From a virus, in the UHGV virus genome UHGV-0049167: a stretch of DNA of 64,000 bases; one strand, given 5' to 3'. Both the position numbers and the translations under genes were made by a program. Positions 1 through 64,000 of this stretch are shown here, piece by piece. Within the stretch, counting starts at the first letter, position 1; each line of letters opens with the position of its first letter. The notes beneath the pieces are model-generated. The model saw nothing but the letters and a program-made list of their open reading frames with translations, did no database searches and was not told the DNA's origin.

Positions 1-254
1 ATCATTTTATCAACGTCTTCCCTGATTTCAGACTTAATTTTTTCTTTATTATGAACAGCGTAAAATATATTCCATCCTATAAGTATTGTAACAGTAATAG
101 CCAACACGTCAACTTGAATGTCTGTTTGCATTTCTTTTGGACTGTCAGTTGAAATACACAGCATTCCTATGATTGAAGCAATCGCCAATGCGCAAGTAAT
201 AATACTTACACATATCAAGGCATTGGCAACATTCATCTTCGTTTCTGAATCCAT
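1..254 (-). CDS. small hydrophobic protein, N-terminal part (gene runs off window start)
   Basis: ATG at 254 on minus strand, frame open to window edge; translation MDSETKMNVANALICVSIITCALAIASIIGMLCI... contains a hydrophobic helix. Confidence 0.3.
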   Translation of the reverse strand, partial: MDSETKMNVANALICVSIITCALAIASIIGMLCISTDSPKEMQTDIQVDVLAITVTILIGWNIFYAVHNKEKIKSEIREDVDKM

Positions 255-292
255 ATTATTCGAGCATATATTTAATAATTTCCTTTTTCAAT

Positions 293-1039
293 TTATTTAG
301 TTGGCATCCCTAAAACCATTTGCCCGTGTGAATTATTTAAGACAAATTCGTATTTGATTTTAATGCCAAAACTTTGATTACATTTCCATATCAAATCCTG
401 CAAATAAAAATCATTTAATCCGCCGTTTGTAATAATTAAACCATTCTTTTCTTTTTCGTGAGAAGTTACACAAACAATGGATGCTGTTAATTTTAGTGAA
501 TTATAATATTGCTCTACGAATTTTTGAACTTTATCATTCTTTTGCGGAGAATTAAATTTTAATACAAGCATATTATTTATTCTTCCTCCTTTTGGGTCTA
601 TTGCAGGGTTGTTTTTCAATATTTCAATCTCTTTATTAAAGTTAGTTTTGATATCAGAAATAGTTTTATCTGTTTGTATAGCCTTTTCCTTTATTCCATC
701 TTTTAGTTCTTTGGCATTTATTATTTGCCAACTAACGGTAAAAACTACAAGTAATGCCAATATGCCGACTATGGCACCGATGTAATCGAAACCTAACTGA
801 TTAGGATGTGTCATACATAAGGCTGTAATACTAAAAAATAGAGCTAAGAAATTTGTACATACAAGAATAAAAGACTTTATACCTGTGGTTTTCTTTTTAG
901 CAAAATAAATAACAAATAAAATTAAAATCAAAAAGATTGCAACATCAATAACGTCGTTGTACTTATTTATAATATCGCCAATGCACTTAATCCATTGACA
1001 ATTTAGTAATAAACTCATTATTGTTGGTGAAGTTCCCAT
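293..1039 (-). CDS. integral membrane protein (N-terminal TM helices plus soluble C-terminal domain), function unknown
   Basis: 248-aa ORF; hydrophobic segments FLILILFVIYFA, FILVCTNFLALFFSITALC, IGAIVGILALLVVF; 1-nt gap after upstream regulator gene. Confidence 0.55.
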   Translation of the reverse strand: MGTSPTIMSLLLNCQWIKCIGDIINKYNDVIDVAIFLILILFVIYFAKKKTTGIKSFILVCTNFLALFFSITALCMTHPNQLGFDYIGAIVGILALLVVFTVSWQIINAKELKDGIKEKAIQTDKTISDIKTNFNKEIEILKNNPAIDPKGGRINNMLVLKFNSPQKNDKVQKFVEQYYNSLKLTASIVCVTSHEKEKNGLIITNGGLNDFYLQDLIWKCNQSFGIKIKYEFVLNNSHGQMVLGMPTK

Positions 1040-1040
1040 A

Positions 1041-1457
1041 TCAGCAATTACTTAATAATATTCTTTTATTTAACTCAACTATGGTTTTCATTATATTCTG
1101 CGCCTCCTCCAACAGAGATTGGTGCTTTTCGTAAAGCATATTCATTTCTTTCATTAAAGCAACCTTATCTTCCATTGAAAGATTTTCGCAGTTTGCTATA
1201 TTTTTGCTATCGTTTGCTATATTCTTGCTATGTTCATATTTTAGTCCGGCACCATTTACAAGCCATTCCCTGCTCACACCCATCTTTTCACAAATAGCAT
1301 TTATTAGTGGGTCGGGATTGCGTACACCTCGCAATATTGAAGATATTGTCGATTGAACAACGCCAGTTATTTCCGCTAAACCAATTTGATTCAGCGAATG
1401 CTCACGCATTATATCCTTTATGCGATTGCATATTTCAGTATTACGATTTTCTATCAT
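1041..1457 (-). CDS. XRE-family helix-turn-helix transcriptional regulator (repressor-like)
   Basis: N-terminal HTH-like segment LNQIGLAEITGVVQSTISSILRG; coiled-coil-like C-terminus; contains in-frame 21-bp tandem duplication. Confidence 0.75.
   Translation of the reverse strand: MIENRNTEICNRIKDIMREHSLNQIGLAEITGVVQSTISSILRGVRNPDPLINAICEKMGVSREWLVNGAGLKYEHSKNIANDSKNIANCENLSMEDKVALMKEMNMLYEKHQSLLEEAQNIMKTIVELNKRILLSNC
1191..1232. repeat. 21-bp tandem duplication x2 (19/21 identical) inside regulator gene, giving four TTGCTAT motifs at 10-11 bp spacing
   Basis: gtttgctatatttttgctatc / gtttgctatattcttgctatg read directly; encodes SKNIAND/SKNIANC. Confidence 0.8.
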
Positions 1458-1459
1458 GG

Positions 1460-1471
1460 CAAATATATTTG
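1460..1471. promoter_or_regulatory. 12-bp perfect palindrome CAAATATATTTG abutting the regulator start codon; candidate operator
   Basis: Palindrome read directly; half-site CAAATATA recurs at 1603-1610; about 15 such palindromes expected by chance in 64 kb, so position is the only support. Confidence 0.3.
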
Positions 1472-1661
1472 TGCTAATAATATGTTAATTAAAGCATTTA
1501 TATCGCATGTATTGCTTTATTATTGCTATATTTGCACCATTGAAATACAAAAACAGCGGTGTGGGGAGCGATGTTTATCGCACCTTTGGAACTTGACACT
1601 TGCAAATATAACGAAAATATCGCAAACCACACCTTGTTTTATATGAAATATATAAAGAATT

Positions 1662-1901
1662 ATGGATAAAAAAGCGGTAGTAACGGTAGACGACATCTTG
1701 CAGATTAAGCCCGGCACGTTTCGGGTGTTCTACTGCGGCACGGCATTGCAATGCCGCAGCGCACAGTCGCAGGTGCAATACGCAAAGCGTTATCGCAAGC
1801 CCGACGATGTGGGCGACTACACGACAAAGTGCGACTATGACAGATGCACGGTAACGGTGTCAGCCCTGCCCGTGATTGAAATGAAAGAGGTGAAACAATA
1901 A
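1662..1901 (+). CDS. hypothetical protein
   Basis: 79-aa ORF with ATG start, divergent from regulator gene. Confidence 0.45.
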   Translation: MDKKAVVTVDDILQIKPGTFRVFYCGTALQCRSAQSQVQYAKRYRKPDDVGDYTTKCDYDRCTVTVSALPVIEMKEVKQ

Positions 1902-1914
1902 AACAACTAACAAT

Positions 1915-2253
1915 ATGAAGCATTATAATTTTATTTGCGCGGCAACATTGCTGTTCCTTGCAAGCTGCACAAGCGCAACGCAAGACAGACTGCCGAAAAA
2001 TCCGAAAGACAAGGAAGTCTACAAGGACGACAACGGGAGCAGTTGGATATGGAATGCGGCTGCGGCCTGTTGGATGATGAGGGCGGCAAATGGGGCAACA
2101 TATCAATATCACCCTACGACGGGCAGCTTCACAAACGCTTCGGGAGCCAAGGTCACGCCGCCGACCAATGTGTCTCGTGGGCTTGTCGGCCATAGCGGAG
2201 GCGGCAGGGCTGTCTTTGGCAGCACAGGAAGGGGTGCGTCTGTATCAGCTTAA
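1915..2253 (+). CDS. predicted lipoprotein
   Basis: N-terminus MKHYNFICAATLLFLASCTS resembles signal peptide with lipobox Cys; Gly/Ser-rich C-terminus. Confidence 0.55.
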   Translation: MKHYNFICAATLLFLASCTSATQDRLPKNPKDKEVYKDDNGSSWIWNAAAACWMMRAANGATYQYHPTTGSFTNASGAKVTPPTNVSRGLVGHSGGGRAVFGSTGRGASVSA

Positions 2254-2264
2254 GAATATCAACC

Positions 2265-3368
2265 ATGAGACGGATAAACGTAAGGCCGCGCAACGGCTAC
2301 AAGCAAAAAATAGAGGAACTGGGCTTCTGTTTCCATGAGGGCTATTGGAAAGAGGAGGCTTGCTACGAGTTTGGCATGGCGGAGATTGAAGCCATCGAAA
2401 AGGCGACCAACGAATGCTATGCCATGTGCTGCGATGCCGTCCAGCACATGATAGACAGCGAAACGTTCCCAATGGACGGCATACCGCAAAGGCTGAAAGA
2501 CGCCATCGTGGCTTCGTGGGAGAAAGACGACCTGTCTCTATACGGAAGGTTCGATTTTGCTTTCGACGGCAATACGCCCAAGCTGCTGGAGTTCAACGCA
2601 GACACCCCAACATCGCTGCTTGAATGCTCCGTGATACAATGGGATTGGAAGCAAGAGGTGTTCCCCTCGTGCGACCAGTTCAACGGCATACATGAGGCTC
2701 TGGTGCAGAGCTTCCGCGACATACACGGGCGGTATGGCTTCGGAAAATACCACTTCGCCTGCTGCCGCGAAAACCTCGAAGACGAGGAGACCTTGCAATA
2801 CATATTGTCCGCCGCGATGGAGGCAGGGCTTGACGTGGCCGAAGTTTCAATGGAACAAATGCTCCTTGATGATGGCGTGTTCCGTACAGCAAACGGCGAC
2901 AGGGTGGAGTGCTGTTTCAAGTTATACCCATGGGAGTGGATGATGACCGAAAGCCCGGAGGGTTGCATGGCCGACACAGTGTGGATAGAGCCTCTTTGGA
3001 AGTCGCTAATGTCAAACAAACTCCTGCTAAGGGTACTTTACGACCTATATCCCGACTCGCCCTACATACTGAAATGTCAAAACGCCCCCAACGGATTGAA
3101 ATCTTACTGCAAAAAGCCGATATTCGGTCGTGAGGGAGCAAACGTGGTGCTTGTCAAGGATGGCTCTGTACTTGAACAGACTGGCGGTGAATATGGAAAC
3201 GATGGATATGTCTACCAGGAAATTGCCGACATACCATGCTTCGATGGCAAATATCCAATAATCGGCTCGTGGGTGATAGGCGGCGAGGCCGCCGGCATGG
3301 GCATCCGCGAATCGTCAACACGGATAACGGACAACATGAGCGAGTTCATTCCCCACATAATAAAGTAA
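2265..3368 (+). CDS. glutathionylspermidine synthase (GspS) family ATP-grasp-like amide ligase
   Basis: 367 aa; motif RFDFAFDGNTPKLLEFNADTPTS and overall length match my recollection of GspS/YgiC-type proteins. Confidence 0.75.
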   Translation: MRRINVRPRNGYKQKIEELGFCFHEGYWKEEACYEFGMAEIEAIEKATNECYAMCCDAVQHMIDSETFPMDGIPQRLKDAIVASWEKDDLSLYGRFDFAFDGNTPKLLEFNADTPTSLLECSVIQWDWKQEVFPSCDQFNGIHEALVQSFRDIHGRYGFGKYHFACCRENLEDEETLQYILSAAMEAGLDVAEVSMEQMLLDDGVFRTANGDRVECCFKLYPWEWMMTESPEGCMADTVWIEPLWKSLMSNKLLLRVLYDLYPDSPYILKCQNAPNGLKSYCKKPIFGREGANVVLVKDGSVLEQTGGEYGNDGYVYQEIADIPCFDGKYPIIGSWVIGGEAAGMGIRESSTRITDNMSEFIPHIIK

Positions 3369-3372
3369 CGAT

Positions 3373-3552
3373 ATGCTACTATTCAAAATCTCCGTCTTGA
3401 CGTTCAACGTCCTCATAACGCTCGCCTGCTTCTACGGTGTCTACAAGACATGGGCGCAGACAGACGGACAACACGCGATTCTTCTCACAGGGCTGGCGAT
3501 ACTTTGCCTCAATGTCCTGCTGTACACAACTTACTTCTGCATGACAATTTAA
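3373..3552 (+). CDS. small hydrophobic protein (59 aa)
   Basis: ATG at 3373, stop at 3550; translation MLLFKISVLTFNVLITLACFYGVY... is largely hydrophobic; below ORF-track length cutoff. Confidence 0.35.
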   Translation: MLLFKISVLTFNVLITLACFYGVYKTWAQTDGQHAILLTGLAILCLNVLLYTTYFCMTI

Positions 3553-3566
3553 AAAAGGAGGCAGTG

Positions 3567-3857
3567 ATGAAACCCAAATACAAGGTCGGAGAAATATTGA
3601 TTCCACGGCAATTGCCATCCAACTTGGCACTTCCTATGAATATGGATATTATTGCTTTAGTCAACAAACATTCTGGCTGTAAGTTTAAAGTGCAAGAGAT
3701 TGTGAAAGTTGACTCGGCTTTGCATACATGGTTTGAATACCATTTAGTAAAGGAATCGGGGAAGAGAGAGAGAATAACAATATCTGATAGGTATTCCAGG
3801 TACTTCAAGAAATCGAGGCGCATAACATTTAACTTCGGGTACAGACAGTATGATTGA
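3567..3857 (+). CDS. small protein, paralog 1 of a three-gene array (C-terminal ITFNFG motif)
   Basis: Internal ATG at 3567 preceded by AAGGAGG; C-terminus RITFNFGYRQYD. Confidence 0.5.
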   Translation: MKPKYKVGEILIPRQLPSNLALPMNMDIIALVNKHSGCKFKVQEIVKVDSALHTWFEYHLVKESGKRERITISDRYSRYFKKSRRITFNFGYRQYD

Positions 3858-4020
3858 TTGTGACAAATGTATTTTTCATAGCCTGTTTGGGTGCTCACCA
3901 CCCCGCGACATTGACTGCGAGACTGCAATGATAATATCATCTAAAGTACACAAGTCTAACCATTCATGTGGTAAACATATAACATTCAACTTCGGGCAAT
4001 ATGGAAAGGAAGATAGGTGA
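3850..4020 (+). CDS. small Cys-rich protein, paralog 2 (56 aa, not in ORF track)
   Basis: ATG at 3850 overlapping stop of previous gene; translation MIDCDKCIFHSLFGCSPPRDIDCETA...GKHITFNFGQYGKEDR; shares 18-nt repeat with paralog 1. Confidence 0.35.
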   Translation: MIDCDKCIFHSLFGCSPPRDIDCETAMIISSKVHKSNHSCGKHITFNFGQYGKEDR

Positions 4021-4228
4021 GACGTTCTATTTTGAGGGCCACAAGCTGAAAGTAATCGAACGAAAAGTTTGCGAAGGTTGCTTCTTCGCGCGACTGCCGT
4101 GCGAGCAGAAACGTTACCTTGACGTTCATGGATATTGCGCAAAATCAAGGACAGACGACCATTTTGTCAAATTCATAGAAATAACGCCAATGTCTACCCG
4201 CAAGCACATAAAGTTCAACTTCAAATAA
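4001..4228 (+). CDS. small Cys-rich protein, paralog 3
   Basis: 75 aa; CEGCFFARLPCEQ...C and C-terminus HIKFNFK resembling the other two. Confidence 0.45.
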   Translation: MERKIGETFYFEGHKLKVIERKVCEGCFFARLPCEQKRYLDVHGYCAKSRTDDHFVKFIEITPMSTRKHIKFNFK

Positions 4229-4242
4229 ACAATAAAAACAAT

Positions 4243-4644
4243 ATGGTAATGCACAAGGTAATACCAATCGAGATATACAACACCGACCTGCTGGTGTGCT
4301 TCGGCGACGTGCAAGGCGTAAAAGAAGCCTTGCAGGAATACATCGGCGATGAAAAGGCGGAGGAGACAATGCGCAACTTCGGAAAAGTGCGCGAATCCAC
4401 GCTTGCGCGAACTTGCATGGCTGCGAACGGCGGAGTGCTACTATGGATGCCATCGATACCCGACAATACAAAGGATTACGCGACGCTGGCGCATGAGGCA
4501 CTTCACGCTGCTGCTTATACAATGAGAAAGGCAGGCGTACCGTTCTCCACCGACACGGAAGAAGCATACGCCTACCTCATAGGTTACATAACATTGCAAA
4601 TAGAGGAGTTTATCGCCGCTTGCCAACAGGGCGGTGTTCCTTGA
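4243..4644 (+). CDS. small protein with HExxH motif (HEALH); possible minimal zinc-metallopeptidase fold
   Basis: Internal ATG at 4243; motif TLAHEALHAAAYTM. Confidence 0.45.
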   Translation: MVMHKVIPIEIYNTDLLVCFGDVQGVKEALQEYIGDEKAEETMRNFGKVRESTLARTCMAANGGVLLWMPSIPDNTKDYATLAHEALHAAAYTMRKAGVPFSTDTEEAYAYLIGYITLQIEEFIAACQQGGVP

Positions 4645-4843
4645 CCGTCGTACTCTTGTGCCTTTCGGCATACTTCTGAGTGACAAACTGCCCGGTCTTA
4701 GCGTCGCGGTAAAGCTCCTTTTCGTCAGTCTTTGCCATAAGCGAATAAGATTATAGGGATTCACGGCAATATCGCCGCTTACAGGAATCGTGGCAAACAC
4801 CATGCCAACGAATAAGATATAACAATTTAAAAACAAAATAATT

Positions 4844-5149
4844 ATGAAACGAATTACAGCTTACTTGAAAGACAAGATTGCCAACATCAAGGCCGAGAAC
4901 AGAGAGAAAAGAATCTATGCGACCATCGAGACTGCAAAAATCAACAAGGAGGGCGAGATTGCAGACGCAGAGGTTGGTATTGAGAAAGCCATCGAGGAGC
5001 TTGCCAGCACCGACAACGTGGGCGAAGTGATACAGCGCATATCTGACTACATGGACGACAAGGAGGAGGCGCAGCGCGGCATTGAGCGGCTGGAGGAGAT
5101 TAAGAAGTTCCTCTCCGAGGACATCGACACGGAGGCCGCAGAAAAATGA
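4844..5149 (+). CDS. hypothetical acidic coiled-coil protein
   Basis: 101-aa ORF rich in E/K/D. Confidence 0.45.
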   Translation: MKRITAYLKDKIANIKAENREKRIYATIETAKINKEGEIADAEVGIEKAIEELASTDNVGEVIQRISDYMDDKEEAQRGIERLEEIKKFLSEDIDTEAAEK

Positions 5150-5245
5150 AGCACACTAAGATAAAACACCGATTGGCGGCAAGCGTGAAATTTGATGGTT
5201 AGACGCTTAAAATTGCTTGCCGCCCCGATTTAATAAACAAGAAAT

Positions 5246-5461
5246 ATGGCAACACCAACGATAACAAGCAGGGGCAAAGTCCTCGAAGTTGAAAAAGTTT
5301 GGCTGAACAGCAAAGAGGCAGAAGCTTACTTGGGTATGTCGGCAGACTTTTTCAAGGATTTGAGAGCCAATGGGCAAATCCGCTTCTACAAGGTGCGTGG
5401 CGCGATATTTTACAAGAAGTCTGACATCGACAGGCTTGTCGAAAAAAGCAGGGTTGTTTAG
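5246..5461 (+). CDS. small helix-turn-helix DNA-binding protein (excisionase/MerR-like)
   Basis: 71 aa; segment WLNSKEAEAYLGMSADFFKDLRANGQIRFYKV resembles Xis-type HTH. Confidence 0.5.
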   Translation: MATPTITSRGKVLEVEKVWLNSKEAEAYLGMSADFFKDLRANGQIRFYKVRGAIFYKKSDIDRLVEKSRVV

Positions 5462-5462
5462 A

Positions 5463-5639
5463 ATGAACAAAGAAAGGAGACCCATAAAGCTCCGCTACGG
5501 CAAGGTGAAAGCATTGGCAAAGATATTCGGATGCTCGCGGATGACGGTTGAGCGCGCCCTACGGTGGGAGTTCGACACGGAACTTGCCGACAAAATACGC
5601 GAAAGGGCGGAGAGACTTGGGTTTATAAAAAGGTATTAG
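5463..5639 (+). CDS. small basic protein, possibly DNA-binding
   Basis: Internal ATG 1 nt after previous stop; 58 aa; KIFGCSRMTVERALRWEF resembles an HTH. Confidence 0.35.
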   Translation: MNKERRPIKLRYGKVKALAKIFGCSRMTVERALRWEFDTELADKIRERAERLGFIKRY

Positions 5640-5896
5640 CTATATCCATCATCAGGCACGGCGGTGCCAAGAAGTATTTCCATAAACTAAAGTTAAAACA
5701 TCATGCGTATGCCGCCCGTGAGGGTGGCATGCCTGAGCCGCCGGACAGTAAGGCTGTCATTACGCTTCGAGCGCGTCGGCGGCGCAACATGACAGGACTT
5801 TCTTTGACATATTGATATACGAAAGTAGAAGCCACGGACGAGACGGCAATCCATGACCCCGTGGCGAGGACTACGAGTAGGGCTGGAATAAAAAAT

Positions 5897-5915
5897 GAGG
5901 CGAGAACACCGCCTC
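5897..5915 (-). terminator. candidate intrinsic terminator (6-bp GC-rich stem, 7-nt loop, U6 tract on minus strand)
   Basis: gaggcg-agaacac-cgcctc with aaaaaa immediately upstream on plus strand (UUUUUU after hairpin on minus). Confidence 0.3.
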
Positions 5916-6139
5916 TTTAAAATATAATCAAGATTGTCGCCTGTCTTATACGGTGACAAGCGTGCGGTATGTAAAACTCCGCACGTCGGTTTGAACGAAC
6001 AATTCAGTCTTGGCTAAATGCTACGAAATGAGTCCGTCCCTGTTATTTTGTTAGGGGAAAGGTTATAAAGGGTGCGGTGTGGGCGACCGCTTCGGCTGAC
6101 GCTATGTACTGTAATATATGAATATCCCCGCGCTGTGCG

Positions 6140-6898
6140 CTATGGCACTGCTCCCGAAGAGGGCGCGGGGAACTGACCAACCAGCAGATTTTGGAGCTTG
6201 TACAATGAAAGAGAATAGCTATCATCCGCAGTATTCCGGAGATGACGGAAAAGAGCGTCAAGCGACGACCAGCGTCGCATGTCCCCGAATTGAAGGATTA
6301 TCTTCCACAGACAAGGATTCTTCTGAAAGAGAGGCAGCATCGTCGTTGATAGATTTGAGTAAATTCCCCGTTGGTACAAAGGTTGTCCGAGTTTATCCAG
6401 ATTTTGTTTTAGATATTCCCGACAGTTACTTTGAACGGTGCCGAGGTTTGCATTGCGGCAGTTCACAATCCAATCCTTTACGTGGTTATCTATCCGAAGA
6501 ACACCGCAAAGAGCAATTAGCCTATCTAAATGGCAGATTGCCGACAAATCGCAAATAGTCTCTTCGAACCACATCAAGCCGGTAACATTACCTGACGTGT
6601 TCCCGTTTATGAGGTGATGGCAGTACTCATGGGCAAATTGATATACCCACCGCCACAAGTCATCTCCTTTCACATGCAGGCATATGCGGTGTCCGGCTTC
6701 CCCCATACTGTAAATCTCAGGATGCCCGTCCTGATAACATATGATGCAATTGCTTGTGGTAAAAGCTTGGGTGCCTATCCAACTGGAAAAGTCTATTTGT
6801 ACTTGTTGCAGCAGCCTATGTACAATATGTTTATTATACGTTCCAAATTTGGGGTCTTCGGCTACGTAAATGTTGTCGGATATTCTGTTTGCTTTCAT
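6140..6898 (-). CDS. HExxH-motif protein, possibly ImmA/IrrE-like metallopeptidase domain
   Basis: Internal ATG start MKANRISD; motif QFAHEYCHHLING resembles HELGHILMH of the ImmA fusion at 27041-28096; a plus-strand ORF overlaps (see rejected). Confidence 0.4.
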   Translation of the reverse strand: MKANRISDNIYVAEDPKFGTYNKHIVHRLLQQVQIDFSSWIGTQAFTTSNCIICYQDGHPEIYSMGEAGHRICLHVKGDDLWRWVYQFAHEYCHHLINGNTSGNVTGLMWFEETICDLSAICHLDRLIALCGVLRIDNHVKDWIVNCRNANLGTVQSNCREYLKQNLDKLGQPLYQRGIYSNLSTTMLPLFQKNPCLWKIILQFGDMRRWSSLDALFRHLRNTADDSYSLSLYKLQNLLVGQFPAPSSGAVP

Positions 6899-7071
6899 AA
6901 GTTTTATTTGGCACAGCAAAGATACTAATAAATTGCACACGCATATGTTTTGAACAAGGTTTTATTTGGCGATTTAATCTCAGTGTGTGCAAATTCCCGT
7001 ACCCTTTTGTGAGGGTTGTAAGCGTCCACACCGGAACACGCACGGGAACCACACCAACTATATTATTATTT

Positions 7072-7284
7072 ATGTACCAGAAAATTCTTTTAGTTTCGGT
7101 ATGGCTGGTTGTTTCACTTCTCGTCGTTTCGCTTTTATGTGAAATGCTCTCGGCAAGCGACACCATATCCAACATGTGCGGCTTCGTGCTTCTGATAGCA
7201 TACGCCCTGCTAAGCGTCAAGACACGGTTATTTACAAAATTCAAGTTCAATAACAAAAACAACAACAAAATCAAGTTCAAATGA
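7072..7284 (+). CDS. small membrane protein (partner of SPFH protein, NfeD-like role possible)
   Basis: Internal ATG; hydrophobic LLVSVWLVVSLLVVSLL and GFVLLIAYALL; ATGA overlap with next gene. Confidence 0.4.
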   Translation: MYQKILLVSVWLVVSLLVVSLLCEMLSASDTISNMCGFVLLIAYALLSVKTRLFTKFKFNNKNNNKIKFK

Positions 7285-8075
7285 AAAAGAAAAACATTTT
7301 TATCATGGCGGTTGCCGCCTTATCCTGCATGTCGTGTTCCGAAAGGATAGATGCAGGCTGCGAGGGCATCTTGGTGAACATGTACGGCGACGACAAGGGA
7401 GTCGACGGCGTGAGTCTTTGCACCGGGCGCGTGTGGTACAACCCTTTCACCGAGGAAGTCTACGAGTACCCGACCTACGTGCAGACGATTGACTACAAGC
7501 CGTTCACAATCAACGCAAAGGACGGCTCGGAGTTCACCATCGACCCGACAATCTCGCTGAAAATAATCGACGGCAGGTCGCCCGTGGTGTTCAAGAAATA
7601 CCGCAAGGAGCTGAAAGACGTAATAGAGGGCACACTTTACAATTACGTGAAAGATGCTTTCCGCATACAGCTCAACCGCTACACTACGGACGAGATTGTA
7701 TCCAACAGGGCGTTGGTGGAAAAGAGCATCGAACAATACTTGTCGCAGACGCTCACAAAGGAGAATTTCAAGCTGGAGCAGCTCACGTCGGGGCTTAAGT
7801 ATCCCGACGTCATCGTCCAAAGCGTCAACGCCAAGAACAAGGCGGTGCAGGAAGCCATGAAGGTGGAGAACGAGCTTAAGGTGGTCGAGGCGGAAGCCAA
7901 GAAGAAAATAGTAGCCGCCGAAGCCGAGTACAAGGCAAACGAGCTGCGCACGAAGTCGCTCACCCCGGCTGTGCTGCAGAAGATGTGGATTGAGAAATGG
8001 GACGGGACAATTCCTACAGTCGTTACTGGAGGAAATTCATCTACATTTTTGGATTTAAGCAAATTAAAAAAATAA
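7281..8075 (+). CDS. SPFH/band-7 (prohibitin/stomatin-like) domain lipoprotein
   Basis: 264 aa; signal/lipobox-like MAVAALSCMSCS; SPFH-like core followed by Ala/Glu/Lys-rich coiled coil. Confidence 0.75.
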   Translation: MKKKNIFIMAVAALSCMSCSERIDAGCEGILVNMYGDDKGVDGVSLCTGRVWYNPFTEEVYEYPTYVQTIDYKPFTINAKDGSEFTIDPTISLKIIDGRSPVVFKKYRKELKDVIEGTLYNYVKDAFRIQLNRYTTDEIVSNRALVEKSIEQYLSQTLTKENFKLEQLTSGLKYPDVIVQSVNAKNKAVQEAMKVENELKVVEAEAKKKIVAAEAEYKANELRTKSLTPAVLQKMWIEKWDGTIPTVVTGGNSSTFLDLSKLKK

Positions 8076-8666
8076 CATGGAAAGAACTTATTTTGAAAGA
8101 CGGCAGCGAGCGTGATAGCGCAGGCCAAGAGTTTAGGCCTCGTAGGCAAGCACGCAGGTAGCAAACCCACAAAAAGGCTTGCACAAGCGATTGGGCATTA
8201 CAGCCAATACTGCTCTAAAATCGAGTAACCATTTCCCGTGCCGCACCGATGTTTTTCTGTCATAATTTGCAAAATCCGGGTGCTGCCCTTCGATGGGAGC
8301 ACGGGAACAATACATATGCTCATATGCAAAGTTTTAGTTTGTAAGACAGAGAGTCCGGAGGGACTCACGATTTCTTTACATCCTTGTCGCGAGGCAAGAT
8401 GTATTCATGTCTATTTTTACTCATATCATACCAGTCTGCTTTGCCGTGAGGCACGGCAGATTTCATGAAAATAGCAAAACCTACATATATATGAACAAAT
8501 CCGTGGTTCCAATTGCATGCGTGGCGTCAGGCACTGTCCACGCGCTGCTTAGCGGTGATGTCACAGCACTCGCCGTGTCACTCATATTCCTTACTTTCAC
8601 CTCATGGCGCGGCATGTACCGCGCATGGCTGCGTATGACACAGTCCTCCGGGAAAGGAGGCGCGCG

Positions 8667-8918
8667 ATGAGCTCCAACGTCCCGGCAGGCGCAGACTTCT
8701 GCCCTTACGCGCCATGGAACATGCCCGAGGCGGAGGAACGCGAGTGCGACGTCACGGTGACATACATCGACGACACAGGCGGAGACGCCACGCGCGGCGT
8801 CACAGTCCGGGCATACGGAGAGGATGACATCCCGCATGCCGTGTGTGACGCGCTCGGAGTCGAGCCGTGCCGGATTCTTGACATCAGGCTTCCTTTCAAC
8901 AGGCGCGTGATGTTTTAA
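8667..8918 (+). CDS. hypothetical protein
   Basis: ATG at 8667 preceded by AAGGAGG at 8654-8660; 83 aa. Confidence 0.35.
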   Translation: MSSNVPAGADFCPYAPWNMPEAEERECDVTVTYIDDTGGDATRGVTVRAYGEDDIPHAVCDALGVEPCRILDIRLPFNRRVMF

Positions 8919-8956
8919 TTAGCACAGAACATACAAACCAACCAGAATACAATTTT

Positions 8957-9838
8957 ATGAACAACACCACAACGTCAACGGGAGCCACAGCCGCTCCCGC
9001 ACAGAAACATTCAAGCATCCAGTCGCTTATGAACAGCCCGGCTGTAATGGCAAAGATAAGCAAGTGTCTCGGAACGGAGAAGAAAGCCGCCGCTTTCGCC
9101 AGCTCGGTAATATCGATAGCGACAGGCAGCGCGCAGCTGCGTGACTGCAATCCCACCACCATATTGGGAGCGGCTATGGTAGCCGCCACCCTCGACCTTC
9201 CGATTGTACCCACGCTCGGCATGGCATATATTGTCCCTTATAAAGGACAGTGTCAGTTCCAGATAGGCTACAAGGGGCTTATAGAGCTTGCCGAGCGCAG
9301 CGGAGTCTTCAGGAACATAATCGACGAGGTCGTATACGAGGGACAGCTTATGAGGAAGAACAAGTTCACCGGAGAATACGTCTTCGACGAGGACGCCAAG
9401 AAGTCCGACACCGTAATCGGCTACATGGCACGCTTCGACCTTACCAACGGCTTCTCAAAGACCATCTACTGGAGCAAGGAAGAGGTGGAGAGGCACGCCA
9501 GAAGATTCTCACAGGCTTACAGCAAGGGATACAGCACCCCATGGTCGACAGACTATGATACAATGGCGAGAAAGACCGTCCTTAAAGCCCTCTTCGCGAA
9601 ATATGCGCCCAAGAGCATATCGTATGCCCTGCAGACGGCAATCACTTTCGACCAGTCAGTCAGCGCTCCCAAACACACCGACAATATTTCCGAGGATGTG
9701 CTCGAGCTGAACTCTTTCGACGTGGTCTATGCTGACAACGACAGCAACGAGGCTGCTGTGGAAGCAAGGCAGGAGGCTGTACAGGAGCAGAAGAAGGCTG
9801 TCAGGGCAAAAACGGATGAAACACCGAAACTGTTATGA
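8957..9838 (+). CDS. recT: RecT-family single-strand annealing recombinase
   Basis: 293 aa; segments LGMAYIVPYKGQCQFQIGYKGLIELAERSG and size fit RecT family as I recall it. Confidence 0.7.
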   Translation: MNNTTTSTGATAAPAQKHSSIQSLMNSPAVMAKISKCLGTEKKAAAFASSVISIATGSAQLRDCNPTTILGAAMVAATLDLPIVPTLGMAYIVPYKGQCQFQIGYKGLIELAERSGVFRNIIDEVVYEGQLMRKNKFTGEYVFDEDAKKSDTVIGYMARFDLTNGFSKTIYWSKEEVERHARRFSQAYSKGYSTPWSTDYDTMARKTVLKALFAKYAPKSISYALQTAITFDQSVSAPKHTDNISEDVLELNSFDVVYADNDSNEAAVEARQEAVQEQKKAVRAKTDETPKLL

Positions 9839-11937
9839 ACAGATACGCCGCATACAGCCGTGAGCAGATAGAAGAGCTGCAATCCCATTACCTCATTGAC
9901 TCGTGGTCGTACTCTAAGGTGGCGACATTCGCGCGCAACGAGAAATCCTTTGAGAAGCAGTACGTCTACTACGACAAGGAGAAGCGCAGCGTCTCGTCCA
10001 TAGCGGGCAACGCCTACCACGAATCATTGAGGCTGTACTTCACAACCTTGAAGCAGGGCGGCACGGAGATTTCCTTGCCCGAGCTGGAGGAGTCAGCCTT
10101 CTCTTACATAGACAATGTTCCGGCGAACGAGTGGAAGCCGTCAAAGACATGTCCCACGGTAGAGGAGTGCCGTATCAAGGCATTCAAGTCCGTATCGTCA
10201 TTGCTGCGCAATTTCTACGGTGAGCGCACGGTCTATACTGATTCCATCGGAGAAGTTCTCGGTGTGGAGCTTTCCTGCCGCGAGTTCCTTACGGTCAACG
10301 GTGTGGATATACCGTTGCCGTGCAATGCGGTAATAGACCTTGTGTTCCGACATAAGGACGGACGTGTGATAATAGTGGACCACAAGACGCGCTCACGCTA
10401 TACGGATGAGGAGGAGGTCGCCTTCACTTGCGGCAAGCAGGCGGTGACTTATCTTCTCGCCTACGAGGCTAAGGAGGGCATTACTGCGGATGAGGTATGG
10501 TTCGTTGAGAACAAGGAAAGCGTGAACAAGAACGGCTCTCCGCAACTCGCAAGACAGGTCATGACTATGGATACGGACAGCCGCCGCCTTTATGAGGCGT
10601 TGCTTTACGAGCCGCTCCGCCGCATGGTGGAGGCAGTGTCCGACCCGGACTATGTGTTTGTTGCCAACGACACGGACAGCCTTTGCGACCGTGGCGCGCT
10701 GTTCAGCTTCTGGGCAAAGACCATGATAGCCGAGGTGTCAGACTTCGACATACCCGAGAATAAGAAAGAACTTATCACAAGACGTCAGCGCAAGATACGC
10801 GACGCGTCCCTTGCCGTGATAAGCCCCAAGACAATAAGCCTTTTCAAGAAAAAGGCGGCATCATTCATACAATATGATTTAACAGATACAGATATGAGCA
10901 ATCCGGAAAAGATAGAGCATGTGCTGCGTACGTTCGGCATACTCACGCAGGTGGCTCACGAGATGCAGGGTCATTCCTCGTGCACCTATCTGCTTGAGGC
11001 GAGCGCGGGAGTGAAAATCAGCCAGATTTCGAAATACAGGCTCGATATAGCCAATGCCCTCAATGTGCCATCAGTGAGAATAGGTGACAACCTCGTGGTT
11101 TACGAGGGCAAGTCATACCTTCCCGTCGAGGCTCCGGTAAAGGGCGGAGGCATCCTGTATTGGGACGTGAAATACCTTGAGGACAAGAACCGCATACCTC
11201 TCGGTGTGGACAATTTCGGAAATGTGATATGTTGGGACATCCACAATCATGCCACACCGCACATGCTTATATGCGGAGCCACAGGCAGCGGAAAATCCGT
11301 AAGTATAATAAGTACTGTCGAATACGCCCTTGAGGCAGGCATTAATGACATAACGATATTCGACCCGAAATACGAGTTCTGCGGTTACGCCTCGCGTCCC
11401 GGAGTCAAGGTCTACAATGAGATAGAGGACATAGAGGAGCAGATGCGGCTATGCGTCGAAGACATGCAGAGCCGTGCAAGAACCGGAGTCCATCAGCTTA
11501 AACTGATAGTGTTCGACGAGTTCGCGGATGCGGTGGCGTCGGCAAAGTCAGGTGCGGAGCTTGATATAAAGGAAATGGTCGAGGTCGGACAGCGGAAGGG
11601 TGATTTCGGCATGCTTGTCCCAAAAATGGAACTGAGGACGACAGGAAGGCTCAAATCGCTCGAGGAGAACCTGAAAATGCTGTTGCAGAAGGGACGCTCG
11701 CTCGGCTTCCGCATAATCGCCGCGACGCAGCGTGCGTCCGCCAATGTCATAACAGGTGACGCGAAGGTTAACTTCCCTGTGCTTGTATGCTTCCGCGTGC
11801 CTAAAGAGATAGACTCGAAGGTCGTCCTTGACGAGCCTGGGGCGGAAACCCTTAATGGCAAGGGCGACGGACTGATAAAAAGTCCCGAATACTTCGGACT
11901 CGTACGTTTCCAAGGATTTTATAAACCAAACCCATAA
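9835..11937 (+). CDS. fusion protein: N-terminal PD-(D/E)XK nuclease domain + C-terminal FtsK/SpoIIIE-like P-loop ATPase
   Basis: 700 aa; nuclease-like IDLVFRH...IIVDHKTR; Walker A LICGATGSGKS, Walker B LIVFDEF, FtsK-like IIAATQRASANVITGD; ATGA overlap with recT. Confidence 0.7.
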   Translation: MNRYAAYSREQIEELQSHYLIDSWSYSKVATFARNEKSFEKQYVYYDKEKRSVSSIAGNAYHESLRLYFTTLKQGGTEISLPELEESAFSYIDNVPANEWKPSKTCPTVEECRIKAFKSVSSLLRNFYGERTVYTDSIGEVLGVELSCREFLTVNGVDIPLPCNAVIDLVFRHKDGRVIIVDHKTRSRYTDEEEVAFTCGKQAVTYLLAYEAKEGITADEVWFVENKESVNKNGSPQLARQVMTMDTDSRRLYEALLYEPLRRMVEAVSDPDYVFVANDTDSLCDRGALFSFWAKTMIAEVSDFDIPENKKELITRRQRKIRDASLAVISPKTISLFKKKAASFIQYDLTDTDMSNPEKIEHVLRTFGILTQVAHEMQGHSSCTYLLEASAGVKISQISKYRLDIANALNVPSVRIGDNLVVYEGKSYLPVEAPVKGGGILYWDVKYLEDKNRIPLGVDNFGNVICWDIHNHATPHMLICGATGSGKSVSIISTVEYALEAGINDITIFDPKYEFCGYASRPGVKVYNEIEDIEEQMRLCVEDMQSRARTGVHQLKLIVFDEFADAVASAKSGAELDIKEMVEVGQRKGDFGMLVPKMELRTTGRLKSLEENLKMLLQKGRSLGFRIIAATQRASANVITGDAKVNFPVLVCFRVPKEIDSKVVLDEPGAETLNGKGDGLIKSPEYFGLVRFQGFYKPNP

Positions 11938-11939
11938 GT

Positions 11940-12350
11940 ATGGCAAACACGATAACAGGACGTGTCAGCAAGATAACGTCCGAACAGCAGATAACGGGCA
12001 TGTCGGGCAAGACGTTCACCAAGCGCACGCTTGTCCTCGACGCCTCGCGCTATGACCAGTATACAGGCGAGAAGAAATTCGACAACTATCCGAGTGTAGA
12101 GTTTTCAGGAGAGCTTATGAAAACCCTTGACAGCTTTAAGGAAGGCGATATGGTCGTGGTGTCGTTCGACATCAACGGCAGGGAGGTGAATGACGCGCAG
12201 ACCGGAGATGGCAGGTATTTCAACTCGATACGCGGCTACAGGATAGAGCGTTACGGGAACAGTGAGCGCACACAGGCACAGAGTACAGACAACGACCCGC
12301 AGGATTCCCTGCATGAGCAAGGGGATGCGGAAGGACAATTACCATTTTAA
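11940..12350 (+). CDS. hypothetical protein, possibly ssDNA-binding (DUF3127-like, tentative)
   Basis: 136 aa directly after recombination genes; family assignment from memory only. Confidence 0.5.
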   Translation: MANTITGRVSKITSEQQITGMSGKTFTKRTLVLDASRYDQYTGEKKFDNYPSVEFSGELMKTLDSFKEGDMVVVSFDINGREVNDAQTGDGRYFNSIRGYRIERYGNSERTQAQSTDNDPQDSLHEQGDAEGQLPF

Positions 12351-12363
12351 AATCAACAACATC

Positions 12364-12774
12364 ATGTATTACGAAATTACAGACCGTGTGACCCGCATGA
12401 AAGATGACGGCACGGAAAAAGAGACAAATGAACGCTATATCACGGACTGCCTTACATTCGCGGAGGCTGAGCGGAAAGGGATGGAGATGTATTCCGATTA
12501 CAATCTTGACGGTGACGTTGTGGCTATAAGACGTTCAAATATACGTGAAATCGTCAATGAGAATGAAGAAAAGGAATATTACTTCAGGGCAACAATAGCA
12601 GACATCTCCGTTGACGAGCATGGAAATGAGAAAGAGCTTAAATATTATGTGCTCATCCGTGCCGACGACCTCTCCGAGGCTACTGCCAAGGCAAACGAAT
12701 ACATGCGTCAGGGCTTGCAGGATATGCGTCTTGACGGCATCGTAAAGACAAGAATACTTGAACTCTTAAAATAA
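12364..12774 (+). CDS. hypothetical protein
   Basis: Internal ATG chosen to avoid overlap; 136 aa. Confidence 0.5.
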   Translation: MYYEITDRVTRMKDDGTEKETNERYITDCLTFAEAERKGMEMYSDYNLDGDVVAIRRSNIREIVNENEEKEYYFRATIADISVDEHGNEKELKYYVLIRADDLSEATAKANEYMRQGLQDMRLDGIVKTRILELLK

Positions 12775-12779
12775 CGACT

Positions 12780-13040
12780 ATGACACTGCAAGAAATCACC
12801 GAAACCATAAAGAAATGGCAGGAAGAAACTGGCAGCATATTTATCTTCCTTGCAAAAGATAACACGTCACCTGACGGCAAGAATATGATGTCCGCTTGCG
12901 TAGGTAAAGGCATTGATTTGTCATCCCTTATTGCTGCCGCCATGTCGGAGGACACCGATTTTGAAAGAATCTTCAAAATGGCGTTAACTGGATATGTACT
13001 TTACAACGCAACCAAACATTCATGCGGTTCGACGAACTGA
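12780..13040 (+). CDS. hypothetical protein
   Basis: 86-aa ORF. Confidence 0.45.
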   Translation: MTLQEITETIKKWQEETGSIFIFLAKDNTSPDGKNMMSACVGKGIDLSSLIAAAMSEDTDFERIFKMALTGYVLYNATKHSCGSTN

Positions 13041-13423
13041 AACGCCTATACACCGCGCCACGCACATACCGACCGCAGCATCACCACGAGGACAGCTTGC
13101 AGAAGGCGTGCGTGGCGTGGTTCGACTACACGCACAAGGACATAAGCCTTTACTTGCACCACTCGCCCAACGGCGGCTTCCACAACGCGAGCGAGGCGGC
13201 GAAATTCAAGGCGATGGGCGTGCGTGCCGGTTTCCCTGACCTCGTGCTGCTCGTGCCGAGAGGAAAATGTCCGTTCCTTGCCATAGAATTGAAATACGGC
13301 AGGAACAGACAGTCAGAGCGGCAGAAAGCCTACCAGGAGGCTCTGGAGGCAATCGGAGCGAGGTACGTGGTAGTGAGGACTCTGATAGAGTTCCGTAAAA
13401 CAGTTGAGGACTATTTGGAATGA
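13022..13423 (+). CDS. VRR-NUC domain nuclease
   Basis: Motif GFPDLVLLVPRGKCPFLAIELKYGRN matches VRR-NUC PD-(D/E)XK core. Confidence 0.7.
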   Translation: MRFDELKRLYTAPRTYRPQHHHEDSLQKACVAWFDYTHKDISLYLHHSPNGGFHNASEAAKFKAMGVRAGFPDLVLLVPRGKCPFLAIELKYGRNRQSERQKAYQEALEAIGARYVVVRTLIEFRKTVEDYLE

Positions 13424-14255
13424 CATGATGGACGAAGGATATATAACACTGAGCCGTCGTTTCTTCGCAAGCGAGATATGGAGGACGACCCGGGCTTTTA
13501 ACGAGAGCGAAGCGTGGCTCGACTTGATACAGTCGGCACGATTTGAGCCATCGGCGATAACATCGCGCATCGGGTGCTACGAAGTTACGTGGACGAGGGG
13601 ACAATATCCTGCATCCGTAAAGTTCCTCACAAAGAAATGGGGACGTTCCGAAAGGTGGGTGAAATCGTTTCTCGGAAAACTTCGCCGCGCCAAGATGATA
13701 ACCACTGACGCGGCGCAGGGGACTACCGTCATAACGCTTGTAAATTTTGACAGATATAACCCTATGCCAAGCCTGCCAGAAGAGGGCGGGCGACCTAACC
13801 CTGTGACCCAACTAAGCGAACTGACAGACAGTGGGTTACGTGGAATTGCGTCTAACCCCCTGACCCAACCCCGTCCAACCCCCGACCTACAAAAAAAAGA
13901 AAGATATAATATGCTTGAAGATAATAATGCGCGTATGCGTGTGCGCGAGGAAAGCTACGCCGATGAAGTCATGTCGTCACCCCAATGGATTGAGGACATG
14001 CAAAGGCTCTACAGAATACCTCCCGACATGCTCCGAGCCAAGTGCGACGAGTTCATGCTCGACTGCCGGTGCTATGGGCATACACACACAGACGCCGACG
14101 ACTTCAAGCGGCATTTCAACAACTGGCTGCGCGGCAGGCGTGACAGGGATTTAAAAAAACAGAAAGATGCAGACAATACCAAAGGACATGAAGATAGACG
14201 TCGCGGCTATGAAATCGCGGCTTCTGATGAGAAGGACTACTGCTCCACGTTTTAA
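13404..14255 (+). CDS. phage replication initiation / replisome organiser-like protein
   Basis: 283 aa; directly upstream of DnaC-like loader; contains iteron-like DNA repeats; assignment by context. Confidence 0.5.
   Translation: MRTIWNDMMDEGYITLSRRFFASEIWRTTRAFNESEAWLDLIQSARFEPSAITSRIGCYEVTWTRGQYPASVKFLTKKWGRSERWVKSFLGKLRRAKMITTDAAQGTTVITLVNFDRYNPMPSLPEEGGRPNPVTQLSELTDSGLRGIASNPLTQPRPTPDLQKKERYNMLEDNNARMRVREESYADEVMSSPQWIEDMQRLYRIPPDMLRAKCDEFMLDCRCYGHTHTDADDFKRHFNNWLRGRRDRDLKKQKDADNTKGHEDRRRGYEIAASDEKDYCSTF
13795..13869. repeat. iteron-like direct repeats CTAACC(CTG/CCC)TGACCCAAC x2 (16/18 identical, 57 bp apart) inside replication gene, followed by an A8 tract
   Basis: Repeats at 13795-13812 and 13852-13869 read directly; candidate origin. 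Confidence 0.4.
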
Positions 14256-14817
14256 GCTGGACGTCACCACGCGGCAGGCATATGACCTGATTACGGCGGC
14301 GTATTCAGCCGAAGTGGAGGCACGTAACGGAAAGTTCATCCTTGATGAGCATACAAAAACGCACGTGTGGTATGCGGCTAAGGCTCTGACCACGACGGAC
14401 AAGTTCGGCATAGCCTTCTGCGGCGAGGTGGGCAACGGCAAGACGACGCTAATGTCGGCAATATGCAACCTCACGTCATACCTCATGGGCAATGAGGACA
14501 GACACTTCAGGAAAATCAAGGCGACAGATATTGCGACGGTTTATGCAAACCGCAGTGATTTCAAGATTCTGTGCAACGATGAGTTCCTTGCCATTGATGA
14601 CATCGGCTGCGAACCGGCGGAAGTTATGTCGTACGGAAACATACTCACACCAACGGTGGAATTGCTTATGGCACGCTACGACATGCAGCTGTACACGATG
14701 TTCACCACCAACATCATGCCGAAGAAGATAAAGGACCGTTACGGAGAACGGATAGCGGACAGGCTGCGTGAGATGATGTATATTATACCGTTTACAAATC
14801 AGACGTACCGCCTATGA
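14167..14817 (+). CDS. DnaC/IstB-like AAA+ helicase loader
   Basis: Walker A FCGEVGNGKTTLMSAI; Walker B-like FLAIDDIG; start uncertain (89-nt overlap with upstream gene if 14167). Confidence 0.7.
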   Translation: MQTIPKDMKIDVAAMKSRLLMRRTTAPRFKLDVTTRQAYDLITAAYSAEVEARNGKFILDEHTKTHVWYAAKALTTTDKFGIAFCGEVGNGKTTLMSAICNLTSYLMGNEDRHFRKIKATDIATVYANRSDFKILCNDEFLAIDDIGCEPAEVMSYGNILTPTVELLMARYDMQLYTMFTTNIMPKKIKDRYGERIADRLREMMYIIPFTNQTYRL

Positions 14818-15044
14818 AGGAAAGTGAAATACGGAAGCTCCGTTCTTTCATGACACATGCGGAGAGTGTCTTTTCCGCATTGTCGAAATACAATACGTGT
14901 GACCTTGTCTCCATATTGGGACTACGTGCCTATAATGCATGGCGTATAGCACGCTACAAGGAACTGCCGCAAGTGCGCGGATATCTCAAAAAGAAACAAG
15001 AACATGAAAGTCTTAACACAAAACCTATTGAAGACGATGATTAA
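14814..15044 (+). CDS. hypothetical protein
   Basis: 76-aa ORF, ATGA overlap with previous gene. Confidence 0.4.
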   Translation: MKESEIRKLRSFMTHAESVFSALSKYNTCDLVSILGLRAYNAWRIARYKELPQVRGYLKKKQEHESLNTKPIEDDD

Positions 15045-15118
15045 TACACATGCTTCATTATTCAGCGGCATCGGCGGAGCCGAGATAGCCGCAGACAAAC
15101 GTATCAAACAAAATTTGT

Positions 15119-15631
15119 ATGGAAGAGATTTGGAAAGAAATTCCAGGTTACGAAGGACTTTATCAAGTCAGCAATCTTGGAAATGTACAAAGAATAAACG
15201 CATCCAATAGGCCATATCTTAATGGGCTTTTAAAACAATGGACAACGAAGGATGGTTATAAAATGGTTTCATTAAGAAATGCAAAAGGGAAACGGAAAGG
15301 TTTTCTTGTGCATCGGCTTGTGGCTATTTCTTTTGTCAATGGATATAATATTGATTTACAAGTTAATCATAAAAATGAAATAAAATCAGATAATCGCGCG
15401 GATAATTTAGAATGGGTTACTTGCATGGAAAATCTAAATTATGGCACACGAATACCCCGTGTAGCATTGTCATTAGGCAAGCCTGTTGTTTCTGTTAAAA
15501 ATTTGATTTTTGAAAAATATCCAAGCATTAAAGAAGCATCGAGAGTAACAGGCGTGTCGTCTGCTAATATACTTGCTGTACTGAAAGGCAAACGCAAACA
15601 CGCAGGCGGATATGTTTGGTATTACTTGTAG
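15119..15631 (+). CDS. HNH homing endonuclease with NUMOD4-like N-terminus
   Basis: WKEIPGYEGLYQVSNLGNV (NUMOD4-like); HRLVAISF...VNHKNEIKSDNRADNLEW (HNH-like). Confidence 0.75.
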   Translation: MEEIWKEIPGYEGLYQVSNLGNVQRINASNRPYLNGLLKQWTTKDGYKMVSLRNAKGKRKGFLVHRLVAISFVNGYNIDLQVNHKNEIKSDNRADNLEWVTCMENLNYGTRIPRVALSLGKPVVSVKNLIFEKYPSIKEASRVTGVSSANILAVLKGKRKHAGGYVWYYL

Positions 15632-15703
15632 CATATAGCCAGCTGTGGCATACGAGATATTCCGCGCGATAGCGCAAGTAGAAAACGAAAACCAGGAATC
15701 AAT

Positions 15704-15886
15704 ATGAAAATCACAATTTATTGGGCAACGGAGAACGCCCGCATAATAGACAATATCCGGCAGCGGTTCGGCATCGTAGAAGGCATGACGGTAAACGGAG
15801 AGAATATCGTCACCGTTACGGATGACGGACTTGCCGAACTGAGAAAATACGAAGCCGACGGCTTCATACAGTTGCGTAACAAATGA
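15704..15886 (+). CDS. hypothetical small protein
   Basis: 60-aa ORF. Confidence 0.35.
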   Translation: MKITIYWATENARIIDNIRQRFGIVEGMTVNGENIVTVTDDGLAELRKYEADGFIQLRNK

Positions 15887-15898
15887 AAATTCAAAACT

Positions 15899-16534
15899 AT
15901 GAAAAAAGAGACAGAAACGATTCATGGCTATAAAGGTTTTGACAAAGACCTGAAGTGCCGCGGCTTCCAGTACGAAACCGGCAAGGAGTATTCAACAGAT
16001 AAGGCTGTCGCCTGTAATACCGGCTTCCACTATTGTGAGAATCCGATGGATGTGCTAGGATTTTATCCACCGTGCGATGGTTCAGGAAACCCCAACAGAT
16101 TCTGTGAGGTGGAAGGCTCCGGTGATTTTGACAAGTCAAAAAGCGACAAACTCTGCTGTACGCATTTGAAAGTCAAGGCAGAGATAGGTCTGAACGGTCT
16201 TATAAAAGCAGGTGTGCAATTCATATTAAGCCGTGTAAAATGGAAAGACGACAAGGATACCAACACGGGCGACAGGTCAGCCGCCACCAACACGGGGAAC
16301 ATGTCAGCCGCAAGTGTTGATGGTAAGGATTCTGTTGCCATAGTGACAGGCAAGGACAGCAAGGCGAAAGGTGCTCTCGGCTGCTGGATAGTCCTTACGG
16401 AACGTGACAGTTGGAACGGTAAAACGTACCCTATAAAGGAGGTCAAGGCGTTCAAGGTAGACGGAGAGACAATAAAGTCCAACACTTGGTATAAGTTAGT
16501 CGACGGTGAGCCTATAGAAGTGAAGGAGGACTGA
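15899..16534 (+). CDS. hypothetical protein (Cys- and Gly-rich)
   Basis: 211-aa ORF. Confidence 0.5.
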   Translation: MKKETETIHGYKGFDKDLKCRGFQYETGKEYSTDKAVACNTGFHYCENPMDVLGFYPPCDGSGNPNRFCEVEGSGDFDKSKSDKLCCTHLKVKAEIGLNGLIKAGVQFILSRVKWKDDKDTNTGDRSAATNTGNMSAASVDGKDSVAIVTGKDSKAKGALGCWIVLTERDSWNGKTYPIKEVKAFKVDGETIKSNTWYKLVDGEPIEVKED

Positions 16535-16698
16535 TTGGCATGACACATACAGTACACTCATCGTCTTCCTTGTGGCTCGTTAAGCTGGCGGCATCGTTCG
16601 ACTTCTGCGACAGGGATGAGAAGCAGATGGTCTACCGAGTCCTTATATCCGCGTGGAAGTGGGGTAGGGATAGTTAGTTAATGTAAATTAAAAGAATA

Positions 16699-17265
16699 GT
16701 GAAAATGAAAAAGACATACAGGATTACGCTGCCGAAAGGCGCGAGAGTGGGAACAATTGACGCTAAAGTTGACAACGGTACACTCAATGTCACCGTTGGA
16801 CTGAGAAAGGGATACATACCGATAGACGGTGAAATAGTTGTTAACGGCATGGATACAATCGCCATCTATGCCGGGACTAATAAGACTGGAGGCATTATGA
16901 CTTACGCAGCACTTCACGGGCAACGTCTTCAAACGGTTGTCAGCGAGGAAGGTTGGGGATATACCTACGATTACCACCCCGCCACCGATGCCGAGAAGCG
17001 ACGCCTTTTCGACGCGCTCGCCAAACAGGGCAAGCGGTGGAACGCCGAGAAGAAGTGCATTGAAGACTTGCCGAGGTGGAGGGCGGTTTGTAGTGGCCTG
17101 TATTACATAGTTGATACGGATTTTTTTATCCGTGAAATGAAGGAAAAAGGCGAAAGAACAGACTGCGCATTATATAATGCTGGCAACTACTTCCGCACCC
17201 GTGAGGCAGCCGAAAAGGTAGCCTCGCAGATACGTGACATATTCAAGAACTCAAAGGCTGAATAG
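16699..17265 (+). CDS. hypothetical protein
   Basis: 188-aa ORF. Confidence 0.45.
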   Translation: MKMKKTYRITLPKGARVGTIDAKVDNGTLNVTVGLRKGYIPIDGEIVVNGMDTIAIYAGTNKTGGIMTYAALHGQRLQTVVSEEGWGYTYDYHPATDAEKRRLFDALAKQGKRWNAEKKCIEDLPRWRAVCSGLYYIVDTDFFIREMKEKGERTDCALYNAGNYFRTREAAEKVASQIRDIFKNSKAE

Positions 17266-17267
17266 GT

Positions 17268-18119
17268 ATGGAACGGGAAATAGGAGAGATATTCGAGTAC
17301 CGTGGCGAGTGGTATCAATGCATCGGGGCTCAAAAAAACGAAACAGGTAATTTGTGCAAACACTGTGATATGCGCTGTTCTCTTATAAGAAAATTCAAGG
17401 CATCTGAATGTCGTGCGGATTATCGTTCTGACTGTAGATACGTCATCTTCAAGAAGCTTGAGCATGTAGGCGACCCTTACCCGTTATACGACCACATCGT
17501 GCAGCGTTACGCAGGAGTGAAATTCCCCGTTGTCCTGACCGGAAAGCGGTTCATCAACTGCAACGCGTTCAACAACACCGTTGACATCGAAGTTGAACAA
17601 GACAAAACAAACAAAGAAGATATGGAAACAAACGAAAAGACAATTACAGTCCCTGAAGGCTGGGAGTTCGACCACCTGGACGAACGAGGCAACATCGTGC
17701 TGAAAGAGAAGAAGAAAGAGCTGCCCAAGACGTGGCTGAAATGCCTGTGTAGCATCAATGACGTGGAATTGATAGAAGAAGATAGCGAAGTTTATAAATG
17801 CCTTATAAGTGAATTGTCCGATGACGGGCGACTGTTTGGCGATAGCGACAGAAACATGTTGCCGCAAGGTCTCGGCAAGTCCATGCTCGCCCTCTGCCAG
17901 CTTCTCGTCTGCCGCAACGCCTGGTGGAAGCAATTGGGGTGGAAGCCTTATTGGACGGATGATAAAATGAAATATTGCATTAGTTACAAAGCAAATAAGA
18001 AAGAAAAGAACTCTTATTGGACGGTGAGCCGGATATTGGCTTTCCCCACCCCCGAAGTCCGCGACCAGTTCTTAGACACATTTGGTGACCTGATTGAAGA
18101 AGCAAAGGATCTGCTATGA
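17268..18119 (+). CDS. hypothetical protein
   Basis: 283-aa ORF. Confidence 0.45.
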   Translation: MEREIGEIFEYRGEWYQCIGAQKNETGNLCKHCDMRCSLIRKFKASECRADYRSDCRYVIFKKLEHVGDPYPLYDHIVQRYAGVKFPVVLTGKRFINCNAFNNTVDIEVEQDKTNKEDMETNEKTITVPEGWEFDHLDERGNIVLKEKKKELPKTWLKCLCSINDVELIEEDSEVYKCLISELSDDGRLFGDSDRNMLPQGLGKSMLALCQLLVCRNAWWKQLGWKPYWTDDKMKYCISYKANKKEKNSYWTVSRILAFPTPEVRDQFLDTFGDLIEEAKDLL

Positions 18120-18322
18120 GTGATTTATTTAGCAATGCTGACACCATTCAGCCGCAAGAATCAACCTTAGAAACGTGCCGCACTTGTATTCACCGCCAGC
18201 GGTGGGAGTGTGGTAGCAAGGTAATATCCTACTGCCGTGTGCGTAAGAGTAACCGCACTTTCAATGGATTACAGAAAGTGAAGTGCAACCAACAGGCGTG
18301 TAGCCAATATGTAAAGATATGA
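18116..18322 (+). CDS. small Cys-rich protein
   Basis: 68 aa; CRTCIHRQRWEC...C. Confidence 0.4.
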   Translation: MSDLFSNADTIQPQESTLETCRTCIHRQRWECGSKVISYCRVRKSNRTFNGLQKVKCNQQACSQYVKI

Positions 18323-18600
18323 AAAGAAGTGAATATAAAGTGGGTGAGTTCCTATATGGAATTCCAACAAGTGAAGAATCTGCGAAATACCACCCCGAAA
18401 ATCAAAGGGTATTCATCCATAACGGATATGTAGATGGTGACGGATACGGCATTTTGATTGGATGGAATGACGGTATAATCAAGAAAAGTACGGGATGGGG
18501 AAACTTCTGTTGGGGTGCGAATGTAAGGAAAGCCACAGATGAAGAAAAGGAGTCTTTTATGAAAGCTTTAATGAATCAAGATGTAATAAGATATTACTGA
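18319..18600 (+). CDS. hypothetical protein
   Basis: 93-aa ORF, ATGA overlap. Confidence 0.4.
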   Translation: MKRSEYKVGEFLYGIPTSEESAKYHPENQRVFIHNGYVDGDGYGILIGWNDGIIKKSTGWGNFCWGANVRKATDEEKESFMKALMNQDVIRYY

Positions 18601-18602
18601 TT

Positions 18603-18803
18603 ATGAAACAGAAAGTGACGATGTACCAAGCCGTGTGCGACGGGTGCGGAAGTAAGCATGGCTATGAATTTAGTGAAGGTATGGCAAGGTATATGGCGAA
18701 GATGTGCGATTGGGAAGAAATCGACGGCAAACTCTACTGCCCCGACTGCGTGGAGTGGGACGAAGAAACCGATAGTTACAAACCTAAAAAGGAGAAATTA
18801 TGA
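18603..18803 (+). CDS. small zinc-ribbon-like protein
   Basis: 66 aa; CDGCG...CPDC. Confidence 0.45.
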   Translation: MKQKVTMYQAVCDGCGSKHGYEFSEGMARYMAKMCDWEEIDGKLYCPDCVEWDEETDSYKPKKEKL

Positions 18804-19015
18804 ACATAGAAACCGTTAATTTAGTGTTGGAAATTGTAAAGTTAAAAAATCAATTAGATGACTTGCTAAGTGTTTTTGAATTATAATACCCCTACCAAAA
18901 TTACAATTACAAATGATACCGGTATTAGCAGGTCATTTGATGTTGAAATGATAACAGAGCTGAAATCGTATGCTTATGCAAGGGATAAAGAATTAGATAA
19001 AAAACTTGAAGAATT

Positions 19016-19201
19016 ATGAAGAGCATTTGGATAGCGAGAGATATGTTTGGCGACCTATGCATCTCATCCGAAAAGCCCGTTAGGAACAATGGATGTTGGG
19101 AGATATGTGATGGTATAGAGATATCAGACTCTGATTGGTTTCCCGACCTCACATGGGATAGCGAGCCAATCGAGTTGGTAATAAAAGAAAAGGAGGAATA
19201 A
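19016..19201 (+). CDS. hypothetical small protein
   Basis: 61-aa ORF. Confidence 0.35.
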   Translation: MKSIWIARDMFGDLCISSEKPVRNNGCWEICDGIEISDSDWFPDLTWDSEPIELVIKEKEE

Positions 19202-19212
19202 AAATTGCTTGG

Positions 19213-19401
19213 TTGGCAAAATGTATAGATGAAACTGAATACATCTTTGATAGAGAACCTTATAAAGAGGAAGGTTATTGGTATAATCCTCGTAGATGGG
19301 ATGGTGGTACAATTAAGCTGCCAAAAGGAACTATTGAGAAGATTATTGGTAAAGAGTTTAAATGGAATGATAACCCTGTAGAAATAAAAGAGGACAAATA
19401 A
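19213..19401 (+). CDS. hypothetical small protein
   Basis: 62-aa ORF. Confidence 0.35.
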   Translation: MAKCIDETEYIFDREPYKEEGYWYNPRRWDGGTIKLPKGTIEKIIGKEFKWNDNPVEIKEDK

Positions 19402-19706
19402 TGAAATACAGAAAGAAACCGGTTGTTATCGAAGCCGTGCAGTGGGCTGGCAATAACGAAGAAGATATAAAACGCTTTGCACCTGTTGCGGCGGTGTTCA
19501 AGTACATCGTGAGCAACGACAAAAGCACGTCATTGTGCATGGAGAAACCGCAGAGCGGATATATTGAAGCCGTGACATTGGAAATAAACACCTTGGAGGG
19601 CGTGATGCAAGCCTCACTCGGCGATTACATCATCCGTGGCGTGAACGGCGAGTATTACCCATGCAAGCCCGACATCTTCGAGAAAACATATGAAAAAGCG
19701 GAATGA
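19401..19706 (+). CDS. hypothetical protein
   Basis: 101-aa ORF. Confidence 0.4.
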   Translation: MKYRKKPVVIEAVQWAGNNEEDIKRFAPVAAVFKYIVSNDKSTSLCMEKPQSGYIEAVTLEINTLEGVMQASLGDYIIRGVNGEYYPCKPDIFEKTYEKAE

Positions 19707-19708
19707 TA

Positions 19709-19867
19709 ATGAGCAGGAATGAGATAATAATCCTCGTCGGCGTGCTATGTGTGTCGGTTGCCGTATGGCTTATGTATGACTTCGCCTGCTCCTTGATGAC
19801 ATTTGGCTTGTCTGCAATCCTTTACGGCATTGCAAAAGCCGCAATGCTACGAATGGAGGACACATGA
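19709..19867 (+). CDS. small membrane protein (52 aa, not in ORF track)
   Basis: ATG at 19709; translation MSRNEIIILVGVLCVSVAVWLMYDFACSLMTFGLSAILYGIAKAAM... Confidence 0.3.
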   Translation: MSRNEIIILVGVLCVSVAVWLMYDFACSLMTFGLSAILYGIAKAAMLRMEDT

Positions 19868-20001
19868 CCGACTTTGAGCGTGAGGCGTACCACAATGAGA
19901 TTGACTTCCTGCAAGCCGAGGTCGACAGGTACCGCCAGCAGAACAAACAACTGATGGAATTTATATTCAAACTTAAAAACAGAAATAGAAATGGGATGTG
20001 A
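19864..20001 (+). CDS. small coiled-coil protein (45 aa, not in ORF track)
   Basis: ATGA overlap with previous small ORF; MTDFEREAYHNEIDFLQAEVDRYRQQNKQLMEF... Confidence 0.3.
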   Translation: MTDFEREAYHNEIDFLQAEVDRYRQQNKQLMEFIFKLKNRNRNGM

Positions 20002-20563
20002 CATACATTTACGCCTTGAAAAAAGACTCAAAAAAGAAAAGGTGTGGAACAGATACTACACAGAGAAATGCGAGTGGCAAAATTGCGGAATAATCCCTTT
20101 TGACAGAACTTGGGGTGACCGGATATATGGTATGTTCGCTGTTTTGGCAAACGTGCGCAATCGATGGAATATCGAGCATATTCCCATACGTGGATTGCCG
20201 GATGACATCTGCCCTGCCACCTTGGAATGTTATGGTAAACCAATAAAGGATGAAATCAAAGACGCTTATGAAGACGAGAACTTTTATCTTACTTCCAAAG
20301 CAGAAGATTGGGTGAAAGACGGATTGAGCAGATATTACGTAGTGAGAGGGCGCAAGTTCTGCTCTTGCCCAGATTTCCATAGCGCGAACTGGTGTACGAC
20401 GCGTGAAATGGAAGATTGCATAAACAAGGTGTTCAAAGACGAAAAAGGAAACTTCAAACCGGAGGCAGAGCCTTATGAATGGCTTGCCCTGCTCGGCGCG
20501 ATGAAAGGTTATGAAAGCACCGGCGAATATGAGTGCAGGGCTATTTTTTTGTTTGACAATTAA
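19991..20563 (+). CDS. hypothetical protein
   Basis: 190-aa ORF. Confidence 0.45.
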   Translation: MGCDIHLRLEKRLKKEKVWNRYYTEKCEWQNCGIIPFDRTWGDRIYGMFAVLANVRNRWNIEHIPIRGLPDDICPATLECYGKPIKDEIKDAYEDENFYLTSKAEDWVKDGLSRYYVVRGRKFCSCPDFHSANWCTTREMEDCINKVFKDEKGNFKPEAEPYEWLALLGAMKGYESTGEYECRAIFLFDN

Positions 20564-20576
20564 AAGATTACGTAAA

Positions 20577-20862
20577 ATGGAACAAGACAACGTTATCGCA
20601 AAGGAATGCTCGCACTGCCACCGCACGTTGCCCGTCACGGAGTTCTACAAGAAGAAAGGCACGTCCGACGGTCTGCAATACTACTGCAAGCAGTGTCAAA
20701 TTGAGTTTAACAACGCCTACAAATGCAAGAAGAAGGCTTTCGGGGGGGGGGAATCCCGAACTCTCACGCTTCACGCCACGTCAGCTTATGGAGGAACTTA
20801 AAGCCCGCGGCTATACTGGAGAACTGAAATATGTACAAACAATAAATCTTGAAAGATTATGA
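20577..20862 (+). CDS. zinc-ribbon protein interrupted by a G10 tract; full-length product needs a 1-nt frame change at 20742-20751
   Basis: Frame 0 gives CSHCHRTLPVTEFYKKKGTSDGLQYYCKQCQ...GGG then early stop at 20801; +1 frame continues NPELSRFTPRQLMEELKARGYTGELKYVQTINLERL and ends at 20862 in ATGA overlap with next gene. Confidence 0.45.
20742..20751. repeat. G10 homopolymer tract inside coding sequence
   Basis: cgggggggggga read directly. Confidence 0.9.
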
Positions 20863-21815
20863 CACAGACCGGCATAATCGTCCTTCCGCATCAAATCAAA
20901 ATGAAAGCGTGTGAAATACAACTCGACTACGACACCGTAATGTCAAAGGTAAGCCGCCCGCTTGCAAGGAAGCTGGTACACTCCGTGGAGCTTTTGCGGA
21001 AGTCGGAGAAAATGGCGTTGCGCCTCGACCCCGAAAACGGCTTTTACCTTGCGTTCAGCGGCGGCAAGGACAGCCAATGCCTCTACCATGTCGCAAAGCT
21101 GGCCGGTGTCCGCTTCAAGGCTCACATGAACCTTACGAGCATAGACCCGCCCGAAGTCATCCGCTTCGTCAAGACGCAATACCCCGATGTGGAGCTAATC
21201 AAACCACGGATGAGCATTTACGAAATGGCTAAGAAAAAGCACATCTTGCCTACAAGGATTTTGCGCTGGTGTTGCGCCGAGTTCAAGGAAACGTCAGGCG
21301 TTGGCAAAATAACACTTGTCGGTGTGAGAAAAGAAGAAAGCGCACGGCGAGCCAAACGTGAGGAAATATCCACAGAGATAAAGGGCAAGCGCACTGAGGA
21401 AACCTTTGACCAATGGAGCGAACATGAGGAGAGCATGGTTGCGTGTGTCGGCGGTAAGGACAAAATCCTTGTATCGCCCATAATCTATTGGACGGAGCGC
21501 GACGTGTGGGAGTTCCTTAACGTGAACGGCATACCACACTGCGAACTCTACGACGAGGGTTATACACGCATTGGCTGCATCTGTTGCCCTATGTCGCAAC
21601 CATGGCAAAAAGCCAAAGAGATTAAACGTTGGCCGCACGTCAAACGCAATTGGATAAAGACAATCCAATGGCTGATAGACAACGGATATATCGACCACAA
21701 TTTCAACGACGCTGAAACAGGCTTTAGGTGGTGGATAAGCGGCAAGGGCTACAAGCAGTTCTACGCCGACGAGTTCCTGCAACAGAAAATTGAATTTAAA
21801 GACAAAGACCAATGA
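20859..21815 (+). CDS. phosphoadenosine phosphosulfate (PAPS) reductase family protein (PP-loop ATP pyrophosphatase fold)
   Basis: PP-loop motif YLAFSGGKDSQCLYHV; 318 aa. Confidence 0.7.
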   Translation: MTQTGIIVLPHQIKMKACEIQLDYDTVMSKVSRPLARKLVHSVELLRKSEKMALRLDPENGFYLAFSGGKDSQCLYHVAKLAGVRFKAHMNLTSIDPPEVIRFVKTQYPDVELIKPRMSIYEMAKKKHILPTRILRWCCAEFKETSGVGKITLVGVRKEESARRAKREEISTEIKGKRTEETFDQWSEHEESMVACVGGKDKILVSPIIYWTERDVWEFLNVNGIPHCELYDEGYTRIGCICCPMSQPWQKAKEIKRWPHVKRNWIKTIQWLIDNGYIDHNFNDAETGFRWWISGKGYKQFYADEFLQQKIEFKDKDQ

Positions 21816-21976
21816 AAGCGAGACATTGCGGCGAGTGCCGCCACTTCAAGAACGAGGACATCAACGGCGACGGCTGGTGCGGGAAGTACGACGTGGGCAG
21901 AAGATGTGGCAATGAGTGTTTGGCAAAGGAAAACAAAGGAAATACAAGGAAAATTTCCTCTAAAATCACAAGATAA
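21812..21976 (+). CDS. small Cys-rich protein (54 aa)
   Basis: ATGA overlap; MKARHCGECRHFKNEDINGDGWCGKYDVGRRCGNEC... Confidence 0.35.
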   Translation: MKARHCGECRHFKNEDINGDGWCGKYDVGRRCGNECLAKENKGNTRKISSKITR

Positions 21977-22009
21977 AATGGAGGGAAAGAATATTAATAC
22001 AAATAAGAT

Positions 22010-22372
22010 ATGACAAAAGAACAGATTGAAAAGGCGGCAACAGAAAGCTGTGTTATTGACAACAGCATCTTCAATCCAAAATACGTGCCGTATTATGAAC
22101 ATGGGTTTATAGATGGTGCCAACTGGCGCATCAACGCCGTGTGGCACAAGCCGTCGGCCTATGGCGATGAACTGACAAGGAACGTTGAGGTTATAGCAAA
22201 AACTAAAAGAGGCTATCGCTTTGGGATATTCGACATATTAGGCTGTTTCCACGAATATATAGCGTTTGTAAGCACATCAAATCTTGAATATGCGCTTTCC
22301 GATGTATTGGAATACGCGTATTTGGCTGATTTATTACCCGAAGGAAAGGAGGAAGAAGATGGAAGTCATTAA
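22010..22372 (+). CDS. hypothetical protein
   Basis: 120-aa ORF. Confidence 0.45.
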   Translation: MTKEQIEKAATESCVIDNSIFNPKYVPYYEHGFIDGANWRINAVWHKPSAYGDELTRNVEVIAKTKRGYRFGIFDILGCFHEYIAFVSTSNLEYALSDVLEYAYLADLLPEGKEEEDGSH

Positions 22373-22619
22373 GGTTACCAAAAGAACATACAGAGTGCTA
22401 CATGCTGTTGATAAGCCATTTTTGAAATTCGGACAGTTTCGCAGGACGAGAGAAAGTATAGGTCTTCCTGTTCAGAGGCGTTGTTTTAATTGCAACCGTA
22501 AGTTCAAGGATGACGATGATGTCTATTTAGTCATGCTAAAAGGAACTCTCAACAGATTGTTTTGTAAAAGCTGCAATGACAAGGCTTTGAATGATTTGAA
22601 GAAAGGAGGTCTGCAATGA
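22359..22619 (+). CDS. small Cys-containing protein
   Basis: Internal ATG preceded by AAGGAGG; CFNCNRKF...CKSC. Confidence 0.4.
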   Translation: MEVIKVTKRTYRVLHAVDKPFLKFGQFRRTRESIGLPVQRRCFNCNRKFKDDDDVYLVMLKGTLNRLFCKSCNDKALNDLKKGGLQ

Positions 22620-23365
22620 CAGCATACGTACGACAGGCTACGGCAGTGAGCAGCCAGCGCGCGATGGAGGTGTTCGAGCGTCTCAACTCACTCGTCAACC
22701 TTGTTATAGGAGCCGCCAACACAGTGGCGGGCAAGACAATGTTCGACGCCATAGAGAGAGTACGGAAGACACCGTACTACCGTTTCACTCTGAAGCGTCA
22801 CCTCAGGGAAGCGGAGAGGGCGTACTACGCCTATGAGAAACTTCACATCCAGAACTTCGGAGACCGGACGCAGCTCTTCTATGACTATCTTGACACAGTG
22901 GAGGAGGACATACAGCCGCATGTCGACATCCTGCGCTTCTCCATCAAGTCGCTGCTCGACAAGTACAGGCAGACCGAGACGGAGCTTAAATCCTATGTCG
23001 AGACCGCCCGCAATCTTCTGGCATACGCGGTACATCTTTACGATGTGCAGATAAAGACGGCTGACGAAGCCGCGCCCGGCATTCATTTTGACAAATACAT
23101 GAATCCTGCGCGGCTGTCACGCACCCTCTACCATTTTGAGCAGGCTGCTGACATGATATGCAAGACCGAGGACGGGATAACCATAGACCTGAACAAGGAC
23201 GCCAACGCCATGCTCGCCTTCCGTATCATAGAGAAGAAGCTGACGAGCGAGCGTTTCCTAAACCGTGTTGGCTATGAGGCGTTGAAGCTTAATCCTGAAT
23301 GCCGCAAATACATTACCGACGAGGATTGGAACGAGCTTGAAAGCAATTGCACGTCACAGGAATAG
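22616..23365 (+). CDS. hypothetical protein
   Basis: 249-aa ORF. Confidence 0.45.
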   Translation: MTAYVRQATAVSSQRAMEVFERLNSLVNLVIGAANTVAGKTMFDAIERVRKTPYYRFTLKRHLREAERAYYAYEKLHIQNFGDRTQLFYDYLDTVEEDIQPHVDILRFSIKSLLDKYRQTETELKSYVETARNLLAYAVHLYDVQIKTADEAAPGIHFDKYMNPARLSRTLYHFEQAADMICKTEDGITIDLNKDANAMLAFRIIEKKLTSERFLNRVGYEALKLNPECRKYITDEDWNELESNCTSQE

Positions 23366-23501
23366 AGGTATTTTTAGCATAAATATTAATTAGTTAAAAA
23401 TTTAAATAGTAAGATAATCGCAAGATGTTTGTTCTCATATAACTAATATTGTTTATGAAAAGTAATCGATTTCCCGATATTATGGTTATTTTTGCAAACA
23501 A

Positions 23502-24557
23502 ATGAATTTTGCCAAATTTTACGATATAAGTGATTGGGTAGAAAAGCCCTACATCAACACAAAAGGTACCAGGAACAAATGTATTGTCATAGACCCAGAT
23601 AGTGGTATTGAATATTATTTCAAAACCTCTATCCACAAAGGTGCTATGGACTACAAGACTGAGTTCTGGTCAGAAATCATAGCTTCCAAAGTTGGGCAAT
23701 ATCTGAATTTCAATGTGCTGGATTATAACATAGCCAAACATAAGGATGAAGTCGGTTGCCTCTCTATGTCTATGATAAAAGACGGTGAATGCCTTACGGA
23801 GGGTATAAGTCTACTGACAGGATTCGACAATACTTATCGACCGTCAGACAAAGATTCATATTCACAATACACTTTCCATTTCATTGAAGAGGCCATAAGC
23901 AGTTTCGGATTGTCAAAGAACATTGACGATGTTATCAGGACCATTATCTTTGACTCTATAATAGGGAATAGTGACAGGCATCAAGAAAACTGGGGGTTCA
24001 TCACGCCTTTTCAAGAAAAAACATTAACAAGGGAGGAGGCAAAAAGTTTTCTTGGAAGATTGAAAGAGCGCATCAAGAAGATACAGGATTCATCGCGTGG
24101 CAACAACGGAAACGTTCCTTTAGACGTCCACGTCAAGATACGGATTTTGCAAATTGTCGGTAAATACGCTCCGATATATGACAGTGGATGCTGTCTCGCA
24201 CGTGAAAAAAACGAAGGAGCCGTAAGGCAAATGCTTAATGACAAAATAATGTTCGACAGTTTTGTCAACCGTGGGCAGTCTGAAATACGTTGGGACGAAA
24301 GTGGGAGAAAGCTAAACCATTTCGAGTTGATAAAGCGCATAAAAGAAAAATATTACGAAGTCGTTACCGATACAATCAACCAAGTCATCGCCGTTTATGA
24401 TGAAAATAAGATACATGACATTGTATTTAACATAGACAAGCGCCTTCCTGACGTACTGAAAGCTGACGAACGTTGGGCTTTGTCTGATGACAGGAAAGAA
24501 TTGATATGTAGATTGATTGACGAACGTTTTAACAGACTAAAAAACATTATATTATGA
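23502..24557 (+). CDS. HipA-like (PI3/4-kinase fold) serine/threonine kinase domain protein
   Basis: Catalytic-loop-like DSIIGNSDRHQENWGF and APIYDSGCCLA; 351 aa, lacks long HipA N-terminal region; AT-rich upstream region. Confidence 0.6.
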   Translation: MNFAKFYDISDWVEKPYINTKGTRNKCIVIDPDSGIEYYFKTSIHKGAMDYKTEFWSEIIASKVGQYLNFNVLDYNIAKHKDEVGCLSMSMIKDGECLTEGISLLTGFDNTYRPSDKDSYSQYTFHFIEEAISSFGLSKNIDDVIRTIIFDSIIGNSDRHQENWGFITPFQEKTLTREEAKSFLGRLKERIKKIQDSSRGNNGNVPLDVHVKIRILQIVGKYAPIYDSGCCLAREKNEGAVRQMLNDKIMFDSFVNRGQSEIRWDESGRKLNHFELIKRIKEKYYEVVTDTINQVIAVYDENKIHDIVFNIDKRLPDVLKADERWALSDDRKELICRLIDERFNRLKNIIL

Positions 24558-25225
24558 AAAGATATATAAGACAAATCTACTTGGTATGGAGACGAGGTAG
24601 AAACGAAAGAAGAATAAAGGTCGGAAGAATTCTCCGTAATAGTACGGAGGGGGTACGGTTCATGTACATGTCAGAAGGAGTCAAGGAAGCAGTGGAAAAA
24701 GGATTCAATATGTATCCTGATTTTCCAGACCCAGGAAAAGTGTACCATAACAACGTGCTTGAAATATTTTCACAGAGGTTGAACAACACCGAACGTTCAG
24801 ATATACAAAAGTATTATGACTATTGGGAAATAAGCCCTGAGATGAAAGATGACAAATATTATGTGCTTGCCCAAACGCAAGGACTTCTGCCGACAGACAC
24901 ATTCGAGTTTCTTGCAGAATATTATCCGGTAAAGGATTTGCGTTTTACCAGCGAAATTTGTGGATTGACAAAAATGCAGCTTCCTAACGGAACTTTGAAA
25001 GAAGGTGATATGCTAAAATGGAAATTGGAGCCAAGTAATCCTTACGATAAATATGCCGTAAAGTTATATAAGGAGAATAAGGAATTAGGATATGTTAAAT
25101 TAATACACAGTAAGGTTTTCCATGATTCAAAATACAAAAAATTCGCTGTAAAGGTAAAAAGCGTAGAACAGAATGGACATATAAACAGGGTTTTTGTTTC
25201 CGTATCCACTATTAATGTCAGGTAA
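24554..25225 (+). CDS. HIRAN-domain protein
   Basis: C-terminal EPSNPYDKYAVKLYKENKELGYV resembles HIRAN signature; ATGA overlap with kinase gene. Confidence 0.55.
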   Translation: MKRYIRQIYLVWRRGRNERRIKVGRILRNSTEGVRFMYMSEGVKEAVEKGFNMYPDFPDPGKVYHNNVLEIFSQRLNNTERSDIQKYYDYWEISPEMKDDKYYVLAQTQGLLPTDTFEFLAEYYPVKDLRFTSEICGLTKMQLPNGTLKEGDMLKWKLEPSNPYDKYAVKLYKENKELGYVKLIHSKVFHDSKYKKFAVKVKSVEQNGHINRVFVSVSTINVR

Positions 25226-25250
25226 TTCCACTTTCACGATAAAAAGCATT

Positions 25251-25282
25251 AAGCCCGATTGCCAAATGTGGCGGTCGGGCTT
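25251..25282 (+). terminator. hairpin after HIRAN gene (8-bp stem aagcccga/tcgggctt, 16-nt loop); weak terminator candidate
   Basis: Inverted repeat read directly; no strong U tract on plus strand. Confidence 0.25.
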
Positions 25283-25316
25283 AATCTATCTATAAACATA
25301 ATTAAGACAAAACAAT

Positions 25317-25871
25317 ATGAACTTAAAGAAACTATCACAAAAAGCTTTTGAGACCGCAAAGGCGCACGGATGGCATGATGAAGAACTTCCTGACGAAACT
25401 TATTTGATGCTTATCATAACGGAGATAGCCGAAGCTGTACAGGCAGATCGCAATAACAGGCACACGGATATAGACCTTTTCAAAGCATTACTTGAAACAT
25501 ACGCCAAAGATGATGCTGTATTTAAGTATGAATTTGAGACACATATCAAAAACAACGTCGAGGATGAGCTTAGCGACATAATCATACGCTGTCTTGACCT
25601 TGCCGCGCTACGTAATTGCGACCTTTCCCTTGCAAAGGCTGTGACAGACGACAATATTTTTACAGTGAATGACGAGCTGCCAAAATTCGCTTTCAGGATG
25701 TGCTGGATGCTTACGTATGAAGCTGACACCTTGTGCAGCCGACTGAATTGCTGTATTGCTGGCGTCATCGCATACTGCCATCAAAAAGACATCGACATCG
25801 ACTTCTTCGTCGAGCAGAAGATGCGCTATAACAGACTCCGCCCATTTAAGCATGGGAATAAGAAATATTAA
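25317..25871 (+). CDS. MazG-like / all-alpha NTP pyrophosphohydrolase-like protein (tentative)
   Basis: 184 aa; AFETAKAHGWHDEE...LMLIITEIAEAVQADR resembles MazG-type helix. Confidence 0.45.
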   Translation: MNLKKLSQKAFETAKAHGWHDEELPDETYLMLIITEIAEAVQADRNNRHTDIDLFKALLETYAKDDAVFKYEFETHIKNNVEDELSDIIIRCLDLAALRNCDLSLAKAVTDDNIFTVNDELPKFAFRMCWMLTYEADTLCSRLNCCIAGVIAYCHQKDIDIDFFVEQKMRYNRLRPFKHGNKKY

Positions 25872-25878
25872 ACATATT

Positions 25879-26262
25879 ATGAAAATGAAAAATTTTGATT
25901 ACAAGACATCTTTTGAGGCTTTCGCCGTAATGGTAACGGCATGGGTTACATTCTTTCTGACTGACGTTTTCCTGCCGGAATGGTTATTCTGGTTATTCTT
26001 CTTGTTATTTGTCCTTATGCTGCTATGGTGCGCCGGTTACAAAAGACCTCATTACTGGTTCTATATCAGACACAGGCAGGACAACAAAAATGATGTGGGT
26101 GTCCTGAAGACATACAGTCCGTATACCCCGTTTTACGTTTTCGGGGATTCTGACGGAGTAATAAGCCAGAACTGCTTTGAAATCAGTTGTGATGACTACG
26201 AGAGATTGTTCGTATCTATAAACTCAGAAAAGGAGGAATCTGATGACACAGATGCCAAATGA
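25879..26262 (+). CDS. membrane protein
   Basis: Internal ATG; hydrophobic FAVMVTAWVTFFLTDVFLPEWLFWLFFLLFVLMLLW. Confidence 0.4.
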   Translation: MKMKNFDYKTSFEAFAVMVTAWVTFFLTDVFLPEWLFWLFFLLFVLMLLWCAGYKRPHYWFYIRHRQDNKNDVGVLKTYSPYTPFYVFGDSDGVISQNCFEISCDDYERLFVSINSEKEESDDTDAK

Positions 26263-26446
26263 TGTATACTCCGCCCGTCTGTTTGCCGAGGCGGAGCATC
26301 TGATTGCCATACATTGTCCGCGCTCGGCACAGGCTCCTGTGCGACGCATAGCAAGGCACGATGCCGATGTTTACGGGTTGGACTATGGGGAAGCTTTGGT
26401 GCGACGGCAGGGAGAGTTCTACGAAAGACTGTTCCCAGATGGCTGA
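26243..26446 (+). CDS. hypothetical small protein
   Basis: 67-aa ORF. Confidence 0.3.
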   Translation: MTQMPNDVYSARLFAEAEHLIAIHCPRSAQAPVRRIARHDADVYGLDYGEALVRRQGEFYERLFPDG

Positions 26447-26448
26447 TA

Positions 26449-26958
26449 CTACCACTGCCAAAGCCTATAATATACGGATATTCCTATGAAAGGTGTCGGT
26501 TTCATGTCTTTCCCTATACCGTAACCTGCGGCAATACCGACGCCAAGGAGCGGACTTTCCTTGTACCTTGTGACAGTTACAGTCTCGTGTCTCGGATATA
26601 CAAATATACTGTCAAGATTCGCGCGGAATCCGCTCACGTATGCGGTATAGGTACTGTCCTTATAGACTTTGGAAGTTATAGGCAGTGTCACCTTGACGCT
26701 GTCGCCTGTATTCCCGCCCTTCTCTTCGTATATCGTGTCTTTGCGGCAAGTCACGGGCAACGTCTCCGTAACATACCGTATCACCGTACTGTCTTTGGGT
26801 ACAGGATTCAAGAACGGAATGGTGTCTATATATGTAGTCCGTACTGTGTCCTGATTCGTTGTTTTCTTTCCGGCATTACTGCACTGGAGTATGTTGACGC
26901 ATAATGATGCGGTCAACAACACCGATACTACCACAAGCAATCCTTTAAATCTTCCCAT
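26449..26958 (-). CDS. secreted or membrane-anchored protein
   Basis: N-terminal signal-like MGRFKGLLVVVSVLLTASLCVNILQCS; 82 nt downstream of HTH-ImmA gene on same strand. Confidence 0.45.
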   Translation of the reverse strand: MGRFKGLLVVVSVLLTASLCVNILQCSNAGKKTTNQDTVRTTYIDTIPFLNPVPKDSTVIRYVTETLPVTCRKDTIYEEKGGNTGDSVKVTLPITSKVYKDSTYTAYVSGFRANLDSIFVYPRHETVTVTRYKESPLLGVGIAAGYGIGKDMKPTPFIGISVYYRLWQW

Positions 26959-27040
26959 GTTCTTTCATTTTTTATTAAACAAAAAGCGGCAACCCTTGAT
27001 ATGTGGGTCACCGCCTGTGTTGTATCAAAATAGATAATTG

Positions 27041-28096
27041 TTATATTAGTGGCTTTAATGATATTATCCTAGCAGATTTGCCGAATATCTTTATCAAGAC
27101 ATCCTCGGGCAAGCCTGTGCTTTCCGAAATCATGCTGATTGAATACCCCAATGTGTCCGATACCAGCCTATATGCCTGCTCAAAGACGGTAGGGCTGTCA
27201 ATAGGCACTTCGTAAGGTTCTTTCTTATTCCAATGACGTCTGCTGAACTCCATTCTCATAGACTTGTACTTCTCACTTGCAATGGCGTTTATGTTTTTTG
27301 CCTTTTCCAAAAGTGATGCCATGGAAACAAGCCAATACCGTTTCAGCTCAGGGAACTGTCCGAGTCTGACATTGTGCAAGGCGTTTCTGACAACTTGGGA
27401 GGGGAGAAGGAACTCCGATGCAAAAGCGTTCGCCTCTTTCTCCTTGTCTCTAATGCTGAATACCGGGAAACTTGGGCACTCGTGCATCAGTATGTGTCCC
27501 AGCTCATGTGCAAGCGTAAACCTTACCCTGTCGTTGCTTCTGTTCCTGTTCACGATGATAAGATGATTGCCTGCGTCAGTTATCAGGGAAACCCCGTCAA
27601 ACTCGTCGTTAGGACTGTCCCACATGTAAATGAATACCCCGTTTCGCTCAAGGAATTTGCAAATATCGGATATAGGCGACATGCCGAGCCTGTATTTGTT
27701 CCTTATGTGCCCGGCAAGTTCCTCCGGGCTTATGCCGTTGTCCATGTCGTAGTATCCAAATGAATAGTCAGGTATCTCGACAAATTCACTAAGCCAATCA
27801 AAACAATACGCAATCAGGGATATTGTCCTGTCTATCTCGTTGCGTGTCTTTACGGTTATGGTAGCCTTTTTCCTGTAATGCTTGCTGTCTACCTTGTTCA
27901 CAATATTCATGTCAAGGAATTTCATCGGGAAATCAAGCGTGGACATAATCAAACCAAGCATGTTGTCAGACAGCCCGCCAAACCCCTTTTCGTATTTTGA
28001 CAGGTTGGATTGCGACAGCCCTTTGACTTTTGCCGCGAGTGCGGTTTGCGTGAATCCCCTGTATTCCCTTGCGAATGTAAGCTGCTCACATTTCAT
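27041..28096 (-). CDS. XRE-type HTH domain fused to ImmA/IrrE-family (M78-like) metallopeptidase domain
   Basis: N-terminal HTH FTQTALAAKVKGLSQSNLSKYEKG; HExxH-type FTLAHELGHILMHE. Confidence 0.8.
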   Translation of the reverse strand: MKCEQLTFAREYRGFTQTALAAKVKGLSQSNLSKYEKGFGGLSDNMLGLIMSTLDFPMKFLDMNIVNKVDSKHYRKKATITVKTRNEIDRTISLIAYCFDWLSEFVEIPDYSFGYYDMDNGISPEELAGHIRNKYRLGMSPISDICKFLERNGVFIYMWDSPNDEFDGVSLITDAGNHLIIVNRNRSNDRVRFTLAHELGHILMHECPSFPVFSIRDKEKEANAFASEFLLPSQVVRNALHNVRLGQFPELKRYWLVSMASLLEKAKNINAIASEKYKSMRMEFSRRHWNKKEPYEVPIDSPTVFEQAYRLVSDTLGYSISMISESTGLPEDVLIKIFGKSARIISLKPLI

Positions 28097-28145
28097 AAGA
28101 CATTGCTTTTATAGTTCTTTTTTTAACAGACGGTGTGCCCTGCTG

Positions 28146-28739
28146 TTATTCTGCTTTCTTTTCTCCTGTCTCTTTCTTTTTCAGGCGGACAACAATCTCC
28201 TGCGTGTCTGTATTGGCAACCGGTACATTCACACCGTCTTCCATATAGGAAGTCCATTGAACCCCATCGTCATACAAGACAATTCTCGGGTTTACGAGCT
28301 GCCCGAAACCGTCCTTTGTATATCCGAAAATCAATATCGGCTCTTCCTTGCCTTCATCGCCTTGGAAAAGCGGTAATTGGTATTGGTTGACAATCGAATC
28401 TGAAAGTATTGTCGGAATGTAAGACGGCTTGTCATTCTTGTTCAATTTCTTGATGAGCATGAGCACACCGTTCCATCTGAATATTATCCTTCCGTATTTG
28501 CCTTTGTTCCAGTTCTCGGGAAATGTGAGAATGAAACTCTCTGTTATTTTTGCGTTAAGCAAAGGACCTACAAGCCTTGTCCTTGCTTCAGGTATGGTCA
28601 TATTTACTTCTTCATTGTAATTTGCCAAACCTGCGTAATACGCCTTGAAGATGTCCTCATAACAATCTTTTAGCAGTTCCAACGCTTCTTTTTTCGTGAT
28701 GCGTTTTCGTTTCTTAAAATTATTATTTATATTTGCCAT
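28146..28739 (-). CDS. hypothetical protein, first gene of HTH-ImmA cassette
   Basis: Internal ATG start MANINNNFKKRKR; 197 aa; no motif recognised. Confidence 0.5.
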   Translation of the reverse strand: MANINNNFKKRKRITKKEALELLKDCYEDIFKAYYAGLANYNEEVNMTIPEARTRLVGPLLNAKITESFILTFPENWNKGKYGRIIFRWNGVLMLIKKLNKNDKPSYIPTILSDSIVNQYQLPLFQGDEGKEEPILIFGYTKDGFGQLVNPRIVLYDDGVQWTSYMEDGVNVPVANTDTQEIVVRLKKKETGEKKAE

Positions 28740-28903
28740 ATAATTTAAATTTAAGACGGGCACACCGTCTGTAATTTCAGCCCTTATTGCCGTAAGGGCT
28801 TCTTATATGGTGCAAAGATATATAATTTCCCCAAATAATTGTATATAATTTTTCGAAAATATTGTATATTTAACGGCAACCCACAATGTCAAAGAACGCC
28901 TTT

Positions 28904-28932
28904 ACGACGGTTGCAAATTCCGCAACCGTCGT
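28904..28932. terminator. strong hairpin (11-bp perfect stem acgacggttgc/gcaaccgtcgt, 7-nt loop) 26 nt beyond endolysin stop
   Basis: Read directly; U-rich tract follows on plus strand, so orientation is ambiguous. Confidence 0.4.
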
Positions 28933-28958
28933 CAGTTATTTCCATTTTGGAAACGAGC

Positions 28959-29552
28959 TCACACTTTCCCCAAGTACGCCATGATGCCTTCCACGTGCAG
29001 CTCCACAATGGTTCGCTTGCCTTTCTCGCTCAGCAGATAGTCCACGTCCTCCCGGTTGTCCTGAAAAAGGTTTTCAGTCAGGACTGCGGGACAATTTGTG
29101 TCACGGCATATTGCGAGATTCTGTGTCCAATATGGCTCATCCTGTGAGTATCTTCGGACTTTCAGTCCTTGTGTCTCTGCCGCGTCAATCAGACGGCAGG
29201 CGAGCTCTTTGCTCTTCTTTGAAGCGTTGCGCGAGACATAAGCCGACCATCCTCTGGCGTCATGCCATTTGCCGTCGGCACCAGCCGCGTTACAGTGTAT
29301 TGAGACAAGTATCGCTTTCTTTCCTGTCGCGGCATAAATCCTGTTTGCCCTTTCGCACCGCTCTTTCAGGCTGATGTCGTTTTCCTCGGGCACAATGCGC
29401 TGCGCGTCATATCCACGTGCCTTGAGTTCCCTTTCAAGACGCACTGCAATCTCACGGGCGTATGCGTATTCGAGCAGGCGTCCGTCAGGCGACCGTTTCC
29501 CTGCGGTGTCCTTTCCGTGTCCCGCATCAAGTATAACTTTAAAATTTTCCAT
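28959..29552 (-). CDS. N-acetylmuramoyl-L-alanine amidase (Amidase_3-type endolysin)
   Basis: ILDAGHGKDTAGKRSPDG and SIHCNAAG motifs; last gene of minus-strand late operon. Confidence 0.8.
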   Translation of the reverse strand: MENFKVILDAGHGKDTAGKRSPDGRLLEYAYAREIAVRLERELKARGYDAQRIVPEENDISLKERCERANRIYAATGKKAILVSIHCNAAGADGKWHDARGWSAYVSRNASKKSKELACRLIDAAETQGLKVRRYSQDEPYWTQNLAICRDTNCPAVLTENLFQDNREDVDYLLSEKGKRTIVELHVEGIMAYLGKV

Positions 29553-29582
29553 GATTTATAATGTTGTAAAATGCGTTTATCG

Positions 29583-30191
29583 TCATATCTGGTCTGTCAT
29601 TCTGTGATAAAAGTCCAATTTTATATTGTCATATACTGCGCTGACGTTGGTGTAGGCTCTTCCGTTGTTCGCACCGTTCTCATTGTACAGCTCTCCCTCT
29701 ATTACTTTCGCCACCCATTCTGTCCATTCCGGATTACAGTACTCCGAGAGCTTTTTCCCACGGTAATGGAAATTGTCGAACTTGCTGTTCCTGTCCTCAT
29801 ACATGTTGCTCAGCAGGGTGCGTATCTTAGCCTTTGTCCTTTCCTTGTCGGCTATATGGTTCTCCTCCCTTATTTTCTTCAGGAGTCTGCATACTTTCTC
29901 CACCGCAAGGTCAAAGAACGCTCCGGATATGTTCTTTATCCGCAGTTGTGTCTCAGGCATCAGTCCCTCCGCTATCGTCACCATGACGTGGTTGTTGTTT
30001 TCCAGCTTTCCGTTAAGCTCGCGCAGCTCGTCAGTGTAGGATATTATGTTGCTTATCGCTGATTTGAACCAGCGGAAACATGCAATCATCAGACCTGAGG
30101 CGAGCAGCAGGAACACCGCGCAGATGACCATCATTATTCCATAGTCGCTTATGCCTTTTGCGACCTCCAATGTGCTTTGTACCTCGTTCAT
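29583..30191 (-). CDS. single-pass membrane protein in lysis cassette
   Basis: Internal ATG in ATGA overlap with upstream gene; TM segment IMMVICAVFLLLASGLMIACF. Confidence 0.45.
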   Translation of the reverse strand: MNEVQSTLEVAKGISDYGIMMVICAVFLLLASGLMIACFRWFKSAISNIISYTDELRELNGKLENNNHVMVTIAEGLMPETQLRIKNISGAFFDLAVEKVCRLLKKIREENHIADKERTKAKIRTLLSNMYEDRNSKFDNFHYRGKKLSEYCNPEWTEWVAKVIEGELYNENGANNGRAYTNVSAVYDNIKLDFYHRMTDQI

Positions 30192-30451
30192 ATCATCATC
30201 CTTATGCATTGTCCCACAACTGTTCCGACTGTTGTCAGCCCGAAGTCTGTCCAGTCCCATTTGCCGCCCCATTGCCTGTCTTTCAGTTCAAGGGCTGCCG
30301 CAACGCCTATGCCTGCGTATGCCGCACAGTATATATCATCCGCTCCCATACCGATAATCAGACCGCCAAGCAGATGCTTCCATCGGTTGCTTGTCTTAAA
30401 CCACATTATAATCTTGTTCATTCTCCCTTGTTTTTTTATTCGTACATACAT
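30188..30451 (-). CDS. small membrane protein (holin-like candidate)
   Basis: Internal ATG; hydrophobic LLGGLIIGMGADDIYCAAYAGIGVAAAL. Confidence 0.4.
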   Translation of the reverse strand: MYVRIKKQGRMNKIIMWFKTSNRWKHLLGGLIIGMGADDIYCAAYAGIGVAAALELKDRQWGGKWDWTDFGLTTVGTVVGQCIRMMI

Positions 30452-30503
30452 CAAGTCAAATGATAGGGCAGGGCATATGAGTCCCTGCCCTGGATGCCGG
30501 GAA

Positions 30504-30767
30504 TCAAACCACAAGCATCGCCACTACTCCAATGACAGCTCCCGCGAGCCACCACAGCAGGTTCTTCCACTTGTACGTGTCCTCCGTGGTGACATGTCTC
30601 ACCACCTCGGCGAACGCTCCGAAGAGCATAGGTGTGATGATTCCCATTATCCACGCGTTGACGCTGCCGAGGCTCTGTTCCTGCCACATGTACAGCATTG
30701 CGATTACCAGTCCTGCCACGAAGCCGAACCATCTGTTTGTCACGAATCTGATAACTTTTTCCTTCAT
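30504..30767 (-). CDS. holin-like small membrane protein
   Basis: 87 aa with 2-3 hydrophobic helices (FGFVAGLVIAMLYMW, IMGIITPMLFGAF, LWWLAGAVIGVVAMLVV). Confidence 0.45.
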   Translation of the reverse strand: MKEKVIRFVTNRWFGFVAGLVIAMLYMWQEQSLGSVNAWIMGIITPMLFGAFAEVVRHVTTEDTYKWKNLLWWLAGAVIGVVAMLVV

Positions 30768-30784
30768 AGTCTTTGGTTTTTAAA

Positions 30785-31441
30785 TTAAACAAGTTCCACA
30801 TATAATCCCACGAGCTCACTCAGATTGTGAGACATCGGAATCTGACTGTCTCTTGTGCATTTGTATTTTATTTCATCCTGTATGTAATACTTACCGTTGA
30901 ACAACTCCATAGGCGGTGCGTATGGTATCGGGTCGTCCTCCGTGCCCTCATGTTCCTCGTCAATATGTTTCCATATAGATGCGGTTTCCAAAGACGGACG
31001 CCAATTTGCCTGCGTCTTATGCGTTGTAAGTGCTTCCCAAAGGTCATCGTCACAGTTGTACTTTTCGCCTTTGTTGACGTCAATTCCTTCTTTCCATTCG
31101 GGATAAAACTCCTTAACTTTCAGAGCCTCGTTGTTAGACAGCGACATGGTGTTTATCTGTGCCTTTGTGTCTGCTGTCAATATCTGCATGGATAATACCT
31201 TTGCAAAGTCCTCATTTGGCTGCACGTAATCTTCTCCGTGTGTCCATGCCTCACTGTTCATAAGTTCCGTGAACTCGGCATTGTCGAACTTATACCTTTT
31301 TAAGGCATTAAATTCGTCAATATTCTTTACATACTCTTCGTGCAGCACTACTTGTGTCTTATCCACTGACTGACGCATTGTCGGAATAATCTCAATTCCG
31401 TGCGCCTTTGCTTGTGCTATTGTTGCTATTACAAATTTCAT
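30785..31441 (-). CDS. hypothetical phage protein
   Basis: 218-aa ORF in late operon. Confidence 0.45.
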   Translation of the reverse strand: MKFVIATIAQAKAHGIEIIPTMRQSVDKTQVVLHEEYVKNIDEFNALKRYKFDNAEFTELMNSEAWTHGEDYVQPNEDFAKVLSMQILTADTKAQINTMSLSNNEALKVKEFYPEWKEGIDVNKGEKYNCDDDLWEALTTHKTQANWRPSLETASIWKHIDEEHEGTEDDPIPYAPPMELFNGKYYIQDEIKYKCTRDSQIPMSHNLSELVGLYVELV

Positions 31442-31446
31442 ATTCT

Positions 31447-32532
31447 TTATTCTGTTGTTTGTTCACTCGGTAATACATAGTCTGCGTCTATATACTTTCT
31501 TATAAATGCCTTTATCTGTTGCTCGTCTAATGAGCGGTCAAAGAGGTAGGCGGAGTAGAAAACTATTCTTGCACATAAACCGTTGTTGGCAACTCTTACC
31601 TTACCGATAGTTACATCGTTTAAATTCTGGCTTTTCAAGCTACCCTTTGATATAGAAATTCCATTATAAGTCGTACTATTTACATATACAATATTTTTTT
31701 CAACTGACGCAGGCGAATCTAATTCAGTACTTGTTCCAAATAATATTATAGCGTTATTGGGATAATCTGTAGAGTTCGGTGCTCTTTCAAAACCTAATAT
31801 GTTGAAAGACGCATTATTACTATTTTGAAGTGAAATTCCAAATGGCAGTGAGATACCTTTGTATGAATAATTAGTATATTCTCTTACCATTATACATGTA
31901 AGTTCGTCAATAGTTCCGACTTGAGTTACTCCGTAATCATCCACGCCGTCAAAGACAAGAGCATCGGGGTATTCGGGGAGGAGTTGAATGGCAATATTCT
32001 TAAAATTCCCTTTAATAAATGGAGCTCTATTATAAGGACTATCCGACATTGTAGATTGAGGAACTGTATAAATTCCATCATTACGAATTTCTATATAATT
32101 CCATCCTAAAGAACTTGAACCTAAACAATAATAAATTCGTAAGTGTTCATCGGCATTAAGTCCAATTACTTTTATTTTGTATTCATTCCAAGTCCAATAG
32201 GATGAAATCCTTTCTAAATTAAGTGTCCCTGTAAAATTTTCTATTTTAATAGAAGTTTCAGTAACTTCAAAATTATATGTGTTGTAATTAAGATAGTTTT
32301 TACCATTTAATTTAGTTCTATATCCCCCATACCCGCTCATTTTGCTAAAAGCAAAGTTATTCAGCGTAATATCATGCCCATTACCCGTCAAATCACGCAA
32401 TACATTTCTATCAGCATCATCATTGCTCTTTCCTGCCGCCGACCATGCCGCGATAAGTCCCGGGTAATTTATGTTGCTGTCGCTCTTTTTAAGCGCGTTG
32501 GCTATCATAAGCCTGCGTCTATATATGCTCAT
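31447..32532 (-). CDS. putative tail fibre / receptor-binding-like structural protein
   Basis: 361 aa, Asn/Ser/Thr/Tyr-rich beta-like composition; assignment by context. Confidence 0.4.
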   Translation of the reverse strand: MSIYRRRLMIANALKKSDSNINYPGLIAAWSAAGKSNDDADRNVLRDLTGNGHDITLNNFAFSKMSGYGGYRTKLNGKNYLNYNTYNFEVTETSIKIENFTGTLNLERISSYWTWNEYKIKVIGLNADEHLRIYYCLGSSSLGWNYIEIRNDGIYTVPQSTMSDSPYNRAPFIKGNFKNIAIQLLPEYPDALVFDGVDDYGVTQVGTIDELTCIMVREYTNYSYKGISLPFGISLQNSNNASFNILGFERAPNSTDYPNNAIILFGTSTELDSPASVEKNIVYVNSTTYNGISISKGSLKSQNLNDVTIGKVRVANNGLCARIVFYSAYLFDRSLDEQQIKAFIRKYIDADYVLPSEQTTE

Positions 32533-34223
32533 GCCGCACCTCCCATGACTGCTATATTATTGACTATGCTCACTTGATATGTCTTGCTTGCTTCTATGGT
32601 GCTGTCGCCTATCCACTTTACGTCATCGGGCAGCGACAATGTGGTCGGAGTCGCACCGCTTGTGAACTCGAACATGTATTCCTCCCGTATATCCGTGTCT
32701 CCGCTGGCGAATGTAAGTGTGAGGCTTGTCACCTCTCCGAACACATAGAGTATGCCCGGCTTCAGTTCCTGTGTCACCTCGCTGCCCTCAACCTCCACAC
32801 GTCCGCGCATATCGTCAATTTCCTTTTTTGTGTAATATCCCGAAAGGTCTGTTGCCGGATAGAACCCACGGCTCATACTCAGACCGTCATCATGACCTTC
32901 GGTGCACCAATATGCCATCTTGTCCTGTACCGAGTAGAACAGGCGGTTATGATAGCCTGTGTCGTACGCATCAGGGCTATCCCAAAAGCCTGTTCTATTC
33001 CACTCCGAATAAAGCTTCCCTGTCTCTGATTTGTAAGCATAGAAAGCATATCCGGCAGAAGTGCCTGTGAATTCAGCGCAAACACCGTCGAAATCATCTC
33101 CCGCGTTCTCTCCGTGGGCAATCTCATGTGACAGCTTCGTTGAAATCCATAGCAGCGGAAGCACATGCCTTCTGTTCAAATCACGTACGGGCATCGTCCC
33201 TCCGCCTCCGAGCAGTATGTCCTCATCGCTCTTGCCCTTGTATGCAAATGTCTTGCTCCATTCGGGAATAGAATCTGGATAGTCATTGCCCAAGGAAAGA
33301 CTGACGCGCTTTTTGATATATTGAGGCTGGTCTCCATTAAAATCAACCATCCCCCTGCAGAAGGAAATTGTATAATGATTGTGATGGTCAATTGCATGCT
33401 GGTCAAGAAAATCTATAAACAGATGTTCCCTTGGGTCAATCTGTCCATAAAGCCGATGCACTCCGGAAAGAACTCTTATGTCGCTTACGTCAAATCTGTA
33501 GTCTCCAGCATAAGGTAAATCTCCAAAAATTACATTATCCCCGTAACTTTCATCTTTGTTGTATGCCAATCTCGGTAGATATAAGGCATAGTTTTCTTTT
33601 AGACATTCTTCTGCTGTGGCAGGATATGATAAGTCAGTGCTCTTTAATGCAATTCCTATCATGCCATCGTATCCACGAAGCCAAACCGGATGACCCTTGA
33701 CAAGTATCTTCTTTTTCAAGGCATCGGTGTCTCGCATATCAATCACCTCATGCCCTCCACCCGTAATAAGAGCCGCCCATTCCTCTTCCGAGCCTTCATA
33801 CCCGTGCAGCACGGCTATCTCATAGGCGGACAGACCGTTGCCCGGCACACTGATGTCCATGTCAAGCTCGATGTTCACGGTGCCGGTCTCCACACCCTCG
33901 TCGCTGCTTATTGACACAAGCTCGAAGGCGCATGCCTCATCCACGGTGTTGCGGTTGTTGTCGCCCCAATCCTCGGTAAGTGTCACCGTATACGCGCCTG
34001 TCCACTGCTGCTGTGTGCCCGTCCATCCTGCTATCAGCTCCTCTCCTGACTGTACTACAGGAAGGCTCACGCTGCCGAGAATGTTGCGCAGCATAAGACC
34101 TATTTTCTTTCCCTCGAGGTTCTCTGCACCGCCACGGCGTGTAAGCCTTATGCGCAGAATGATGTCGTTTCCTATTCTTATACGTCTCATGGTCTGTCTC
34201 CTTTCTTTACTGTTCCGGCTCAC
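32529..34223 (-). CDS. putative tail/baseplate structural protein
   Basis: 564-aa ORF; overlaps neighbours in operon. Confidence 0.45.
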   Translation of the reverse strand: MSRNSKERRQTMRRIRIGNDIILRIRLTRRGGAENLEGKKIGLMLRNILGSVSLPVVQSGEELIAGWTGTQQQWTGAYTVTLTEDWGDNNRNTVDEACAFELVSISSDEGVETGTVNIELDMDISVPGNGLSAYEIAVLHGYEGSEEEWAALITGGGHEVIDMRDTDALKKKILVKGHPVWLRGYDGMIGIALKSTDLSYPATAEECLKENYALYLPRLAYNKDESYGDNVIFGDLPYAGDYRFDVSDIRVLSGVHRLYGQIDPREHLFIDFLDQHAIDHHNHYTISFCRGMVDFNGDQPQYIKKRVSLSLGNDYPDSIPEWSKTFAYKGKSDEDILLGGGGTMPVRDLNRRHVLPLLWISTKLSHEIAHGENAGDDFDGVCAEFTGTSAGYAFYAYKSETGKLYSEWNRTGFWDSPDAYDTGYHNRLFYSVQDKMAYWCTEGHDDGLSMSRGFYPATDLSGYYTKKEIDDMRGRVEVEGSEVTQELKPGILYVFGEVTSLTLTFASGDTDIREEYMFEFTSGATPTTLSLPDDVKWIGDSTIEASKTYQVSIVNNIAVMGGAA

Positions 34224-35550
34224 CGTAGCCGTTTATATCTGTGTCTGCCTCTATATATGCTCTGAAACCGTTCGCTTCCTGCGGTTCCTGAAGATGATAC
34301 ACAAGACCTCCTGTTCCAAGCGTGTATGCTCCGGCAGGCACTGTTGTTTTGCAGTAGAATCCCTTCATTGTGACCCCATTATATGTCACCGGCAGCGGTT
34401 CCGTCTCCCATTGTGAGACATTGGCTATGATATACTCGGAAGCGGGACTGTCACCGCCCGGTTTAAAAAGATACGGCTTGCCAGCCTCAATTGATGTGAC
34501 TTTGGTAAAGTGCAAGGTTTTCCCTTCTATTGAAGTATATTCCGAAACCTCCGTCCCTTCACCGAATACGCCCGCTATGTCCGTCACGTTGAACGGCAGG
34601 CACAAAGAGTGCCAGACACCCGCACCGAACGTCCTTTTAAGCGTAACGGACACTGTCAGCCCGAGCTTTGCGCAGCTCTCTATCACGGTCTGATTATAAT
34701 GTCCGTCAGACGACTGGTCAAGAGTGACGGCAGAGAGTGGGGTGGAGGAGGCTGTCAGTCCGGCAATGTTCTCCGGAGGATATGTGAAATACCATCGGAA
34801 ACCTTTCATCGTGTTCACGCTCACGTTTGAATGGTACAGCTGTCCCGAGCTGAACAGATAGCATCCCTCGGGCAGAGCGTATATCTTGCCGTATGAAGGA
34901 TGGAACTTAAGTGAGCCGTAAGCAGGCTCAGGCGCGGCAGACACGACAGAGTCTATGTCCTCGAACACATACACACTGTCTGATGGCGGGTCAGCTGTCG
35001 GGACGACGACATAGCATTGTCCGGCATCCATGCCGTCCGTCACTTCGGTAAGCCGCAGGTTCGGGTCGTCTGTCAGACCTCCGTATGCGTAAACTTTTGT
35101 CCCCTCACCGAACGCAGCCGCAATCTGTGCGGTGCTTAAAGAGAACGGCAGTACGAACGTGTTGTAGATGTCCTTCTTGACACCGCTTCGTTTTACCTTT
35201 ACCGTCAGTCCGGTGCCTTCCACCGCGTTTACGGGTGTCTCGGACTCCTCGTCAAGAATCAGCTCGGATGTGCTGTCACGCACGCACGCCTTATCCGGCA
35301 GGCTCTCGCATTCAAGGCGCATCCGCAGCCCTTTGTCAATTTCCAGCATATGGAGCATGACGCTTCCTTCGCGCCTCTCGTATCTCGACCAAGTATGCGT
35401 CACGGTCATTCCCATGCCCGGCAGTCCCGCATACAGTGTGATACCGCTTTCCGGCTCACCGTCTATCTGTAATATTCCCTCACCGCCATGTGTCCATTCC
35501 GCATGCCACATTCCTCCGGTTTTGGAAAAGTTCAATGTTGTCAATGTCAT
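34207..35550 (-). CDS. putative tail structural protein with internal duplicated module
   Basis: Internal ATG at 35550 preceded by AGGAGG; repeated FxLPFxxxxxxIAxxFGEGTxV modules. Confidence 0.5.
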   Translation of the reverse strand: MTLTTLNFSKTGGMWHAEWTHGGEGILQIDGEPESGITLYAGLPGMGMTVTHTWSRYERREGSVMLHMLEIDKGLRMRLECESLPDKACVRDSTSELILDEESETPVNAVEGTGLTVKVKRSGVKKDIYNTFVLPFSLSTAQIAAAFGEGTKVYAYGGLTDDPNLRLTEVTDGMDAGQCYVVVPTADPPSDSVYVFEDIDSVVSAAPEPAYGSLKFHPSYGKIYALPEGCYLFSSGQLYHSNVSVNTMKGFRWYFTYPPENIAGLTASSTPLSAVTLDQSSDGHYNQTVIESCAKLGLTVSVTLKRTFGAGVWHSLCLPFNVTDIAGVFGEGTEVSEYTSIEGKTLHFTKVTSIEAGKPYLFKPGGDSPASEYIIANVSQWETEPLPVTYNGVTMKGFYCKTTVPAGAYTLGTGGLVYHLQEPQEANGFRAYIEADTDINGYGEPEQ

Positions 35551-35572
35551 ATACTGTCCTCCTGTTTTTTTA

Positions 35573-38500
35573 TCATAAATATATGTTTCCGTTCGTGTCC
35601 GTGTCATCATCGTCAATGCGATTAATCTGTATCATCTGCACCCTGTCATAATTCATGTATACGGCTGTTGTCGTTATCATGCTGCCGTAGTATACGGTGC
35701 CGCTTCCCGGTTGTACGATTCCGATGTTCGAGAATCTGTATACATTGCGCGAGCACCATTGTCTGGAGAAATCCACCTTTTCCGCATAGTCATCCTCATA
35801 TCGCGTATAGTCCATTGGCGGTGTGTCCATAGGCGAGCCTATCATGAACGATTCCGGATTGTCCTGCGCCCACATTCCTGTGACAGCCTGTGCCGTGGTC
35901 ACATTACCCTGCTCCATGAACCATCTGCCGTTCGCGGCTCTTGCAATCTCCGGAGTGGAGGCGTAGTCACCGCTGAGATATGTGTCGTTTACGCGCCCTG
36001 CAAGATACATGTACAAAGGTGTTTTCGTGTACACATGACCATATTGGAATATGGTGTTCATTATCTGTTTGTTGCCAACGATGTCGCCTACGGTGGAGAA
36101 TGTGGCCCCTGTCAGCTGCAGGCGTCCGTATTTGCTGCTGGTCTCCCACCGTTCTTCCGAGACATCCTTGCCGGACAGTCCCCACGGTCCGAGGTCATAA
36201 AGGAACGTACCGTCATTGTCATAATAGGACAGTACCATGTATGAGCCGTTATATCCCATTTTGATGTTGGTCACACCGTTAGGGTTCTTTACCTCAATCA
36301 GTCCTCCCTTTATCTCCACATGCCCCTGTCCTTCGTCCATCGTGCGGAGCATCACACCTGTAAGGGTGCCCGCCTCGTCGATTGTGGTGACTGTCTCGCC
36401 GGAGTTGTTCTGTATCTCGAAGTTGTCGGCAGTGACCTTTATGCGCTTGTGTTCAATGTCTATCCCTGTCGCCTGCAGCTCGTCGCGCGTGATTGTCTCC
36501 GAACGCCAGTCGGTCGCCTCGCTGCCTTTCTCCAGCTTCACTCCGCATATCCAGACCTCTCCCTGTGCAGAACTGTCCGGCATGAGCCGTGCCGCTATCA
36601 GGCTCTTCCCTCCGCTTACGTCATTGCGAGTGCTCCATGTCACCTGATAACGGTTCCATCCGCTTTCAAGCGTGAACTGCACGAATCCGTCTGTCACACC
36701 TGTCTGGTTCTTCGTCCCCGGACTTGTGACCCAGTCGGTGCAGTTCGGATAGAAGTACGAGCCGATGCTGCCTGTGCCGCGCGCCCAGAATGAGAGCGTA
36801 TACTGTACGCCCGGCTCGGGCACCACGTTGCGCCATGTGATGACGTCCTTGTATGATGTCCCGGCTTCGTTCACACCGTGTGCCACGCTTATTTTTTCTC
36901 CGTAAGGTGTCGTGTATGCTCCTGCCTCTACGGTATCCTGTACGGTGCATTGGCTGAAGTCCGATGTTCCTGGAAGAAGATTCGGTCTTTTAAGCCTGTC
37001 CTCCGCGCTGAGTCCCCAGTCTGTCGCGTCCGCACCTGTCTCTATCTTGGGACGCGACACGGACGAGTATCCTGATGATATGCCCTGTATATACAGGTTA
37101 CACTGCTCTACCGACGCCACAGCCTTGTCCTGTATCCTGTGTGTGGAGCTTATGCGTCCCTCGAACGTGTCCGTGGATGTTATCTGCCTCCATGTCCCGA
37201 GATACTGCGTACTGCCGTCGGCATACCGTATCATGGGCTCCATGCCGATACGTCTGTTGCCTGATGCTGCCGGAACCGCAGATACGGTCTTGACAAGACA
37301 TGATACGGTTATTGTCTTTCCGCGCAGGCTTGACACATCCCCGATTGTGTAGACCTTGTTCCCGTTCCCTGTCAGGAATATGTCAGGAGTGGTCACCATG
37401 TTTCCGTCCTTTGCCCCAAGATAGCCGACTTTAAGGCTTATGCTGTCCGTCTCAGCCTTAATCTGCGATGAGAGTGCCATGGACGATACAGTGAAGGACA
37501 GGCGGCAGCTCACACTGCGGGTCTCCCCGCCCAGCGTTGCCTGTGCCGTAATCTGTACCCATCCCGCTCCGTATGGCACCGAACCTCCCCAGTCTGCCGT
37601 ATATGTCCCTATTGCGGTTATTGTAACCTGTGCCCCGTTGCGTGACGCAAGACAGTGCATAGGCTCTATGGCGGTAATTGTGACAGTCATCTCGCGCGTG
37701 CCGAGCCATGCGCGCAGACGTGATGTCGCATCCTGCATGCTCACCACACCGTCACTGTCAGCCTCCAATGTTATGGCGGCAGGGTCAAGTGCCCATGAGA
37801 AGCCGTCCTGCCCGTCCGTGCCGGGTTCACCGTCACTTCCGTCCGCTCCGTCCTCACCGCGTATCCGTGTCCACTTATATGAGGTAACGCTTGTCGGGTC
37901 ATATGAGTTGAAGTCTACGCATTGCCCGAGCCACGCGCCCGGTGTCTCACCGTTGTTTGCTGTGAACGTCTTTCCCCCGTCGTCGGAATATTTGATGTGA
38001 AGGTAGCTTGTCTTTCCGTCCGTACCGTTGGTTCCCGGTATTCCCTGCTCCCCATCATACCCTTGGAAGCGTGACCACGTGTAGTCCGAAGGGTCGTCGC
38101 TGTCTGCCTCCGTGAAGTCAACGTATGTGCCGATGTAGAGGTTGGGAACTTCTGACATTGGAGTCCCGTTGGAGTTTGCCGAGTATTTAACATGGAAATA
38201 TGTCGTACGACCGTCCTCTCCTGCGGGTCCCGGAACGCCCTGCTCCCCCTTGTCTCCTTTTTCTCCGGTATCACCCTTTATCTTTGACCATTTATAATCG
38301 GACGGTGTTCCGCTGTCTGTAGGATTCGTGTCTGTAAGGACTCCAATCCAGTCACCGCTGTCCTCTCCGTTGTTTCCGGTAAAGGTGACGCCTCCGTCGT
38401 TAGAGTATTTGATATGGAGATAATATGTCGTGCCGTCAGTCCCATTCACGCCCGGCAAGCCCTGTTCTCCCTGTATGCCTTCAAATCTTGACCAAGTGTA

Positions 38501-41500
38501 GTCAGATGCATCAGTACTGTCTGTTTCTGTAAAATCGACGTAAGTACCTATGTATTTGTCAGGCGTCTCGGTCATGGGCGTACCGCTCGCGTTCGCAGAA
38601 TACTTTATGTGGAAGTAGCTTGTACGTCCGTCCGCACCGGGTGTTCCGGGTATGCCTTGCTCGCCTTGCGGTCCTTGTAATCCTTGAAGCCCCTGCTCGC
38701 CTCTATCACCTTTGTCTCCTTTGTCGCCCTTTATCTTCAACCAAGTGTATTCTGACGAGTCTGTGCTGTCGTCAGCGTTGGTGTCTGTCATGACGCCAAT
38801 CCACGCGCCCGGTGTCTCACCGTTGTTTGCTGTGAACGTCTTTCCCCCATCATCGGAGTATTTGATGTGAAGATAATATGTAAGCCCGTCCACACCGTTG
38901 GTTCCCGGTATTCCCTGCTCCCCATCATACCCTTGGAAGCGTGACCACGTGTAGTCCGAAGGGTCGTCGCTGTCTGCCTCCGTGAAGTCAACGTATGTGC
39001 CGATGTAGAGGTTGGGTGTCTCGGTCATGGGATTTCCGTTCTCGTTTGAAGAATATTTCACATGGAAGTATGTGGTCTTTCCGTCATGACCGGGTGCCCC
39101 GTCTTTACCGGCTACACCGGGAATACCCTGCTCTCCTTGCGGACCCTGCGGTCCCTGTATGTTTCCGGCATTCACCCACTTGTCACCGTCCCACACCCAT
39201 AAGTCTCCGTCTATGAGCCATGCGTCACCGACCGCGTTGCCGTCCTGCGGGAGTTCGGAAGAGTCATTCTTCGAACCTTTCAGATTGAATGAAGTCCCGT
39301 CCTCTCCACGGAATTTGCTCCATGTATAGTCGGAAGGATTGTCGCTTTCCTGTGCGCTCTCTTTGTTTACGGCTATGCCTATATATTTTGTCGTGTCTGA
39401 AGGGGTCTGATACATAGGCTCACCGTCCGGACTGTCAGAGTAGGCAATCCATGTATAGAGAGTCTCACCGTCCTCGCCCTTTGCTCCCGGCACTCCGTCC
39501 TCGCCTTTTATCTCTGACCAGGTATAGTCCGATGGATTGTCGCTTTCCTGTGCGGTATTCTTGTTATATGCGAATCCAATGTATTTCTTTCCGGAAGGGT
39601 CGTTGGATATGCCTCCTCCTTCAGCGGTGTCGGAATATCTTATCCATGTGTAAAGTGTCTTCCCGTCCTCACCGGACGGTCCTGGTACACCCTGTGGTCC
39701 CATGTCACCTTTCTCACCCTGCTGTCCGTCCATACCTCTGAAACGTGCCCATGTATAATCAGAGGGGACATCGCTCGCTGTAGGGTTAAAATCCACGCGT
39801 GTACCGATAAATACATCCGGAGTCTCACTCATGGGCACACCGTCAGGATTCGGTGAATATCTTATGTGAAAATATGTGGTTTTCCCGTCTGCTCCGTCTT
39901 CTCCAGCCGGACCCTGTATTTTTCCTGCGTTTGCCCATGCGCTGCCGTCCCATACCCACAGATAGCCGTTCACGAGATACGCGTCTCCTGTGCTGTTCCC
40001 TGTTGGCGGCAGCATGCTCTCGTCATCAACGCTTCCCTTCACAGTGAATGACGTGCCGTCCTTTCCGTCAGTACCTTTAATCCTTGACCATGCATAGTCG
40101 CTGTAGACGAGAGCCACGTCGCTCTCCGTGCGGTCTGTGCATATGCCGAGCATGAGCCAGTCTTTTGCCGTGCTCTGGGATTTGTCCTTTGTCCAGTCGT
40201 CCGGACCGTTTCCCCATGCAAGGTGCGTGTAGCTGACAAGACCGGAAGTGTCCACATCCAGCTCGCCTCTTATCTTATTGCCGTTAGCCGCGAACCATGT
40301 CGTGCGGTACTGGCTTAGAGAAAAACTTGTGATTCCGTTGTATTGCGCGAATGACGGACTCTCCAGCTCGGTATCCGGAGTGGAGTGGGCGGCTATTATT
40401 ATCGCATGGCTGCGCGCTGTGTCGTCACCACGGTGTCCGCACAGACAAACGCTGTCACCCTCTGCAGGCTCAAGGCTGTCAGCCGCGCACGTGGCTTCAG
40501 ACACTTCAATCCAATGGCACTTTCTGTCCTCACCGTCAATGTTCCGTGTTCCGCTCCCTGTTGCCGTGACAAGTCTCCACCATAGTCTGTTTCCTGCATC
40601 ATATGATGTCCCCTCGGCAAGATTGGATGTCATTGCCAGAGCCTGGTCTCCGACCTTCCACATGTTCTGCACGGCTCTGCCGTCGCTGTCCTCCGCCAGC
40701 CACCACAGACGCCATGCTCCGCTTATTCTTTCGACAGAGCGTACCGTGCAGTTAGCAGCGGACAGTATCAGTTGACCTCCGACGCTGTTCAGCTCATCTA
40801 TGACAAGCTCGAAGAAATGTGCCCTTCCTGTCACGGTCAGCGTTTTCATTGTGGCTTCGTCGGCAAGAAGTTTCTTCAGCCGTGCGGTACCGTCCGCATC
40901 TATGCCGTAGTCTCCGTCTCCCACAAGCAGCCCTTTGAGGAATGTTATAATATCCAAGGCTGTGTCCGGACTGTCTTTCCGCAGAAAATACTTCGCGCAT
41001 TGTGCTAAAATGTCACCACGCATGCCATAAGTCAGGGATGTAAGTATCTCTGTTTTTATGGAATCGAGCTGTGCTCTGAATGAGGATTGAGACACGGTCA
41101 GGGTGTCTGTTAAATCCACACTTATTTCATAAAGTATGCTATCATCGGCTTTACAAGTATAGTTGCTGACATACAGAAGATGCTCTTCTTGATTATATCT
41201 TACTGTCAGACGTGTATTTTCATTCAGCAATGAGGTGAAGTCCTCATTTAATGCCAGATATACACGGGAAAATTTTATTGAATATGTGAATTTCTCATCA
41301 TTATTCCCTTTCATGTAAGCAATAAGAGCCGCATCCAGTCTTTTTTCCGCTTCCCGTATGTAGGATTCAGGAAGAGAAATGCCAGTTATGACAAATGTAT
41401 CGCCTATTGACGGACGATATCCTTGTGCCGCGTTCGGCATAATGACACCAAAGGTATCTGTTTCTTTTTTTACGGCTATCCATACTTCATATTCGCTGGT

Positions 41501-43735
41501 GTCCTGCTGGCGTGAAACGTAACTGTTTGTATCACGTGAAGGCAGGATATAGTCTCCTTCATATTTGTCCGCATTAGAACTGTTGACCTTGCGAAGATTG
41601 CCTTGTGCGTCTGTCATGACAGGGTTATAGAATTTGTATCTGTCACCATCGGCATACTTGTCCACCCCGATAACGAAACGGCATGCGGCGCAGTTGCCGC
41701 TTGTCATCTCTATTGCAGCCTCTTCGCTTTCTAATGCATGCTCAAAAATATTGAAGCCTCCACTTCCGTTATATACATGTAGTTTTATATAGAAATATGA
41801 ATGAAGGTATTCGTCACTATTGTCTTTAAGGACATCGCTATCATCCGTATCAAACCGTATGTCAGCTATTTCACCTATCAACTGACCTTGAATGTTTTTT
41901 ATCCCTTTTATTGTCGGGACTATATCTTCAAATGAAGTCGTCCCTTCGTGAGGGTTCAATTCATTGTATACATTATTAAATATATATTTATTTCCTGATT
42001 CATCTTCATCTTCATATGTATTATTGACTGCATTATAGTAGCGTTCCGCTCCTCCACTTTCTCTGTATATAGAGGGCATCAGGCTCTGAGAGGGAGTTAT
42101 CCACTCTCTTCCTGTAATATTAATTATGGCTGGTGTGTGGTCACCGCTGTCCTCCACAACATTCCATTCACCGCCTGAGAAATCCAAATGCGAAGGCGCA
42201 TACGGAACATTGTTTACATCAGACAGCGTTATTCCGCTTTTACTGTATGCGATGTTATTCCCATCTCCATATGAGAAATAATACAGTTCTCCGCCACTTT
42301 TCTGATATGTTATGGATGATTTTGCATTTAACGTCATTCCTATAGTCGCCTGGCTGTTGGTCGCTCCGCTTCCTGAGAAAATGGCGTAAGCAGTCCCTTT
42401 AATCACAACTTGAAACCATCCGCTGGCATGGAAGGTATATTCATAGTCCTTCCAACCTGACAATATTTCTATTTTATCACTTATAGAATCATCCTCATTC
42501 GGATTATAGTCGTCTCTCCATATTCCAATACTTATTGTATTTTTAAGGTTTCTGTCCCCTCCGTAGCTATTTGACGATACTTTCTGCCATGAAAGTGATA
42601 AATCTGCGTCACCGCTGATTTTTCTGAAAGTCAAAAAGGATTCATTGAAAACAAACCGAAGTTTGTCTCCCTCTTGTGCATTTATTTTCAGTCTGAAAGA
42701 TATCGTGATATAGGTGTTGCCTATACCTGTTCCAAAATAGAATATGTCTGTAGCCTCCCTGTTGCTTATTACTGTGGGGCTATATGCATTATAAAAAGGA
42801 GCAGTCTGTCCGATGTCTGCGCTGGCATCCGTGTTTGACACCTTTTTAAGTCTATATGCGGTATATGGGGAACTGTTGTATTTTAGTATCTCATTTAAGG
42901 AGATATCTGCTACTTCAGATTTGTCAATGTTCTCTGTGTCGAAACTCGCGTTGCCCTCCGCACTCATGTTTGGATAGTACCATGGCAAATTTTTTGTGCC
43001 TCCAGTACCGGTTATCCTCGTGATAATCCTGTAATTGGCATTTGTTTTCTGAATAGACAACAGAGCATTGTCATTACCATATTCTATCGGAGTTGTTATT
43101 ACATTCTCTGTATATCCTACGTGGCAGGTCTTCCCTGTCCAATAATAGGCGAGTCCATATACATTATATATATCCTGTAGAGCCTCTGCAATGAACTTGT
43201 CTTCTATACTGACATCTTTGCCCTCAGAAGTTATGCCTTCGTCAATGACAATATGGAAACCTTCTTGTTTGTCTTTATTATATAGACCGCTGTAAATCAA
43301 TGAATCGTTGAGCCGGGCAACAAACTCGTGTACATCACCGAAGAAATGTACTTTAGATGTGTTGCTTCTGTATCGGTCTTTATATTGGGCTTCAGTATCT
43401 TCTGTTACCACATCAAGGAAATACACGTTTTCAAGTATCTCCCTTTCACTTACAAATGTGACCTCATGTTTGTATGTTATCTCAGAATTGTCTTTGGATG
43501 ATGACGGCTTTTGCCTTATATAATACTTCTCTCCGCCAAATTCTATATACTCGTTTAATGTCCATTCATTGTCAAGACATCTTGGGAATTTCAATGTAGC
43601 CGTGAAGGTCGGTGCGCCGCCCATGCGTTGTGCGTCATAGGTGTATGTACCTATGACCGCTTTTTCTGTAGACGAAGGAAAATATTCTTTCACTCCGTTT
43701 GTGTCACGCATTATGTATAAGCTCTTCTTCTCCAT
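35573..43735 (-). CDS. giant 2720-aa structural protein with collagen-like Gly-X-Y tracts and tandem ~85-140-aa modules; putative tail fibre / host-recognition protein
   Basis: Uninterrupted 8163-nt ORF; GPQGVPGPSGEDG, GDKGDKGDRGEQGLQGLQGPQGEQGIPG; repeated YTWSRFQGYDGEQGIPG...YYLHIKYSDDGGKTFT modules. Confidence 0.8.
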   Translation of the reverse strand: MEKKSLYIMRDTNGVKEYFPSSTEKAVIGTYTYDAQRMGGAPTFTATLKFPRCLDNEWTLNEYIEFGGEKYYIRQKPSSSKDNSEITYKHEVTFVSEREILENVYFLDVVTEDTEAQYKDRYRSNTSKVHFFGDVHEFVARLNDSLIYSGLYNKDKQEGFHIVIDEGITSEGKDVSIEDKFIAEALQDIYNVYGLAYYWTGKTCHVGYTENVITTPIEYGNDNALLSIQKTNANYRIITRITGTGGTKNLPWYYPNMSAEGNASFDTENIDKSEVADISLNEILKYNSSPYTAYRLKKVSNTDASADIGQTAPFYNAYSPTVISNREATDIFYFGTGIGNTYITISFRLKINAQEGDKLRFVFNESFLTFRKISGDADLSLSWQKVSSNSYGGDRNLKNTISIGIWRDDYNPNEDDSISDKIEILSGWKDYEYTFHASGWFQVVIKGTAYAIFSGSGATNSQATIGMTLNAKSSITYQKSGGELYYFSYGDGNNIAYSKSGITLSDVNNVPYAPSHLDFSGGEWNVVEDSGDHTPAIINITGREWITPSQSLMPSIYRESGGAERYYNAVNNTYEDEDESGNKYIFNNVYNELNPHEGTTSFEDIVPTIKGIKNIQGQLIGEIADIRFDTDDSDVLKDNSDEYLHSYFYIKLHVYNGSGGFNIFEHALESEEAAIEMTSGNCAACRFVIGVDKYADGDRYKFYNPVMTDAQGNLRKVNSSNADKYEGDYILPSRDTNSYVSRQQDTSEYEVWIAVKKETDTFGVIMPNAAQGYRPSIGDTFVITGISLPESYIREAEKRLDAALIAYMKGNNDEKFTYSIKFSRVYLALNEDFTSLLNENTRLTVRYNQEEHLLYVSNYTCKADDSILYEISVDLTDTLTVSQSSFRAQLDSIKTEILTSLTYGMRGDILAQCAKYFLRKDSPDTALDIITFLKGLLVGDGDYGIDADGTARLKKLLADEATMKTLTVTGRAHFFELVIDELNSVGGQLILSAANCTVRSVERISGAWRLWWLAEDSDGRAVQNMWKVGDQALAMTSNLAEGTSYDAGNRLWWRLVTATGSGTRNIDGEDRKCHWIEVSEATCAADSLEPAEGDSVCLCGHRGDDTARSHAIIIAAHSTPDTELESPSFAQYNGITSFSLSQYRTTWFAANGNKIRGELDVDTSGLVSYTHLAWGNGPDDWTKDKSQSTAKDWLMLGICTDRTESDVALVYSDYAWSRIKGTDGKDGTSFTVKGSVDDESMLPPTGNSTGDAYLVNGYLWVWDGSAWANAGKIQGPAGEDGADGKTTYFHIRYSPNPDGVPMSETPDVFIGTRVDFNPTASDVPSDYTWARFRGMDGQQGEKGDMGPQGVPGPSGEDGKTLYTWIRYSDTAEGGGISNDPSGKKYIGFAYNKNTAQESDNPSDYTWSEIKGEDGVPGAKGEDGETLYTWIAYSDSPDGEPMYQTPSDTTKYIGIAVNKESAQESDNPSDYTWSKFRGEDGTSFNLKGSKNDSSELPQDGNAVGDAWLIDGDLWVWDGDKWVNAGNIQGPQGPQGEQGIPGVAGKDGAPGHDGKTTYFHVKYSSNENGNPMTETPNLYIGTYVDFTEADSDDPSDYTWSRFQGYDGEQGIPGTNGVDGLTYYLHIKYSDDGGKTFTANNGETPGAWIGVMTDTNADDSTDSSEYTWLKIKGDKGDKGDRGEQGLQGLQGPQGEQGIPGTPGADGRTSYFHIKYSANASGTPMTETPDKYIGTYVDFTETDSTDASDYTWSRFEGIQGEQGLPGVNGTDGTTYYLHIKYSNDGGVTFTGNNGEDSGDWIGVLTDTNPTDSGTPSDYKWSKIKGDTGEKGDKGEQGVPGPAGEDGRTTYFHVKYSANSNGTPMSEVPNLYIGTYVDFTEADSDDPSDYTWSRFQGYDGEQGIPGTNGTDGKTSYLHIKYSDDGGKTFTANNGETPGAWLGQCVDFNSYDPTSVTSYKWTRIRGEDGADGSDGEPGTDGQDGFSWALDPAAITLEADSDGVVSMQDATSRLRAWLGTREMTVTITAIEPMHCLASRNGAQVTITAIGTYTADWGGSVPYGAGWVQITAQATLGGETRSVSCRLSFTVSSMALSSQIKAETDSISLKVGYLGAKDGNMVTTPDIFLTGNGNKVYTIGDVSSLRGKTITVSCLVKTVSAVPAASGNRRIGMEPMIRYADGSTQYLGTWRQITSTDTFEGRISSTHRIQDKAVASVEQCNLYIQGISSGYSSVSRPKIETGADATDWGLSAEDRLKRPNLLPGTSDFSQCTVQDTVEAGAYTTPYGEKISVAHGVNEAGTSYKDVITWRNVVPEPGVQYTLSFWARGTGSIGSYFYPNCTDWVTSPGTKNQTGVTDGFVQFTLESGWNRYQVTWSTRNDVSGGKSLIAARLMPDSSAQGEVWICGVKLEKGSEATDWRSETITRDELQATGIDIEHKRIKVTADNFEIQNNSGETVTTIDEAGTLTGVMLRTMDEGQGHVEIKGGLIEVKNPNGVTNIKMGYNGSYMVLSYYDNDGTFLYDLGPWGLSGKDVSEERWETSSKYGRLQLTGATFSTVGDIVGNKQIMNTIFQYGHVYTKTPLYMYLAGRVNDTYLSGDYASTPEIARAANGRWFMEQGNVTTAQAVTGMWAQDNPESFMIGSPMDTPPMDYTRYEDDYAEKVDFSRQWCSRNVYRFSNIGIVQPGSGTVYYGSMITTTAVYMNYDRVQMIQINRIDDDDTDTNGNIYL
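37931..38146. repeat. ~216-bp direct repeat, copy 1 (inside giant gene)
   Basis: Near-identical to 38801-39016; last ~125 bp identical by eye. Confidence 0.85.
38801..39016. repeat. ~216-bp direct repeat, copy 2 (870 bp downstream of copy 1)
   Basis: Near-identical to 37931-38146. Confidence 0.85.
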
Positions 43736-45219
43736 CAGGCTACATTGTTTATAGGTGCATTTTTGTTTGTGCCATCCGTAGTCTTGTTCCGTTTTGACTC
43801 TTCAGCCAATCTCATTTCCTCATCAGGAGTGGAAACGGTATTTTTTTCAATTCCCGTCTTAGTGGAAATGATACCGGATCCTTTCAGAGTGCAAAGCATC
43901 TGGTTATAAGTATTCTCATCGAACGGCTGCCACATTTTAAACTTGCAGGATATTTTCATTCTGGCAAATTCTGTTACCGCATTCGGATTCTCACCTTTAT
44001 TTACAAGTTCTTTAGCCAGTCCTTCCTTGAAAAGTCTCGCATGTTTATCCGCAAAATTCTGCCATTCTATTACGTTTTGAGCCGCACCTTCTATATCGAA
44101 AGAACGTGTTATTTGCATTGCCAGACCGGAGATGTCCCCGCTTGACTTAACATCCTTGGGAAGGATGAATGTTACGGATGCTCCTATCTGAATCTTGTCA
44201 AGAATGTCTTGCATCGCATTAAGCATTCCTTCATTTGTAGGTGGAGAGAGGAACTTTGCGTCTCCCTTGCCGTCAATCGATGCGTCTTGAAGCATAATTG
44301 AACCTGCTATTTGACGGGCGTCTTCCTTAAAACGCCCTTTGAGATATAAAATCCCCCATCCATGACGCTTTTCTATTACAGTAAAGATGTTGTAAATAAT
44401 CTCAAATGTTTCTATCAGATTCTGGACGTTGTTCCATGCGACATCACCGCGCTTTGTTATAAGCGGTATCTCACTGAAGCCGTGAGCCTCTTGGCTCTCT
44501 ATATGCCAACCGTCAACGTTCGTCAGACGGTACAGGTTCGTGTCGTCGTATGCGTCTATGTGCTGCACGTTGTCACCGTCGGCATAATATACACATTCCA
44601 TCACCCGGTCACCGTTGTCGTCGTTGTGTGATATGATGACATATCCGTCCTCGTATGATATTATCCGCCCCCTGATTTCACCTTTATAGTTGAAATACAT
44701 CAGAAGTCCGATGTCGCCAAGTCCCATCTGCCCGTATACAGCCTTTGTCCCCAATCCGTCCTGATTGCGCTCTGTCCAATGCCATTTCAGGTCAGCAAAG
44801 TTTTTTTTCAATGTTTCGGAAGGATTGCTGTCATGCAATGTAAATACTCTGGGATTGCCGCATAATGCAAGTGTCTTTTTTTGTCTTATTCTTTCTTGAA
44901 AGGCAAGAGCGGTACGCTTGAACTTTATTTCATAGAATGCTCCGTCATTGGCTTTGACACAAATTGACGGCATATTTTCGTCAAAAAGTACCTCATGGCT
45001 GTCCGGGTCAAGTTCTTTCATGAACTTGTCCTGTGTGACAATGGTCTTCATTACGTTTGGAAGCACAGCCCGACGTAAGGCGGACACATTCTCTTCCGCC
45101 CCACAGTTGTTGTCGTACACGGAATATGTACTGCTGCCTCTTGTAAACGGCTTCTTCATCAGCATTTCTTCCGGATGAGACAACAGCCATTCTACAATTT
45201 CCTTACGTGTTCTGTTCAT
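43735..45219 (-). CDS. putative portal protein
   Basis: 494 aa between terminase genes and structural genes; by size and position only. Confidence 0.45.
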   Translation of the reverse strand: MNRTRKEIVEWLLSHPEEMLMKKPFTRGSSTYSVYDNNCGAEENVSALRRAVLPNVMKTIVTQDKFMKELDPDSHEVLFDENMPSICVKANDGAFYEIKFKRTALAFQERIRQKKTLALCGNPRVFTLHDSNPSETLKKNFADLKWHWTERNQDGLGTKAVYGQMGLGDIGLLMYFNYKGEIRGRIISYEDGYVIISHNDDNGDRVMECVYYADGDNVQHIDAYDDTNLYRLTNVDGWHIESQEAHGFSEIPLITKRGDVAWNNVQNLIETFEIIYNIFTVIEKRHGWGILYLKGRFKEDARQIAGSIMLQDASIDGKGDAKFLSPPTNEGMLNAMQDILDKIQIGASVTFILPKDVKSSGDISGLAMQITRSFDIEGAAQNVIEWQNFADKHARLFKEGLAKELVNKGENPNAVTEFARMKISCKFKMWQPFDENTYNQMLCTLKGSGIISTKTGIEKNTVSTPDEEMRLAEESKRNKTTDGTNKNAPINNVA

Positions 45220-45752
45220 ACTGCGCTTCCTTTGTCTTTAAGTCCGTAATACTTCATGCACGCTTCTTTTGTCGGCATATAGGTACACTCTCTGTTGGTG
45301 TGTGGACATATAATGTCATGTTTCTGAGGCACGACTATTATGCGTTTTTGCGTCTGGCTGGCTTCCATCTCAAACTTATCGTTTAGTTTCACGCGGATGT
45401 CTGCCTCCATTTTCACAGCGTCCTTCGCGTCAATCTTCTTACTTTCGGCAAGAACCTTTATCTCTTTCAGCAAACGTATAAGTTCCGTCTTGTTCTGCTC
45501 ACGTGTTATAAGTTCTTCGTTTACCGAGCCTATGCCGAAAGGTTCAAGCAAATCCCGTAATTTTATCATCCTCGGAGCACGATAGTGTGCTTCAGCATCC
45601 GTTGCAGTCCTGCCGTACGCCATTTTGTACGCCACAGATTTATCGGCGAACGTATCGCACAGCACAGCAAAGGCTATGTCTTTATCACTCACTGTAGCCC
45701 ACTCCTGCCGTGCGCTTTTGAGTATAACCTTTATGTCGTCTTTCTTTATCAT
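45216..45752 (-). CDS. hypothetical protein, possibly terminase small subunit-like
   Basis: 178 aa; SVAYKMAYGRTATDAEA loosely resembles TerS helix; unusual position after TerL. Confidence 0.4.
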   Translation of the reverse strand: MIKKDDIKVILKSARQEWATVSDKDIAFAVLCDTFADKSVAYKMAYGRTATDAEAHYRAPRMIKLRDLLEPFGIGSVNEELITREQNKTELIRLLKEIKVLAESKKIDAKDAVKMEADIRVKLNDKFEMEASQTQKRIIVVPQKHDIICPHTNRECTYMPTKEACMKYYGLKDKGSAV

Positions 45753-45767
45753 GAAGTTTTGTATATT

Positions 45768-47390
45768 TTAACTCCACAATGTGGAGTCATATATGCTACG
45801 TCTGACGTATGTTTTACTCTCAACTTCTTCATCCCTCCCTCTCGAGAAACCTTCTTCTATCTCTGTCCCGTATTCGAGATTTACACATGGATACATCCTT
45901 ATAGCACAGGGGTCCAACAAGTCCATTGAACGTCCGTACCCAAGCCGTAAGTTCATCTGTTTCTTGTTCATAAGTCTTTTCTTTCCTGAAGGCATGTCGA
46001 TAAATCTTACGACAGCGCACTCATCCTGAAACTCATTCTCTACTGTAACTCTGAACTTCAGGTTCTGATGTGTGTATGTGGATTGCGCTACGTTATCTGC
46101 AAAAGTGATTTGCCCTCTGTTTATCATGTTTACAAGGCGGAGATAACACAGGTCTTTCATCGTCGCTGCCGTCAGGTAGTATAACCCCATTGGCTTTGTT
46201 GATGAGAGGTAAGCTATTGCGTCCGGTATGTAGTCATTGAAATACCGTCCTGCGGTGCCGTCAAATATTATGTGGCTATCCGGAGTCTCGTTTTTATCCG
46301 CGAAAATTTTTACTCTTTGCGCGTTCTCTTTAGGAGTTGTGTGGCTTACTATTAGTATGTCGGTGACATGGAAACCGTTCCATGCCAATGCCACCATGTT
46401 GTCTGTACCATAATCAGCCAAGTCCACAGTTACCCACCTGTCTCCGTTAACGGCAGGGGCTGCCATAAAACAGTCTCTTGCCTTGTCGCTTGGTATCGGT
46501 ATGTCTACGTCCTCGTCGGGGTCAGCGTTGAAGTTCCCAAGCATTGACAGTGCCATATTGCCACCTGAAGCGGCAACGCTGCCTATATAGCCAGGGTTGC
46601 GTTCCATCAAGTCTTTATTTTGTGACACCATGCCCTGATAGAACACGAACGATTTTATCAGGTGTTCATAAGAAAAATTGCCGTTTAACCTTTTTAATTT
46701 GTTTTCTATGTCTATGCGGCATTTCCGATAGACTTCCTCTTTCGTGTCACCCCAGACGACATCCTTAACCGTAGCCCCGTTTATGTAAAAATATCTTACA
46801 ACACCGTCACGTTCGGGATTTACATAGCCGTCTAATCCTACATACCAGTCAAGGAATGTTCTCGACCAATGGCTGCGCTTCGGGTTGAACGTGGCAAAGA
46901 ATTTCCCGGTAAACGTCTTGCTCTGCCCACGGTTACGGGTCATCACGTATGTGAACGCCTCCCATGACATCTCGGTCAACTCGTCTATGGCTATCGCGTC
47001 ATACTCCCATCCTTTTGCACGCTCTCGCAACTTATCCATATTGGAGTCGTCGATGTACGTCAAATCGCAGAACGTGCCGATGGGGAAGCTGATGCGCGGG
47101 CTGTCCGACTCGCGTACCTTTATATAGTCAGTACCGAACACTTGCTTGAATTTCTCCACGAAACCGCCGCCCGCCTTTTGGTTGCCAAGGCTTCGGCGGC
47201 TTATCAGGCATCGGAAATCAGGGTCGGTCATCAGTGGCTCGGCAAAGGCAAGAAGCAAGCCCAGCGACTTGCCGCCACCCGCTGCACCGCCGCCGAACAC
47301 CACGTCTACATTGGTGCTGGCGAACATATGCTGGAATGGAGAATTCGGTTTCCAAGTAATGTCCTTTATGTTACTTTGACTGTCTGACAT
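45768..47390 (-). CDS. terminase large subunit
   Basis: Walker A VVFGGGAAGGGKS, Walker B DAIAIDELTE; 540 aa. Confidence 0.85.
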   Translation of the reverse strand: MSDSQSNIKDITWKPNSPFQHMFASTNVDVVFGGGAAGGGKSLGLLLAFAEPLMTDPDFRCLISRRSLGNQKAGGGFVEKFKQVFGTDYIKVRESDSPRISFPIGTFCDLTYIDDSNMDKLRERAKGWEYDAIAIDELTEMSWEAFTYVMTRNRGQSKTFTGKFFATFNPKRSHWSRTFLDWYVGLDGYVNPERDGVVRYFYINGATVKDVVWGDTKEEVYRKCRIDIENKLKRLNGNFSYEHLIKSFVFYQGMVSQNKDLMERNPGYIGSVAASGGNMALSMLGNFNADPDEDVDIPIPSDKARDCFMAAPAVNGDRWVTVDLADYGTDNMVALAWNGFHVTDILIVSHTTPKENAQRVKIFADKNETPDSHIIFDGTAGRYFNDYIPDAIAYLSSTKPMGLYYLTAATMKDLCYLRLVNMINRGQITFADNVAQSTYTHQNLKFRVTVENEFQDECAVVRFIDMPSGKKRLMNKKQMNLRLGYGRSMDLLDPCAIRMYPCVNLEYGTEIEEGFSRGRDEEVESKTYVRRSIYDSTLWS

Positions 47391-47441
47391 ATTGCAAATA
47401 TACTTTATGTCTATTTAGATAATGCTTTGATTTTCAACAAT

Positions 47442-47459
47442 ATTGGACATATGTCCAAT
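47442..47459. promoter_or_regulatory. 18-bp perfect palindrome ATTGGACATATGTCCAAT in divergent region between terminase and head operons; candidate operator
   Basis: Read directly; ~0.2 such palindromes expected by chance in 64 kb. Confidence 0.4.
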
Positions 47460-47537
47460 TATAAGCTTTAATGATTTCATCTAAACGACTAACAATCATA
47501 AATTTGCATCATGAGTTAACATTAAAACACTATATAT

Positions 47538-48185
47538 ATGAAGTTTACGAGCGAACAGCTAACAGAAGCACTGAAAGCTAAACTCACGCCCAACGGCAAA
47601 AAACTTGCGATGAGCGAGAGGACACTGAAAGCCAATGTGGAAAGGCTCTACAAAAGGCTGGAGAAAAGTGATGACGAAACCGAACTTGATGATGTTGTCA
47701 AAGAGTATCTTCCTGATTTCGAAGAGATTGACGGCAACGTCCGCAAGGATAATTCCGATTTCGTGAACACTTGGAAAAAGGAACATCCCGACACAAAACA
47801 AGATGACAAACGCGATGACAAACGCGATGACAAGCAAGGCGACCGGCTCGACACGCTTCTGCAAGAAATTAAGGAACTGAAGGCTGAGCGTGAGAAAGAC
47901 AAGGCTGAGAAGGTCGCCAAGGAGAAACGTGCGGAATTGTTGTCCATGTTCAAGGAAAAGGGCATTGAGGATGAGGATTGGGCAGCCTCATATCTAAAGA
48001 AACTCAACGTCAACGCTGATACAGACACCGAAGCTGAGACAAACGATGCTCTCACGCTTTACAATAAGTCGAAATCGCACGTTGACACCAGTGGAACACC
48101 GCGACGAGCCGGAGGCGGCGCGACAGATCCGAAAGATGAGTTTGCCGATGTGGTTGACATTCTCAAAAGTGAAAGACGGATGTAA
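47538..48185 (+). CDS. scaffolding-like charged coiled-coil protein
   Basis: 215 aa, highly charged, DDKRDDKRDDKQ repeat; first gene of head operon. Confidence 0.45.
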   Translation: MKFTSEQLTEALKAKLTPNGKKLAMSERTLKANVERLYKRLEKSDDETELDDVVKEYLPDFEEIDGNVRKDNSDFVNTWKKEHPDTKQDDKRDDKRDDKQGDRLDTLLQEIKELKAEREKDKAEKVAKEKRAELLSMFKEKGIEDEDWAASYLKKLNVNADTDTEAETNDALTLYNKSKSHVDTSGTPRRAGGGATDPKDEFADVVDILKSERRM

Positions 48186-48214
48186 TATTTAACAAAAAAA
48201 ACTACAAGGAAACA

Positions 48215-48967
48215 ATGGAAAATTTCTATTCGCAGATTTTGCAGAACAGTGGCGTGTTTTTGGGACGCACATTGGTTCAGGCGCATGGAAGCATAGGCGG
48301 GCATCGTCATGTTTTCGTAAAATGGCAGGGTAGCGGAAAGGACGGCTTGATATTCCCCACGGTAGGTGGAATATTGAAAAATCCGTTCAAGGGTAACGCT
48401 AAGATATATGCCGGTGACCTGATTGAGTATAATCCCGGCATAGTCGATGATAAGGGAGCGACATTGAAAGTTTTGAAAACTTATGAAGTCGCAAAAGAAG
48501 ACTCTTCAGGCACTGGAACTACCGTTTATCTCGTTCGTGACGGGTATCATCACATTCCATTCGTTGGTGACAACATCATGGTTGCGCCTTCATCCATAGA
48601 TGGTACGGGAACCGGTGTGACAGTCACTGCTGTTGAAAAGACGACGGAAGGTGGAGCTGATGTATGGAAACTTACTGTCAGTGCTGCTGTCGGTACTTTG
48701 ACAAAAGGTCAGGTGCTTGTGGAGGCTGCTGCTGCGGGCGCATCGCAAAAGGCGATGGTCACCAATCCCAATGCATATGCACCGTGTGATTTTGATTTCA
48801 TATTTGACCCGGCATCAGGCGATGATGATTTCGAGGGAGCGCGCTACATGATGACCCCCTGCATCGCAAACGAGGACACCAAACTTTACATCAACAAGAT
48901 GTCACCTCTGCCCGACACAATCAAGTCACTTAACCGTAGTCGGGTAGAAGGATGGTTTAACCTGTAA
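48215..48967 (+). CDS. phage head protein (decoration/capsid-associated, tentative)
   Basis: 250-aa ORF between scaffold-like and capsid-like genes. Confidence 0.4.
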   Translation: MENFYSQILQNSGVFLGRTLVQAHGSIGGHRHVFVKWQGSGKDGLIFPTVGGILKNPFKGNAKIYAGDLIEYNPGIVDDKGATLKVLKTYEVAKEDSSGTGTTVYLVRDGYHHIPFVGDNIMVAPSSIDGTGTGVTVTAVEKTTEGGADVWKLTVSAAVGTLTKGQVLVEAAAAGASQKAMVTNPNAYAPCDFDFIFDPASGDDDFEGARYMMTPCIANEDTKLYINKMSPLPDTIKSLNRSRVEGWFNL

Positions 48968-48988
48968 AAACAAGAGGAGGACAATACG

Positions 48989-50167
48989 ATGAAATTTGAC
49001 TTTAATAGTTCAAGATACGCCAAATTCTTTTCCGACAAGAGTAACAGGCGTTTCTTGCAGACATTCATTGATACGGAAGGTATCCTTTATACAAATTATG
49101 GTTGGTATCTGACGCAGGGACGACGAGCCTCTGCACCGACGCCTACTGATAACAGTGGTGTAGCCACGTTCACGGTCAAAGCCCGTAAGGCTGAAGCCGC
49201 TCCGCTTATGGACATGCGTGCTCCACTTGGTGACAGCAACCAGATGGATAAGGAAGGTCTGAGTTTCTACAGCGCGACCATTCCCGATTTCATCGCCCCA
49301 GGTTTTGTGGAGACTGCCATGGAACGTGAGTACCGCATCCGTCAGTTTGAACTGTTCGGTAACGATGCAGACATCGTAGCACAGTGGGTACATGAAGTAC
49401 AGATGCAGAAAGATTCTGCTGATGCCACTATGAATTATATGACCGCGCAACTTATGACCACAGGAAAGATAGATTACAGTACTATCGGACGTGGCATTAA
49501 AGCTCCGTTACATAAGGCAGACATCCCTGCGGAGAATTTTGTCAAGGCGGGTGAGAAAATATGGACTGCGGCTGACTGTAAGCTGCTTGAGCAAATGAAG
49601 AACATAGAGGACGCATACCGTGAGAAGCGCAACTATACCGGTGCGCTCGTTTGGCAGGTACCGCGTAAGATGTACTTTGAGATTATTCTCGAAAATGCAC
49701 AGGTTAAAGAACTTATCGCAGACTATAAAAAGAATCCACTGGCTTATCAGGCTACTACTGAAGGTCAGTCGTTCACAGAAGTCGCTTTCCGGCAGGCTGT
49801 AATAGACTATCAGGGTGTTTCGCCTATTGAGGTCGTTACTGAGAAAGAGCGTAACAAAACTCACACATCAGACACTTTCATCCATGGATGGAAAGAGAAC
49901 GTGGCGGTGCTTCGTCCAGCCGGAGACGCTGTCGAGTTTGAGTACACTGAAAATCTTGACCAGATAATGTTCAAGAAATATGGCTCCAAGGCTATAACCA
50001 AGGTGTTTGCCCAGACAAACAACGGGTTGGCTACCCTTGTGAATACGACACTTAACAATGGACAATATCAGGAATGGCATACAGACCTGATGATGTCAGC
50101 ATGTCCGGCTCTCATCGAGTTCCCTGACCATCTGATTGTAGACACATCAACAGCCGACACGGAATAA
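48989..50167 (+). CDS. putative major capsid protein
   Basis: 392 aa, size and position typical of HK97-fold capsid protein. Confidence 0.5.
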   Translation: MKFDFNSSRYAKFFSDKSNRRFLQTFIDTEGILYTNYGWYLTQGRRASAPTPTDNSGVATFTVKARKAEAAPLMDMRAPLGDSNQMDKEGLSFYSATIPDFIAPGFVETAMEREYRIRQFELFGNDADIVAQWVHEVQMQKDSADATMNYMTAQLMTTGKIDYSTIGRGIKAPLHKADIPAENFVKAGEKIWTAADCKLLEQMKNIEDAYREKRNYTGALVWQVPRKMYFEIILENAQVKELIADYKKNPLAYQATTEGQSFTEVAFRQAVIDYQGVSPIEVVTEKERNKTHTSDTFIHGWKENVAVLRPAGDAVEFEYTENLDQIMFKKYGSKAITKVFAQTNNGLATLVNTTLNNGQYQEWHTDLMMSACPALIEFPDHLIVDTSTADTE

Positions 50168-50193
50168 CGCCGTGTCGTGCCAACAATACGCTT

Positions 50194-50577
50194 ATGGATT
50201 GCAAATTCAATATAATCGAGGAGCTCAGCGGTCTTACGAGATTTGTCTTTGACAAGGCTCTGCTTGTGCGTATCGCGCGCGAGTGTGGTGTCTTGAATAT
50301 AACAAACCCGATAGATTTCACAAAAGACAGGAAGGAGGCATGTGAGATACTTCTGCTGAAGTCTGTCATTCTCGGACCGTACATGACAGCAAGCTCTACT
50401 AATCAGCATGGTGCGTGGACAAAGACCGTAGGAGCGGAACAGCTTGACTCAAATGCGATTGACCGTATTTTGTCCCGTCTCAGGTTTCTGTGCAAGAAAC
50501 ATGGAGACAACGATACCCTCGAAGAAGTCGAGTCACAGCTCGGTTATATGGAATGGATAAATGAGGAGGAGTGCTGA
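50194..50577 (+). CDS. head-tail connector/adaptor candidate
   Basis: 127-aa ORF after capsid gene. Confidence 0.35.
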   Translation: MDCKFNIIEELSGLTRFVFDKALLVRIARECGVLNITNPIDFTKDRKEACEILLLKSVILGPYMTASSTNQHGAWTKTVGAEQLDSNAIDRILSRLRFLCKKHGDNDTLEEVESQLGYMEWINEEEC

Positions 50578-50939
50578 TGTTCACAGACCGCAATTCTCAT
50601 ATAGAATTCGAATACAAGGGAACATTCTACCGCATAGACGACTACAAGAGTCCGGACGGTGACCTCATAGACAGCAACCAGAATGAGGAAGAGACCGTGA
50701 TACTTGAAACAATGTGTGACATACAGGAGACGCGCAAAGCGTTTGCCACTGATGTAATCAAGAAAGAATACACGGTTTACTTCCCTTTTAAAGCAGATGA
50801 CGGACTGCCTCCGGCATTAAAGCCTGGAATTTATTTCCGGTCAGAAATGTACGGAATGGCTATCGACGGTATGGTGACAGGTGTATATCCGACTCAGATG
50901 GGAGGATGCACGGCTTATATCACAGGCTCTGACGTATGA
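50577..50939 (+). CDS. head-tail joining protein candidate
   Basis: Internal ATG preceded by GAGGAGGA; 120 aa. Confidence 0.35.
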   Translation: MFTDRNSHIEFEYKGTFYRIDDYKSPDGDLIDSNQNEEETVILETMCDIQETRKAFATDVIKKEYTVYFPFKADDGLPPALKPGIYFRSEMYGMAIDGMVTGVYPTQMGGCTAYITGSDV

Positions 50940-50949
50940 CACGCGAGGT

Positions 50950-51399
50950 ATGGCAAAGACTCTGAAACAACAGGCTACAGAACAATTGATATCGCAGTTG
51001 GCGAATGAAGGTGTCCGTATACTCCGACAATGTGTGGAACAGCGTGACTACACACACCGCTCATATAACCTCTACGATAGCTATGGCTACGGGGTCTATA
51101 TGAGTGGCAAACTGCAACGCTACGGCTTTCTCGGTACGCAAAAAGCTTCAGACCCTCGCGAATGGTATGGAGAAAATGTCCGGGGGCGCGAAGAGATACT
51201 TGAATTCCTGACCTCCGGTTATAAGCCATCACAGAATATCGAGCTTGTCATTGCGGCAGCGATGCCTTACGCATCCGTATTGGAAAGCGGCAAGGGACTG
51301 AGGCATAAATATAAGGTCATATCAATGTCGTACGACATGTTGAGAGACATAGCTCAAAAATACAACGGAACTGTAAAGACGATAACAGGAAATGGATGA
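50950..51399 (+). CDS. phage structural protein candidate
   Basis: Internal ATG start MAKTLKQQ; 149 aa. Confidence 0.35.
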   Translation: MAKTLKQQATEQLISQLANEGVRILRQCVEQRDYTHRSYNLYDSYGYGVYMSGKLQRYGFLGTQKASDPREWYGENVRGREEILEFLTSGYKPSQNIELVIAAAMPYASVLESGKGLRHKYKVISMSYDMLRDIAQKYNGTVKTITGNG

Positions 51400-51787
51400 A
51401 AAGGCAAAAAGAATTTCGCGCATAGAGAATTTCTTTTCCATGCTGCTTACAGGCAAAGGAATATCTGACCACATATTTGTTGGCGACTTGCCGCCTACTA
51501 CGGGAAGAAGCTGGCAGAATATGGTTCTCGTAGATGTTAACAGGCATACAGATTACGACTCGCATGCTTCCGGTTCTGCATCCATATTCCTTTACGCACG
51601 CCCGAAAGGCACGGGACCGGTGAAGAATGTCGCCATGCTTGACAGTATGGAGGAAGCCTTGAACGTGACCATAAAAGAAGCACAGGACAACAGTTATGTG
51701 ATAAGCGAGAACTGGCGTGACTCGGGCTATGACAACGACCGCAACTTCCACTATAACATTGTGAACGTGAGCGTATTAATAAGATAA
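51392..51787 (+). CDS. phage structural protein candidate
   Basis: 131-aa ORF. Confidence 0.35.
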   Translation: MDEKAKRISRIENFFSMLLTGKGISDHIFVGDLPPTTGRSWQNMVLVDVNRHTDYDSHASGSASIFLYARPKGTGPVKNVAMLDSMEEALNVTIKEAQDNSYVISENWRDSGYDNDRNFHYNIVNVSVLIR

Positions 51788-51826
51788 CAGGATAACAACA
51801 CAAAATTAAAGAAAGGAAATAATATC

Positions 51827-52429
51827 ATGGCAACAGTAAAGAAAACAGGAGCTACATCTGTAAAGGTGGCAAAGCCTAAATTCATTTTCGCTACTCTGTT
51901 GACTAAAGGCAGTGGTGGAGAATATGAAAAAAGTGATACTACATACCAGTTCGAACATGTATTGCGTGACAGCACATCGCTGACGCAGGACGAGAACACG
52001 ACCAACGCCATTGAGAACGAAGTCTCTGACGAGGCTATCATGCAGAATGTGACACTTGGCGCATGGCAGTTCACATCCACTATTGAGGATATTCAGAAAG
52101 ACCTCGTAAAGGATATGTGTGGCTTCACGGTTGATGGGGAGAAAGCTTATGCACCGGCTTCATACACGGAAAGGTTTGCGGAAGTCGCAGTCGTGCTTGA
52201 CGCAGGAACGGACGCTGAAGGAGAGCAGAAGTATGTCGCATATGTCGTTCCGAAACTGCAACTCAATACCAGACTGATTCTTGAGTCTCTTAGTACAAGC
52301 ATGGCTGGATTCACCCTTGCCGGAACAGCACAGTCTACAGAAATGACAATCACAGGGAGCAAGACTGTAAGCTCTCCGATGTACATTGATATGGACTATA
52401 CTCTGCCGACGGCAGGTGTCGGTGGATAA
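51827..52429 (+). CDS. putative major tail (tube) protein
   Basis: 200 aa, positioned before chaperone pair and tape measure. Confidence 0.45.
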   Translation: MATVKKTGATSVKVAKPKFIFATLLTKGSGGEYEKSDTTYQFEHVLRDSTSLTQDENTTNAIENEVSDEAIMQNVTLGAWQFTSTIEDIQKDLVKDMCGFTVDGEKAYAPASYTERFAEVAVVLDAGTDAEGEQKYVAYVVPKLQLNTRLILESLSTSMAGFTLAGTAQSTEMTITGSKTVSSPMYIDMDYTLPTAGVGG

Positions 52430-52526
52430 CAGGAGCGGTTTGATTGGTTTTCAGGGATAACAATTATTATTTGGCAGGGGCGGCGGCAGACATTACCGCC
52501 GCCCTTTTCGATAAAATCACAACTAT

Positions 52527-53042
52527 ATGAAAAACGACAGCAAAGGTAAGGTCACGCCTCAGACACCGCTCTCAGATGAAGCCATGGAGGCTCTTGTGCG
52601 GCTGATGAACGACAGTCCCACGGTGAAAAAGCTCCATGGTACGGAATGGGAGATACATGCGCTGAAACCCGGTGCTCAGTGGCTGATAGCAGAGGAAGCG
52701 TGCAAGATTGTTAAGAAAGAAAAGATGTCAATGGGTGACGTGATAAAGGAAATGGCAGGAAATATCCCGTCGGTCGCGCGTATACTCACAATAGCACTGC
52801 TCAACGATAAGGATAGAATCAACAGCGACGAATACAATAAGGTCTACGACACGCTTCTTTGGGGAGATTACAGGCAAAGGGATTGGGCTGAATTGCTTTT
52901 CGAGATTATAAAGCTTATGGAAGTGGATTTTTTCTTCGCGAATACCAATGCGGTTCAGACGTTGAGAGAGACGACGCTCGGAAGAAAGATGACGGAGGAG
53001 GAACAAGAATCATCCCGTCACGCACGGAATGGGGTCAAATGA
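52527..53042 (+). CDS. putative tail assembly chaperone
   Basis: 171 aa immediately upstream of tape measure. Confidence 0.4.
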   Translation: MKNDSKGKVTPQTPLSDEAMEALVRLMNDSPTVKKLHGTEWEIHALKPGAQWLIAEEACKIVKKEKMSMGDVIKEMAGNIPSVARILTIALLNDKDRINSDEYNKVYDTLLWGDYRQRDWAELLFEIIKLMEVDFFFANTNAVQTLRETTLGRKMTEEEQESSRHARNGVK

Positions 53043-53242
53043 TTGATTTCCTACGTGCCAACCCGTGGTGTTCGCGTGAAGAATATTTATGGAGTATGAC
53101 TGTATCGCAGATACGGCTTGCATCTCTTGATTTCTCTCATGTGGAATATATGGACAAAGGCGACAGCAGCCAGCATACTATAAACATCGAGAGTGCTGAT
53201 GACCTGAAAAACCTTAGTGACCTCGGTTTCCCAATAATTTGA
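53039..53242 (+). CDS. small protein between chaperone and tape measure
   Basis: 67 aa, ATGA overlap with chaperone gene. Confidence 0.3.
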   Translation: MIDFLRANPWCSREEYLWSMTVSQIRLASLDFSHVEYMDKGDSSQHTINIESADDLKNLSDLGFPII

Positions 53243-53266
53243 TAACCAATAAAAAGAGACATATTT

Positions 53267-56200
53267 ATGAGCGGAGAAATTGGAAGCGCACTTGTAATAC
53301 CTGAAAGCGTACTTGACTCATTTAAAGATGCTGATGAATGGTTGGCAAAATTACAAAAGAGGATTTATGATACCGGTGATATTTCCGGAAGGTCTTTTGG
53401 TAAAATGGTAAATGGGACAACCCGTTTTTCCTCGGTGCTTGACGCTGTCATACAAAAGCTGAAGGAAGTGGAGAAATCGTCGGTAAACGCCTCTACGGCA
53501 TTTAATGCCATGAGCGGGGCAAAATTCGGGAATGCGGCAACGCAGGCGGAGAAGCTGAACACAAGTATAGTGAGAGCAGCGGAAAACATAGAGAGGCTCA
53601 CATCTGCTACAAGAGACAGACAAGGCGATTCCGGACTGAAGAACATCAGTGTTACATTAGATGCTCTATGGAAAAAATTAAAAGATACCCGCGTAGAGCT
53701 GGAGCTGTATTGGAAGTATATATCTACAGGTAAAAAGGACAATGTCGAATTTGGGCAAAAGGGACTTAATGAAGCATCCAAGACTGCTGATGCGCTTATG
53801 CGACAAATCACTGCTCTTGACGCTGCCTATAAACAGCTACGGAGGAGTTCAGCCAACGTAAATGACATGAAAGGGCAGACGCTCGCGGACATGCGACAGT
53901 CTGACATTTTGAGGAAAATGTCAGAATATTACCGTGATATGGAACGGTCGTCTGCTGCTGCGGCAAAAGAAGCCGAGAAGAGAGCCAGGTCGGAGGAAAA
54001 AGCGGCAAAAGCCCAATCTAAAATATACCAGCAACAGAACTATGCCCGTAATACCACATATGCGGGAGCGTTAAGCTTTGCTGAGGACGCAAATACGATA
54101 AACCGACGTACCCAAGCCATTAAATACTTGCAGGAGGCTCGCGCAGCACTGTCTGCCACAGACAGTGAGTATGCATCCAAGCTTCGTACCCTTAATGACC
54201 GTATCAAGCAGTTGAATGCCGCAAATAACGAGGCTATAGCGGGAAGCAAAAACCTTGTGAACGAGCATCGTCGTCTGTTCGATATAACCGGGCAGCTGTC
54301 ACGGTCGTTTGCGCTCCTGTTTTCAGTGTCGCAGATACGTGGATATATTGCAAATGTCGCTACGGTACGTGGGGAGTTCGAGATGTCACAACGCTCACTT
54401 GAAGCGATACTGCAAAACAAGACACAGGCTGACGAAATTTTTGCCAAGACGGTTGAACTTGCCGTTAAATCGCCTTTTCGCATAAAGGACTTGGTTCAGT
54501 ATACACGGCAGCTTGCCGCCTACCGTATAGAATCAGACAAACTGTTTGATACCACCAAACGCCTTGCTGATGTCTCTGCAGGTCTTGGCGTGGATATGCA
54601 GAGACTTATTCTTGCTTACGGACAGGTAAAGGCTGCCGCATATCTGCGCGGTTCGGAAGTACGCCAGTTCACGGAGGCAGGTGTGAATATGTACGGGGAA
54701 CTGCAACGTTATTTTCAGGAGGTCAAAGGTGAGGCATATACCACAGCGCAAATTGTTGACATGATAAGCAAGCGCATGGTGACGTTCCAAGACGTGGAAG
54801 CTGTCTTTGAGAGAATGACAAGTGACGGAGGCATCTTCTTCAACATGCAGGAGATACAGGCTGAAACCTTGCAGGGCAAGATAAGCAATTTCCAGGACTC
54901 TCTTGATGTCATGTTAAATTCCATAGGCAAGGCAAACGAAGGTCTCTTGAAGGGTGCGATAGATGGAGCGACGGCATTGCTTGAACATTGGGAGGAACTT
55001 GTGGACGTCGGCAAGGCACTTGCAGCCATACTTCTTACAATCAAAGCACGTTCAATGTTCCTGAACTCGACGTTGGGAATCGCTTTTACACAAGCAGACA
55101 CAAAAGGTCTCGCGCGTTACAAAGCCTTGTTTGTCAACGCTTTCACCAGCATGGGAAATGCTGTAAAATCTTTTGGGACAATCGCAAAAACATCTCTTGT
55201 CGGACTCGGAATTTTTGCTGCCATCGAATTGATAACAACCGCAATAGGTAAATGGAGCGATTATAATAAAAAAGTCAAGGAGGCGCAGGAAGATACCATA
55301 AAGACAAGAGAAGAAATAAGGAAAATATCAAGTGCTTATAATGACCTCGCGGATACGGCAACAACCGCTGACACAAAGGATTTGCAGAAAAACATTGACA
55401 AACGTAGGATTGCCCTGCAAAGGCTCATTGACAGCGCGGCGAAAGACGGTCTGGTATTAAAGATAAACGTGGAGGAGGTAAAAGATGAGGATTTAAACAA
55501 GACGTTTGACAGTGTAGAGAAGAAATATAAGGATTTCGTTGATGAACTGGAGATAATCAGGCGGAACTATGCCGAGAGTAACAGAAAATTGGTCTTTGAT
55601 GGAATTGACGATGACCGTGAAGATTACAAAAACGCTGTTCTTGACTTTCTTTCACAATCGTCCAAAATAGAAACAGCCGTTGCTATAGTGAATGCCAATT
55701 ATGACAAGGCAACGGCAGCCACAAAGAAATATTTTGACGAGATAAGGGCAGGGCAGAAAGCCGGCGAATCGAACCTTGATTATATGCGGCGAATGGCAGC
55801 AGCCTTGCAGCAAATGAATGTGCATTTAGGAGGAAATATTTATGCAACTCCAGGATGGCTGGACGGAGTGGAGGGGATGGTAGACATTGTGGACACCTAC
55901 AATTCTGTAGAGAAAGCCGGGGCTGCGTTGGAGAAAGAGTACGAGAAAGTGTTCGGGGACTTGCGTGATAAATACAAAAACGACCCGATTAAGATAAAAG
56001 CCGCTATTGATAAGGTCGCAGCTGAAGAGGATTGGAGCCAATATGACCGGGAGTTGGCTTACAGACATTTTGGAATCAATGTCAAGATAAACAAGGACAC
56101 TATGGAGCAGGAGGTATCGTGGGTTGATGACTACCTCTCGAATTTCTTTGCCAAGAAAAAGTACGGAGTCAGCCTTGTTGTAAAGGAAGTCACGGATGGA

Positions 56201-59014
56201 AAGGCTCTTAGCGAATTTCTTAAGAAGGGTGACGACGCAGCGAAAGCGGCTAAGAACTGGCAAGAGCTTGAAAGACGAATATCGGCTGTTGGTAAGAATG
56301 TCAAGCAAATTAAGGTTGATGACTCTATAAGAAAATTGTTTAAGGCTGGAGATATAAGGCTAAGTGGAGAAACAATAGATGTTTCGACATTAAAAGACGT
56401 AATCGCTGAATACAAGAAAGCCGCGACTGAAACGTCTGAAAGTCTTGGTGTTGACCCTTTTTCTAAAGAAAATGCCAAGAGTGCCAAGTCTGCCGCCAAG
56501 CAGCAGCGTGACATCCTTCAGGAGCAGATTTCTCTTCTGAAAGAGATGATGGAGGTGTATGAGAAACTGACGCCTATGATTAGCGATGAAAACGCGGCAA
56601 AGAGAGTCCTGGAAGAATACCGTGACGACCTTCAGTATGTGAAGATGGACAAGAGTATCATAGACTCGTTCGTGCCGACTAAAGAAGGTATGATAAAAGC
56701 CTTGAATCAGCTTTTGCCAACGATAACGGACTTCAAGAAAAAGGCTGAGGTGATGAAGCTGATAAGCAAGTATGAGATAGAAATCGACTCTGACGAATTG
56801 AAAAAGCAGCTTGATGGTGCCGAGAAGGAAGCTGACCGCATATTCTCCAATCTCGACCTATTTAGAAAGCTGAAGGAGCAAGGGCTTGACGACGGTGCAA
56901 TACAGCGTATGTTCGGCAATCTGACAATGAGTTTTGAGGATGCGAGGAAACAGCTTGACTCCCTGTATGCCGACAAGCAGGGCGGGGATTGGACTAAGCA
57001 GAAAGAAGAGCAGTTCGATAAGCTCACGAAGAAAATCAACGATTTCAACCTTGCACAGACTCAGGACATCCTAAAGGATTACGGCAAACAGCTTGACGAA
57101 CGCCTGAAACTTGACCTGTGGTATATCAATGAGCGCGCAAAAATTGAGAATAAAGAGCTGAAGTTTACGCCAGAGCAACGTGAAGAATATATACAAGCCC
57201 TTGACAGGCAAAAAGCAGAAAAAGCAGCAAATCTTGAATGGGAGCAGTTTAAGAATACCGAAACATACATTGAGATGTTCAACAATCTCGACAATGTGTC
57301 CTCACACATGTTGGAGCGCATGAGAGAGAAGCTTGAAGCCCTTAAAAGTTCTCTGAAAGGTCTGTCCCCTGAACAGCTTAAAGTCATTCAGGAACAGATA
57401 AACAAAATCGACGATGAGATACTGGAACGCAATCCGTTGAAAGATTTTGGTAAAAATCTCAATCAATTTTCCAATGCTTCAAAAAGTATAAAAGAACTTG
57501 AAAAAACATATGATGTTGAGAAGCAAAAACTTGAAGAACTTGAAGACAAACTCGATGAAGCGGCTGAACACGTCAACAAGTTAAACGAGGCATATGCAAA
57601 ACTCTCCGACAGTGACAAGCGAGGTGATGCTGGGACAGAACTCAATAATGAGATAAATGACGCGAAAAGGCAATACGACGAAATAAATAAAAAGGTTAAT
57701 GAGCAGGAGAAAAACGTTGCCAATGTCACGAAAGAACTCAATAAGTGGCAAAGAATGCTCAAAACTCTTGGAGGGCAGTTTGAGTATATCGGTTCATGGT
57801 TCGGTGCCATTTCATCAGGAGTAACCGAAATATCCGCCAACCTTGAAAACGTTTTCGGCACAATGTCTGACGGCATCCGTGACACAATCGAGAGCATTTC
57901 CGATATTGCAGGAGGATTGGGACAGACTGCCAGCGGCATAGGGCAACTTGTCGCGCCAGGTGGATTGCTCAACCCCTCGGCATGGGTAAGCACCATTGGC
58001 GGTATTACTAAGACCATAGGCTCATTATTCAATATCGGAGACAAGAAAAAAGAACGTCAGATAAAAAGACTGACAGAGCAGGTCGAGAGCCTCCAACATG
58101 CCTATGAAAACCTTGAACAAGAACAGTCTGATGCATGGAGCATTACAGAACTTGATAAATACACGGAGAAGCTGAAGGATAATCTCGAAATGCAAAATGC
58201 CAACCTGCGTGCTATGATTGCTGCGGAGGAGGACAAGAAGAAAAAGGATAAGGACCGCATAAAGGAGTGGCGGGAACAGATAGAGGAAAATGAGAAAGCA
58301 ATAAAAAAGGCACAAGACACATTGCAGGAGGAAATTGGAGGATTCGGCTCAAAGGCAAATTATAAGTCTGCGGCACAAGCTTTTGCGGACGCATGGGTTG
58401 ACGCATTCAATGAAGGTTCTGACACACTCGCTGCACTTGAAAGCCAATTGGATGAGGTGTTTGATAATTTGTTAAAAAAACAAGTCAGCTATCGTGTGGC
58501 AGACAATATTATCAACAGTTTGTTGAAGCCTCTTGACGATGCGCTTGTGAATTATGACGGTTCATCGTCTTCATTGCAAAGTCTGAGACAATCATTGGAG
58601 AAAATACGCGAGGAATCTCCAGAAACGCTTAAAGCGTTTGACGAAGCCATGAAATCAATCGCAGATATCCTCGGGTTTAAATTTGGTGCCGGTGCGGATT
58701 CTGAATCAAGCCTTTCTGCCCTGCAGCAGGGCATACAAGGAGTAACGGAACAAACGGCTGAAGCCCTTGAAGCTTTGCTTAACTCTATTCGCTTCTTTGT
58801 CGCGAAACAGACTGAGGACATAGCTGCCATCCGAGCCTTGTTGTCGGGCAGTCAGTCCATCGACATGTCCTCAACCGACAATCCGATGGTTACCATACTG
58901 CGTGAACAGGCAGGGTATTTAAGAAGTATGTTATCTATAATGACTGATATGTGGAACCAAGCCTTTGCTCCGGGACATCCCAAAGGCGGCAGAGGATTAA
59001 AGGTTTTCATGTAG
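53267..59014 (+). CDS. tail tape measure protein
   Basis: 1915 aa, long coiled-coil regions, hydrophobic central segments (SLVGLGIFAAIELITTAIG). Confidence 0.85.
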   Translation: MSGEIGSALVIPESVLDSFKDADEWLAKLQKRIYDTGDISGRSFGKMVNGTTRFSSVLDAVIQKLKEVEKSSVNASTAFNAMSGAKFGNAATQAEKLNTSIVRAAENIERLTSATRDRQGDSGLKNISVTLDALWKKLKDTRVELELYWKYISTGKKDNVEFGQKGLNEASKTADALMRQITALDAAYKQLRRSSANVNDMKGQTLADMRQSDILRKMSEYYRDMERSSAAAAKEAEKRARSEEKAAKAQSKIYQQQNYARNTTYAGALSFAEDANTINRRTQAIKYLQEARAALSATDSEYASKLRTLNDRIKQLNAANNEAIAGSKNLVNEHRRLFDITGQLSRSFALLFSVSQIRGYIANVATVRGEFEMSQRSLEAILQNKTQADEIFAKTVELAVKSPFRIKDLVQYTRQLAAYRIESDKLFDTTKRLADVSAGLGVDMQRLILAYGQVKAAAYLRGSEVRQFTEAGVNMYGELQRYFQEVKGEAYTTAQIVDMISKRMVTFQDVEAVFERMTSDGGIFFNMQEIQAETLQGKISNFQDSLDVMLNSIGKANEGLLKGAIDGATALLEHWEELVDVGKALAAILLTIKARSMFLNSTLGIAFTQADTKGLARYKALFVNAFTSMGNAVKSFGTIAKTSLVGLGIFAAIELITTAIGKWSDYNKKVKEAQEDTIKTREEIRKISSAYNDLADTATTADTKDLQKNIDKRRIALQRLIDSAAKDGLVLKINVEEVKDEDLNKTFDSVEKKYKDFVDELEIIRRNYAESNRKLVFDGIDDDREDYKNAVLDFLSQSSKIETAVAIVNANYDKATAATKKYFDEIRAGQKAGESNLDYMRRMAAALQQMNVHLGGNIYATPGWLDGVEGMVDIVDTYNSVEKAGAALEKEYEKVFGDLRDKYKNDPIKIKAAIDKVAAEEDWSQYDRELAYRHFGINVKINKDTMEQEVSWVDDYLSNFFAKKKYGVSLVVKEVTDGKALSEFLKKGDDAAKAAKNWQELERRISAVGKNVKQIKVDDSIRKLFKAGDIRLSGETIDVSTLKDVIAEYKKAATETSESLGVDPFSKENAKSAKSAAKQQRDILQEQISLLKEMMEVYEKLTPMISDENAAKRVLEEYRDDLQYVKMDKSIIDSFVPTKEGMIKALNQLLPTITDFKKKAEVMKLISKYEIEIDSDELKKQLDGAEKEADRIFSNLDLFRKLKEQGLDDGAIQRMFGNLTMSFEDARKQLDSLYADKQGGDWTKQKEEQFDKLTKKINDFNLAQTQDILKDYGKQLDERLKLDLWYINERAKIENKELKFTPEQREEYIQALDRQKAEKAANLEWEQFKNTETYIEMFNNLDNVSSHMLERMREKLEALKSSLKGLSPEQLKVIQEQINKIDDEILERNPLKDFGKNLNQFSNASKSIKELEKTYDVEKQKLEELEDKLDEAAEHVNKLNEAYAKLSDSDKRGDAGTELNNEINDAKRQYDEINKKVNEQEKNVANVTKELNKWQRMLKTLGGQFEYIGSWFGAISSGVTEISANLENVFGTMSDGIRDTIESISDIAGGLGQTASGIGQLVAPGGLLNPSAWVSTIGGITKTIGSLFNIGDKKKERQIKRLTEQVESLQHAYENLEQEQSDAWSITELDKYTEKLKDNLEMQNANLRAMIAAEEDKKKKDKDRIKEWREQIEENEKAIKKAQDTLQEEIGGFGSKANYKSAAQAFADAWVDAFNEGSDTLAALESQLDEVFDNLLKKQVSYRVADNIINSLLKPLDDALVNYDGSSSSLQSLRQSLEKIREESPETLKAFDEAMKSIADILGFKFGAGADSESSLSALQQGIQGVTEQTAEALEALLNSIRFFVAKQTEDIAAIRALLSGSQSIDMSSTDNPMVTILREQAGYLRSMLSIMTDMWNQAFAPGHPKGGRGLKVFM

Positions 59015-59098
59015 ACTCTATACTCATACGCTGGGCAAGAGTATAAAAAGCCCCGGCACCTGAAAGTTTTGTCGCCAAACAAACCTTATAATACGATA

Positions 59099-59416
59099 AT
59101 GCCTACCGTAGAAGTGCCGAGGCGTATGACTCCGACCTACGATAGGCATTATTATTTAAATAAGATTTGTTTGGCATCTGCAAATTTAAAAAAATTTTTT
59201 GATATGACAAGATTTTCAGGGAAGAATAGACGAGAAAGTACAATAATTCGTGATAACAATGTTCATAAGCTGTATCACGATTTATGTTTAGAGCTTGGCA
59301 ATGTGTCAACAGTTGTCTCAAAGCAATATATTTATGAACGGATAAGCGAAAAAATTGGACTGGGACGGCAAACTATAGCATTTATCCTTAACCACACAAA
59401 ACCAACAAAAAAATAG
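59099..59416 (+). CDS. small protein with C-terminal HTH-like segment
   Basis: Internal ATG; VSKQYIYERISEKIGLGRQTIAFILNH; AT-rich context. Confidence 0.35.
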   Translation: MPTVEVPRRMTPTYDRHYYLNKICLASANLKKFFDMTRFSGKNRRESTIIRDNNVHKLYHDLCLELGNVSTVVSKQYIYERISEKIGLGRQTIAFILNHTKPTKK

Positions 59417-59552
59417 TATTTAATAATTACCGTTTTTAAGGTATTTGTTGTGTTTTTATCGGTAAGTAACTTTTCATTTAGGTTTAGGTTTTTGCGAACT
59501 TTGCTGCACGGTTAATATTGACCGCAACAACACAACAAACAATCTGAACTTT

Positions 59553-60506
59553 ATGGAAAGAACTTATGTTTTTAACAGTGACGGCAACTCCGGAGGCGCG
59601 CGTTATGACATCAATGCTATGCTTCCCGGAATGCTGAATAGGGGAATTGACCCTGGTGTGCTGGCACTGATGAATGGCAACGGTGGCTTCGGTGGGCAAA
59701 ACGGAATCTGGGGAGTGATTTATCTTGCAATCGTTGCAAGTATCTTCGGGTGGAACAACGGAGGCTTCGGAGGTTTCGGCTCACGTGGCGGCAACGGACT
59801 GCCAGCGGAACTCGCAGGCAACGCGGGACGCGAACTGCTGATGCAAGCAATCCAAGGCAACGCGAGTGCAATCAACCAAATCGCGTCAACGCTCAACTGC
59901 TCGAGCCAGCAAATCGAGAGTGCACTGTGCAACATCCAGAACAGCATTGGACTGACCGGAACACAGATTATCAACGCCATTCAGAGCGGTGACAACGGTA
60001 TCGTAAACCAGCTGTCAACCTGCTGCTGCAACATCCTTCAGGCAGTGGAGCGTCAGGGCTACGAAAGCCGCCTGGCAACATGCGAGCAGACGCACACGCT
60101 CGTAGACACCGCGAACAACAACGCCCTCTCGCTCCGTGACGGCGCAACGGCCAACACCAACGCCATACTCGCGAAGCTCGACGCGATGCAGAACCAGGCG
60201 CTGCAGGACAAAATCGCAGCCCTCACGGCAGAGAAGGCAACGCTCCAGAGCGAAATCTCACAGCGCAACCAGAACGCCACTATCCTCAACGCCGTAGGCC
60301 AGCAAATCGCACCTTTGGCAGCAGGACTGCAGACACTCCAGAGCGACGTCGACGGTATCAAATGCAAGTTGCCCAACACCGTACCTGTACAATGGCCTAA
60401 TATAGTCGGTGTAAACACAGACTTATACAAGGCTGCCGCAGTGGGTGCCGCCGCAGGCCAGTACGCAGGTTATGGATGCGGATACACGCCGACGTTTTGG
60501 AACTAA
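59553..60506 (+). CDS. Gly-rich / Gln-Asn-rich coiled-coil protein with hydrophobic helix and Cys triplet
   Basis: 317 aa; GGFGG repeats flanking IWGVIYLAIVASIFGW; STCCCNILQ; visibly GC-richer than neighbours. Confidence 0.5.
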   Translation: MERTYVFNSDGNSGGARYDINAMLPGMLNRGIDPGVLALMNGNGGFGGQNGIWGVIYLAIVASIFGWNNGGFGGFGSRGGNGLPAELAGNAGRELLMQAIQGNASAINQIASTLNCSSQQIESALCNIQNSIGLTGTQIINAIQSGDNGIVNQLSTCCCNILQAVERQGYESRLATCEQTHTLVDTANNNALSLRDGATANTNAILAKLDAMQNQALQDKIAALTAEKATLQSEISQRNQNATILNAVGQQIAPLAAGLQTLQSDVDGIKCKLPNTVPVQWPNIVGVNTDLYKAAAVGAAAGQYAGYGCGYTPTFWN

Positions 60507-60525
60507 GCAAGGAAAGGAGGCTACC

Positions 60526-60951
60526 ATGTGGGAATTTTTCTTAGGACTTCCTTTCAACTTCCCCGCGCTCGGGCGAAACAACTACAACACCATACCGAGC
60601 GCAGGGGTCACCGTCGGCACCGACGCGGTTACGATAGAACTGCCCGCGCACTCGCTCTACAGGCGCAACTACGTAGGCTCGTTCTACCTCAACCTACGCA
60701 CGGCCATCCCTACGGGAACGACCACAACGCTGCCCGTCAACATCAGCTCCAACGGAGTGTCGCTCCCCCTTATGGAAACCGAGGGCACGCCAGTGACGGT
60801 GGCCAACATCACCGGGGCGGGCATCTACGAAATCCACTACAACCGCTACACCAACGAGCTGTATCTCGTGAACGCAGGTTACAGACAGGCTGCTGCTGCG
60901 GCAGCTACACAGGAAGCGGCTACGGCAGACTTTGACAAATTCAGAAAATAA
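60526..60951 (+). CDS. hypothetical protein (GC-richer gene)
   Basis: Internal ATG preceded by AAGGAGG; 141 aa. Confidence 0.45.
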   Translation: MWEFFLGLPFNFPALGRNNYNTIPSAGVTVGTDAVTIELPAHSLYRRNYVGSFYLNLRTAIPTGTTTTLPVNISSNGVSLPLMETEGTPVTVANITGAGIYEIHYNRYTNELYLVNAGYRQAAAAAATQEAATADFDKFRK

Positions 60952-60972
60952 CAATATTAAAGCAACACAAGG

Positions 60973-61503
60973 ATGTTTCAGAATCTACGAGAAAATTCGC
61001 AGTTGTTCATACTGCATAAGGACGGCAATCCATATTTAGAATATGGTACAGTGTCAAGCGTTACAGCTCCCAAGCCAAAATATCCGGTGTCTCCGGCTCC
61101 TATGGGGACATTCCCGCAGATGGAGATGGTGGTGGACATTATGGTGAACATAGGCGGGCAGGTAGTCCCGCTTAAGGACTTGAAAGCTAACGCCGACATA
61201 GACGACAACGGTACGGTAGTGGTATCATGCTCAAAAGACGCGATTAACAGTGAGGTGTCCATGATGAGACAAAAGAGTATGGATATTCTTAGCAGTACAG
61301 ATTATCACAAGAATGTCATGGCATGCTGTGACAAGATGCTGAATGACCTTAATCCTGAAATAGCTGCCAAGCGTAAGCAGGATGAAGAGATTAGAGGCAT
61401 GAAGGAGCAGATGAATACCATAGTGAAAAGTATGAATATGCTTGCCGAGCAGAACAGGCAGCTGATGGAACAGCTCGGAGTTTCTGATACATCGCAAAAA
61501 TAA
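60973..61503 (+). CDS. hypothetical protein
   Basis: 176-aa ORF. Confidence 0.45.
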   Translation: MFQNLRENSQLFILHKDGNPYLEYGTVSSVTAPKPKYPVSPAPMGTFPQMEMVVDIMVNIGGQVVPLKDLKANADIDDNGTVVVSCSKDAINSEVSMMRQKSMDILSSTDYHKNVMACCDKMLNDLNPEIAAKRKQDEEIRGMKEQMNTIVKSMNMLAEQNRQLMEQLGVSDTSQK

Positions 61504-61510
61504 ATAAACT

Positions 61511-61798
61511 ATGGGAATGTGGACAATAATGGAGGAAGGACGTGACGGATACGGTCGCGACTTCGGAATGAGAGGCGGTGAGTCTGAACAGGCCTACAGA
61601 CAGGGATTTGAGGATGGCTGCCGCCACGGTTACAAGAAGGCAATGATGGAGGCTCATGAAGATATAGGCTTCCGTAACGGACGTTCTTATGGCGGTGGGT
61701 CATACGGCAATCGTATGTCGGGCTACCAGCCCGAGGATACGTGGTCTGATGACATGGGCGAACGCCGTCATCGTAGGGCTAACGGACAGTTCTATTAA
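61511..61798 (+). CDS. hypothetical Gly/Arg-rich protein
   Basis: 95-aa ORF. Confidence 0.4.
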   Translation: MGMWTIMEEGRDGYGRDFGMRGGESEQAYRQGFEDGCRHGYKKAMMEAHEDIGFRNGRSYGGGSYGNRMSGYQPEDTWSDDMGERRHRRANGQFY

Positions 61799-61859
61799 AA
61801 AACAGGACGAAGAGTGAGGAAATGAAATCTTCACTCTTCATTTTTCATTCTTAAAATAA

Positions 61860-62282
61860 ATGATTATGCAAAGACTTGACACATATGATGAGATGCCGGA
61901 AGGAATGAGGCGATATCTATCTCAGTACGGATGGCATTTTTCAAAAAAACTCTGTGAATGTGCCATAAAAGACATGCGCACACTCAACAAGGTCACAGGC
62001 AAGAAAGAGCCGATGGAGATTATTTCCAAGGAAACAGTGGAAGATCTGTTGAAAAAATATAACTTGAATGTTGATAATTGTAAGGGTTATGATGCCGTCT
62101 ACGTATGGCATATGGCAAAGGCGGATTATTTTAAAAGCTCTGTTGTTGACGAGGCTCATCTGGCGTTGTTCGTGAAAGATTATCTGGACGATACCGATGG
62201 TTACGACGGCGTGGCTCTTACACGCTATCTTGCTGACTGTATCGGAAACGGGACTCCTGTCGAATGGGAAGATGTATTATGA
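61860..62282 (+). CDS. hypothetical protein
   Basis: 140-aa ORF. Confidence 0.4.
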   Translation: MIMQRLDTYDEMPEGMRRYLSQYGWHFSKKLCECAIKDMRTLNKVTGKKEPMEIISKETVEDLLKKYNLNVDNCKGYDAVYVWHMAKADYFKSSVVDEAHLALFVKDYLDDTDGYDGVALTRYLADCIGNGTPVEWEDVL

Positions 62283-62707
62283 TTGTACAGGATTTCGGTT
62301 TGCCAGACTATGACTGGAGGATTAGGGTATACTATGCTGTGACGACTTATTGGACAGATGTCATAGTTAATGACCTCATGCGTATCGGTTGTGGGGGATG
62401 TGAGTTGCGTGATGCTTATATGAGTCTCAGACGCGGAGAACTTGATACCGAACTTACATATTCCAACCGAAGCACGCATGAGAGCATCATGGTTATCGGT
62501 CTAACATCATCAGCCGCGCAGTTCCAGAACTCACTCGACCATGAGAAAGGGCATCTCATCAAACATATATCTGTCGCCTTCGGTCTTGACCCTTATGGTG
62601 AAGAGCAACAGTATTTAAGCGGGGAAATAGGGCAGAGGATGTTTCCCGTTGCCCGGAAGTTCCTTTGTGAGCATTGCAGGAGAAAACTTTATGAAGAAAG
62701 ATATTGA
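62279..62707 (+). CDS. hypothetical protein with HExxH-like motif (DHEKGHLIKH)
   Basis: Internal ATG in ATGA overlap with previous gene. Confidence 0.4.
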   Translation: MIVQDFGLPDYDWRIRVYYAVTTYWTDVIVNDLMRIGCGGCELRDAYMSLRRGELDTELTYSNRSTHESIMVIGLTSSAAQFQNSLDHEKGHLIKHISVAFGLDPYGEEQQYLSGEIGQRMFPVARKFLCEHCRRKLYEERY

Positions 62708-62811
62708 CATATTGATAGAAAAAGCGGACGGCATGAAGTACTGCGACTTCTGCCGCTTGCTCTTCGTCCTCTATTGGAACTTAGGTACGGAATAAGAGGA
62801 TTTCCCTAAAA

Positions 62812-63336
62812 TTACAATCCCTTTCTCCTCCCATACTCACATATCAGCAAGGCGTCGCACTTGTTGTCGTCATCGTCCTTGCATCTCTCTGTCCTACGGA
62901 AGTCTATGCGGGGGAAAAGACGCTTTCCCGCGTTCAGCGAGGTTTTTTTTGTATCAATCCTCCTGAGGGTCTTCCCGTTTGTACATTTCGACTTATACTC
63001 CTTATCTTGATTAATCCATATCTCACCCTGCCATATCTTAGGCTGAACAAGATGGTATGGAATACCCAATGCTGTAAGAATCCCTATAAGTATTCCATTG
63101 ATTTTTCCAAATGCGAATGTAGATTTTGCAGACGAGCCTAATATTGCATGTACTTCTTCCATACAGCATACGACGTTACAGTCGCTTGCAAAAATTATAC
63201 CTTTAAGAAAGTCCACAATCTTTGCATATCCGGCATCCTTTATCGAAAGGAAGTCTTTCATCCCGTTCGCATACATTACGGCTATGAACCCTGCACTTCC
63301 AGGGTCTATCCCTATATAAACTCTTCCGCTATCCAT
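62812..63336 (-). CDS. RuvC-like Holliday junction resolvase
   Basis: N-terminal VYIGIDPGSAGFIAV resembles RuvC motif; 174 aa. Confidence 0.6.
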   Translation of the reverse strand: MDSGRVYIGIDPGSAGFIAVMYANGMKDFLSIKDAGYAKIVDFLKGIIFASDCNVVCCMEEVHAILGSSAKSTFAFGKINGILIGILTALGIPYHLVQPKIWQGEIWINQDKEYKSKCTNGKTLRRIDTKKTSLNAGKRLFPRIDFRRTERCKDDDDNKCDALLICEYGRRKGL

Positions 63337-63365
63337 TCGTCAGTATTTTGTGTTGTATAGTGTTT

Positions 63366-63830
63366 TTACAGTGTATTCTGCTCATTGACCTCATTTTTCT
63401 TATTATTCCCGTCAGCCTTGCCTTTATCGACCTTAATCTCAACAAACTCTCCTTTTCCGAGCCTCGCCCTGTTTATGCAATCGCCAATCCATTGCAACAG
63501 GTAAGACAAATGTTCGTTGTGCCCTCCATATTCTCGTGCCAATGGCAATACGTTCATAAAAGCGTCAAATACGTGTGAAGCCTCATGGCAGATATTACCC
63601 ATTGTCATGTTTGTCTTGCCTTTGAAAACCACCAGTTCGCCATACTTGCCGTCCGCTTTCGAACATACTTCTGTAAAAGTCGTTGCAAAACAGTCCTTGT
63701 CATCCCATTTAATCTCATCTCCGTCATGCTCCGTGAAGCAACTCTGTATCTCCGCCCCTGTGGCCTGTGGCATCACCCACAGCTTTCTCGGATATATCAC
63801 CGGGTCGTATTCATAATAGCCTTTCTTCAT
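63366..63830 (-). CDS. hypothetical protein
   Basis: Internal ATG start MKKGYYEY (track start is GTG). Confidence 0.45.
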   Translation of the reverse strand: MKKGYYEYDPVIYPRKLWVMPQATGAEIQSCFTEHDGDEIKWDDKDCFATTFTEVCSKADGKYGELVVFKGKTNMTMGNICHEASHVFDAFMNVLPLAREYGGHNEHLSYLLQWIGDCINRARLGKGEFVEIKVDKGKADGNNKKNEVNEQNTL

Positions 63831-64000
63831 ACTTTTTCCTTTACACACCACTTAAATTTGTTCCATAATCCTTCTTTCATAAGCAATATCATTTGTTTGT
63901 CGTTTGTTTCCCTATATGATACATCGAACATACCTTGCATTGGTAAATCCCATACCCTTGCAGCCCCTTGGCCTCTATAAACGCCTCGGCCTCGTCCTTG
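63827..64000 (-). CDS. C-terminal fragment of a gene entering from beyond window end
   Basis: Minus-strand frame open from window edge to TGA at 63827-63829 in ATGA overlap with next gene. Confidence 0.25.
   Translation of the reverse strand, partial: QGRGRGVYRGQGAARVWDLPMQGMFDVSYRETNDKQMILLMKEGLWNKFKWCVKEKV

Follow-up and report, generated by a model that had tools for sequence, protein, structure and literature searches.

A phage-borne YgiB/YgiC-like lipoprotein-ligase cassette in an exchangeable slot next to the repressor of a temperate Bacteroidales phage

The DNA analysed here, hereafter the window, is the 64,000-nt stretch of UHGV virus genome UHGV-0049167. Terminase, portal, capsid, tape measure, tail fibre, RecT, and resolvase genes are spread over the entire window, and the source of the cassette described below is a temperate gut Bacteroidales siphovirus-like prophage of ~60 kb. 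An initial annotation had placed three ORFs, encoding a lipoprotein, a GspS-family ATP-grasp ligase, and a small membrane protein, at 1915-3552 beside a phage regulatory region. All three exist there, next to a repressor-like gene on the opposite strand and a set of -7 boxes (Table 1), and the pattern is not that of chance ORFs.

Table 1. Features at the cassette locus (positions in the window)
Feature	Position	Strand	Basis or remark
Repressor-like HTH protein, 138 aa	1041..1457	-	Pfam HTH_3 E 3.7e-06; PHROG transcriptional repressor/regulator families, E down to 8e-15
Divergent AT-rich intergenic region, 204 nt	1458..1661		GC 0.31; Bacteroidetes-type -7 boxes
79-aa protein, first gene of rightward operon, left edge of cargo slot	1662..1901	+	Backbone by conservation
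Exchangeable two-gene cargo cassette	1903..3379	+	Limits from comparison with sister prophages
Small lipoprotein, 112 aa, DUF1190-like in architecture	1915..2253	+	Lipobox, homologous chromosomal partner, tail
YgiC/YjfC-type ATP-grasp carboxylate-amine (peptide-polyamine) ligase, 367 aa	2265..3368	+	PF03738, PDB sequence matches
59-aa two-TM protein, right edge of cargo slot	3373..3552	+	Conserved without the cassette

Judged by its domain matches, the repressor-like gene is the left arm of a genetic switch. The adjoining intergenic region contains four exact copies of the Bacteroidetes-type -7 motif TATATTTG (1460-, 1464+, 1527+, and 1603-), two per strand, and these make up half of the eight exact copies in the 64-kb window. 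This region is probably the source, as a putative promoter, of a rightward early transcript running through the cassette. From the 79-aa gene rightward, the genes are separated by 13, 11, 4, and 14 nt, and the cassette is co-oriented with the early operon and tightly packed into it. Simple consensus scans of the plus strand, which are crude and give weak negative evidence, found no TAnnTTTG from 1534 to 6350 and no terminator-like site before ~4620; a weak promoter may still lie inside the cassette. The classical hallmarks of a moron (own promoter and terminator, foreign composition) were absent from the cassette, with the same weight attached to the scans. In three sister prophages without the cassette (L101-L103), the DNA of the 79-aa gene shows 95% conservation, and the gene is also found in L096-L099. 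Its product had zero matches in Pfam, PHROG, NCBIfam, and PADLOC. The gene is phage backbone that flanks the slot.

The lipoprotein begins with MKHYNFICAATLLFLASC, which comprises a basic n-region, a hydrophobic core, and an L-A-S-C lipobox ending in Cys18. Every member of the close family has this cysteine, as does almost every member of the wider one, and the protein is predicted to be exported and lipid-anchored. Its AF2 model reaches a pLDDT of ~80 at residues 30-80 and falls below 50 at residues 87-112, so that a small beta-sheet core followed by a disordered C-terminal tail is predicted. Foldseek returned no significant PDB match to this model (best E 0.2). A chromosomal counterpart, the ORF 14 nt upstream of the Bacteroides gallinaceum chromosomal ligase, is 42% identical (E 6e-27). 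The family gathered around the lipoprotein has 65 representatives.

The C-terminal tail, which in the window lipoprotein reads ...GGGRAVFGSTGRGASVSA, is conserved. With ...GRAVFGSTGRGASVSA, the window carries what may be a variant of a Gly/Ser-rich tail that contains an RGG[FY]G block and has a small residue at its end. Family members P0192 and P0166 are bridges to RGGFG; overall, the family tails grade into the RGGFG tails found in the partners from Bacteroidota and in YgiB/YjfM of E. coli. The tail was present in 51/65 partners and in 16/439 background ORFs. The last residue was Ser, Ala, or Gly in 94% of partners versus 18% of background ORFs, and the RGGFG block sits 7-15 residues from the C-terminus.

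Membership of the lipoprotein in DUF1190, the family of YgiB, was considered and dropped. BLASTP against YgiB gave nothing significant, and the DUF1190 model (PF06693, gathering score 22 bits) left the lipoprotein unmatched even at E up to 10. DUF1190 is the top Pfam family for the lipoprotein family, yet only 2/32 members match it (best E 0.005). When the family was aligned with YgiB and YjfM by hhalign, the RGGFG block alone was aligned, at 3% probability. A profile of the family (A3) gave YgiB 17.2 bits, more than any of 4000 shuffles (maximum 12.8), and YjfM just 4.3 bits. The lipoprotein is DUF1190-like in its architecture: a LASC lipobox protein, co-oriented with a YgiC-type ligase and separated from it by an 11-nt gap.

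The ligase matched PF03738 (GSP_synth) over residues 13-366 of 367 with 437.3 bits (cutoff 29.3, E 6.5e-131) and PHROG 6215 with E 1.4e-110. Among PDB sequences, YgiC (7uk8, E 7e-82) and YjfC (7uk6, E 1e-75) aligned from residue 1-2 to 366. GspS gave E 3e-24, and both GspS and trypanothione synthetase matched best solely at residues 238-365. The NCBIfam GspS equivalog NF007801 scored 124.6 bits against a cutoff of 882, again with the best match in just the C-terminal part (239-366). The N-terminal CHAP amidase domain is absent from the 367-aa protein. Nine ATP-grasp catalytic, Mg, or ATP positions (R95, D97, E109, N111, K252, K284, R289, Q318, and R348, corresponding to GspS R316, D318, E330, N332, K498, K533, R538, Q568, and R598) were invariant in a 12-sequence alignment. 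At the GspS-specific positions the residues are replaced (S335, S337, and C338 by T, T, and S; T441 by L; C539 by E; Q582 by I), and these substitutions match the YgiC/YjfC pattern. We take the roles of the ATP/Mg-binding and pocket residues to be those of the GspS structure described by Pai et al. 2006.

By these comparisons, the protein is a stand-alone member of the YgiC/YjfC subfamily of the GspS superfamily and not a glutathionylspermidine (GSP) synthetase. The superfamily named in the initial annotation was right, and the assignment is narrowed to the YgiC type. The ligase has no signal peptide and is predicted to be cytoplasmic. PMC11762307, with reference to Pederick 2023 and Sui 2012, describes YgiC as a peptide-spermidine ligase that has no GSP synthetase activity. 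The lack of GSP synthetase activity is attributed there, and in PMC12506659, to both YgiC and YjfC (Sui 2012). ATP-dependent spermidine-peptide ligation is documented for these two E. coli enzymes only, as PMC11762307 cites Pederick 2023, and the RefSeq product names of E. coli YgiC and YjfC agree with this activity. Chromosomal relatives of the ligase are at best 52-55% identical to it and phage-borne relatives 65-100%. The phage-borne ligases formed a single clade in a neighbor-joining tree drawn without support values.

The third ORF of the initial annotation encodes two hydrophobic stretches, at approximately residues 3-25 and 35-57 as read from the sequence. It is a real gene, since relatives were found in 10 clusters at 78-92% identity. 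A Pfam search at E up to 1 gave no DUF350 and only insignificant matches to DUF6358 (0.064) and Anthrone_oxy (0.4). Its inclusion in one module with the other two genes did not hold: L101-L103 keep the 59-aa gene without the lipoprotein and ligase, and chromosomal ligase loci are without it. The 59-aa protein is phage backbone outside the ligase module, and the lipoprotein and ligase form a two-gene, not a three-gene, module.

Comparison with related contigs placed this module inside the prophage, with the repressor on one side and early recombination and replication genes on the other. L098 is the same phage as the window (99.985% identity) and reaches further left. On the sister contig L097, host genes stop ~4.6 kb left of the cassette, and on L096, L099, and L005 integrases adjoin the repressor. 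Neither a tRNA nor a terminal repeat was found in the window, so the prophage ends are undefined within it. L101-L103 align to window positions 1484-1902 and 3380-3554, and between these they carry an unrelated segment of ~700 nt. On L096, L097, L099, and L005, the block of 96-99% identity stops at 3551-3601, and the flanks are at most 75% identical or unalignable. Some sister prophages share the integration site and are without the lipoprotein-ligase pair, and other small membrane-protein genes occupy the variable slot beside the immunity region. The identical ligase was found in mosaic phage backgrounds whose repressors and recombinases differ. The GC content of the cassette (0.52-0.54) matches that of the RecT, Band_7, and FtsK-like early genes (0.51-0.53). 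A Band_7/SPFH lipoprotein gene lies 4 kb downstream, and no link between it and the cassette was seen. Positions 1-8000 of the window gave zero megablast matches to INPHARED phages.

The cassette behaves as an exchangeable unit, and its two genes are transferred together. Because phage genes occur throughout the window, host genes end ~4.6 kb to the left, and the slot holds unrelated genes in sister prophages, the cassette is cargo: a genuine phage-borne pair in an exchangeable slot adjoining the repressor switch, not host DNA. The alternative raised initially, that the region is host DNA flanking the prophage, has in its favour the like two-gene layout of the chromosomal Bacteroides module. 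The boundary evidence refutes it, with phage genes on both sides and host genes several kb further left in L098 and L097. The mosaic backgrounds of the identical ligase, the ligase-free sisters at the shared integration site, and the greater distance of the chromosomal relatives also argue against it, and we regard it as extremely improbable.

Pairing of a YgiC-type ligase with a small lipoprotein extends well beyond this prophage. In E. coli MG1655, a gap of 5 nt separates ygiC from the ygiB gene upstream of it, which encodes a DUF1190 lipoprotein, and yjfM-yjfC is arranged alike; the ygiB-ygiC arrangement, which the initial annotation had named as a parallel, is borne out. An ORF with a strict lipobox adjoins the ligase at 63/77 species-representative loci, compared with 4/246 background ORFs. 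Small lipobox proteins with an (R)GGFG...Ser/Ala/Gly tail were found upstream of the ligase in most Bacteroidota genomes and at ~70-90% of the viral loci examined. The lipoprotein is present in all phage relatives examined, including as uncalled ORFs in L001 and L010. Among IMG/VR loci, it lies upstream of the ligase in 53/76 and elsewhere nearby in ~15 more. The IMG/VR relatives were obtained with an alignment query; a single-sequence ligase query yielded none.

Among deposited phage records, 136 contained a relative of the ligase, as did 118 contigs of IMG/VR. With PHROG 6215 as its family, the ligase is a recurrent phage gene, and the initial statement that it is not a typical one was overstated. 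In Aeromonas phages 25 and LAh_8, a true DUF1190 protein (78.8 bits) is encoded upstream of the ligase, and in phiRSL1 a weak DUF1190 match abuts it. Aeromonas phage 25 carries an antiholin gene directly 3' of the ligase, and K+ channels recur beside the pair in phages of different phyla. The pair is carried by lytic T4-like and jumbo phages and is also found in housekeeping chromosomal contexts. Across 75 pairs, the YgiC-type pocket signature is invariant although the partner termini vary (GG, SS, SA); covariation between the ligase pocket and the terminal residue of the partner is confounded by phylogeny. The role of the phage gsp genes in infection is given as unknown in PMC4319498. The pair is the phage version of a widespread bacterial module, and the gene pair itself is already known.

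We consider it likely that the locus is a phage-borne YgiB/YgiC-like cassette, made up of a YgiC-type ligase and a lipoprotein, with an early-lytic role in the envelope or in cation handling. This agrees with the initial suggestion of a cargo gene that modifies a peptide or polyamine, which the evidence favours over host DNA. By analogy with the E. coli enzymes, the ligase would use ATP and Mg2+ to turn a peptide carboxylate into an activated acyl-phosphate, which would then be joined to the amine of a polyamine of the spermidine type. Ligation of polyamine to a peptide carboxylate, perhaps on the partner tail, in the service of the envelope is our leading reading of its function. The physiological carboxylate may be the free C-terminus of the partner lipoprotein, modified before export, and the outcome would be a polyamine-capped envelope lipoprotein. 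Rather than serving classical lysogenic conversion, the cassette would affect the envelope or cation homeostasis while the phage grows lytically or is being induced. This timing is probable because no own promoter or terminator was found for the cassette and because lytic T4-like and jumbo phages carry the pair. The Cpx regulation of ygiB (bioRxiv 10.1101/2022.08.05.503015), the position of yjfMC within a PspA-family operon, and the antiholin gene of phage 25 suggest an envelope link.

A more specific version of this proposal can be formulated. In it, YgiC-type ligases cap the (R)GGFG...Ser/Ala/Gly tail of the partner with polyamine before export, giving a cationic tethered tail in the envelope, and phages of several phyla carry the pair, repeatedly along with a viral K+ channel, as a means of controlling how cations flow, the membrane potential, or the integrity of the envelope during infection. 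In this full form the proposal is tentative, and we rate it as rather unlikely. For a ligase without a signal peptide to act on an exported lipoprotein, any modification of the tail must precede Sec/Lol transport. The RGGFG block, at its distance from the terminus, could equally be an envelope-interaction motif. If true, tail capping would be a previously undescribed C-terminal polyamination of a protein and would name the physiological substrate of YgiC/YjfC. The ligase seldom occurs without a small exported partner protein, in which just one feature is universally conserved: a disordered C-terminal (R)GGFG tail whose last residue is Gly, Ser, or Ala. This tail pattern spans E. coli, Bacteroidota, and lytic, jumbo, and temperate phages, and is a pointer to the YgiC/YjfC substrate. 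The K+ channels beside the pair are a lead toward cation and envelope homeostasis during infection.

Other functions for the pair must be weighed against an envelope role. The ligase may be a soluble-metabolite enzyme whose substrates are free polyamine and a small peptide or acid of the cytoplasm, which it would conjugate. The phage could in this way adjust the polyamine pool of its host, either to neutralise DNA charge or to blunt polyamine-based sensing. The lipoprotein would then be functionally linked to the ligase without being its substrate; a receptor in the envelope or a stress partner would be examples of such a role. YgiC and YjfC act in vitro on peptides and spermidine, in the account that PMC11762307 gives of them, and the predicted compartments of the two proteins, a cytoplasmic ligase and an exported lipoprotein, fit such an enzyme. 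The pocket signature, constant while partner termini differ, and the K+ channels, which point to cation homeostasis, are likewise compatible with it. Such an enzyme gives no account of the disordered small-residue tail conserved from E. coli to Bacteroidota to phages, nor of two genes that move together. We regard it as possible but on balance doubtful. True GSP synthesis, with the gene as a redox or thiol auxiliary metabolic gene, is suggested by the Pfam and PHROG family names and by product names in phage records. The equivalog score, the best full-length matches to YgiC/YjfC, the replaced pocket residues, the missing amidase domain, and the inactivity of YgiC/YjfC as GSP synthetases, as relayed from Sui 2012, make it very unlikely.

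Phage lipoproteins are classic exclusion factors. A surface lipoprotein expressed from the prophage, together with a ligase as its modifier, might block adsorption or DNA entry of competing phages, which would make the cassette a moron for lysogenic conversion, superinfection exclusion, or defence. The cassette adjoins the immunity region, and the variable slot that it fills is occupied in sister prophages by genes for other small membrane proteins; this location fits the idea, as does the precedent of exclusion lipoproteins. The 79-aa, 112-aa, 367-aa, and 59-aa proteins gave zero matches in PADLOC-DB v2 at E up to 0.01, and the cassette lies, co-oriented and with no promoter or terminator of its own found, in an early operon that the repressor would normally silence. 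Strictly lytic T4-like and jumbo phages and housekeeping chromosomal contexts also hold the pair. A moron function is accordingly quite unlikely, and the envelope or cation role in lytic growth remains our preferred reading.

One more copy of the pair is no discovery in itself; here it is resolved as cargo in a defined, swappable slot. Its closeness to named systems differs from case to case. E. coli Gss and trypanothione synthetase share the superfamily fold, the ATP/Mg residues, and a carboxylate-to-polyamine chemistry on a C-terminal Gly carboxylate. The phage ligase differs from them by having no amidase domain, by its replaced pocket residues, and by an equivalog score far under the cutoff. 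RimK, acting on ribosomal protein S6, and tubulin-tyrosine ligase are a works-like analogy only: both are ATP-grasp enzymes whose target is a protein C-terminus, and the phage ligase would resemble them if the tail proposal is right, by acting at the free C-terminal carboxylate of one particular protein, co-encoded with it or dedicated to it. They belong to another ATP-grasp family, whereas here the amine would be a polyamine and the target an exported lipoprotein.

Nearer in gene content are the phage gsp genes of PHROG 6215 in Aeromonas phages 25, 44RR, and LAh_8, Ralstonia phage phiRSL1, and Achromobacter phage Motura, and the comparators include Citrobacter phage Moon with its "YgiB-like lipoprotein". 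In these, a YgiC-type ligase follows a DUF1190 or DUF1190-like lipoprotein with a like tail. These genes, at 36-44% identity, come from Proteobacteria phages that are large and lytic or of jumbo size, whereas the window represents a ~60-kb temperate Bacteroidales phage with a compact Bacteroidota-type lipoprotein and a swappable slot beside the repressor. The E. coli operon yjfIJKLMC, which encodes the PspA-family YjfJ, the DUF350 protein YjfL, the DUF1190 protein YjfM, and the ligase YjfC, shares the lipoprotein-ligase pair, a small membrane protein nearby, and the full-length YjfC match. In the phage, however, the 59-aa protein is not DUF350 and belongs to the backbone, and PspA, DUF2170, and DUF2491 partners are missing.

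The closest likeness is to E. coli tolC-ygiB-ygiC, which shares gene order, orientation, tight spacing, and a lipoprotein directly upstream of the ligase. The ligase aligns over its full length to YgiC with like catalytic and pocket residues. Both lipoproteins carry a lipobox, and they appear to share a Gly/Ser-rich tail that includes an (R)GGFG-type block. The phage pair is without tolC linkage and is phage-carried. Its lipoprotein is shorter than YgiB (112 versus 223 aa), lacks the Cys-rich N-terminal part, falls below the Pfam DUF1190 thresholds, has R-A-V-F-G in place of R-G-G-F-G in the tail, and ends in Ala, not Gly-Gly. Because the pairing is kept in Bacteroidota chromosomes and in unrelated phages, the likeness to ygiB-ygiC is more than cosmetic.

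All three ORFs that the initial annotation placed at 1915-3552, encoding a lipoprotein, a ligase, and a small membrane protein, are present at these positions. The lipoprotein-ligase pair is sited within a rightward early operon, and successive genes of the locus are separated by spacers of 13, 11, 4, and 14 nt. Near the HTH_3 gene, an AT-rich divergent intergenic region of 204 nt holds four of the eight exact TATATTTG boxes in the window, two on each strand. TAnnTTTG is the Bacteroidetes -7 consensus. A plus-strand scan of 1534-6350 found no recognizable promoter, and no plus-strand terminator-like site was found before ~4620. The Band_7/SPFH lipoprotein gene lies 4 kb downstream in the same early operon; as SPFH proteins are membrane-organizing or stress proteins, its product is possibly another envelope-directed early function. 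The HTH_3-Peptidase_M78 fusion, encoded far from the repressor, may supply the protease component of an ImmR/ImmA-type induction switch.

Features of the window and of K+ channel loci in other phages
Feature	Position	Strand	Remarks
Repressor-like gene	1041-1457	-	HTH_3; upstream of the pair
79-aa ORF	1662-1901	+	first + strand gene
Lipoprotein ORF	1915-2253	+	112 aa; N-terminus MKHYNFICAATLLFLASC
Ligase ORF	2265-3368	+	367 aa
Two-hydrophobic-segment ORF	3373-3552	+	59 aa; relatives in ten clusters at 78-92% identity
266-aa ORF	6140-6940	-	no family match; DNA 6122-6343 conserved
Band_7/SPFH lipoprotein	7281-8075	+	second lipoprotein in early operon; begins MKKKNIFIMAVAALSCMSC; domain E 2e-20
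RecT	8957-9838
PDDEXK/FtsK-like protein	9835-11937
PAPS_reduct-domain protein	20859-21815	+	E 2e-21; PADLOC BrxP match, E 2e-17
HipA_C-like protein	23502-24557	+	PADLOC candidate family PDC-M03A, 200 bits, E 8e-60; overlapping ORF 24554-25225
HTH_3 + Peptidase_M78 (ImmA/IrrE-type) fusion	27041-28096	-	351 aa; second regulator
Giant tail-fibre or host-range protein	35573-43735	-	2720 aa
Portal	43735-45219
Large terminase	45768-47390
Major head protein	48989-50167
Tape measure	53267-59014
Resolvase	62812-63336
Channel loci	L010 6987-9107 (also L011, L012, L105-L119); L004 7470-9107; L104 2630-4763

Comparison with related prophages delimits the cargo. In four contigs (L096, L097, L099, and L005), DNA 96-99% identical to the window forms a single block starting at 1202, 746, 1520, or 1847 and ending at 3551-3601; in three of the four the right end is 3551-3554, essentially where the 59-aa ORF stops. 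Outside the block, DNA is at most 75% identical or unalignable. Prophages L101-L103, which occupy the host site of L097, match the window over 1484-1902 (95%) and 3380-3554 (86%), and between these stretches carry an unrelated segment of ~700 nt encoding a 93-aa protein with multiple TMs and another protein of 119 aa. The cargo is therefore exactly two genes, window 1903-3379, in a variable slot bordered by the 79-aa and 59-aa genes, which belong to the backbone. The three-gene unit suggested initially was abandoned, as the 59-aa gene is kept in L101-L103 without the pair and its product was not found at chromosomal ligase loci; this protein matches neither DUF350 nor any other family. The only other stretch common to all these sister prophages is the 3' part of the 266-aa ORF (~74% DNA identity), where they carry a minus-strand gene of 252-253 aa.

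The entire 64-kb window is phage, with no tRNA or terminal repeat found in it. The initial annotation had considered that the pair might be host DNA flanking the prophage, and conserved host chromosome beyond the boundary would have been its mark. Recognizable host genes do occur in L097 (LacI-type regulator, altronate dehydratase-like, Na+/H+ antiporter, and NTP_transf_5), stopping ~4.6 kb left of the pair, and in L096, L099, and L005 an integrase lies just past the repressor. Rightward of the pair, all contigs carry phage early genes (HTH_17, Sak or RecT recombinases, DUF4494, VRR_NUC, and DnaB). The pair is therefore inside the prophage, and the cargo reading stands, with other genes filling the slot in L101-L103. 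The proposed GC comparison matched the pair (GC 0.52-0.54, GC3 0.57-0.65) to other phage early genes (0.51-0.53) but not to the AT-rich immunity genes (0.29-0.35). At least 22 gut-metagenome contigs encode a ligase identical in sequence to that of the window.

Several other features of the prophage were observed. Contig L098, equivalent to the window (99.985% identity over 13,368 nt), reaches 7.7 kb further left. Its positions 4707-5368, ~2.4-3 kb left of window position 1, encode a HigB-like toxin and HTH_3 antitoxin pair, with a Peptidase_S41 gene of the host on one side and the phage immunity region on the other; a gap without genes at 1978-4292 might contain the attachment site. Within the window, direct repeats occur inside the 2720-aa tail-fibre gene: three copies of a 290-nt unit at 37926-39085 (65-87% identity) and 69-nt repeats at 39320-39586. 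A defence or toxin kinase function is possible for the HipA_C-like gene that the prophage carries, and the product of 20859-21815 is a phage-type PAPS-reductase-like protein, known from DNA-modification and BREX contexts.

The ligase matches PF03738 (GSP_synth) with 437 bits (E 6.5e-131, residues 13-366) and PHROG 6215 (E 1.4e-110). Its best solved structures by sequence, E. coli YgiC (7uk8, E 7e-82) and YjfC (7uk6, E 1e-75), align end to end; for E. coli GspS and trypanothione synthetase the best match is restricted to the C-terminal third. In a MAFFT alignment with GspS numbering, GspS R316, D318, E330, N332, and K498 are kept as phage R95, D97, E109, N111, and K252, and K533, R538, Q568, and R598 as K284, R289, Q318, and R348. 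At GspS S335, S337, C338, T441, C539, and Q582 the phage enzyme instead has T, T, S, L, E, and I, exactly like YgiC and YjfC. Residue roles at both sets of positions follow GspS structure work. Glutathionylspermidine synthetase identity was rejected on these replacements and on an NCBIfam bifunctional-GspS equivalog score of 124.6 bits versus a cutoff of 882. RefSeq names YgiC and YjfC 'peptide--spermidine ligase', and the family joins spermidine to peptide carboxylates in vitro in an ATP-dependent manner. YgiC has peptide-spermidine ligase activity without GSP synthetase activity, and its physiological substrate is stated to be unknown (PMC11762307; see also PMC12506659 and PMC12568646). Judging from residue pattern, structure matches, and this literature, the phage enzyme is very probably an active YgiC-type carboxylate-polyamine ligase.

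At the N-terminus of the lipoprotein, a short basic n-region leads into a hydrophobic core and then into the lipobox L-A-S-C, with Cys18 invariant among close relatives and almost invariant in the wider family. Pairwise BLASTP against YgiB found nothing. DUF1190 was the top Pfam family over 32 family members yet matched only two (best E 0.005), the window lipoprotein not among them. A family profile scored 17.2 bits against YgiB, exceeding all 4000 shuffles (maximum 12.8), and 4.3 bits against YjfM; with hhalign, only the RGGFG block aligned. Because these formal tests are weak, we describe the lipoprotein as having a DUF1190-like architecture without assigning it to the family. In its AF2 model, residues 30-80 form a small beta core of five strands (pLDDT ~80) and the tail, residues 87-112, is disordered (pLDDT <50); Foldseek against PDB returned no significant match.

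Pairing extends to chromosomes. In B. gallinaceum, a 117-aa ORF 14 nt upstream of the ligase, in a locus surrounded by housekeeping genes (uvrA and ileS), is 42% identical to the phage lipoprotein (E 6e-27). The survey covered 77 species-representative loci whose upstream sequence was long enough, from taxa including Bacteroides, Phocaeicola, Chitinophagaceae, Chryseobacterium, Pedobacter, and some gut Alphaproteobacteria. At 63 of them a strict-lipobox ORF immediately precedes the ligase; the background rate is 4 of 246 ORFs. A second, unrelated small lipoprotein family (~109 aa, ending ...KKDYEIFITVK) lies directly upstream of the tailed lipoprotein at many loci of Chitinophagaceae, Saprospiraceae, and Chryseobacterium (L025-L092, ~330-700 nt upstream of the ligase, e.g., L039 3322-3651), forming a three-gene chromosomal operon in 24 of the 77 loci and missing from the phage.

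Partner lipoproteins share little beyond the lipobox and a C-terminal tail: ...VRGGFGRGGYSVSS in Chitinophagaceae, ...GRAVFGSTGRGASVSA in the window, ...VSRGGFGSTGRSFSVGS in bridging members, and ...TVSRGGYGRSSSARGHWGG in YjfM; YgiB likewise has a tail with an RGGFG block. The FG-tail pattern occurs in 51 of 65 ligase-adjacent lipoproteins and 16 of 439 background ORFs. The FG block is followed by 7-15 residues, and 94% of partners end in Ser, Ala, or Gly, compared with 18% of background ORFs.

The initial view that such a ligase is not a typical phage gene was overturned, as relatives occur in 136 INPHARED records, all below 60% identity, and 118 IMG/VR contigs. Among the INPHARED carriers are T4-likes of Aeromonas and Acinetobacter, Pseudomonas phages, and the jumbo phages phiRSL1 and Motura. 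Aeromonas phage 25 has a bona fide DUF1190 lipoprotein upstream of the ligase (78.8 bits, lipobox LSGC, tail SSGGFGKSGGFGSSGG) and an antiholin gene immediately downstream. ORF051, which adjoins the ligase of phiRSL1, carries a lipobox and a tail of the form ARGGFG...SAGG and matches DUF1190 weakly. A lipobox-and-tail ORF lies upstream in 53 of 76 IMG/VR loci, and in ~15 of the other 23 there is an RGGFG-tailed ORF that either lies downstream or fails the strict lipobox filter. Earlier reports noted 'gsp' in T4-like phages (PMC1524935) and, in phage Moon, a 'YgiB-like lipoprotein' of 'currently unknown' role (PMC4319498). The lipoprotein was found in every phage relative examined, including ORFs missed by gene callers. 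Uncalled ORFs lie at L001 8001-9281, where the ligase call is stretched to 426 aa across the lipoprotein, L010 6987-7370, and L097 ~9651-9989; database neighbourhood statistics therefore under-count the pairing. In an NJ tree without support values, all gut Bacteroidales-phage ligases (65-100% identity) form one clade and chromosomal Bacteroides/Phocaeicola ligases (51-55% identity) another, which suggests that the ligase has long resided in phage genomes and was not recently captured.

Several unrelated phages add a K+ channel (Ion_trans_2, selectivity filter T[VIT]GYG) to the pair; the window has none. Gene order is lipoprotein, channel, ligase in Bacteroidales phages L010-L012 and channel, DUF1190, ligase in Aeromonas phage LAh_8; the channel is right downstream of the ligase (~4128-4481) in IMG/VR contigs L145 and L146. 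Phage contig L004 retains a 54-aa in-frame remnant, the N- and C-termini joined by internal deletion. This association hints loosely at control of cations or membrane potential.

The analysis shows that the YgiC-type ATP-grasp active site is intact, that the partner is an exported lipoprotein whose flexible tail is conserved, and that the two genes are transferred together. The ligase would join spermidine to peptide carboxylates as its family does, its preferred carboxylate may be the C-terminus of its own partner, and the product would act in the envelope. The tail is a candidate because it is the sole universally conserved partner feature, because its small terminal residue resembles the glutathione Gly carboxylate amidated by GspS, and because protein C-termini are targets of ATP-grasp enzymes such as RimK. 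Against it, a cytoplasmic ligase would have to act on this exported lipoprotein before it leaves the cytoplasm, and covariation between ligase pocket positions and the terminal residue of the partner was confounded by phylogeny. Envelope links are by association: Cpx regulation of ygiB (bioRxiv 10.1101/2022.08.05.503015), YgiB accumulation in a tail-specific-protease mutant (PMC13435647), yjfMC within a PspA-family operon, and the antiholin neighbour. No cassette protein matched PADLOC models. A role during induction or in lytic growth seems to us likelier than classical lysogenic conversion, because strictly lytic phages have the same pair and the cassette has no recognizable promoter of its own.

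Overall, the ygiB-ygiC analogy and cargo status of the initial interpretation survive, but host origin, rarity, and the three-gene unit do not. The ygiB-ygiC arrangement put forward there is correct for E. coli MG1655, and the pairing is deeply conserved. The conserved partner tail offers a direct, low-cost experimental handle on modules of this type. In MG1655, ygiB (DUF1190) ends 5 nt ahead of ygiC, lipoprotein then ligase as in the phage, and yjfL (DUF350), yjfM (DUF1190), and yjfC are contiguous. The window pair is a compact, phage-borne Bacteroidota version of the YgiB/YgiC module.

Follow-up and report, generated by a model that had tools for sequence, protein, structure and literature searches.

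A hypervariable poly-G tract in a zinc-ribbon gene of gut Bacteroidota phages, probably a slipped-strand contingency locus

Phage contingency loci are newly recognised: they were described in Campylobacter phages in 2021 and in T-even phages in 2025. Campylobacter Fletchervirus phages carry tracts of 7 to 11 Gs in receptor-binding genes (Sorensen 2021, Cell Rep 35:109214; as cited in PMC12823448 and PMC12633550). According to these citing accounts, the length of the tracts varies between and within populations, and it was shown experimentally that host recognition is altered. In phages T2 and T4, contingency loci such as the A9 tract of agt, and rIIA, undergo homopolymer slippage that results in reversible +/-1 frameshifts in non-structural genes, which is read as anti-defence bet-hedging (Gomez, Barrick & Waters 2025 preprint, PMC12633550). 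The runs involved are mostly short A/T runs (at least 6 nt), of which there are dozens per AT-rich genome, and per-site frequencies are low, ~1e-4 to 1e-3 in reads (PMC12633550). PolyG tracts had been noticed earlier in the BPP-1 methylase gene and in a PB1-like baseplate gene and were left unstudied (PMC12633550). In bacteria, poly-G and poly-C contingency loci are found in Neisseria, Haemophilus and Campylobacter (Moxon et al. 1994, as cited in PMC12633550).

The locus described here, which probably adds to these phage contingency loci (Campylobacter phage polyG; T2/T4), is a run of ten Gs in a small zinc-ribbon gene carried by a 64,000-nt stretch of the virus genome UHGV-0049167 (hereafter the window; all features below are on the + strand). 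Like the Fletchervirus tracts, it is a coding homopolymer in the G7–G11 range whose length switches the gene between in-frame and truncated forms; unlike them, it lies in an early-region zinc-ribbon/HTH-like gene of Bacteroidota phages and not in a receptor-binding protein gene, and it is made of G, C or A depending on the lineage. With the T2 and T4 loci it shares homopolymer slippage and +/-1 frameshifts in a non-structural gene, which in the window would likewise be reversible. By contrast with these loci, however, it is a single very long G/C run, the only one of its genome, conserved across deep divergence and, in a large proportion of natural samples, out of frame in the consensus. The resemblance to the bacterial loci extends to the type and length of the tract, ON/OFF control by frame, a state decoupled from phylogeny and the existence of interrupted, 'locked' alleles; whereas the bacterial loci specify surface structures or subunits of restriction-modification systems, the present one belongs to a virus or prophage and has a small, intracellular product predicted to be of the DNA-binding type. 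The earlier phage examples are few and experimental, and the present locus adds evidence from natural populations (hundreds of independent human-gut assemblies): one long homopolymer is held at one gene position over deep divergence while its base changes (G, C, A), and all three reading frames are common in the wild.

The window belongs to a tailed phage, with genes for a terminase, a portal protein, RecT, a DnaD-like loader and a phrog_200 lipoprotein; no tRNA was found in its 64 kb. The zinc-ribbon gene is found among the small ORFs of the early region, and this is also its location in LoVEphage and in phage BI-TP1. The homopolymer, exactly 10 nt long (20742-20751), is the only run of G or C exceeding 5 nt in the window, where 0.01–0.03 runs of at least ten Gs are expected: its length is far beyond chance. 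The original prediction that this tract splits the zinc-ribbon gene was borne out. The frame opened by the ATG at 20577 (...KKAFGGGESRTLTLHATSAYGGT) ends at a premature TAA (20799-20801), so that the ORF of the G10 state (20577-20801) specifies 74 residues, namely 58 native residues (MEQDNVIAKECSHCHRTLPVTEFYKKKGTSDGLQYYCKQCQIEFNNAYKCKKKAFGGG) and a tail of 16 residues read out of frame, ESRTLTLHATSAYGGT. The native part comprises the zinc ribbon and a helix, and its last residues are the tract-encoded Gly-Gly-Gly, which would form a loop joining two modules. The two CxxC pairs of the zinc-ribbon core (C11, C14 and C37, C40; 20607-20696) are identified by the cysteines, the structural model and the PHROG matches described below, and the start at 20577 (MEQDN...) is common to the 94-aa homologs. 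The second module, 36 residues long and conserved, is encoded in the +1 frame from 20752 (NPELSRFTPRQLMEELKARGYTGELKYVQTINLERL; 20752-20862, stop codon included). Its TGA (20860-20862) overlaps the ATG of the downstream gene at 20859, forming an ATGA stop/start junction (20859-20862) shared by loci L058 and L138-L144.

The consequences of tract length were simulated. With G9 or G12, the product has 94 or 95 residues and its stop falls within the ATGA overlap with the next gene, as the original prediction had anticipated. With G7, G10 or G13, it has 73–75 residues and ends 58 nt upstream of the next ATG, and with G8 or G11, which open the third frame, it has 82 or 83 residues and ends 32 nt upstream of that ATG. 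The 36-residue module is thus translated only with G9 or G12. All three kinds of product have natural counterparts (P0107 for 94/95 aa, P0020 for 73–75 aa and P0019 for 82/83 aa). The repeat is longer than the ~7 nt at which a run is long enough to slip, and it lies inside a coding region. A need of the protein does not explain the run of Gs, since Gly is encoded less often by GGG (15%) than by any of its other codons here, and G9 is not used for any of the nine other Gly-Gly-Gly tripeptides of long ORFs. From this codon usage, and from the pure G, C or A runs that occupy one site in many lineages (see below), the repeat appears to be preserved as a nucleotide sequence, in excess of any requirement of the protein. 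An intramolecular quadruplex cannot be made by a single G run.

A megablast search with positions 19900-22000 of the window found no match among 50,697 phage records, and relatives therefore had to be sought at the protein level. In total, 180 related loci were fetched. The metagenome set was ranked by E-value and is biased to in-frame copies; the IMG/VR set retained all confirmed loci, so that it involves no ranking towards intact genes. Locus L052, which appears shifted without a homopolymer, probably through a spurious pairing of motifs, was kept out of the counts.

An independent metagenome contig, ULPR01050941 (L058), aligns with positions 17577-21838 of the window over 4,262 positions with no mismatch and one gap, and this single gap is the difference between G9 (L058) and G10 (window). 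Two further loci with identical flanks have G8 (L138, SRR11646716) and G10 (L139, ERR7451759). At the protein level, the exact 94-aa protein is found on a 54-kb contig and the 74-aa truncated form on two others, of 75 and 127 kb; the members of the 74-aa product family on other contigs (P0020, P0113 and P0114) are identical. Among these near-identical genomes, length polymorphism appears to be confined to the repeat, and the changes in length are predicted to toggle the product between its full-length and truncated forms. The occurrence of G8, G9 and G10 in the same strain, with all three frames populated, lends support to the slipped-strand, phase-variable switch that was one of the three explanations originally put forward.

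When tract length was compared among related phages, the tract proved to be conserved in position and variable in length across lineages. In many sub-lineages, a homopolymer follows the ribbon motif DGLQxxCKxC and precedes the motif FTPRQL, in flanks that are unrelated. Runs of 7 to 11 Gs are seen there in six or more sub-lineages that differ in their flanks: the contexts are TTC-G8/9/10-AAT in the window strain, CTCC-G7 to G11-AATTTG in the LoVEphage-like phages, and ATT-G9 or G6, AAC-G9, CTCCGGGA-G8/9/10, CTCC-G9/10-TAATTTG and CGTAA-G10-TATG in the other sub-lineages. A sister lineage has poly-C instead, from C7 to C12 (L021, L023, L024, L053-L056), and the cultured Bacteroides phage BS162P1 has A9, out of frame, with its GenBank CDS called from a GTG in the C-terminal frame. 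The frame status tracks tract length in every tract-bearing locus examined. Of the tract-bearing IMG/VR loci, 11 are in frame, 10 have a shift of +1 and 10 a shift of -1. In an alignment of 55 LoVEphage-like loci, the G tract is 5 to 11 nt long while A/T runs of 6–7 nt are almost invariant. The length of the tract region differs in 66 of the 95 pairs of loci whose flanks have diverged by less than 0.2%, compared to 498 of the 620 pairs diverged by at least 5%; the former count indicates that the tract outpaces point substitution by far. Lastly, some alleles are in frame by other means than a favourable tract length. In L064 (G11), a downstream T has been lost, in L067 and L069 (G9), an A and a T have been lost, and L088 (G7) and L096 (G6) are in frame through 3-nt steps or compensation. 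In other in-frame alleles, the run is interrupted (L140, GGAGGGGGT; L143, G8T; P0010, GGEG; P0012, GGRG).

Several sequencing platforms are prone to errors in long G/C homopolymers, and the first of the original explanations was a homopolymer sequencing error: the true sequence would be G9 and the additional G would be a consensus error of sequencing or assembly. This would fit with a single base being the sole difference from L058 in 4.26 kb and with all the cultured LoVEphage-like genomes being in frame, and roughly equal numbers of the three frames in viromes would also be expected from noisy consensus calling in long G/C runs. However, the G10 allele or the 74-aa product family is present in other assemblies (L139, P0113, P0114) and G8 in a further one (L138), and majority-level errors would be needed in about two-thirds of the IMG/VR contigs. 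Identical out-of-frame alleles recur across samples (G8 in all of L046-L049, G9 in all of L037-L039), the A/T runs of 6–7 nt of the same loci barely vary, and read errors could not account for the compensatory changes that lie outside the tract. Indeed, the existence of compensated and interrupted in-frame alleles points to real evolution and not to read noise. We consider an artefact to be extremely improbable as an account of the G10 tract: an error is possible for the contig of the window taken alone, and unlikely in general since the same G10 is found on other contigs. Even if the G10 call of the window is wrong, the locus is a hypervariable tract.

The protein that the tract interrupts is itself conserved. 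A search with the 94-aa fusion returned 106 relatives, among which 18 clusters are single-frame proteins of 93–112 residues with identities of 72–96%; the others include proteins broken in the same frame as in the window (P0020, P0066) or in the third frame (P0019, P0054), and orphan C-terminal ORFs (P0077, P0097-P0106). Judging from these relatives, the fused 94-aa form is the conserved protein. The original prediction named one outcome that would speak against it, namely homologs ending at the equivalent of 20801; what we found instead is that homologs read through to the ATGA overlap. In 72 homologs, the four cysteines (C11, C14, C37, C40) are invariant and the C-terminal FTPRQL..EL..RGYTG motif is invariant or nearly so. 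The C-terminal frame is strongly conserved at the protein level, with many invariant residues, down to ~40% identity, which indicates purifying selection on the protein in its full-length form.

An AlphaFold2 model built on the 72 sequences comprises a confident zinc ribbon and helix (residues 8-55, pLDDT ~90; above 90 for residues 11-40), a low-confidence loop that corresponds to the tract (residues 51-60) and a short C-terminal helix (residues 67-76). The PHROG matches are confined to the N-terminal ~50 residues (about 2-53; E-values from 1e-11 to 1e-7) and correspond to a ribbon module known from proteins of the HNH, endonuclease VII and Lar-like types, and weak PDB matches were obtained with the zinc-binding N-termini of PacI and Hpy99I. 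A Foldseek comparison of the model with the PDB gave nothing at E<=0.001, the best match being again the zinc-binding N-terminus of Hpy99I, and searches of the fused protein against Pfam and NCBIfam gave sub-threshold zinc-finger noise only. The GenBank label of the BI-TP1 and PV4-TP1 homologs, HNH/endonuclease VII nuclease, was not retained: the ribbon alone matches, there is no catalytic motif, and the beta-beta-alpha-Me catalytic domain is absent from the 94-aa protein.

The C-terminal module was traced through a repeat family. An exhaustive search with its 36 residues returned 133 proteins, and the top matches were proteins of 300–700 residues containing 5–9 tandem copies of a unit of ~55 residues with the pattern ...KQLFEEIKAxGYxGS..TV..FL.... 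The zinc-ribbon family and this unit were matched by hhalign with a probability of 94.5% (E=7.6e-8, 28 columns). In turn, the profile of the repeat unit matched, over the whole unit, residues 55-103 of IstA, the IS21-family transposase of IS5376 (PDB 8Q4D and 8B4H; E=0.004), a segment that we take to be its DNA-binding N-terminal region. IstA thus shares, via the repeat family, the ...L(F/M)EE(I/L)KA-GY-G... helix-turn pattern. The link is indirect and modest: about 28 residues of the C-terminal module align, a PDB search with the profile of the family itself gave no IstA match, so that the link runs via the repeat unit, and the module comes without the transposase catalytic domain. With modest confidence, we regard the switchable C-terminal module as part of a putative DNA-binding element of the helix-turn-helix type; if so, the full-length protein would bind DNA through two parts, of which the OFF forms would keep the ribbon alone. 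Two other assignments were discarded. A SAP/HeH domain was initially considered for the C-terminal motif, but there was no SAP match in Pfam at E<=1 or in a PDB sequence search, and the IstA-like link was preferred. The matches of the repeat-unit profile with PPR proteins were sums of fragments of 10–15 residues, none of them significant singly.

Conservation of the C-terminal frame bears on a further explanation, according to which the tract is a tolerated mutational hotspot of no adaptive value in a dispensable accessory gene, the copy of the window having been inactivated recently. The loop would tolerate Gly, Pro or Lys runs, frameshifts would be nearly neutral and the copies would drift. 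The 11:10:10 distribution of frames in IMG/VR fits the neutral expectation, the tract maps to the low-confidence loop of the AlphaFold2 model, the gene sits among small accessory ORFs, and the tract is missing from some lineages (L008, L059, L097, L109-L128, L133). On the other hand, purifying selection acts on the full-length protein, frame-restoring compensation exists and the cultured LoVEphage-like copies are all in frame. Moreover, a synonymous interruption would be expected to remove a costly run, and yet pure G, C or A runs persist, the G run being kept in spite of the rarity of GGG. Taken as a whole, we find it rather unlikely that the tract is a neutral hotspot.

The last of the original explanations was programmed slippage controlling the downstream gene. 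Programmed slippage sites, such as those of dnaX, prfB, the A-runs of IS elements and the G/GT sites of phage tail chaperones, resemble the present locus in that a slippery homopolymer joins overlapping frames of one conserved protein. Here, a +1/-2 ribosomal frameshift or slippage of RNA polymerase would yield a fixed ratio of isoforms and control the downstream gene. A run of 9 to 11 Gs is a plausible substrate for RNA-polymerase slippage or for re-pairing of tRNA-Gly, out-of-frame alleles are frequent while the C-terminal frame stays intact, and in most of the lineages that bear a tract the full-length frame runs up to or into the next gene (ATGA, TAATG or TAAATG junctions). Nonetheless, at programmed sites the shifted arrangement is conserved and stimulators are usual, and neither is the case at the window locus: alleles of the window lineage are mostly in frame, both directions of shift are equally frequent, and no stable RNA structure was found 3' of the tract (fold z-scores of +0.95, +1.66 and +0.22). 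The 3' flanks are unrelated between lineages, the interruptions carried by L140, L143, P0010 and P0012 would abolish slippage, and the downstream gene is not conserved. Programmed recoding is therefore very unlikely to account for the tract, and its proposed control of the downstream gene was not upheld, given the unconserved frame state, the missing downstream RNA structure and the variable neighbour. It is possible that incidental RNA-polymerase slippage occurs on top of the DNA-level variation of the tract.

The variability of the neighbour is readily seen from its identity. In the window, the downstream gene (318 aa; 20859-21815) is PAPS-reductase-like, as had been proposed: it matches the Pfam family PAPS_reduct (PF01507) with 77.1 bits for a gathering cut-off of 22.5 (E=2.2e-21), and phrog_424 with E=1.8e-38. 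The NCBIfam equivalogs CysH, CysD and DndC all scored far below their curated cut-offs (47 vs 165 for cysH and 16 vs 290 for DndC), and only membership of the superfamily can thus be claimed. A PAPS-reductase-like gene is the neighbour in L058 and L138-L140 as well, but it is replaced by a 313-aa radical-SAM protein in L141 and L143, by a 178-aa radical-SAM-like protein in the LoVEphage-like phages and by unrelated small genes in the remaining lineages. A specific functional pairing of the tract with a PAPS reductase was rejected on these grounds: as the neighbour is not the same from one lineage to another, the switch is to be assigned to the zinc-ribbon gene itself. As to the ATGA junction, which had been described as the coupling pattern used throughout the genome, this is roughly right: ATGA overlaps are common nearby (17268-18600, 19401-20001, 21812) and, with a crude ORF call, account for 7 of the 43 same-strand junctions.

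The reading that we favour, and consider likely, is that the G10 tract is a slipped-strand contingency locus, the window showing one of its two OFF states. Single Gs would be gained or lost by slipped-strand mispairing as phage or prophage DNA replicates. The tract would encode a flexible Gly loop in a small (94 aa) two-part DNA-binding protein consisting of the N-terminal zinc ribbon and helix and of a C-terminal, IstA-like helix-turn-helix fragment. In the ON state (G9 or G12), the full-length protein would be made and its stop would overlap the start of the next gene; in the OFF states (G10, 74 aa, or G8, 82 aa), the product would be reduced to the ribbon, the C-terminal module being missing. 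A polar effect on the abutting gene is plausible, its translation being lowered in the OFF state through the loss of termination–reinitiation coupling. The phage population would at all times include both the ON and the OFF form of this accessory gene of the early region, and switching may thus be adaptive as a form of bet-hedging.

The tract-bearing relatives include LoVEphage, which is reported to be the inducible temperate phage most commonly detected in gut viromes and has been induced from B. thetaiotaomicron, P. dorei and P. vulgatus (PMC12629997). Neither this report nor the description of LoVEphage (PMC8525569) mentions homopolymers or frameshifts. In the LoVEphage reference genome, the gene is out of frame and the annotation covers its C-terminal ORF only. 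By contrast, all five cultured LoVEphage-like genomes are in frame: phages BI-TP1 and PV4-TP1 and the lysogens B. oleiciplenus YIT 12058 (G10), B. intestinalis AF14-32 (G9+A) and B. acidifaciens DSM 15896 (G7). Note that the three lysogens reach the in-frame state by three different configurations, and that the cultured copies are uniformly in frame whereas the viromes are at 1:1:1. In view of these five genomes, metagenome assemblies may overstate the OFF states. Lysogens in culture and induced phages are at hand, so that the rate of switching and the relative fitness of the ON and OFF states are directly testable.

A second switch was observed in the LoVEphage-like relatives, namely a poly-C tract in a C5 DNA methyltransferase gene. 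It has a parallel in agt of T2 and T4, which is also a DNA-modification gene. We tentatively suggest, as a possibility that we hold to be rather doubtful, that the early region of highly prevalent temperate gut Bacteroidota phages (LoVEphage and its relatives, the phage of the window among them) contains a positively selected bet-hedging island, in which long G/C homopolymers toggle the zinc-ribbon/HTH protein together with the coupled PAPS-reductase-like or radical SAM enzyme and, independently, the C5 cytosine methyltransferase. If so, each burst or lysogen population would mix phages of different DNA-modification and regulatory states, which would be pre-adapted to hosts with differing restriction and modification-dependent defences, and the multi-species host range of LoVEphage and its relatives would be partly explained.

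Finally, the tracts affect the public records, in which gene callers split or truncate the genes that contain them. Annotation pipelines should flag such tracts instead of calling pseudogenes or short hypothetical proteins. The LoVEphage-like methyltransferase is annotated from an internal Met, and the BS162P1 gene is annotated in the wrong frame.

The homopolymer in the linker of the zinc-ribbon gene, whose length sets the reading frame (ON or OFF), keeps its position and changes base identity between lineages. In a sister lineage of the gene, represented by the IMG/VR loci L021, L023, L024 and L053–L056 (at ~3120–3140 in each), poly-G is replaced at the same tract position by poly-C, which codes for proline; tract lengths of C7, C8, C9, C10 and C12 were found there, and these comprise both in-frame and out-of-frame copies. 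The cultured Bacteroides phage BS162P1 (L145, OP172706.1) has a homolog at 2495–2768 that carries A9 at the same linker (~2613–2621) and is out of frame (frame +1). Its deposited CDS (2490–2768) opens with a GTG start, and the zinc-ribbon half is translated in the wrong frame.

A zinc-ribbon copy of the window's own lineage, with a G7T tract and out of frame, was also found on a 66.9-kb contig assigned to the MAG 'uncultured Prevotella sp.' (L153, CALUKU010000017.1). Its size (67 kb) raises the possibility that the contig is a phage genome binned with this MAG by mistake, rather than a prophage.

Directly 3' of the zinc-ribbon gene there is a cargo slot whose content varies even within the window's own lineage, as recognized by comparing window 20859–21815 with the related loci L141 (1331–2272), L143 (3282–4223), L142 (2867–2977) and L144. 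The slot holds the PAPS-reductase-like gene, a 313-aa radical-SAM gene, or a remnant alone, this last form retaining the same TTATGAC junction. The top NCBIfam matches of the 313-aa radical-SAM protein are MoaA-like and viperin-like, both under the cut-off.

A second hypervariable homopolymer was observed in the LoVEphage-like phages: a poly-C tract, C6 to C12 in length (~50 loci compared), within the 5' part of the coding sequence for a C5 cytosine DNA methyltransferase. The gene lies at 3801–4892 in locus L004 (tract at ~3817) and at 3301–4391 in BI-TP1 (L147, PQ571265; tract at 3317–3324), and the tract occupies 3321–3328 in the LoVEphage reference (L146, MW660583). The stop codon of the preceding radical-SAM gene is overlapped by the methyltransferase ATG (TGATG). 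A tract of C9 or C12 yields a single ORF of 363/368 aa, which contains motif I and matches positions 2–322 of the Pfam DNA_methylase profile, and C7, C8, C10 or C11 leads to a 24-aa dead end. The gene is in frame at about one third of the loci (15/48) and is OFF in BI-TP1, in the LoVEphage reference and in all three cultured lysogens; the GenBank annotation places its start at an internal Met, downstream of motif I. It looks like a phase-variable phage methyltransferase.

Among the related proteins, P0115–P0131 (300–700 aa; for example P0116, 666 aa) consist almost entirely of 5–9 tandem units of ~55 residues with the pattern ...FHK.YL.KRLE....P.KQLFEEIKA.GY.G....V..FL.... Judged from sequence, these units appear to be related to the N-terminal region of IstA, the IS21 transposase; Pfam returned winged-helix matches only, all of them sub-threshold.

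Elsewhere in the window, two genes at 2265–3368 (+) and 9835–11937 (+) are predicted to provide unusual accessory functions: one is glutathionylspermidine-synthase-like (phrog_6215, E=1e-110), and the other encodes a 700-aa protein combining exonuclease-like and FtsK/terminase-like ATPase matches. The window also contains two very large ORFs, of 2,720 aa (35573–43735, (-)) and 1,915 aa (53267–59014, (+)).

Follow-up and report, generated by a model that had tools for sequence, protein, structure and literature searches.

The gene and its immediate neighbours

The gene considered here lies on the + strand of the analysed window (the whole stretch of viral DNA, 64,000 nucleotides), within an uninterrupted ORF of 318 codons at 20859..21815. 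Its product matches the Pfam family PF01507 (PAPS_reduct) with 77.1 bits (E=2.2e-21, residues 64-244, cutoff 22.5), and its best PHROG match is PHROG 424 (1.8e-38). With 5,443 relatives in the databases at E<=1e-5, the ORF is far beyond chance. No close DNA relatives are found among deposited phages by megablast, and the homologs in the Bacteroides phages BF8P1, BF10P1-3, and BK649P1 are 27-29% identical; the PP-loop family itself is common in gut phages, and the window gene is an ordinary member of this widespread, uncharacterised phage family.

The original prediction placed a PAPS-reductase-family gene over the entire ORF; the family assignment stands, but the start codon has to be moved. 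Judging from the alignments, the start codon shared by the family is not the ATG at 20859 but that at 20901 (Met15), which leaves a gene at 20901..21815 (+ strand) encoding 304 aa. This start has been set by the alignment with a 90%-identical locus, L003, which aligns with the window protein only from 'ATGAAAGCGTGTGAA' on, together with loci L001-L008. The closest 120 of the 5,443 homologs are mostly 299-310 aa long, with a query coverage of 91-97%. The 14 codons at 20859..20900 (+ strand) make up a possible N-terminal extension inside a window-specific insertion; the ATG at its head shares bases with the stop codon just before it (ATGA), only in this window does the reading frame extend back to 20859, and translation of these codons as part of the enzyme is unlikely.

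Relative to L003, the insertion amounts to ~900 bp (about 19990-20897) and contains a phrog_10141 gene and the zinc-ribbon gene that precedes the enzyme. The latter had been described as frameshift-prone and coupled to the enzyme gene. A G10 run (20742-20751) does interrupt it; with G9 in its place, the frame stays open throughout, and the gene aligns without a break to intact genes of Bacteroides, Phocaeicola, and Parabacteroides phages. The coupling does not hold: since the zinc-ribbon gene lies in the window-specific insertion, its partnership with the enzyme has been rejected, and in 24 other loci no such gene lies upstream of the enzyme.

Downstream, the enzyme is followed by a small Cys-rich ORF, just as had been noticed from the sequence; it lies on the + strand at 21812..21976, overlaps the enzyme stop codon (ATGA), and encodes 54 aa with five cysteines. 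It resembles the Pfam HIPIP family at a sub-threshold level (18.6 bits, cutoff 22). Its orthologs with conserved cysteines are present only in L001 and L003, the two closest relatives, and a search of 185 sequences with an HMM of these three orthologs yields no further homologs. Family-wide, the adjacency of Cys-rich mini-ORFs is marginal and not established: a first enrichment test gave 22 observed cases versus 4.3 expected, which under a same-strand gene-position control shrank to an odds ratio of 1.8 (p=0.028), or p=0.052 when counted per small gene. The small ORF has thus been discarded as a conserved partner; it is a lineage-specific neighbour, whose candidate role in the enzyme function is unproven.

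On a larger scale, the genes upstream are co-directional and encode RecT, an exonuclease/FtsK-like protein, and DnaD/DnaC-like loaders, so the earlier placement of the gene in the early region is fair. Both in the window and in its relatives, the gene occupies the distal end of this replication and recombination module. As predicted, no ParB-like partner is visible: a ParB-like (ParBc) domain is absent from all 81 ORFs of the window, from 10 long family members, and from the neighbour families listed. The window also contains no methylase, desulfurase, or DndD/SspC/BrxC-type ATPase gene.

Across 89 non-redundant loci, the family has no conserved neighbour, and neither a phosphorothioation (PT) NTPase nor a desulfurase nor a DNA-recognition subunit recurs among 150 immediate neighbours. 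Within this sample, C-5 DNA methylase is the most frequent Pfam family (7/150), and Radical-SAM proteins are found three times; ASCH and DUF4406 genes recur up to four genes away in viral loci. A DNA methylase gene lies within 6 kb of the family member in 24 of the 89 loci (27%). It was considered as a tight partner, given several cases of a 4-nt overlap, such as phage NatCom_17901 with its gene order MTase-PAPS-MTase-terminase, where the upstream methylase gene overlaps by 4 nt. However, a position-controlled comparison over the same 89 loci reveals no enrichment of methylases at adjacent positions (4/169 versus 23/1000, p=0.56), and this candidate has been rejected; the co-location is regional, not adjacent.

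Conserved motifs and predicted fold

The conserved motifs were derived from an alignment of 45 diverse homologs (30-51% identity), with residues numbered from Met15. The predicted SGGKDS PP-loop is present at residues 53-58 (21057..21074, + strand), and the exact sequence is retained in 43 of the 45 homologs, S53, G55, K56, D57, and S58 being invariant. This motif is the loop that binds the alpha/beta-phosphates of ATP in ATP pyrophosphatases. Close variants of it are observed in adenylyl-transferring relatives aligned from the PDB, namely FNGGKDC in human FAD synthase and SIGKDS in CysD.

Four further invariant residues are cysteines. C124 and C125 (21270..21275, + strand) form a dyad within R-[WFY]-C-C-x-x-[FL]-K-E and, in a pairwise alignment, pair with CC139/140 of the P. 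aeruginosa APS reductase 2GOY. C226 and C229 (21576..21587, + strand) belong to R-x-G-C-x-x-C-P, which is profile-aligned to SIGC(E/A)PC, the Fe-S ligand motif of the APS reductases 2GOY and 7LHR. By this likeness, the CC...CxxC cysteines most likely hold a [4Fe-4S] cluster, though they could bind zinc instead. Where the family occurs in cellular genomes, these belong overwhelmingly to anaerobes, which fits an oxygen-labile cluster. A fifth cysteine, C182 (21444..21446, + strand), is semi-conserved and located after a low-confidence loop (residues 166-182, pLDDT <50) and before the strand 188-191; a cysteine at most 16 residues upstream of P193 is found in 38 of the 45 sequences. Downstream of C229, the 45-sequence alignment contains no conserved Cys column, and 24 sequences, including the window protein, have no cysteine there at all.

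The AF2 model of the 304-aa enzyme (mean pLDDT 89.4, pTM 0.86) has an alpha/beta fold that can be superposed on solved members of the PAPS-reductase superfamily. Its best structural matches include APS/PAPS reductases, and fold kinship extends to TtuA, NcsA, and TilS; in a BFVD fold search, the matches are annotated as "PAPS reductase" at the level of names only. A conserved F-x-W-W-x-S motif sits in an extra helical C-terminal region of ~70 aa. Long family members were inspected for informative domain fusions, and this line has been abandoned, as nine of ten show PF01507 alone and one carries an N-terminal HTH. The Cys signature recurs in a Vibrio phage protein that is a remote homolog (hhalign probability 99%), with the CC dyad and the loop cysteine aligned.

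Proposed function and its alternatives

The explanation tentatively preferred here is that the gene encodes a stand-alone Fe-S PP-loop ATP pyrophosphatase, most likely a nucleic-acid-modifying one, with an accessory DNA-modification or anti-restriction function. According to this scheme, the SGGKDS loop would hold ATP, and the enzyme would adenylate an oxygen of the substrate with the release of pyrophosphate, after which the adjacent cluster, possibly together with the mobile loop cysteine C182, would deliver or activate an incoming group. This group would most probably be sulfur derived from a host persulfide or from the cluster chemistry. The likeliest substrate would be a nucleic acid, phage DNA ahead of RNA. 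The enzyme would act independently of any phage-encoded partner, and its gene would be co-expressed with the replication and recombination module.

The DNA-modification or anti-restriction role remains plausible but unproven. In favour of the preferred explanation are the canonical PP-loop, the four invariant cysteines with their counterparts in APS reductases and in the Vibrio phage homolog, the place of the gene by the replication and recombination module, the C-5 methylase, Radical-SAM, ASCH, and DUF4406 genes among the neighbours, the gene order in phage NatCom_17901, the one HTH fusion, the anti-Dnd precedent and the Aca-regulated operons, the frequency of PT-based defence in gut Bacteroidota, and the prevalence of anaerobes among cellular carriers. 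Against it, the NTPase required by PT systems, a desulfurase, and a DNA-recognition subunit are absent from the window and not recurrently adjacent to family members; similarity to DndC by HMM is negligible, the BrxP match covers the shared domain only, methylases are co-located regionally and not adjacently, the four cysteines could bind zinc, and the known anti-Dnd precedent is a distant fusion that was transferred together with a second gene. The original proposal of a candidate enzyme of DNA or nucleotide modification has been retained in part: by HMM, the protein is not a sulfate-assimilation enzyme, but it is not DndC-like either, and the partners proposed for it are not conserved.

A bolder variant, which is rather doubtful, supposes that a single phage protein puts a sulfur mark on phage DNA with the use of host sulfur, in the absence of the NTPase, desulfurase, and DNA-recognition partners on which all known systems depend. 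Candidates for the mark are a backbone phosphorothioate and a thio-base, or else some different ATP-dependent modification, and phages of gut Bacteroidales would thereby be shielded from defences that sense PT or are of the restriction type.

Alternatively, the phage DNA itself may stay unmodified, and the protein may interfere with PT-based host defence (Dnd, Ssp, BREX type 4), either by serving as a decoy or by engaging the host NTPase and desulfurase machinery. The gene is solo, with no NTPase partner, BrxP is the top PADLOC hit (60.9 bits), PT-based defence systems, BREX type 4 among them, are common in gut Bacteroidota (PMC12914056), and an anti-Dnd phenotype has been ascribed to a phage PAPS-domain protein, all of which accord with such interference. 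However, the catalytic-looking motifs are strictly conserved across hosts from many phyla, and for this reason an autonomous enzyme is favoured over a system-specific decoy; interference in either form, as a decoy or through the host machinery, appears rather unlikely.

The chances are lower that the substrate is RNA, with thiolation of tRNA or rRNA or another ATP-dependent base change tuning translation during infection. In favour of this, a homolog from an archaeal virus bears the annotation of a PUA-PAPS-reductase-like fusion, PUA being an RNA-binding domain; among NCBIfam models, those of archaeal PRK13795-type proteins come closest (76 bits), in one lineage the enzyme gene is directly preceded by ASCH-domain genes, and the fold is akin to those of TtuA, NcsA, and TilS. 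Nevertheless, the archaeal HMM scores are far under their cutoffs, neither the window protein nor the scanned family members show a PUA, THUMP, or different RNA-binding domain, the window contains neither tRNA genes nor Rfam RNAs, and it is DNA enzymes that recur as neighbours.

It is quite improbable that the protein is a small-molecule enzyme resembling an adenylyltransferase or ATP sulfurylase, which would act on a nucleotide or cofactor and possibly change a metabolite of the host or a nucleotide used in immune signalling. Such enzymes are only 21-22% identical to the window protein and lack the CC...CxxC cysteines that are invariant in its family; moreover, a CysN-like GTPase partner is absent from the window, and the gene context is that of DNA metabolism.

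The least probable, and disfavoured, explanation is a viral "cysH" auxiliary metabolic gene, whose APS/PAPS reductase would provide sulfite for host sulfur assimilation in infection: it is suggested by the name of the Pfam family, by CC...CxxC as the APS-reductase hallmark, by the place of APS/PAPS reductases among the best structural matches, and by the usual annotation in many virome papers, which is unvalidated, but it disagrees with the CysH/APS-/PAPS-reductase HMM scores (40-47 bits versus cutoffs of 154-254), with the lack of a conserved cysteine after CxxC, with the canonical SGGKDS retained unlike in E. coli CysH, with the location of the gene in a DNA-metabolism module, and with the absence of sulfate-assimilation genes from the 81 window ORFs and from the top Pfam families of the 150 immediate neighbours.

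This outcome matters because virome reports count the family among the most frequent "auxiliary metabolic genes" and read it, without validation, as cysH driving sulfate assimilation. The canonical loop, the cluster cysteines without a catalytic C-terminal cysteine, and the surroundings of DNA enzymes argue that at least the large gut-phage clade to which the window gene belongs cannot act as a sulfonucleotide reductase; the clade is more likely a nucleic-acid-directed enzyme. If a solo DNA-modifying or anti-PT activity is true, sulfur-cycle inferences from viromes would need correction, and phages would have one more compact counter-defence enzyme, in gut Bacteroidota, among which immunity based on PT is common. 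If, further, the solo sulfur mark is true, it would represent a minimal, fifth route to DNA sulfur modification, and thousands of viral "cysH metabolic genes" would have to be relabelled as anti-defence enzymes.

Relation to known PAPS-reductase-domain systems

The assimilatory APS reductases 2GOY (P. aeruginosa) and 7LHR (M. tuberculosis) are only 18-20% identical to the window protein and share with it the CC...CxxC pattern, which in them binds a [4Fe-4S] cluster. In sulfonucleotide reductases, the C-terminal catalytic cysteine belongs to an ECG[LI]H motif and forms a thiosulfonate intermediate; in E. coli CysH, the PP-loop is degenerate. Unlike the APS reductases, the window protein lacks the C-terminal catalytic cysteine, keeps the canonical SGGKDS, and adds the helical C-terminal region with F-x-W-W-x-S, and its gene is placed in a phage DNA-metabolism module. 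Classification by HMM points the same way, the scores being 47.3 bits versus a cutoff of 165.1 for TIGR00434, 44 versus 154 for NF002537, 40 versus 235.3 for TIGR02055, and 40.1 versus 254.2 for TIGR02057, with only residues 156-258 (or 173-258) aligned. The protein thus falls outside the assimilatory sulfate-reduction enzymes, an outcome in favour of the original prediction, against which such a classification would have counted.

The PAPS domain of FAD synthase (8ROM/8RON) and CysD (1ZUN), which depends on the CysN GTPase, act on small-molecule substrates and lack the four invariant cysteines. The features of the [4Fe-4S] PP-loop thiolases TtuA, NcsA, and TtcA (a PP-loop of the TilS/TtcA-type family, flanking zinc fingers, three-Cys cluster) are not found in the window protein.

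Four phosphorothioation systems have been established, each needing a PAPS-domain protein and a dedicated NTPase (PMC12914056). In the published description of DndC (PMC10853773), a PP-loop ATP pyrophosphatase combines a 3-Cys [4Fe-4S] centre with a Cys dyad; compared by this description, the window protein is likewise a PP-loop protein with conserved cysteines, in its case a CC dyad, CxxC, and a loop cysteine. Membership in the DndC-like subfamily is nevertheless not borne out, since the TIGR03183 (DndC) score is 16.3 bits versus a cutoff of 290.4, and a PADLOC search gives no match to DndC or SspD at E<=0.01. The BrxP match covers positions 134-352 of 779 and spans the shared domain only; the DUF4007 and ferredoxin-like extensions of BrxP are missing from the window protein. 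The partners of DndC, SspD, and BrxP, namely the NTPase (DndD/SspC/BrxC), the desulfurase, and DndE/SspB, are needed for PT synthesis but absent from the window, and they do not recur among the immediate neighbours of family members.

The window protein matches only positions 141-363 of 460 in the profile of PHROG 424, which represents the IbrA-like (DUF3440) class, an annotation also given to genes in phage genomes. Proteins of the PHROG 424 or IbrA-IbrB type are often ParB-linked, whereas the window gene has no ParB domain, ParB neighbour, or DUF3440. IbrA-like proteins of Flavobacterium phages are 24% identical to the window protein (E=0.03), and a literature search for IbrA/IbrB returned no relevant papers.

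Finally, a link of phage PAPS-domain proteins with DNA modification and anti-restriction, presumed from the outset, has one experimental precedent and one bioinformatic echo, although the support from gene neighbourhoods is regional only. The echo comes from PAPS reductases in Aca-regulated anti-defence operons (PMC13551039). As for the precedent, when a vibriophage gene for a PAPS-domain-Dam fusion was moved together with its neighbour gene, a sister phage escaped the host DndFGH (10.1101/2021.05.05.442762). Vibrio phages provide no matches to the window protein at E<=1e-5, and the fusion protein, p0018 of Vibrio phage 44E38.1 (Piel et al.), a 479-aa PAPS-domain-Dam methylase whose anti-Dnd phenotype was mapped to two genes, is likened to it by description and differs from the vibriophage protein that is its remote homolog. 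It is the sole phage PAPS-domain member with an experimental phenotype, and while p0018 includes its own methylase, members of the window family sometimes adjoin methylase genes.

The gene and its homologs

The PAPS-reductase-family gene is a genuine protein-coding gene. Its open frame on the plus strand, 20859..21815, comprises 318 codons, and the product matches Pfam PF01507 (PAPS_reduct; 77.1 bits vs. a cutoff of 22.5, E=2.2e-21, residues 64-244) and PHROG 424 (1.8e-38) and bears the PP-loop motif SGGKDS at nt 21057-21074 (+). The originally proposed family assignment is sound. Relatives are plentiful: 5,443 at E<=1e-5 in a word-indexed protein collection, while an exhaustive search gave 3,545 cluster representatives with E<=1e-3, of which 456 lie below 1e-30. 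The closest 120 of the 5,443 homologs are mostly 299-310 aa long and cover 91-97% of the query, while the alignment with L003, a 90%-identical viral locus, begins only at the ATG at 20901, as is the case for the related loci L001-L008. Because homolog lengths and alignments point to this conserved ATG, the enzyme most likely consists of 304 aa (20901..21815); the predicted frame is indeed open, but its start has to be moved.

Related loci, 184 in all, were gathered from cellular genomes and from contigs of viruses and metagenomes. Anaerobes (Bacteroidota, Clostridia, Lentisphaerota, Desulfovibrio, and some archaea) make up the great majority of the cellular carriers. Some members (P0121-P0126; loci L023, L031-L034, and L036), 358-457 aa long, have insertions within the PP-loop domain, which is matched in two or three stretches; Pfam does not recognise the inserted sequence, which could represent inserted domains or inteins. 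The gene is real but ordinary, a new member of a widespread, named, functionally uncharacterised phage family.

Conserved cysteines and the predicted fold

In an alignment of 45 full-length representatives (30-51% identity; residues numbered from the Met at 20901), the PP-loop residues S53, G55, K56, D57, and S58 are invariant, as are P117, C124, C125, K129, E130, G141, R143, E146, S147, R150, Y217, R223, G225, C226, C229, and P230. The four invariant cysteines make up a CC...CxxC pattern. In a profile search of PDB sequences, R-x-G-C-x-x-C-P pairs with SIGC(E/A)PC of the P. aeruginosa and M. tuberculosis APS reductases, and in a pairwise alignment CC139/140 of 2GOY lie opposite CC124/125. In the APS reductases, the four corresponding cysteines ligate the [4Fe-4S] cluster. 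Of the 45 sequences, 38 have a fifth cysteine, located in the loop that precedes strand 188-191; no conserved cysteine column follows CxxC in this alignment, and 24 of the 45 have no cysteine there at all.

AlphaFold predicts the fold with confidence (mean pLDDT 89.4, pTM 0.86), loop 166-182 being the sole part predicted to be disordered. Foldseek retrieved no close solved relative (best TM ~0.47), and the nearest BFVD structures are proteins of uncultured gut siphoviruses named by homology only. A remote homolog, a 386-aa Vibrio phage protein (hhalign probability 99%), shares LSGGKDS, CC, the loop cysteine, and GCxxC; this pattern therefore marks a broad phage superfamily.

Genomic neighbourhood

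The window is a siphovirus-type temperate phage, and its closest relatives point to Bacteroidales hosts. Genes for RecT, an exonuclease/FtsK-like protein, DnaD/DnaC-like loaders, and an HNH endonuclease lie upstream of the PP-loop gene on the same strand; portal, terminase, tape measure, amidase, and an ImmA/HTH pair are encoded elsewhere. As anticipated, no ParB-like protein was found among the 81 window ORFs scanned, nor was a DNA methylase, a cysteine desulfurase, or a DndD/SspC/BrxC-type ATPase.

Several other features of this genome deserve mention. Downstream, ~1.7 kb from the PP-loop gene, a HipA-like kinase gene (23502-24557, +) overlaps by 4 nt a HIRAN-domain gene (24554-25225, +); the two correspond to PDC-M03A (8e-60) and PDC-M03B (1.5e-30), a candidate defence pair in PADLOC, and form a candidate anti-phage system in the phage's own early region. 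Near the left end, a glutathionylspermidine synthase-like gene (2265-3368, +; PHROG 6215 1.4e-110, Pfam GSP_synth 6.5e-131) adjoins a low-GC (34%) segment, 1-2000, a possible boundary. Structural regions contain giant ORFs of 2,720 aa (35573-43735, -) and 1,915 aa (53267-59014, +), and late genes have collagen-repeat, BNR, and tape-measure Pfam matches.

The zinc-ribbon gene upstream was correctly described as frameshift-prone. Its two frames, 20511..20801 and 20701..20862, belong to a single gene (20577-20862) that is interrupted at a homopolymer, G10, at 20742-20751. With G9 instead, the product is 94 aa long, and intact genes in phages of Bacteroides, Phocaeicola, and Parabacteroides align with it along a single stretch (residues 9-91, 55-59% identity). 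PHROG matches are to Lar-like restriction alleviation, endonuclease VII, and HNH families. Four records among the best Bacteroides-phage matches (three LoVEphage and BS162P1) also match in two pieces, so the break in this gene may be a recurrent one, whether by phase variation, by programmed shifting, or as a homopolymer sequencing artefact. The presumed coupling to the PP-loop gene did not hold up and is incidental: L003 lacks a ~900-bp insertion (about 19990-20897) that comprises a phrog_10141 gene and then the zinc-ribbon gene, and has the gene 'MTDFEREAY...' directly next to the PP-loop gene; none of the other loci examined has this zinc-ribbon gene upstream. The insertion is placed precisely between two conserved genes and looks like a small mobile cassette.

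On the other side, a 54-aa Cys-rich ORF (21812..21976, +) does adjoin the PP-loop gene through an ATGA overlap with its stop codon, but a partnership is not borne out. All five cysteines are kept in L001 and L003, and an HMM built from these and the window sequence found no further homolog among 185 sequences. Family-wide, a strong initial enrichment of small CxxC-type ORFs next to the PP-loop gene falls to an odds ratio of 1.8 (p=0.028) against a same-strand gene set; such ORFs are simply common in these phage early regions. The 54-aa ORF has a sub-threshold HiPIP match. Non-homologous small C-x-x-C...C modules are scattered through early regions (window 18116-18322, +; L008 5814-5990), and in L002 (9370-9828) a Cys-rich module is the C-terminal tail of a DUF4406 (nucleoside deoxyribosyltransferase-like) protein.

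No neighbour family exceeds 5 of the 57 non-redundant groups in the viral set. Pfam matches were then tallied in a census of 150 immediate same-strand neighbours, drawn from 89 groups; among the 25 of 63 matched families listed (rare ones are possibly hidden), C-5 DNA methylases come first (7/150), then helicases, radical SAM proteins (3/150), and terminases. Recurring neighbours by Pfam are C5 and N6/N4 methylases, radical-SAM proteins, ASCH, and DUF4406. Phage NatCom_17901 has the order MTase-PAPS-MTase-terminase with a 4-nt overlap, and methylases lie <=6 kb away in 24 of 89 loci; the association is weakened by a position-controlled test on these 89 loci, which shows no enrichment at adjacent positions (p=0.56). 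The neighbourhood therefore places the gene in the DNA-metabolism/modification part of phage genomes, at the late-gene boundary, with no obligate partner. The most distant cellular relatives (24-31% identity; L172, L176, L178, L180, L182-L184), left out of the census, adjoin very large genes of ~1,400 aa, a context that differs from the phage family and is probably defence-system-like.

Possible function and known PAPS-domain systems

In our leading, still tentative, reading, the protein works alone as a PP-loop ATP pyrophosphatase, has an Fe-S site like that of APS reductases, and serves accessory nucleic-acid modification or counter-restriction. The enzyme would adenylate an oxygen of a nucleic-acid target, and this oxygen would then be replaced, most probably with sulfur; we infer all four elements, namely ATP chemistry, cluster binding, sulfur transfer, and substrate. 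The sole functional datum for viral PAPS-reductase-family genes concerns a vibriophage gene whose product joins a PAPS-reductase domain, at the N-terminus, to a Dam methylase: a sister phage that received this gene together with its neighbour could infect a host with DndFGH restriction (Piel et al., 10.1101/2021.05.05.442762). A 2026 survey places PAPS reductases within Aca-regulated putative anti-defence operons (PMC13551039). Cultured Bacteroides phages are systems where the function is testable.

DNA phosphorothioation (PT) by Dnd, Ssp, and BREX type 4 needs a PAPS-domain protein and a dedicated NTPase; PT genes occur in ~7.7% of gut isolates, BREX type 4 being enriched in the gut (PMC12914056). 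The weakest point of the leading reading is that the NTPase and recognition partners of known PT are absent here, which leaves room for several alternatives: the enzyme may make a thio-base or other modification, may use host machinery, or may act on RNA or on a small molecule. DndC has been described as a PP-loop ATP pyrophosphatase in which three cysteines hold a [4Fe-4S] centre and a Cys dyad accepts sulfur (PMC10853773). DndC identity was rejected (16.3 bits vs. a cutoff of 290.4); PADLOC gave a BrxP match at domain level only and none to DndC or SspD. The ParB-linked/DUF3440 IbrA type was likewise rejected, and the top NCBIfam score, to archaeal PRK13795-type hypothetical proteins (76 bits), is far under cutoff.

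Viral genes of this family are widely catalogued, without validation, as cysH metabolic genes. Sulfate assimilation is nevertheless a very improbable role: NCBIfam CysH/APS-reductase models score 40-47 bits against cutoffs of 154-254, with the C-terminal half aligned only, and no pathway gene was found in the 81 window ORFs or the listed neighbour families (25 of 63). Classification as an assimilatory enzyme thus failed, and the original caution over DndC vs. CysH was justified. CysH and APS reductases have a catalytic C-terminal cysteine, whereas the window protein lacks it and keeps the canonical ATP-pyrophosphatase loop; this clade should be left out of counts of viral cysH.
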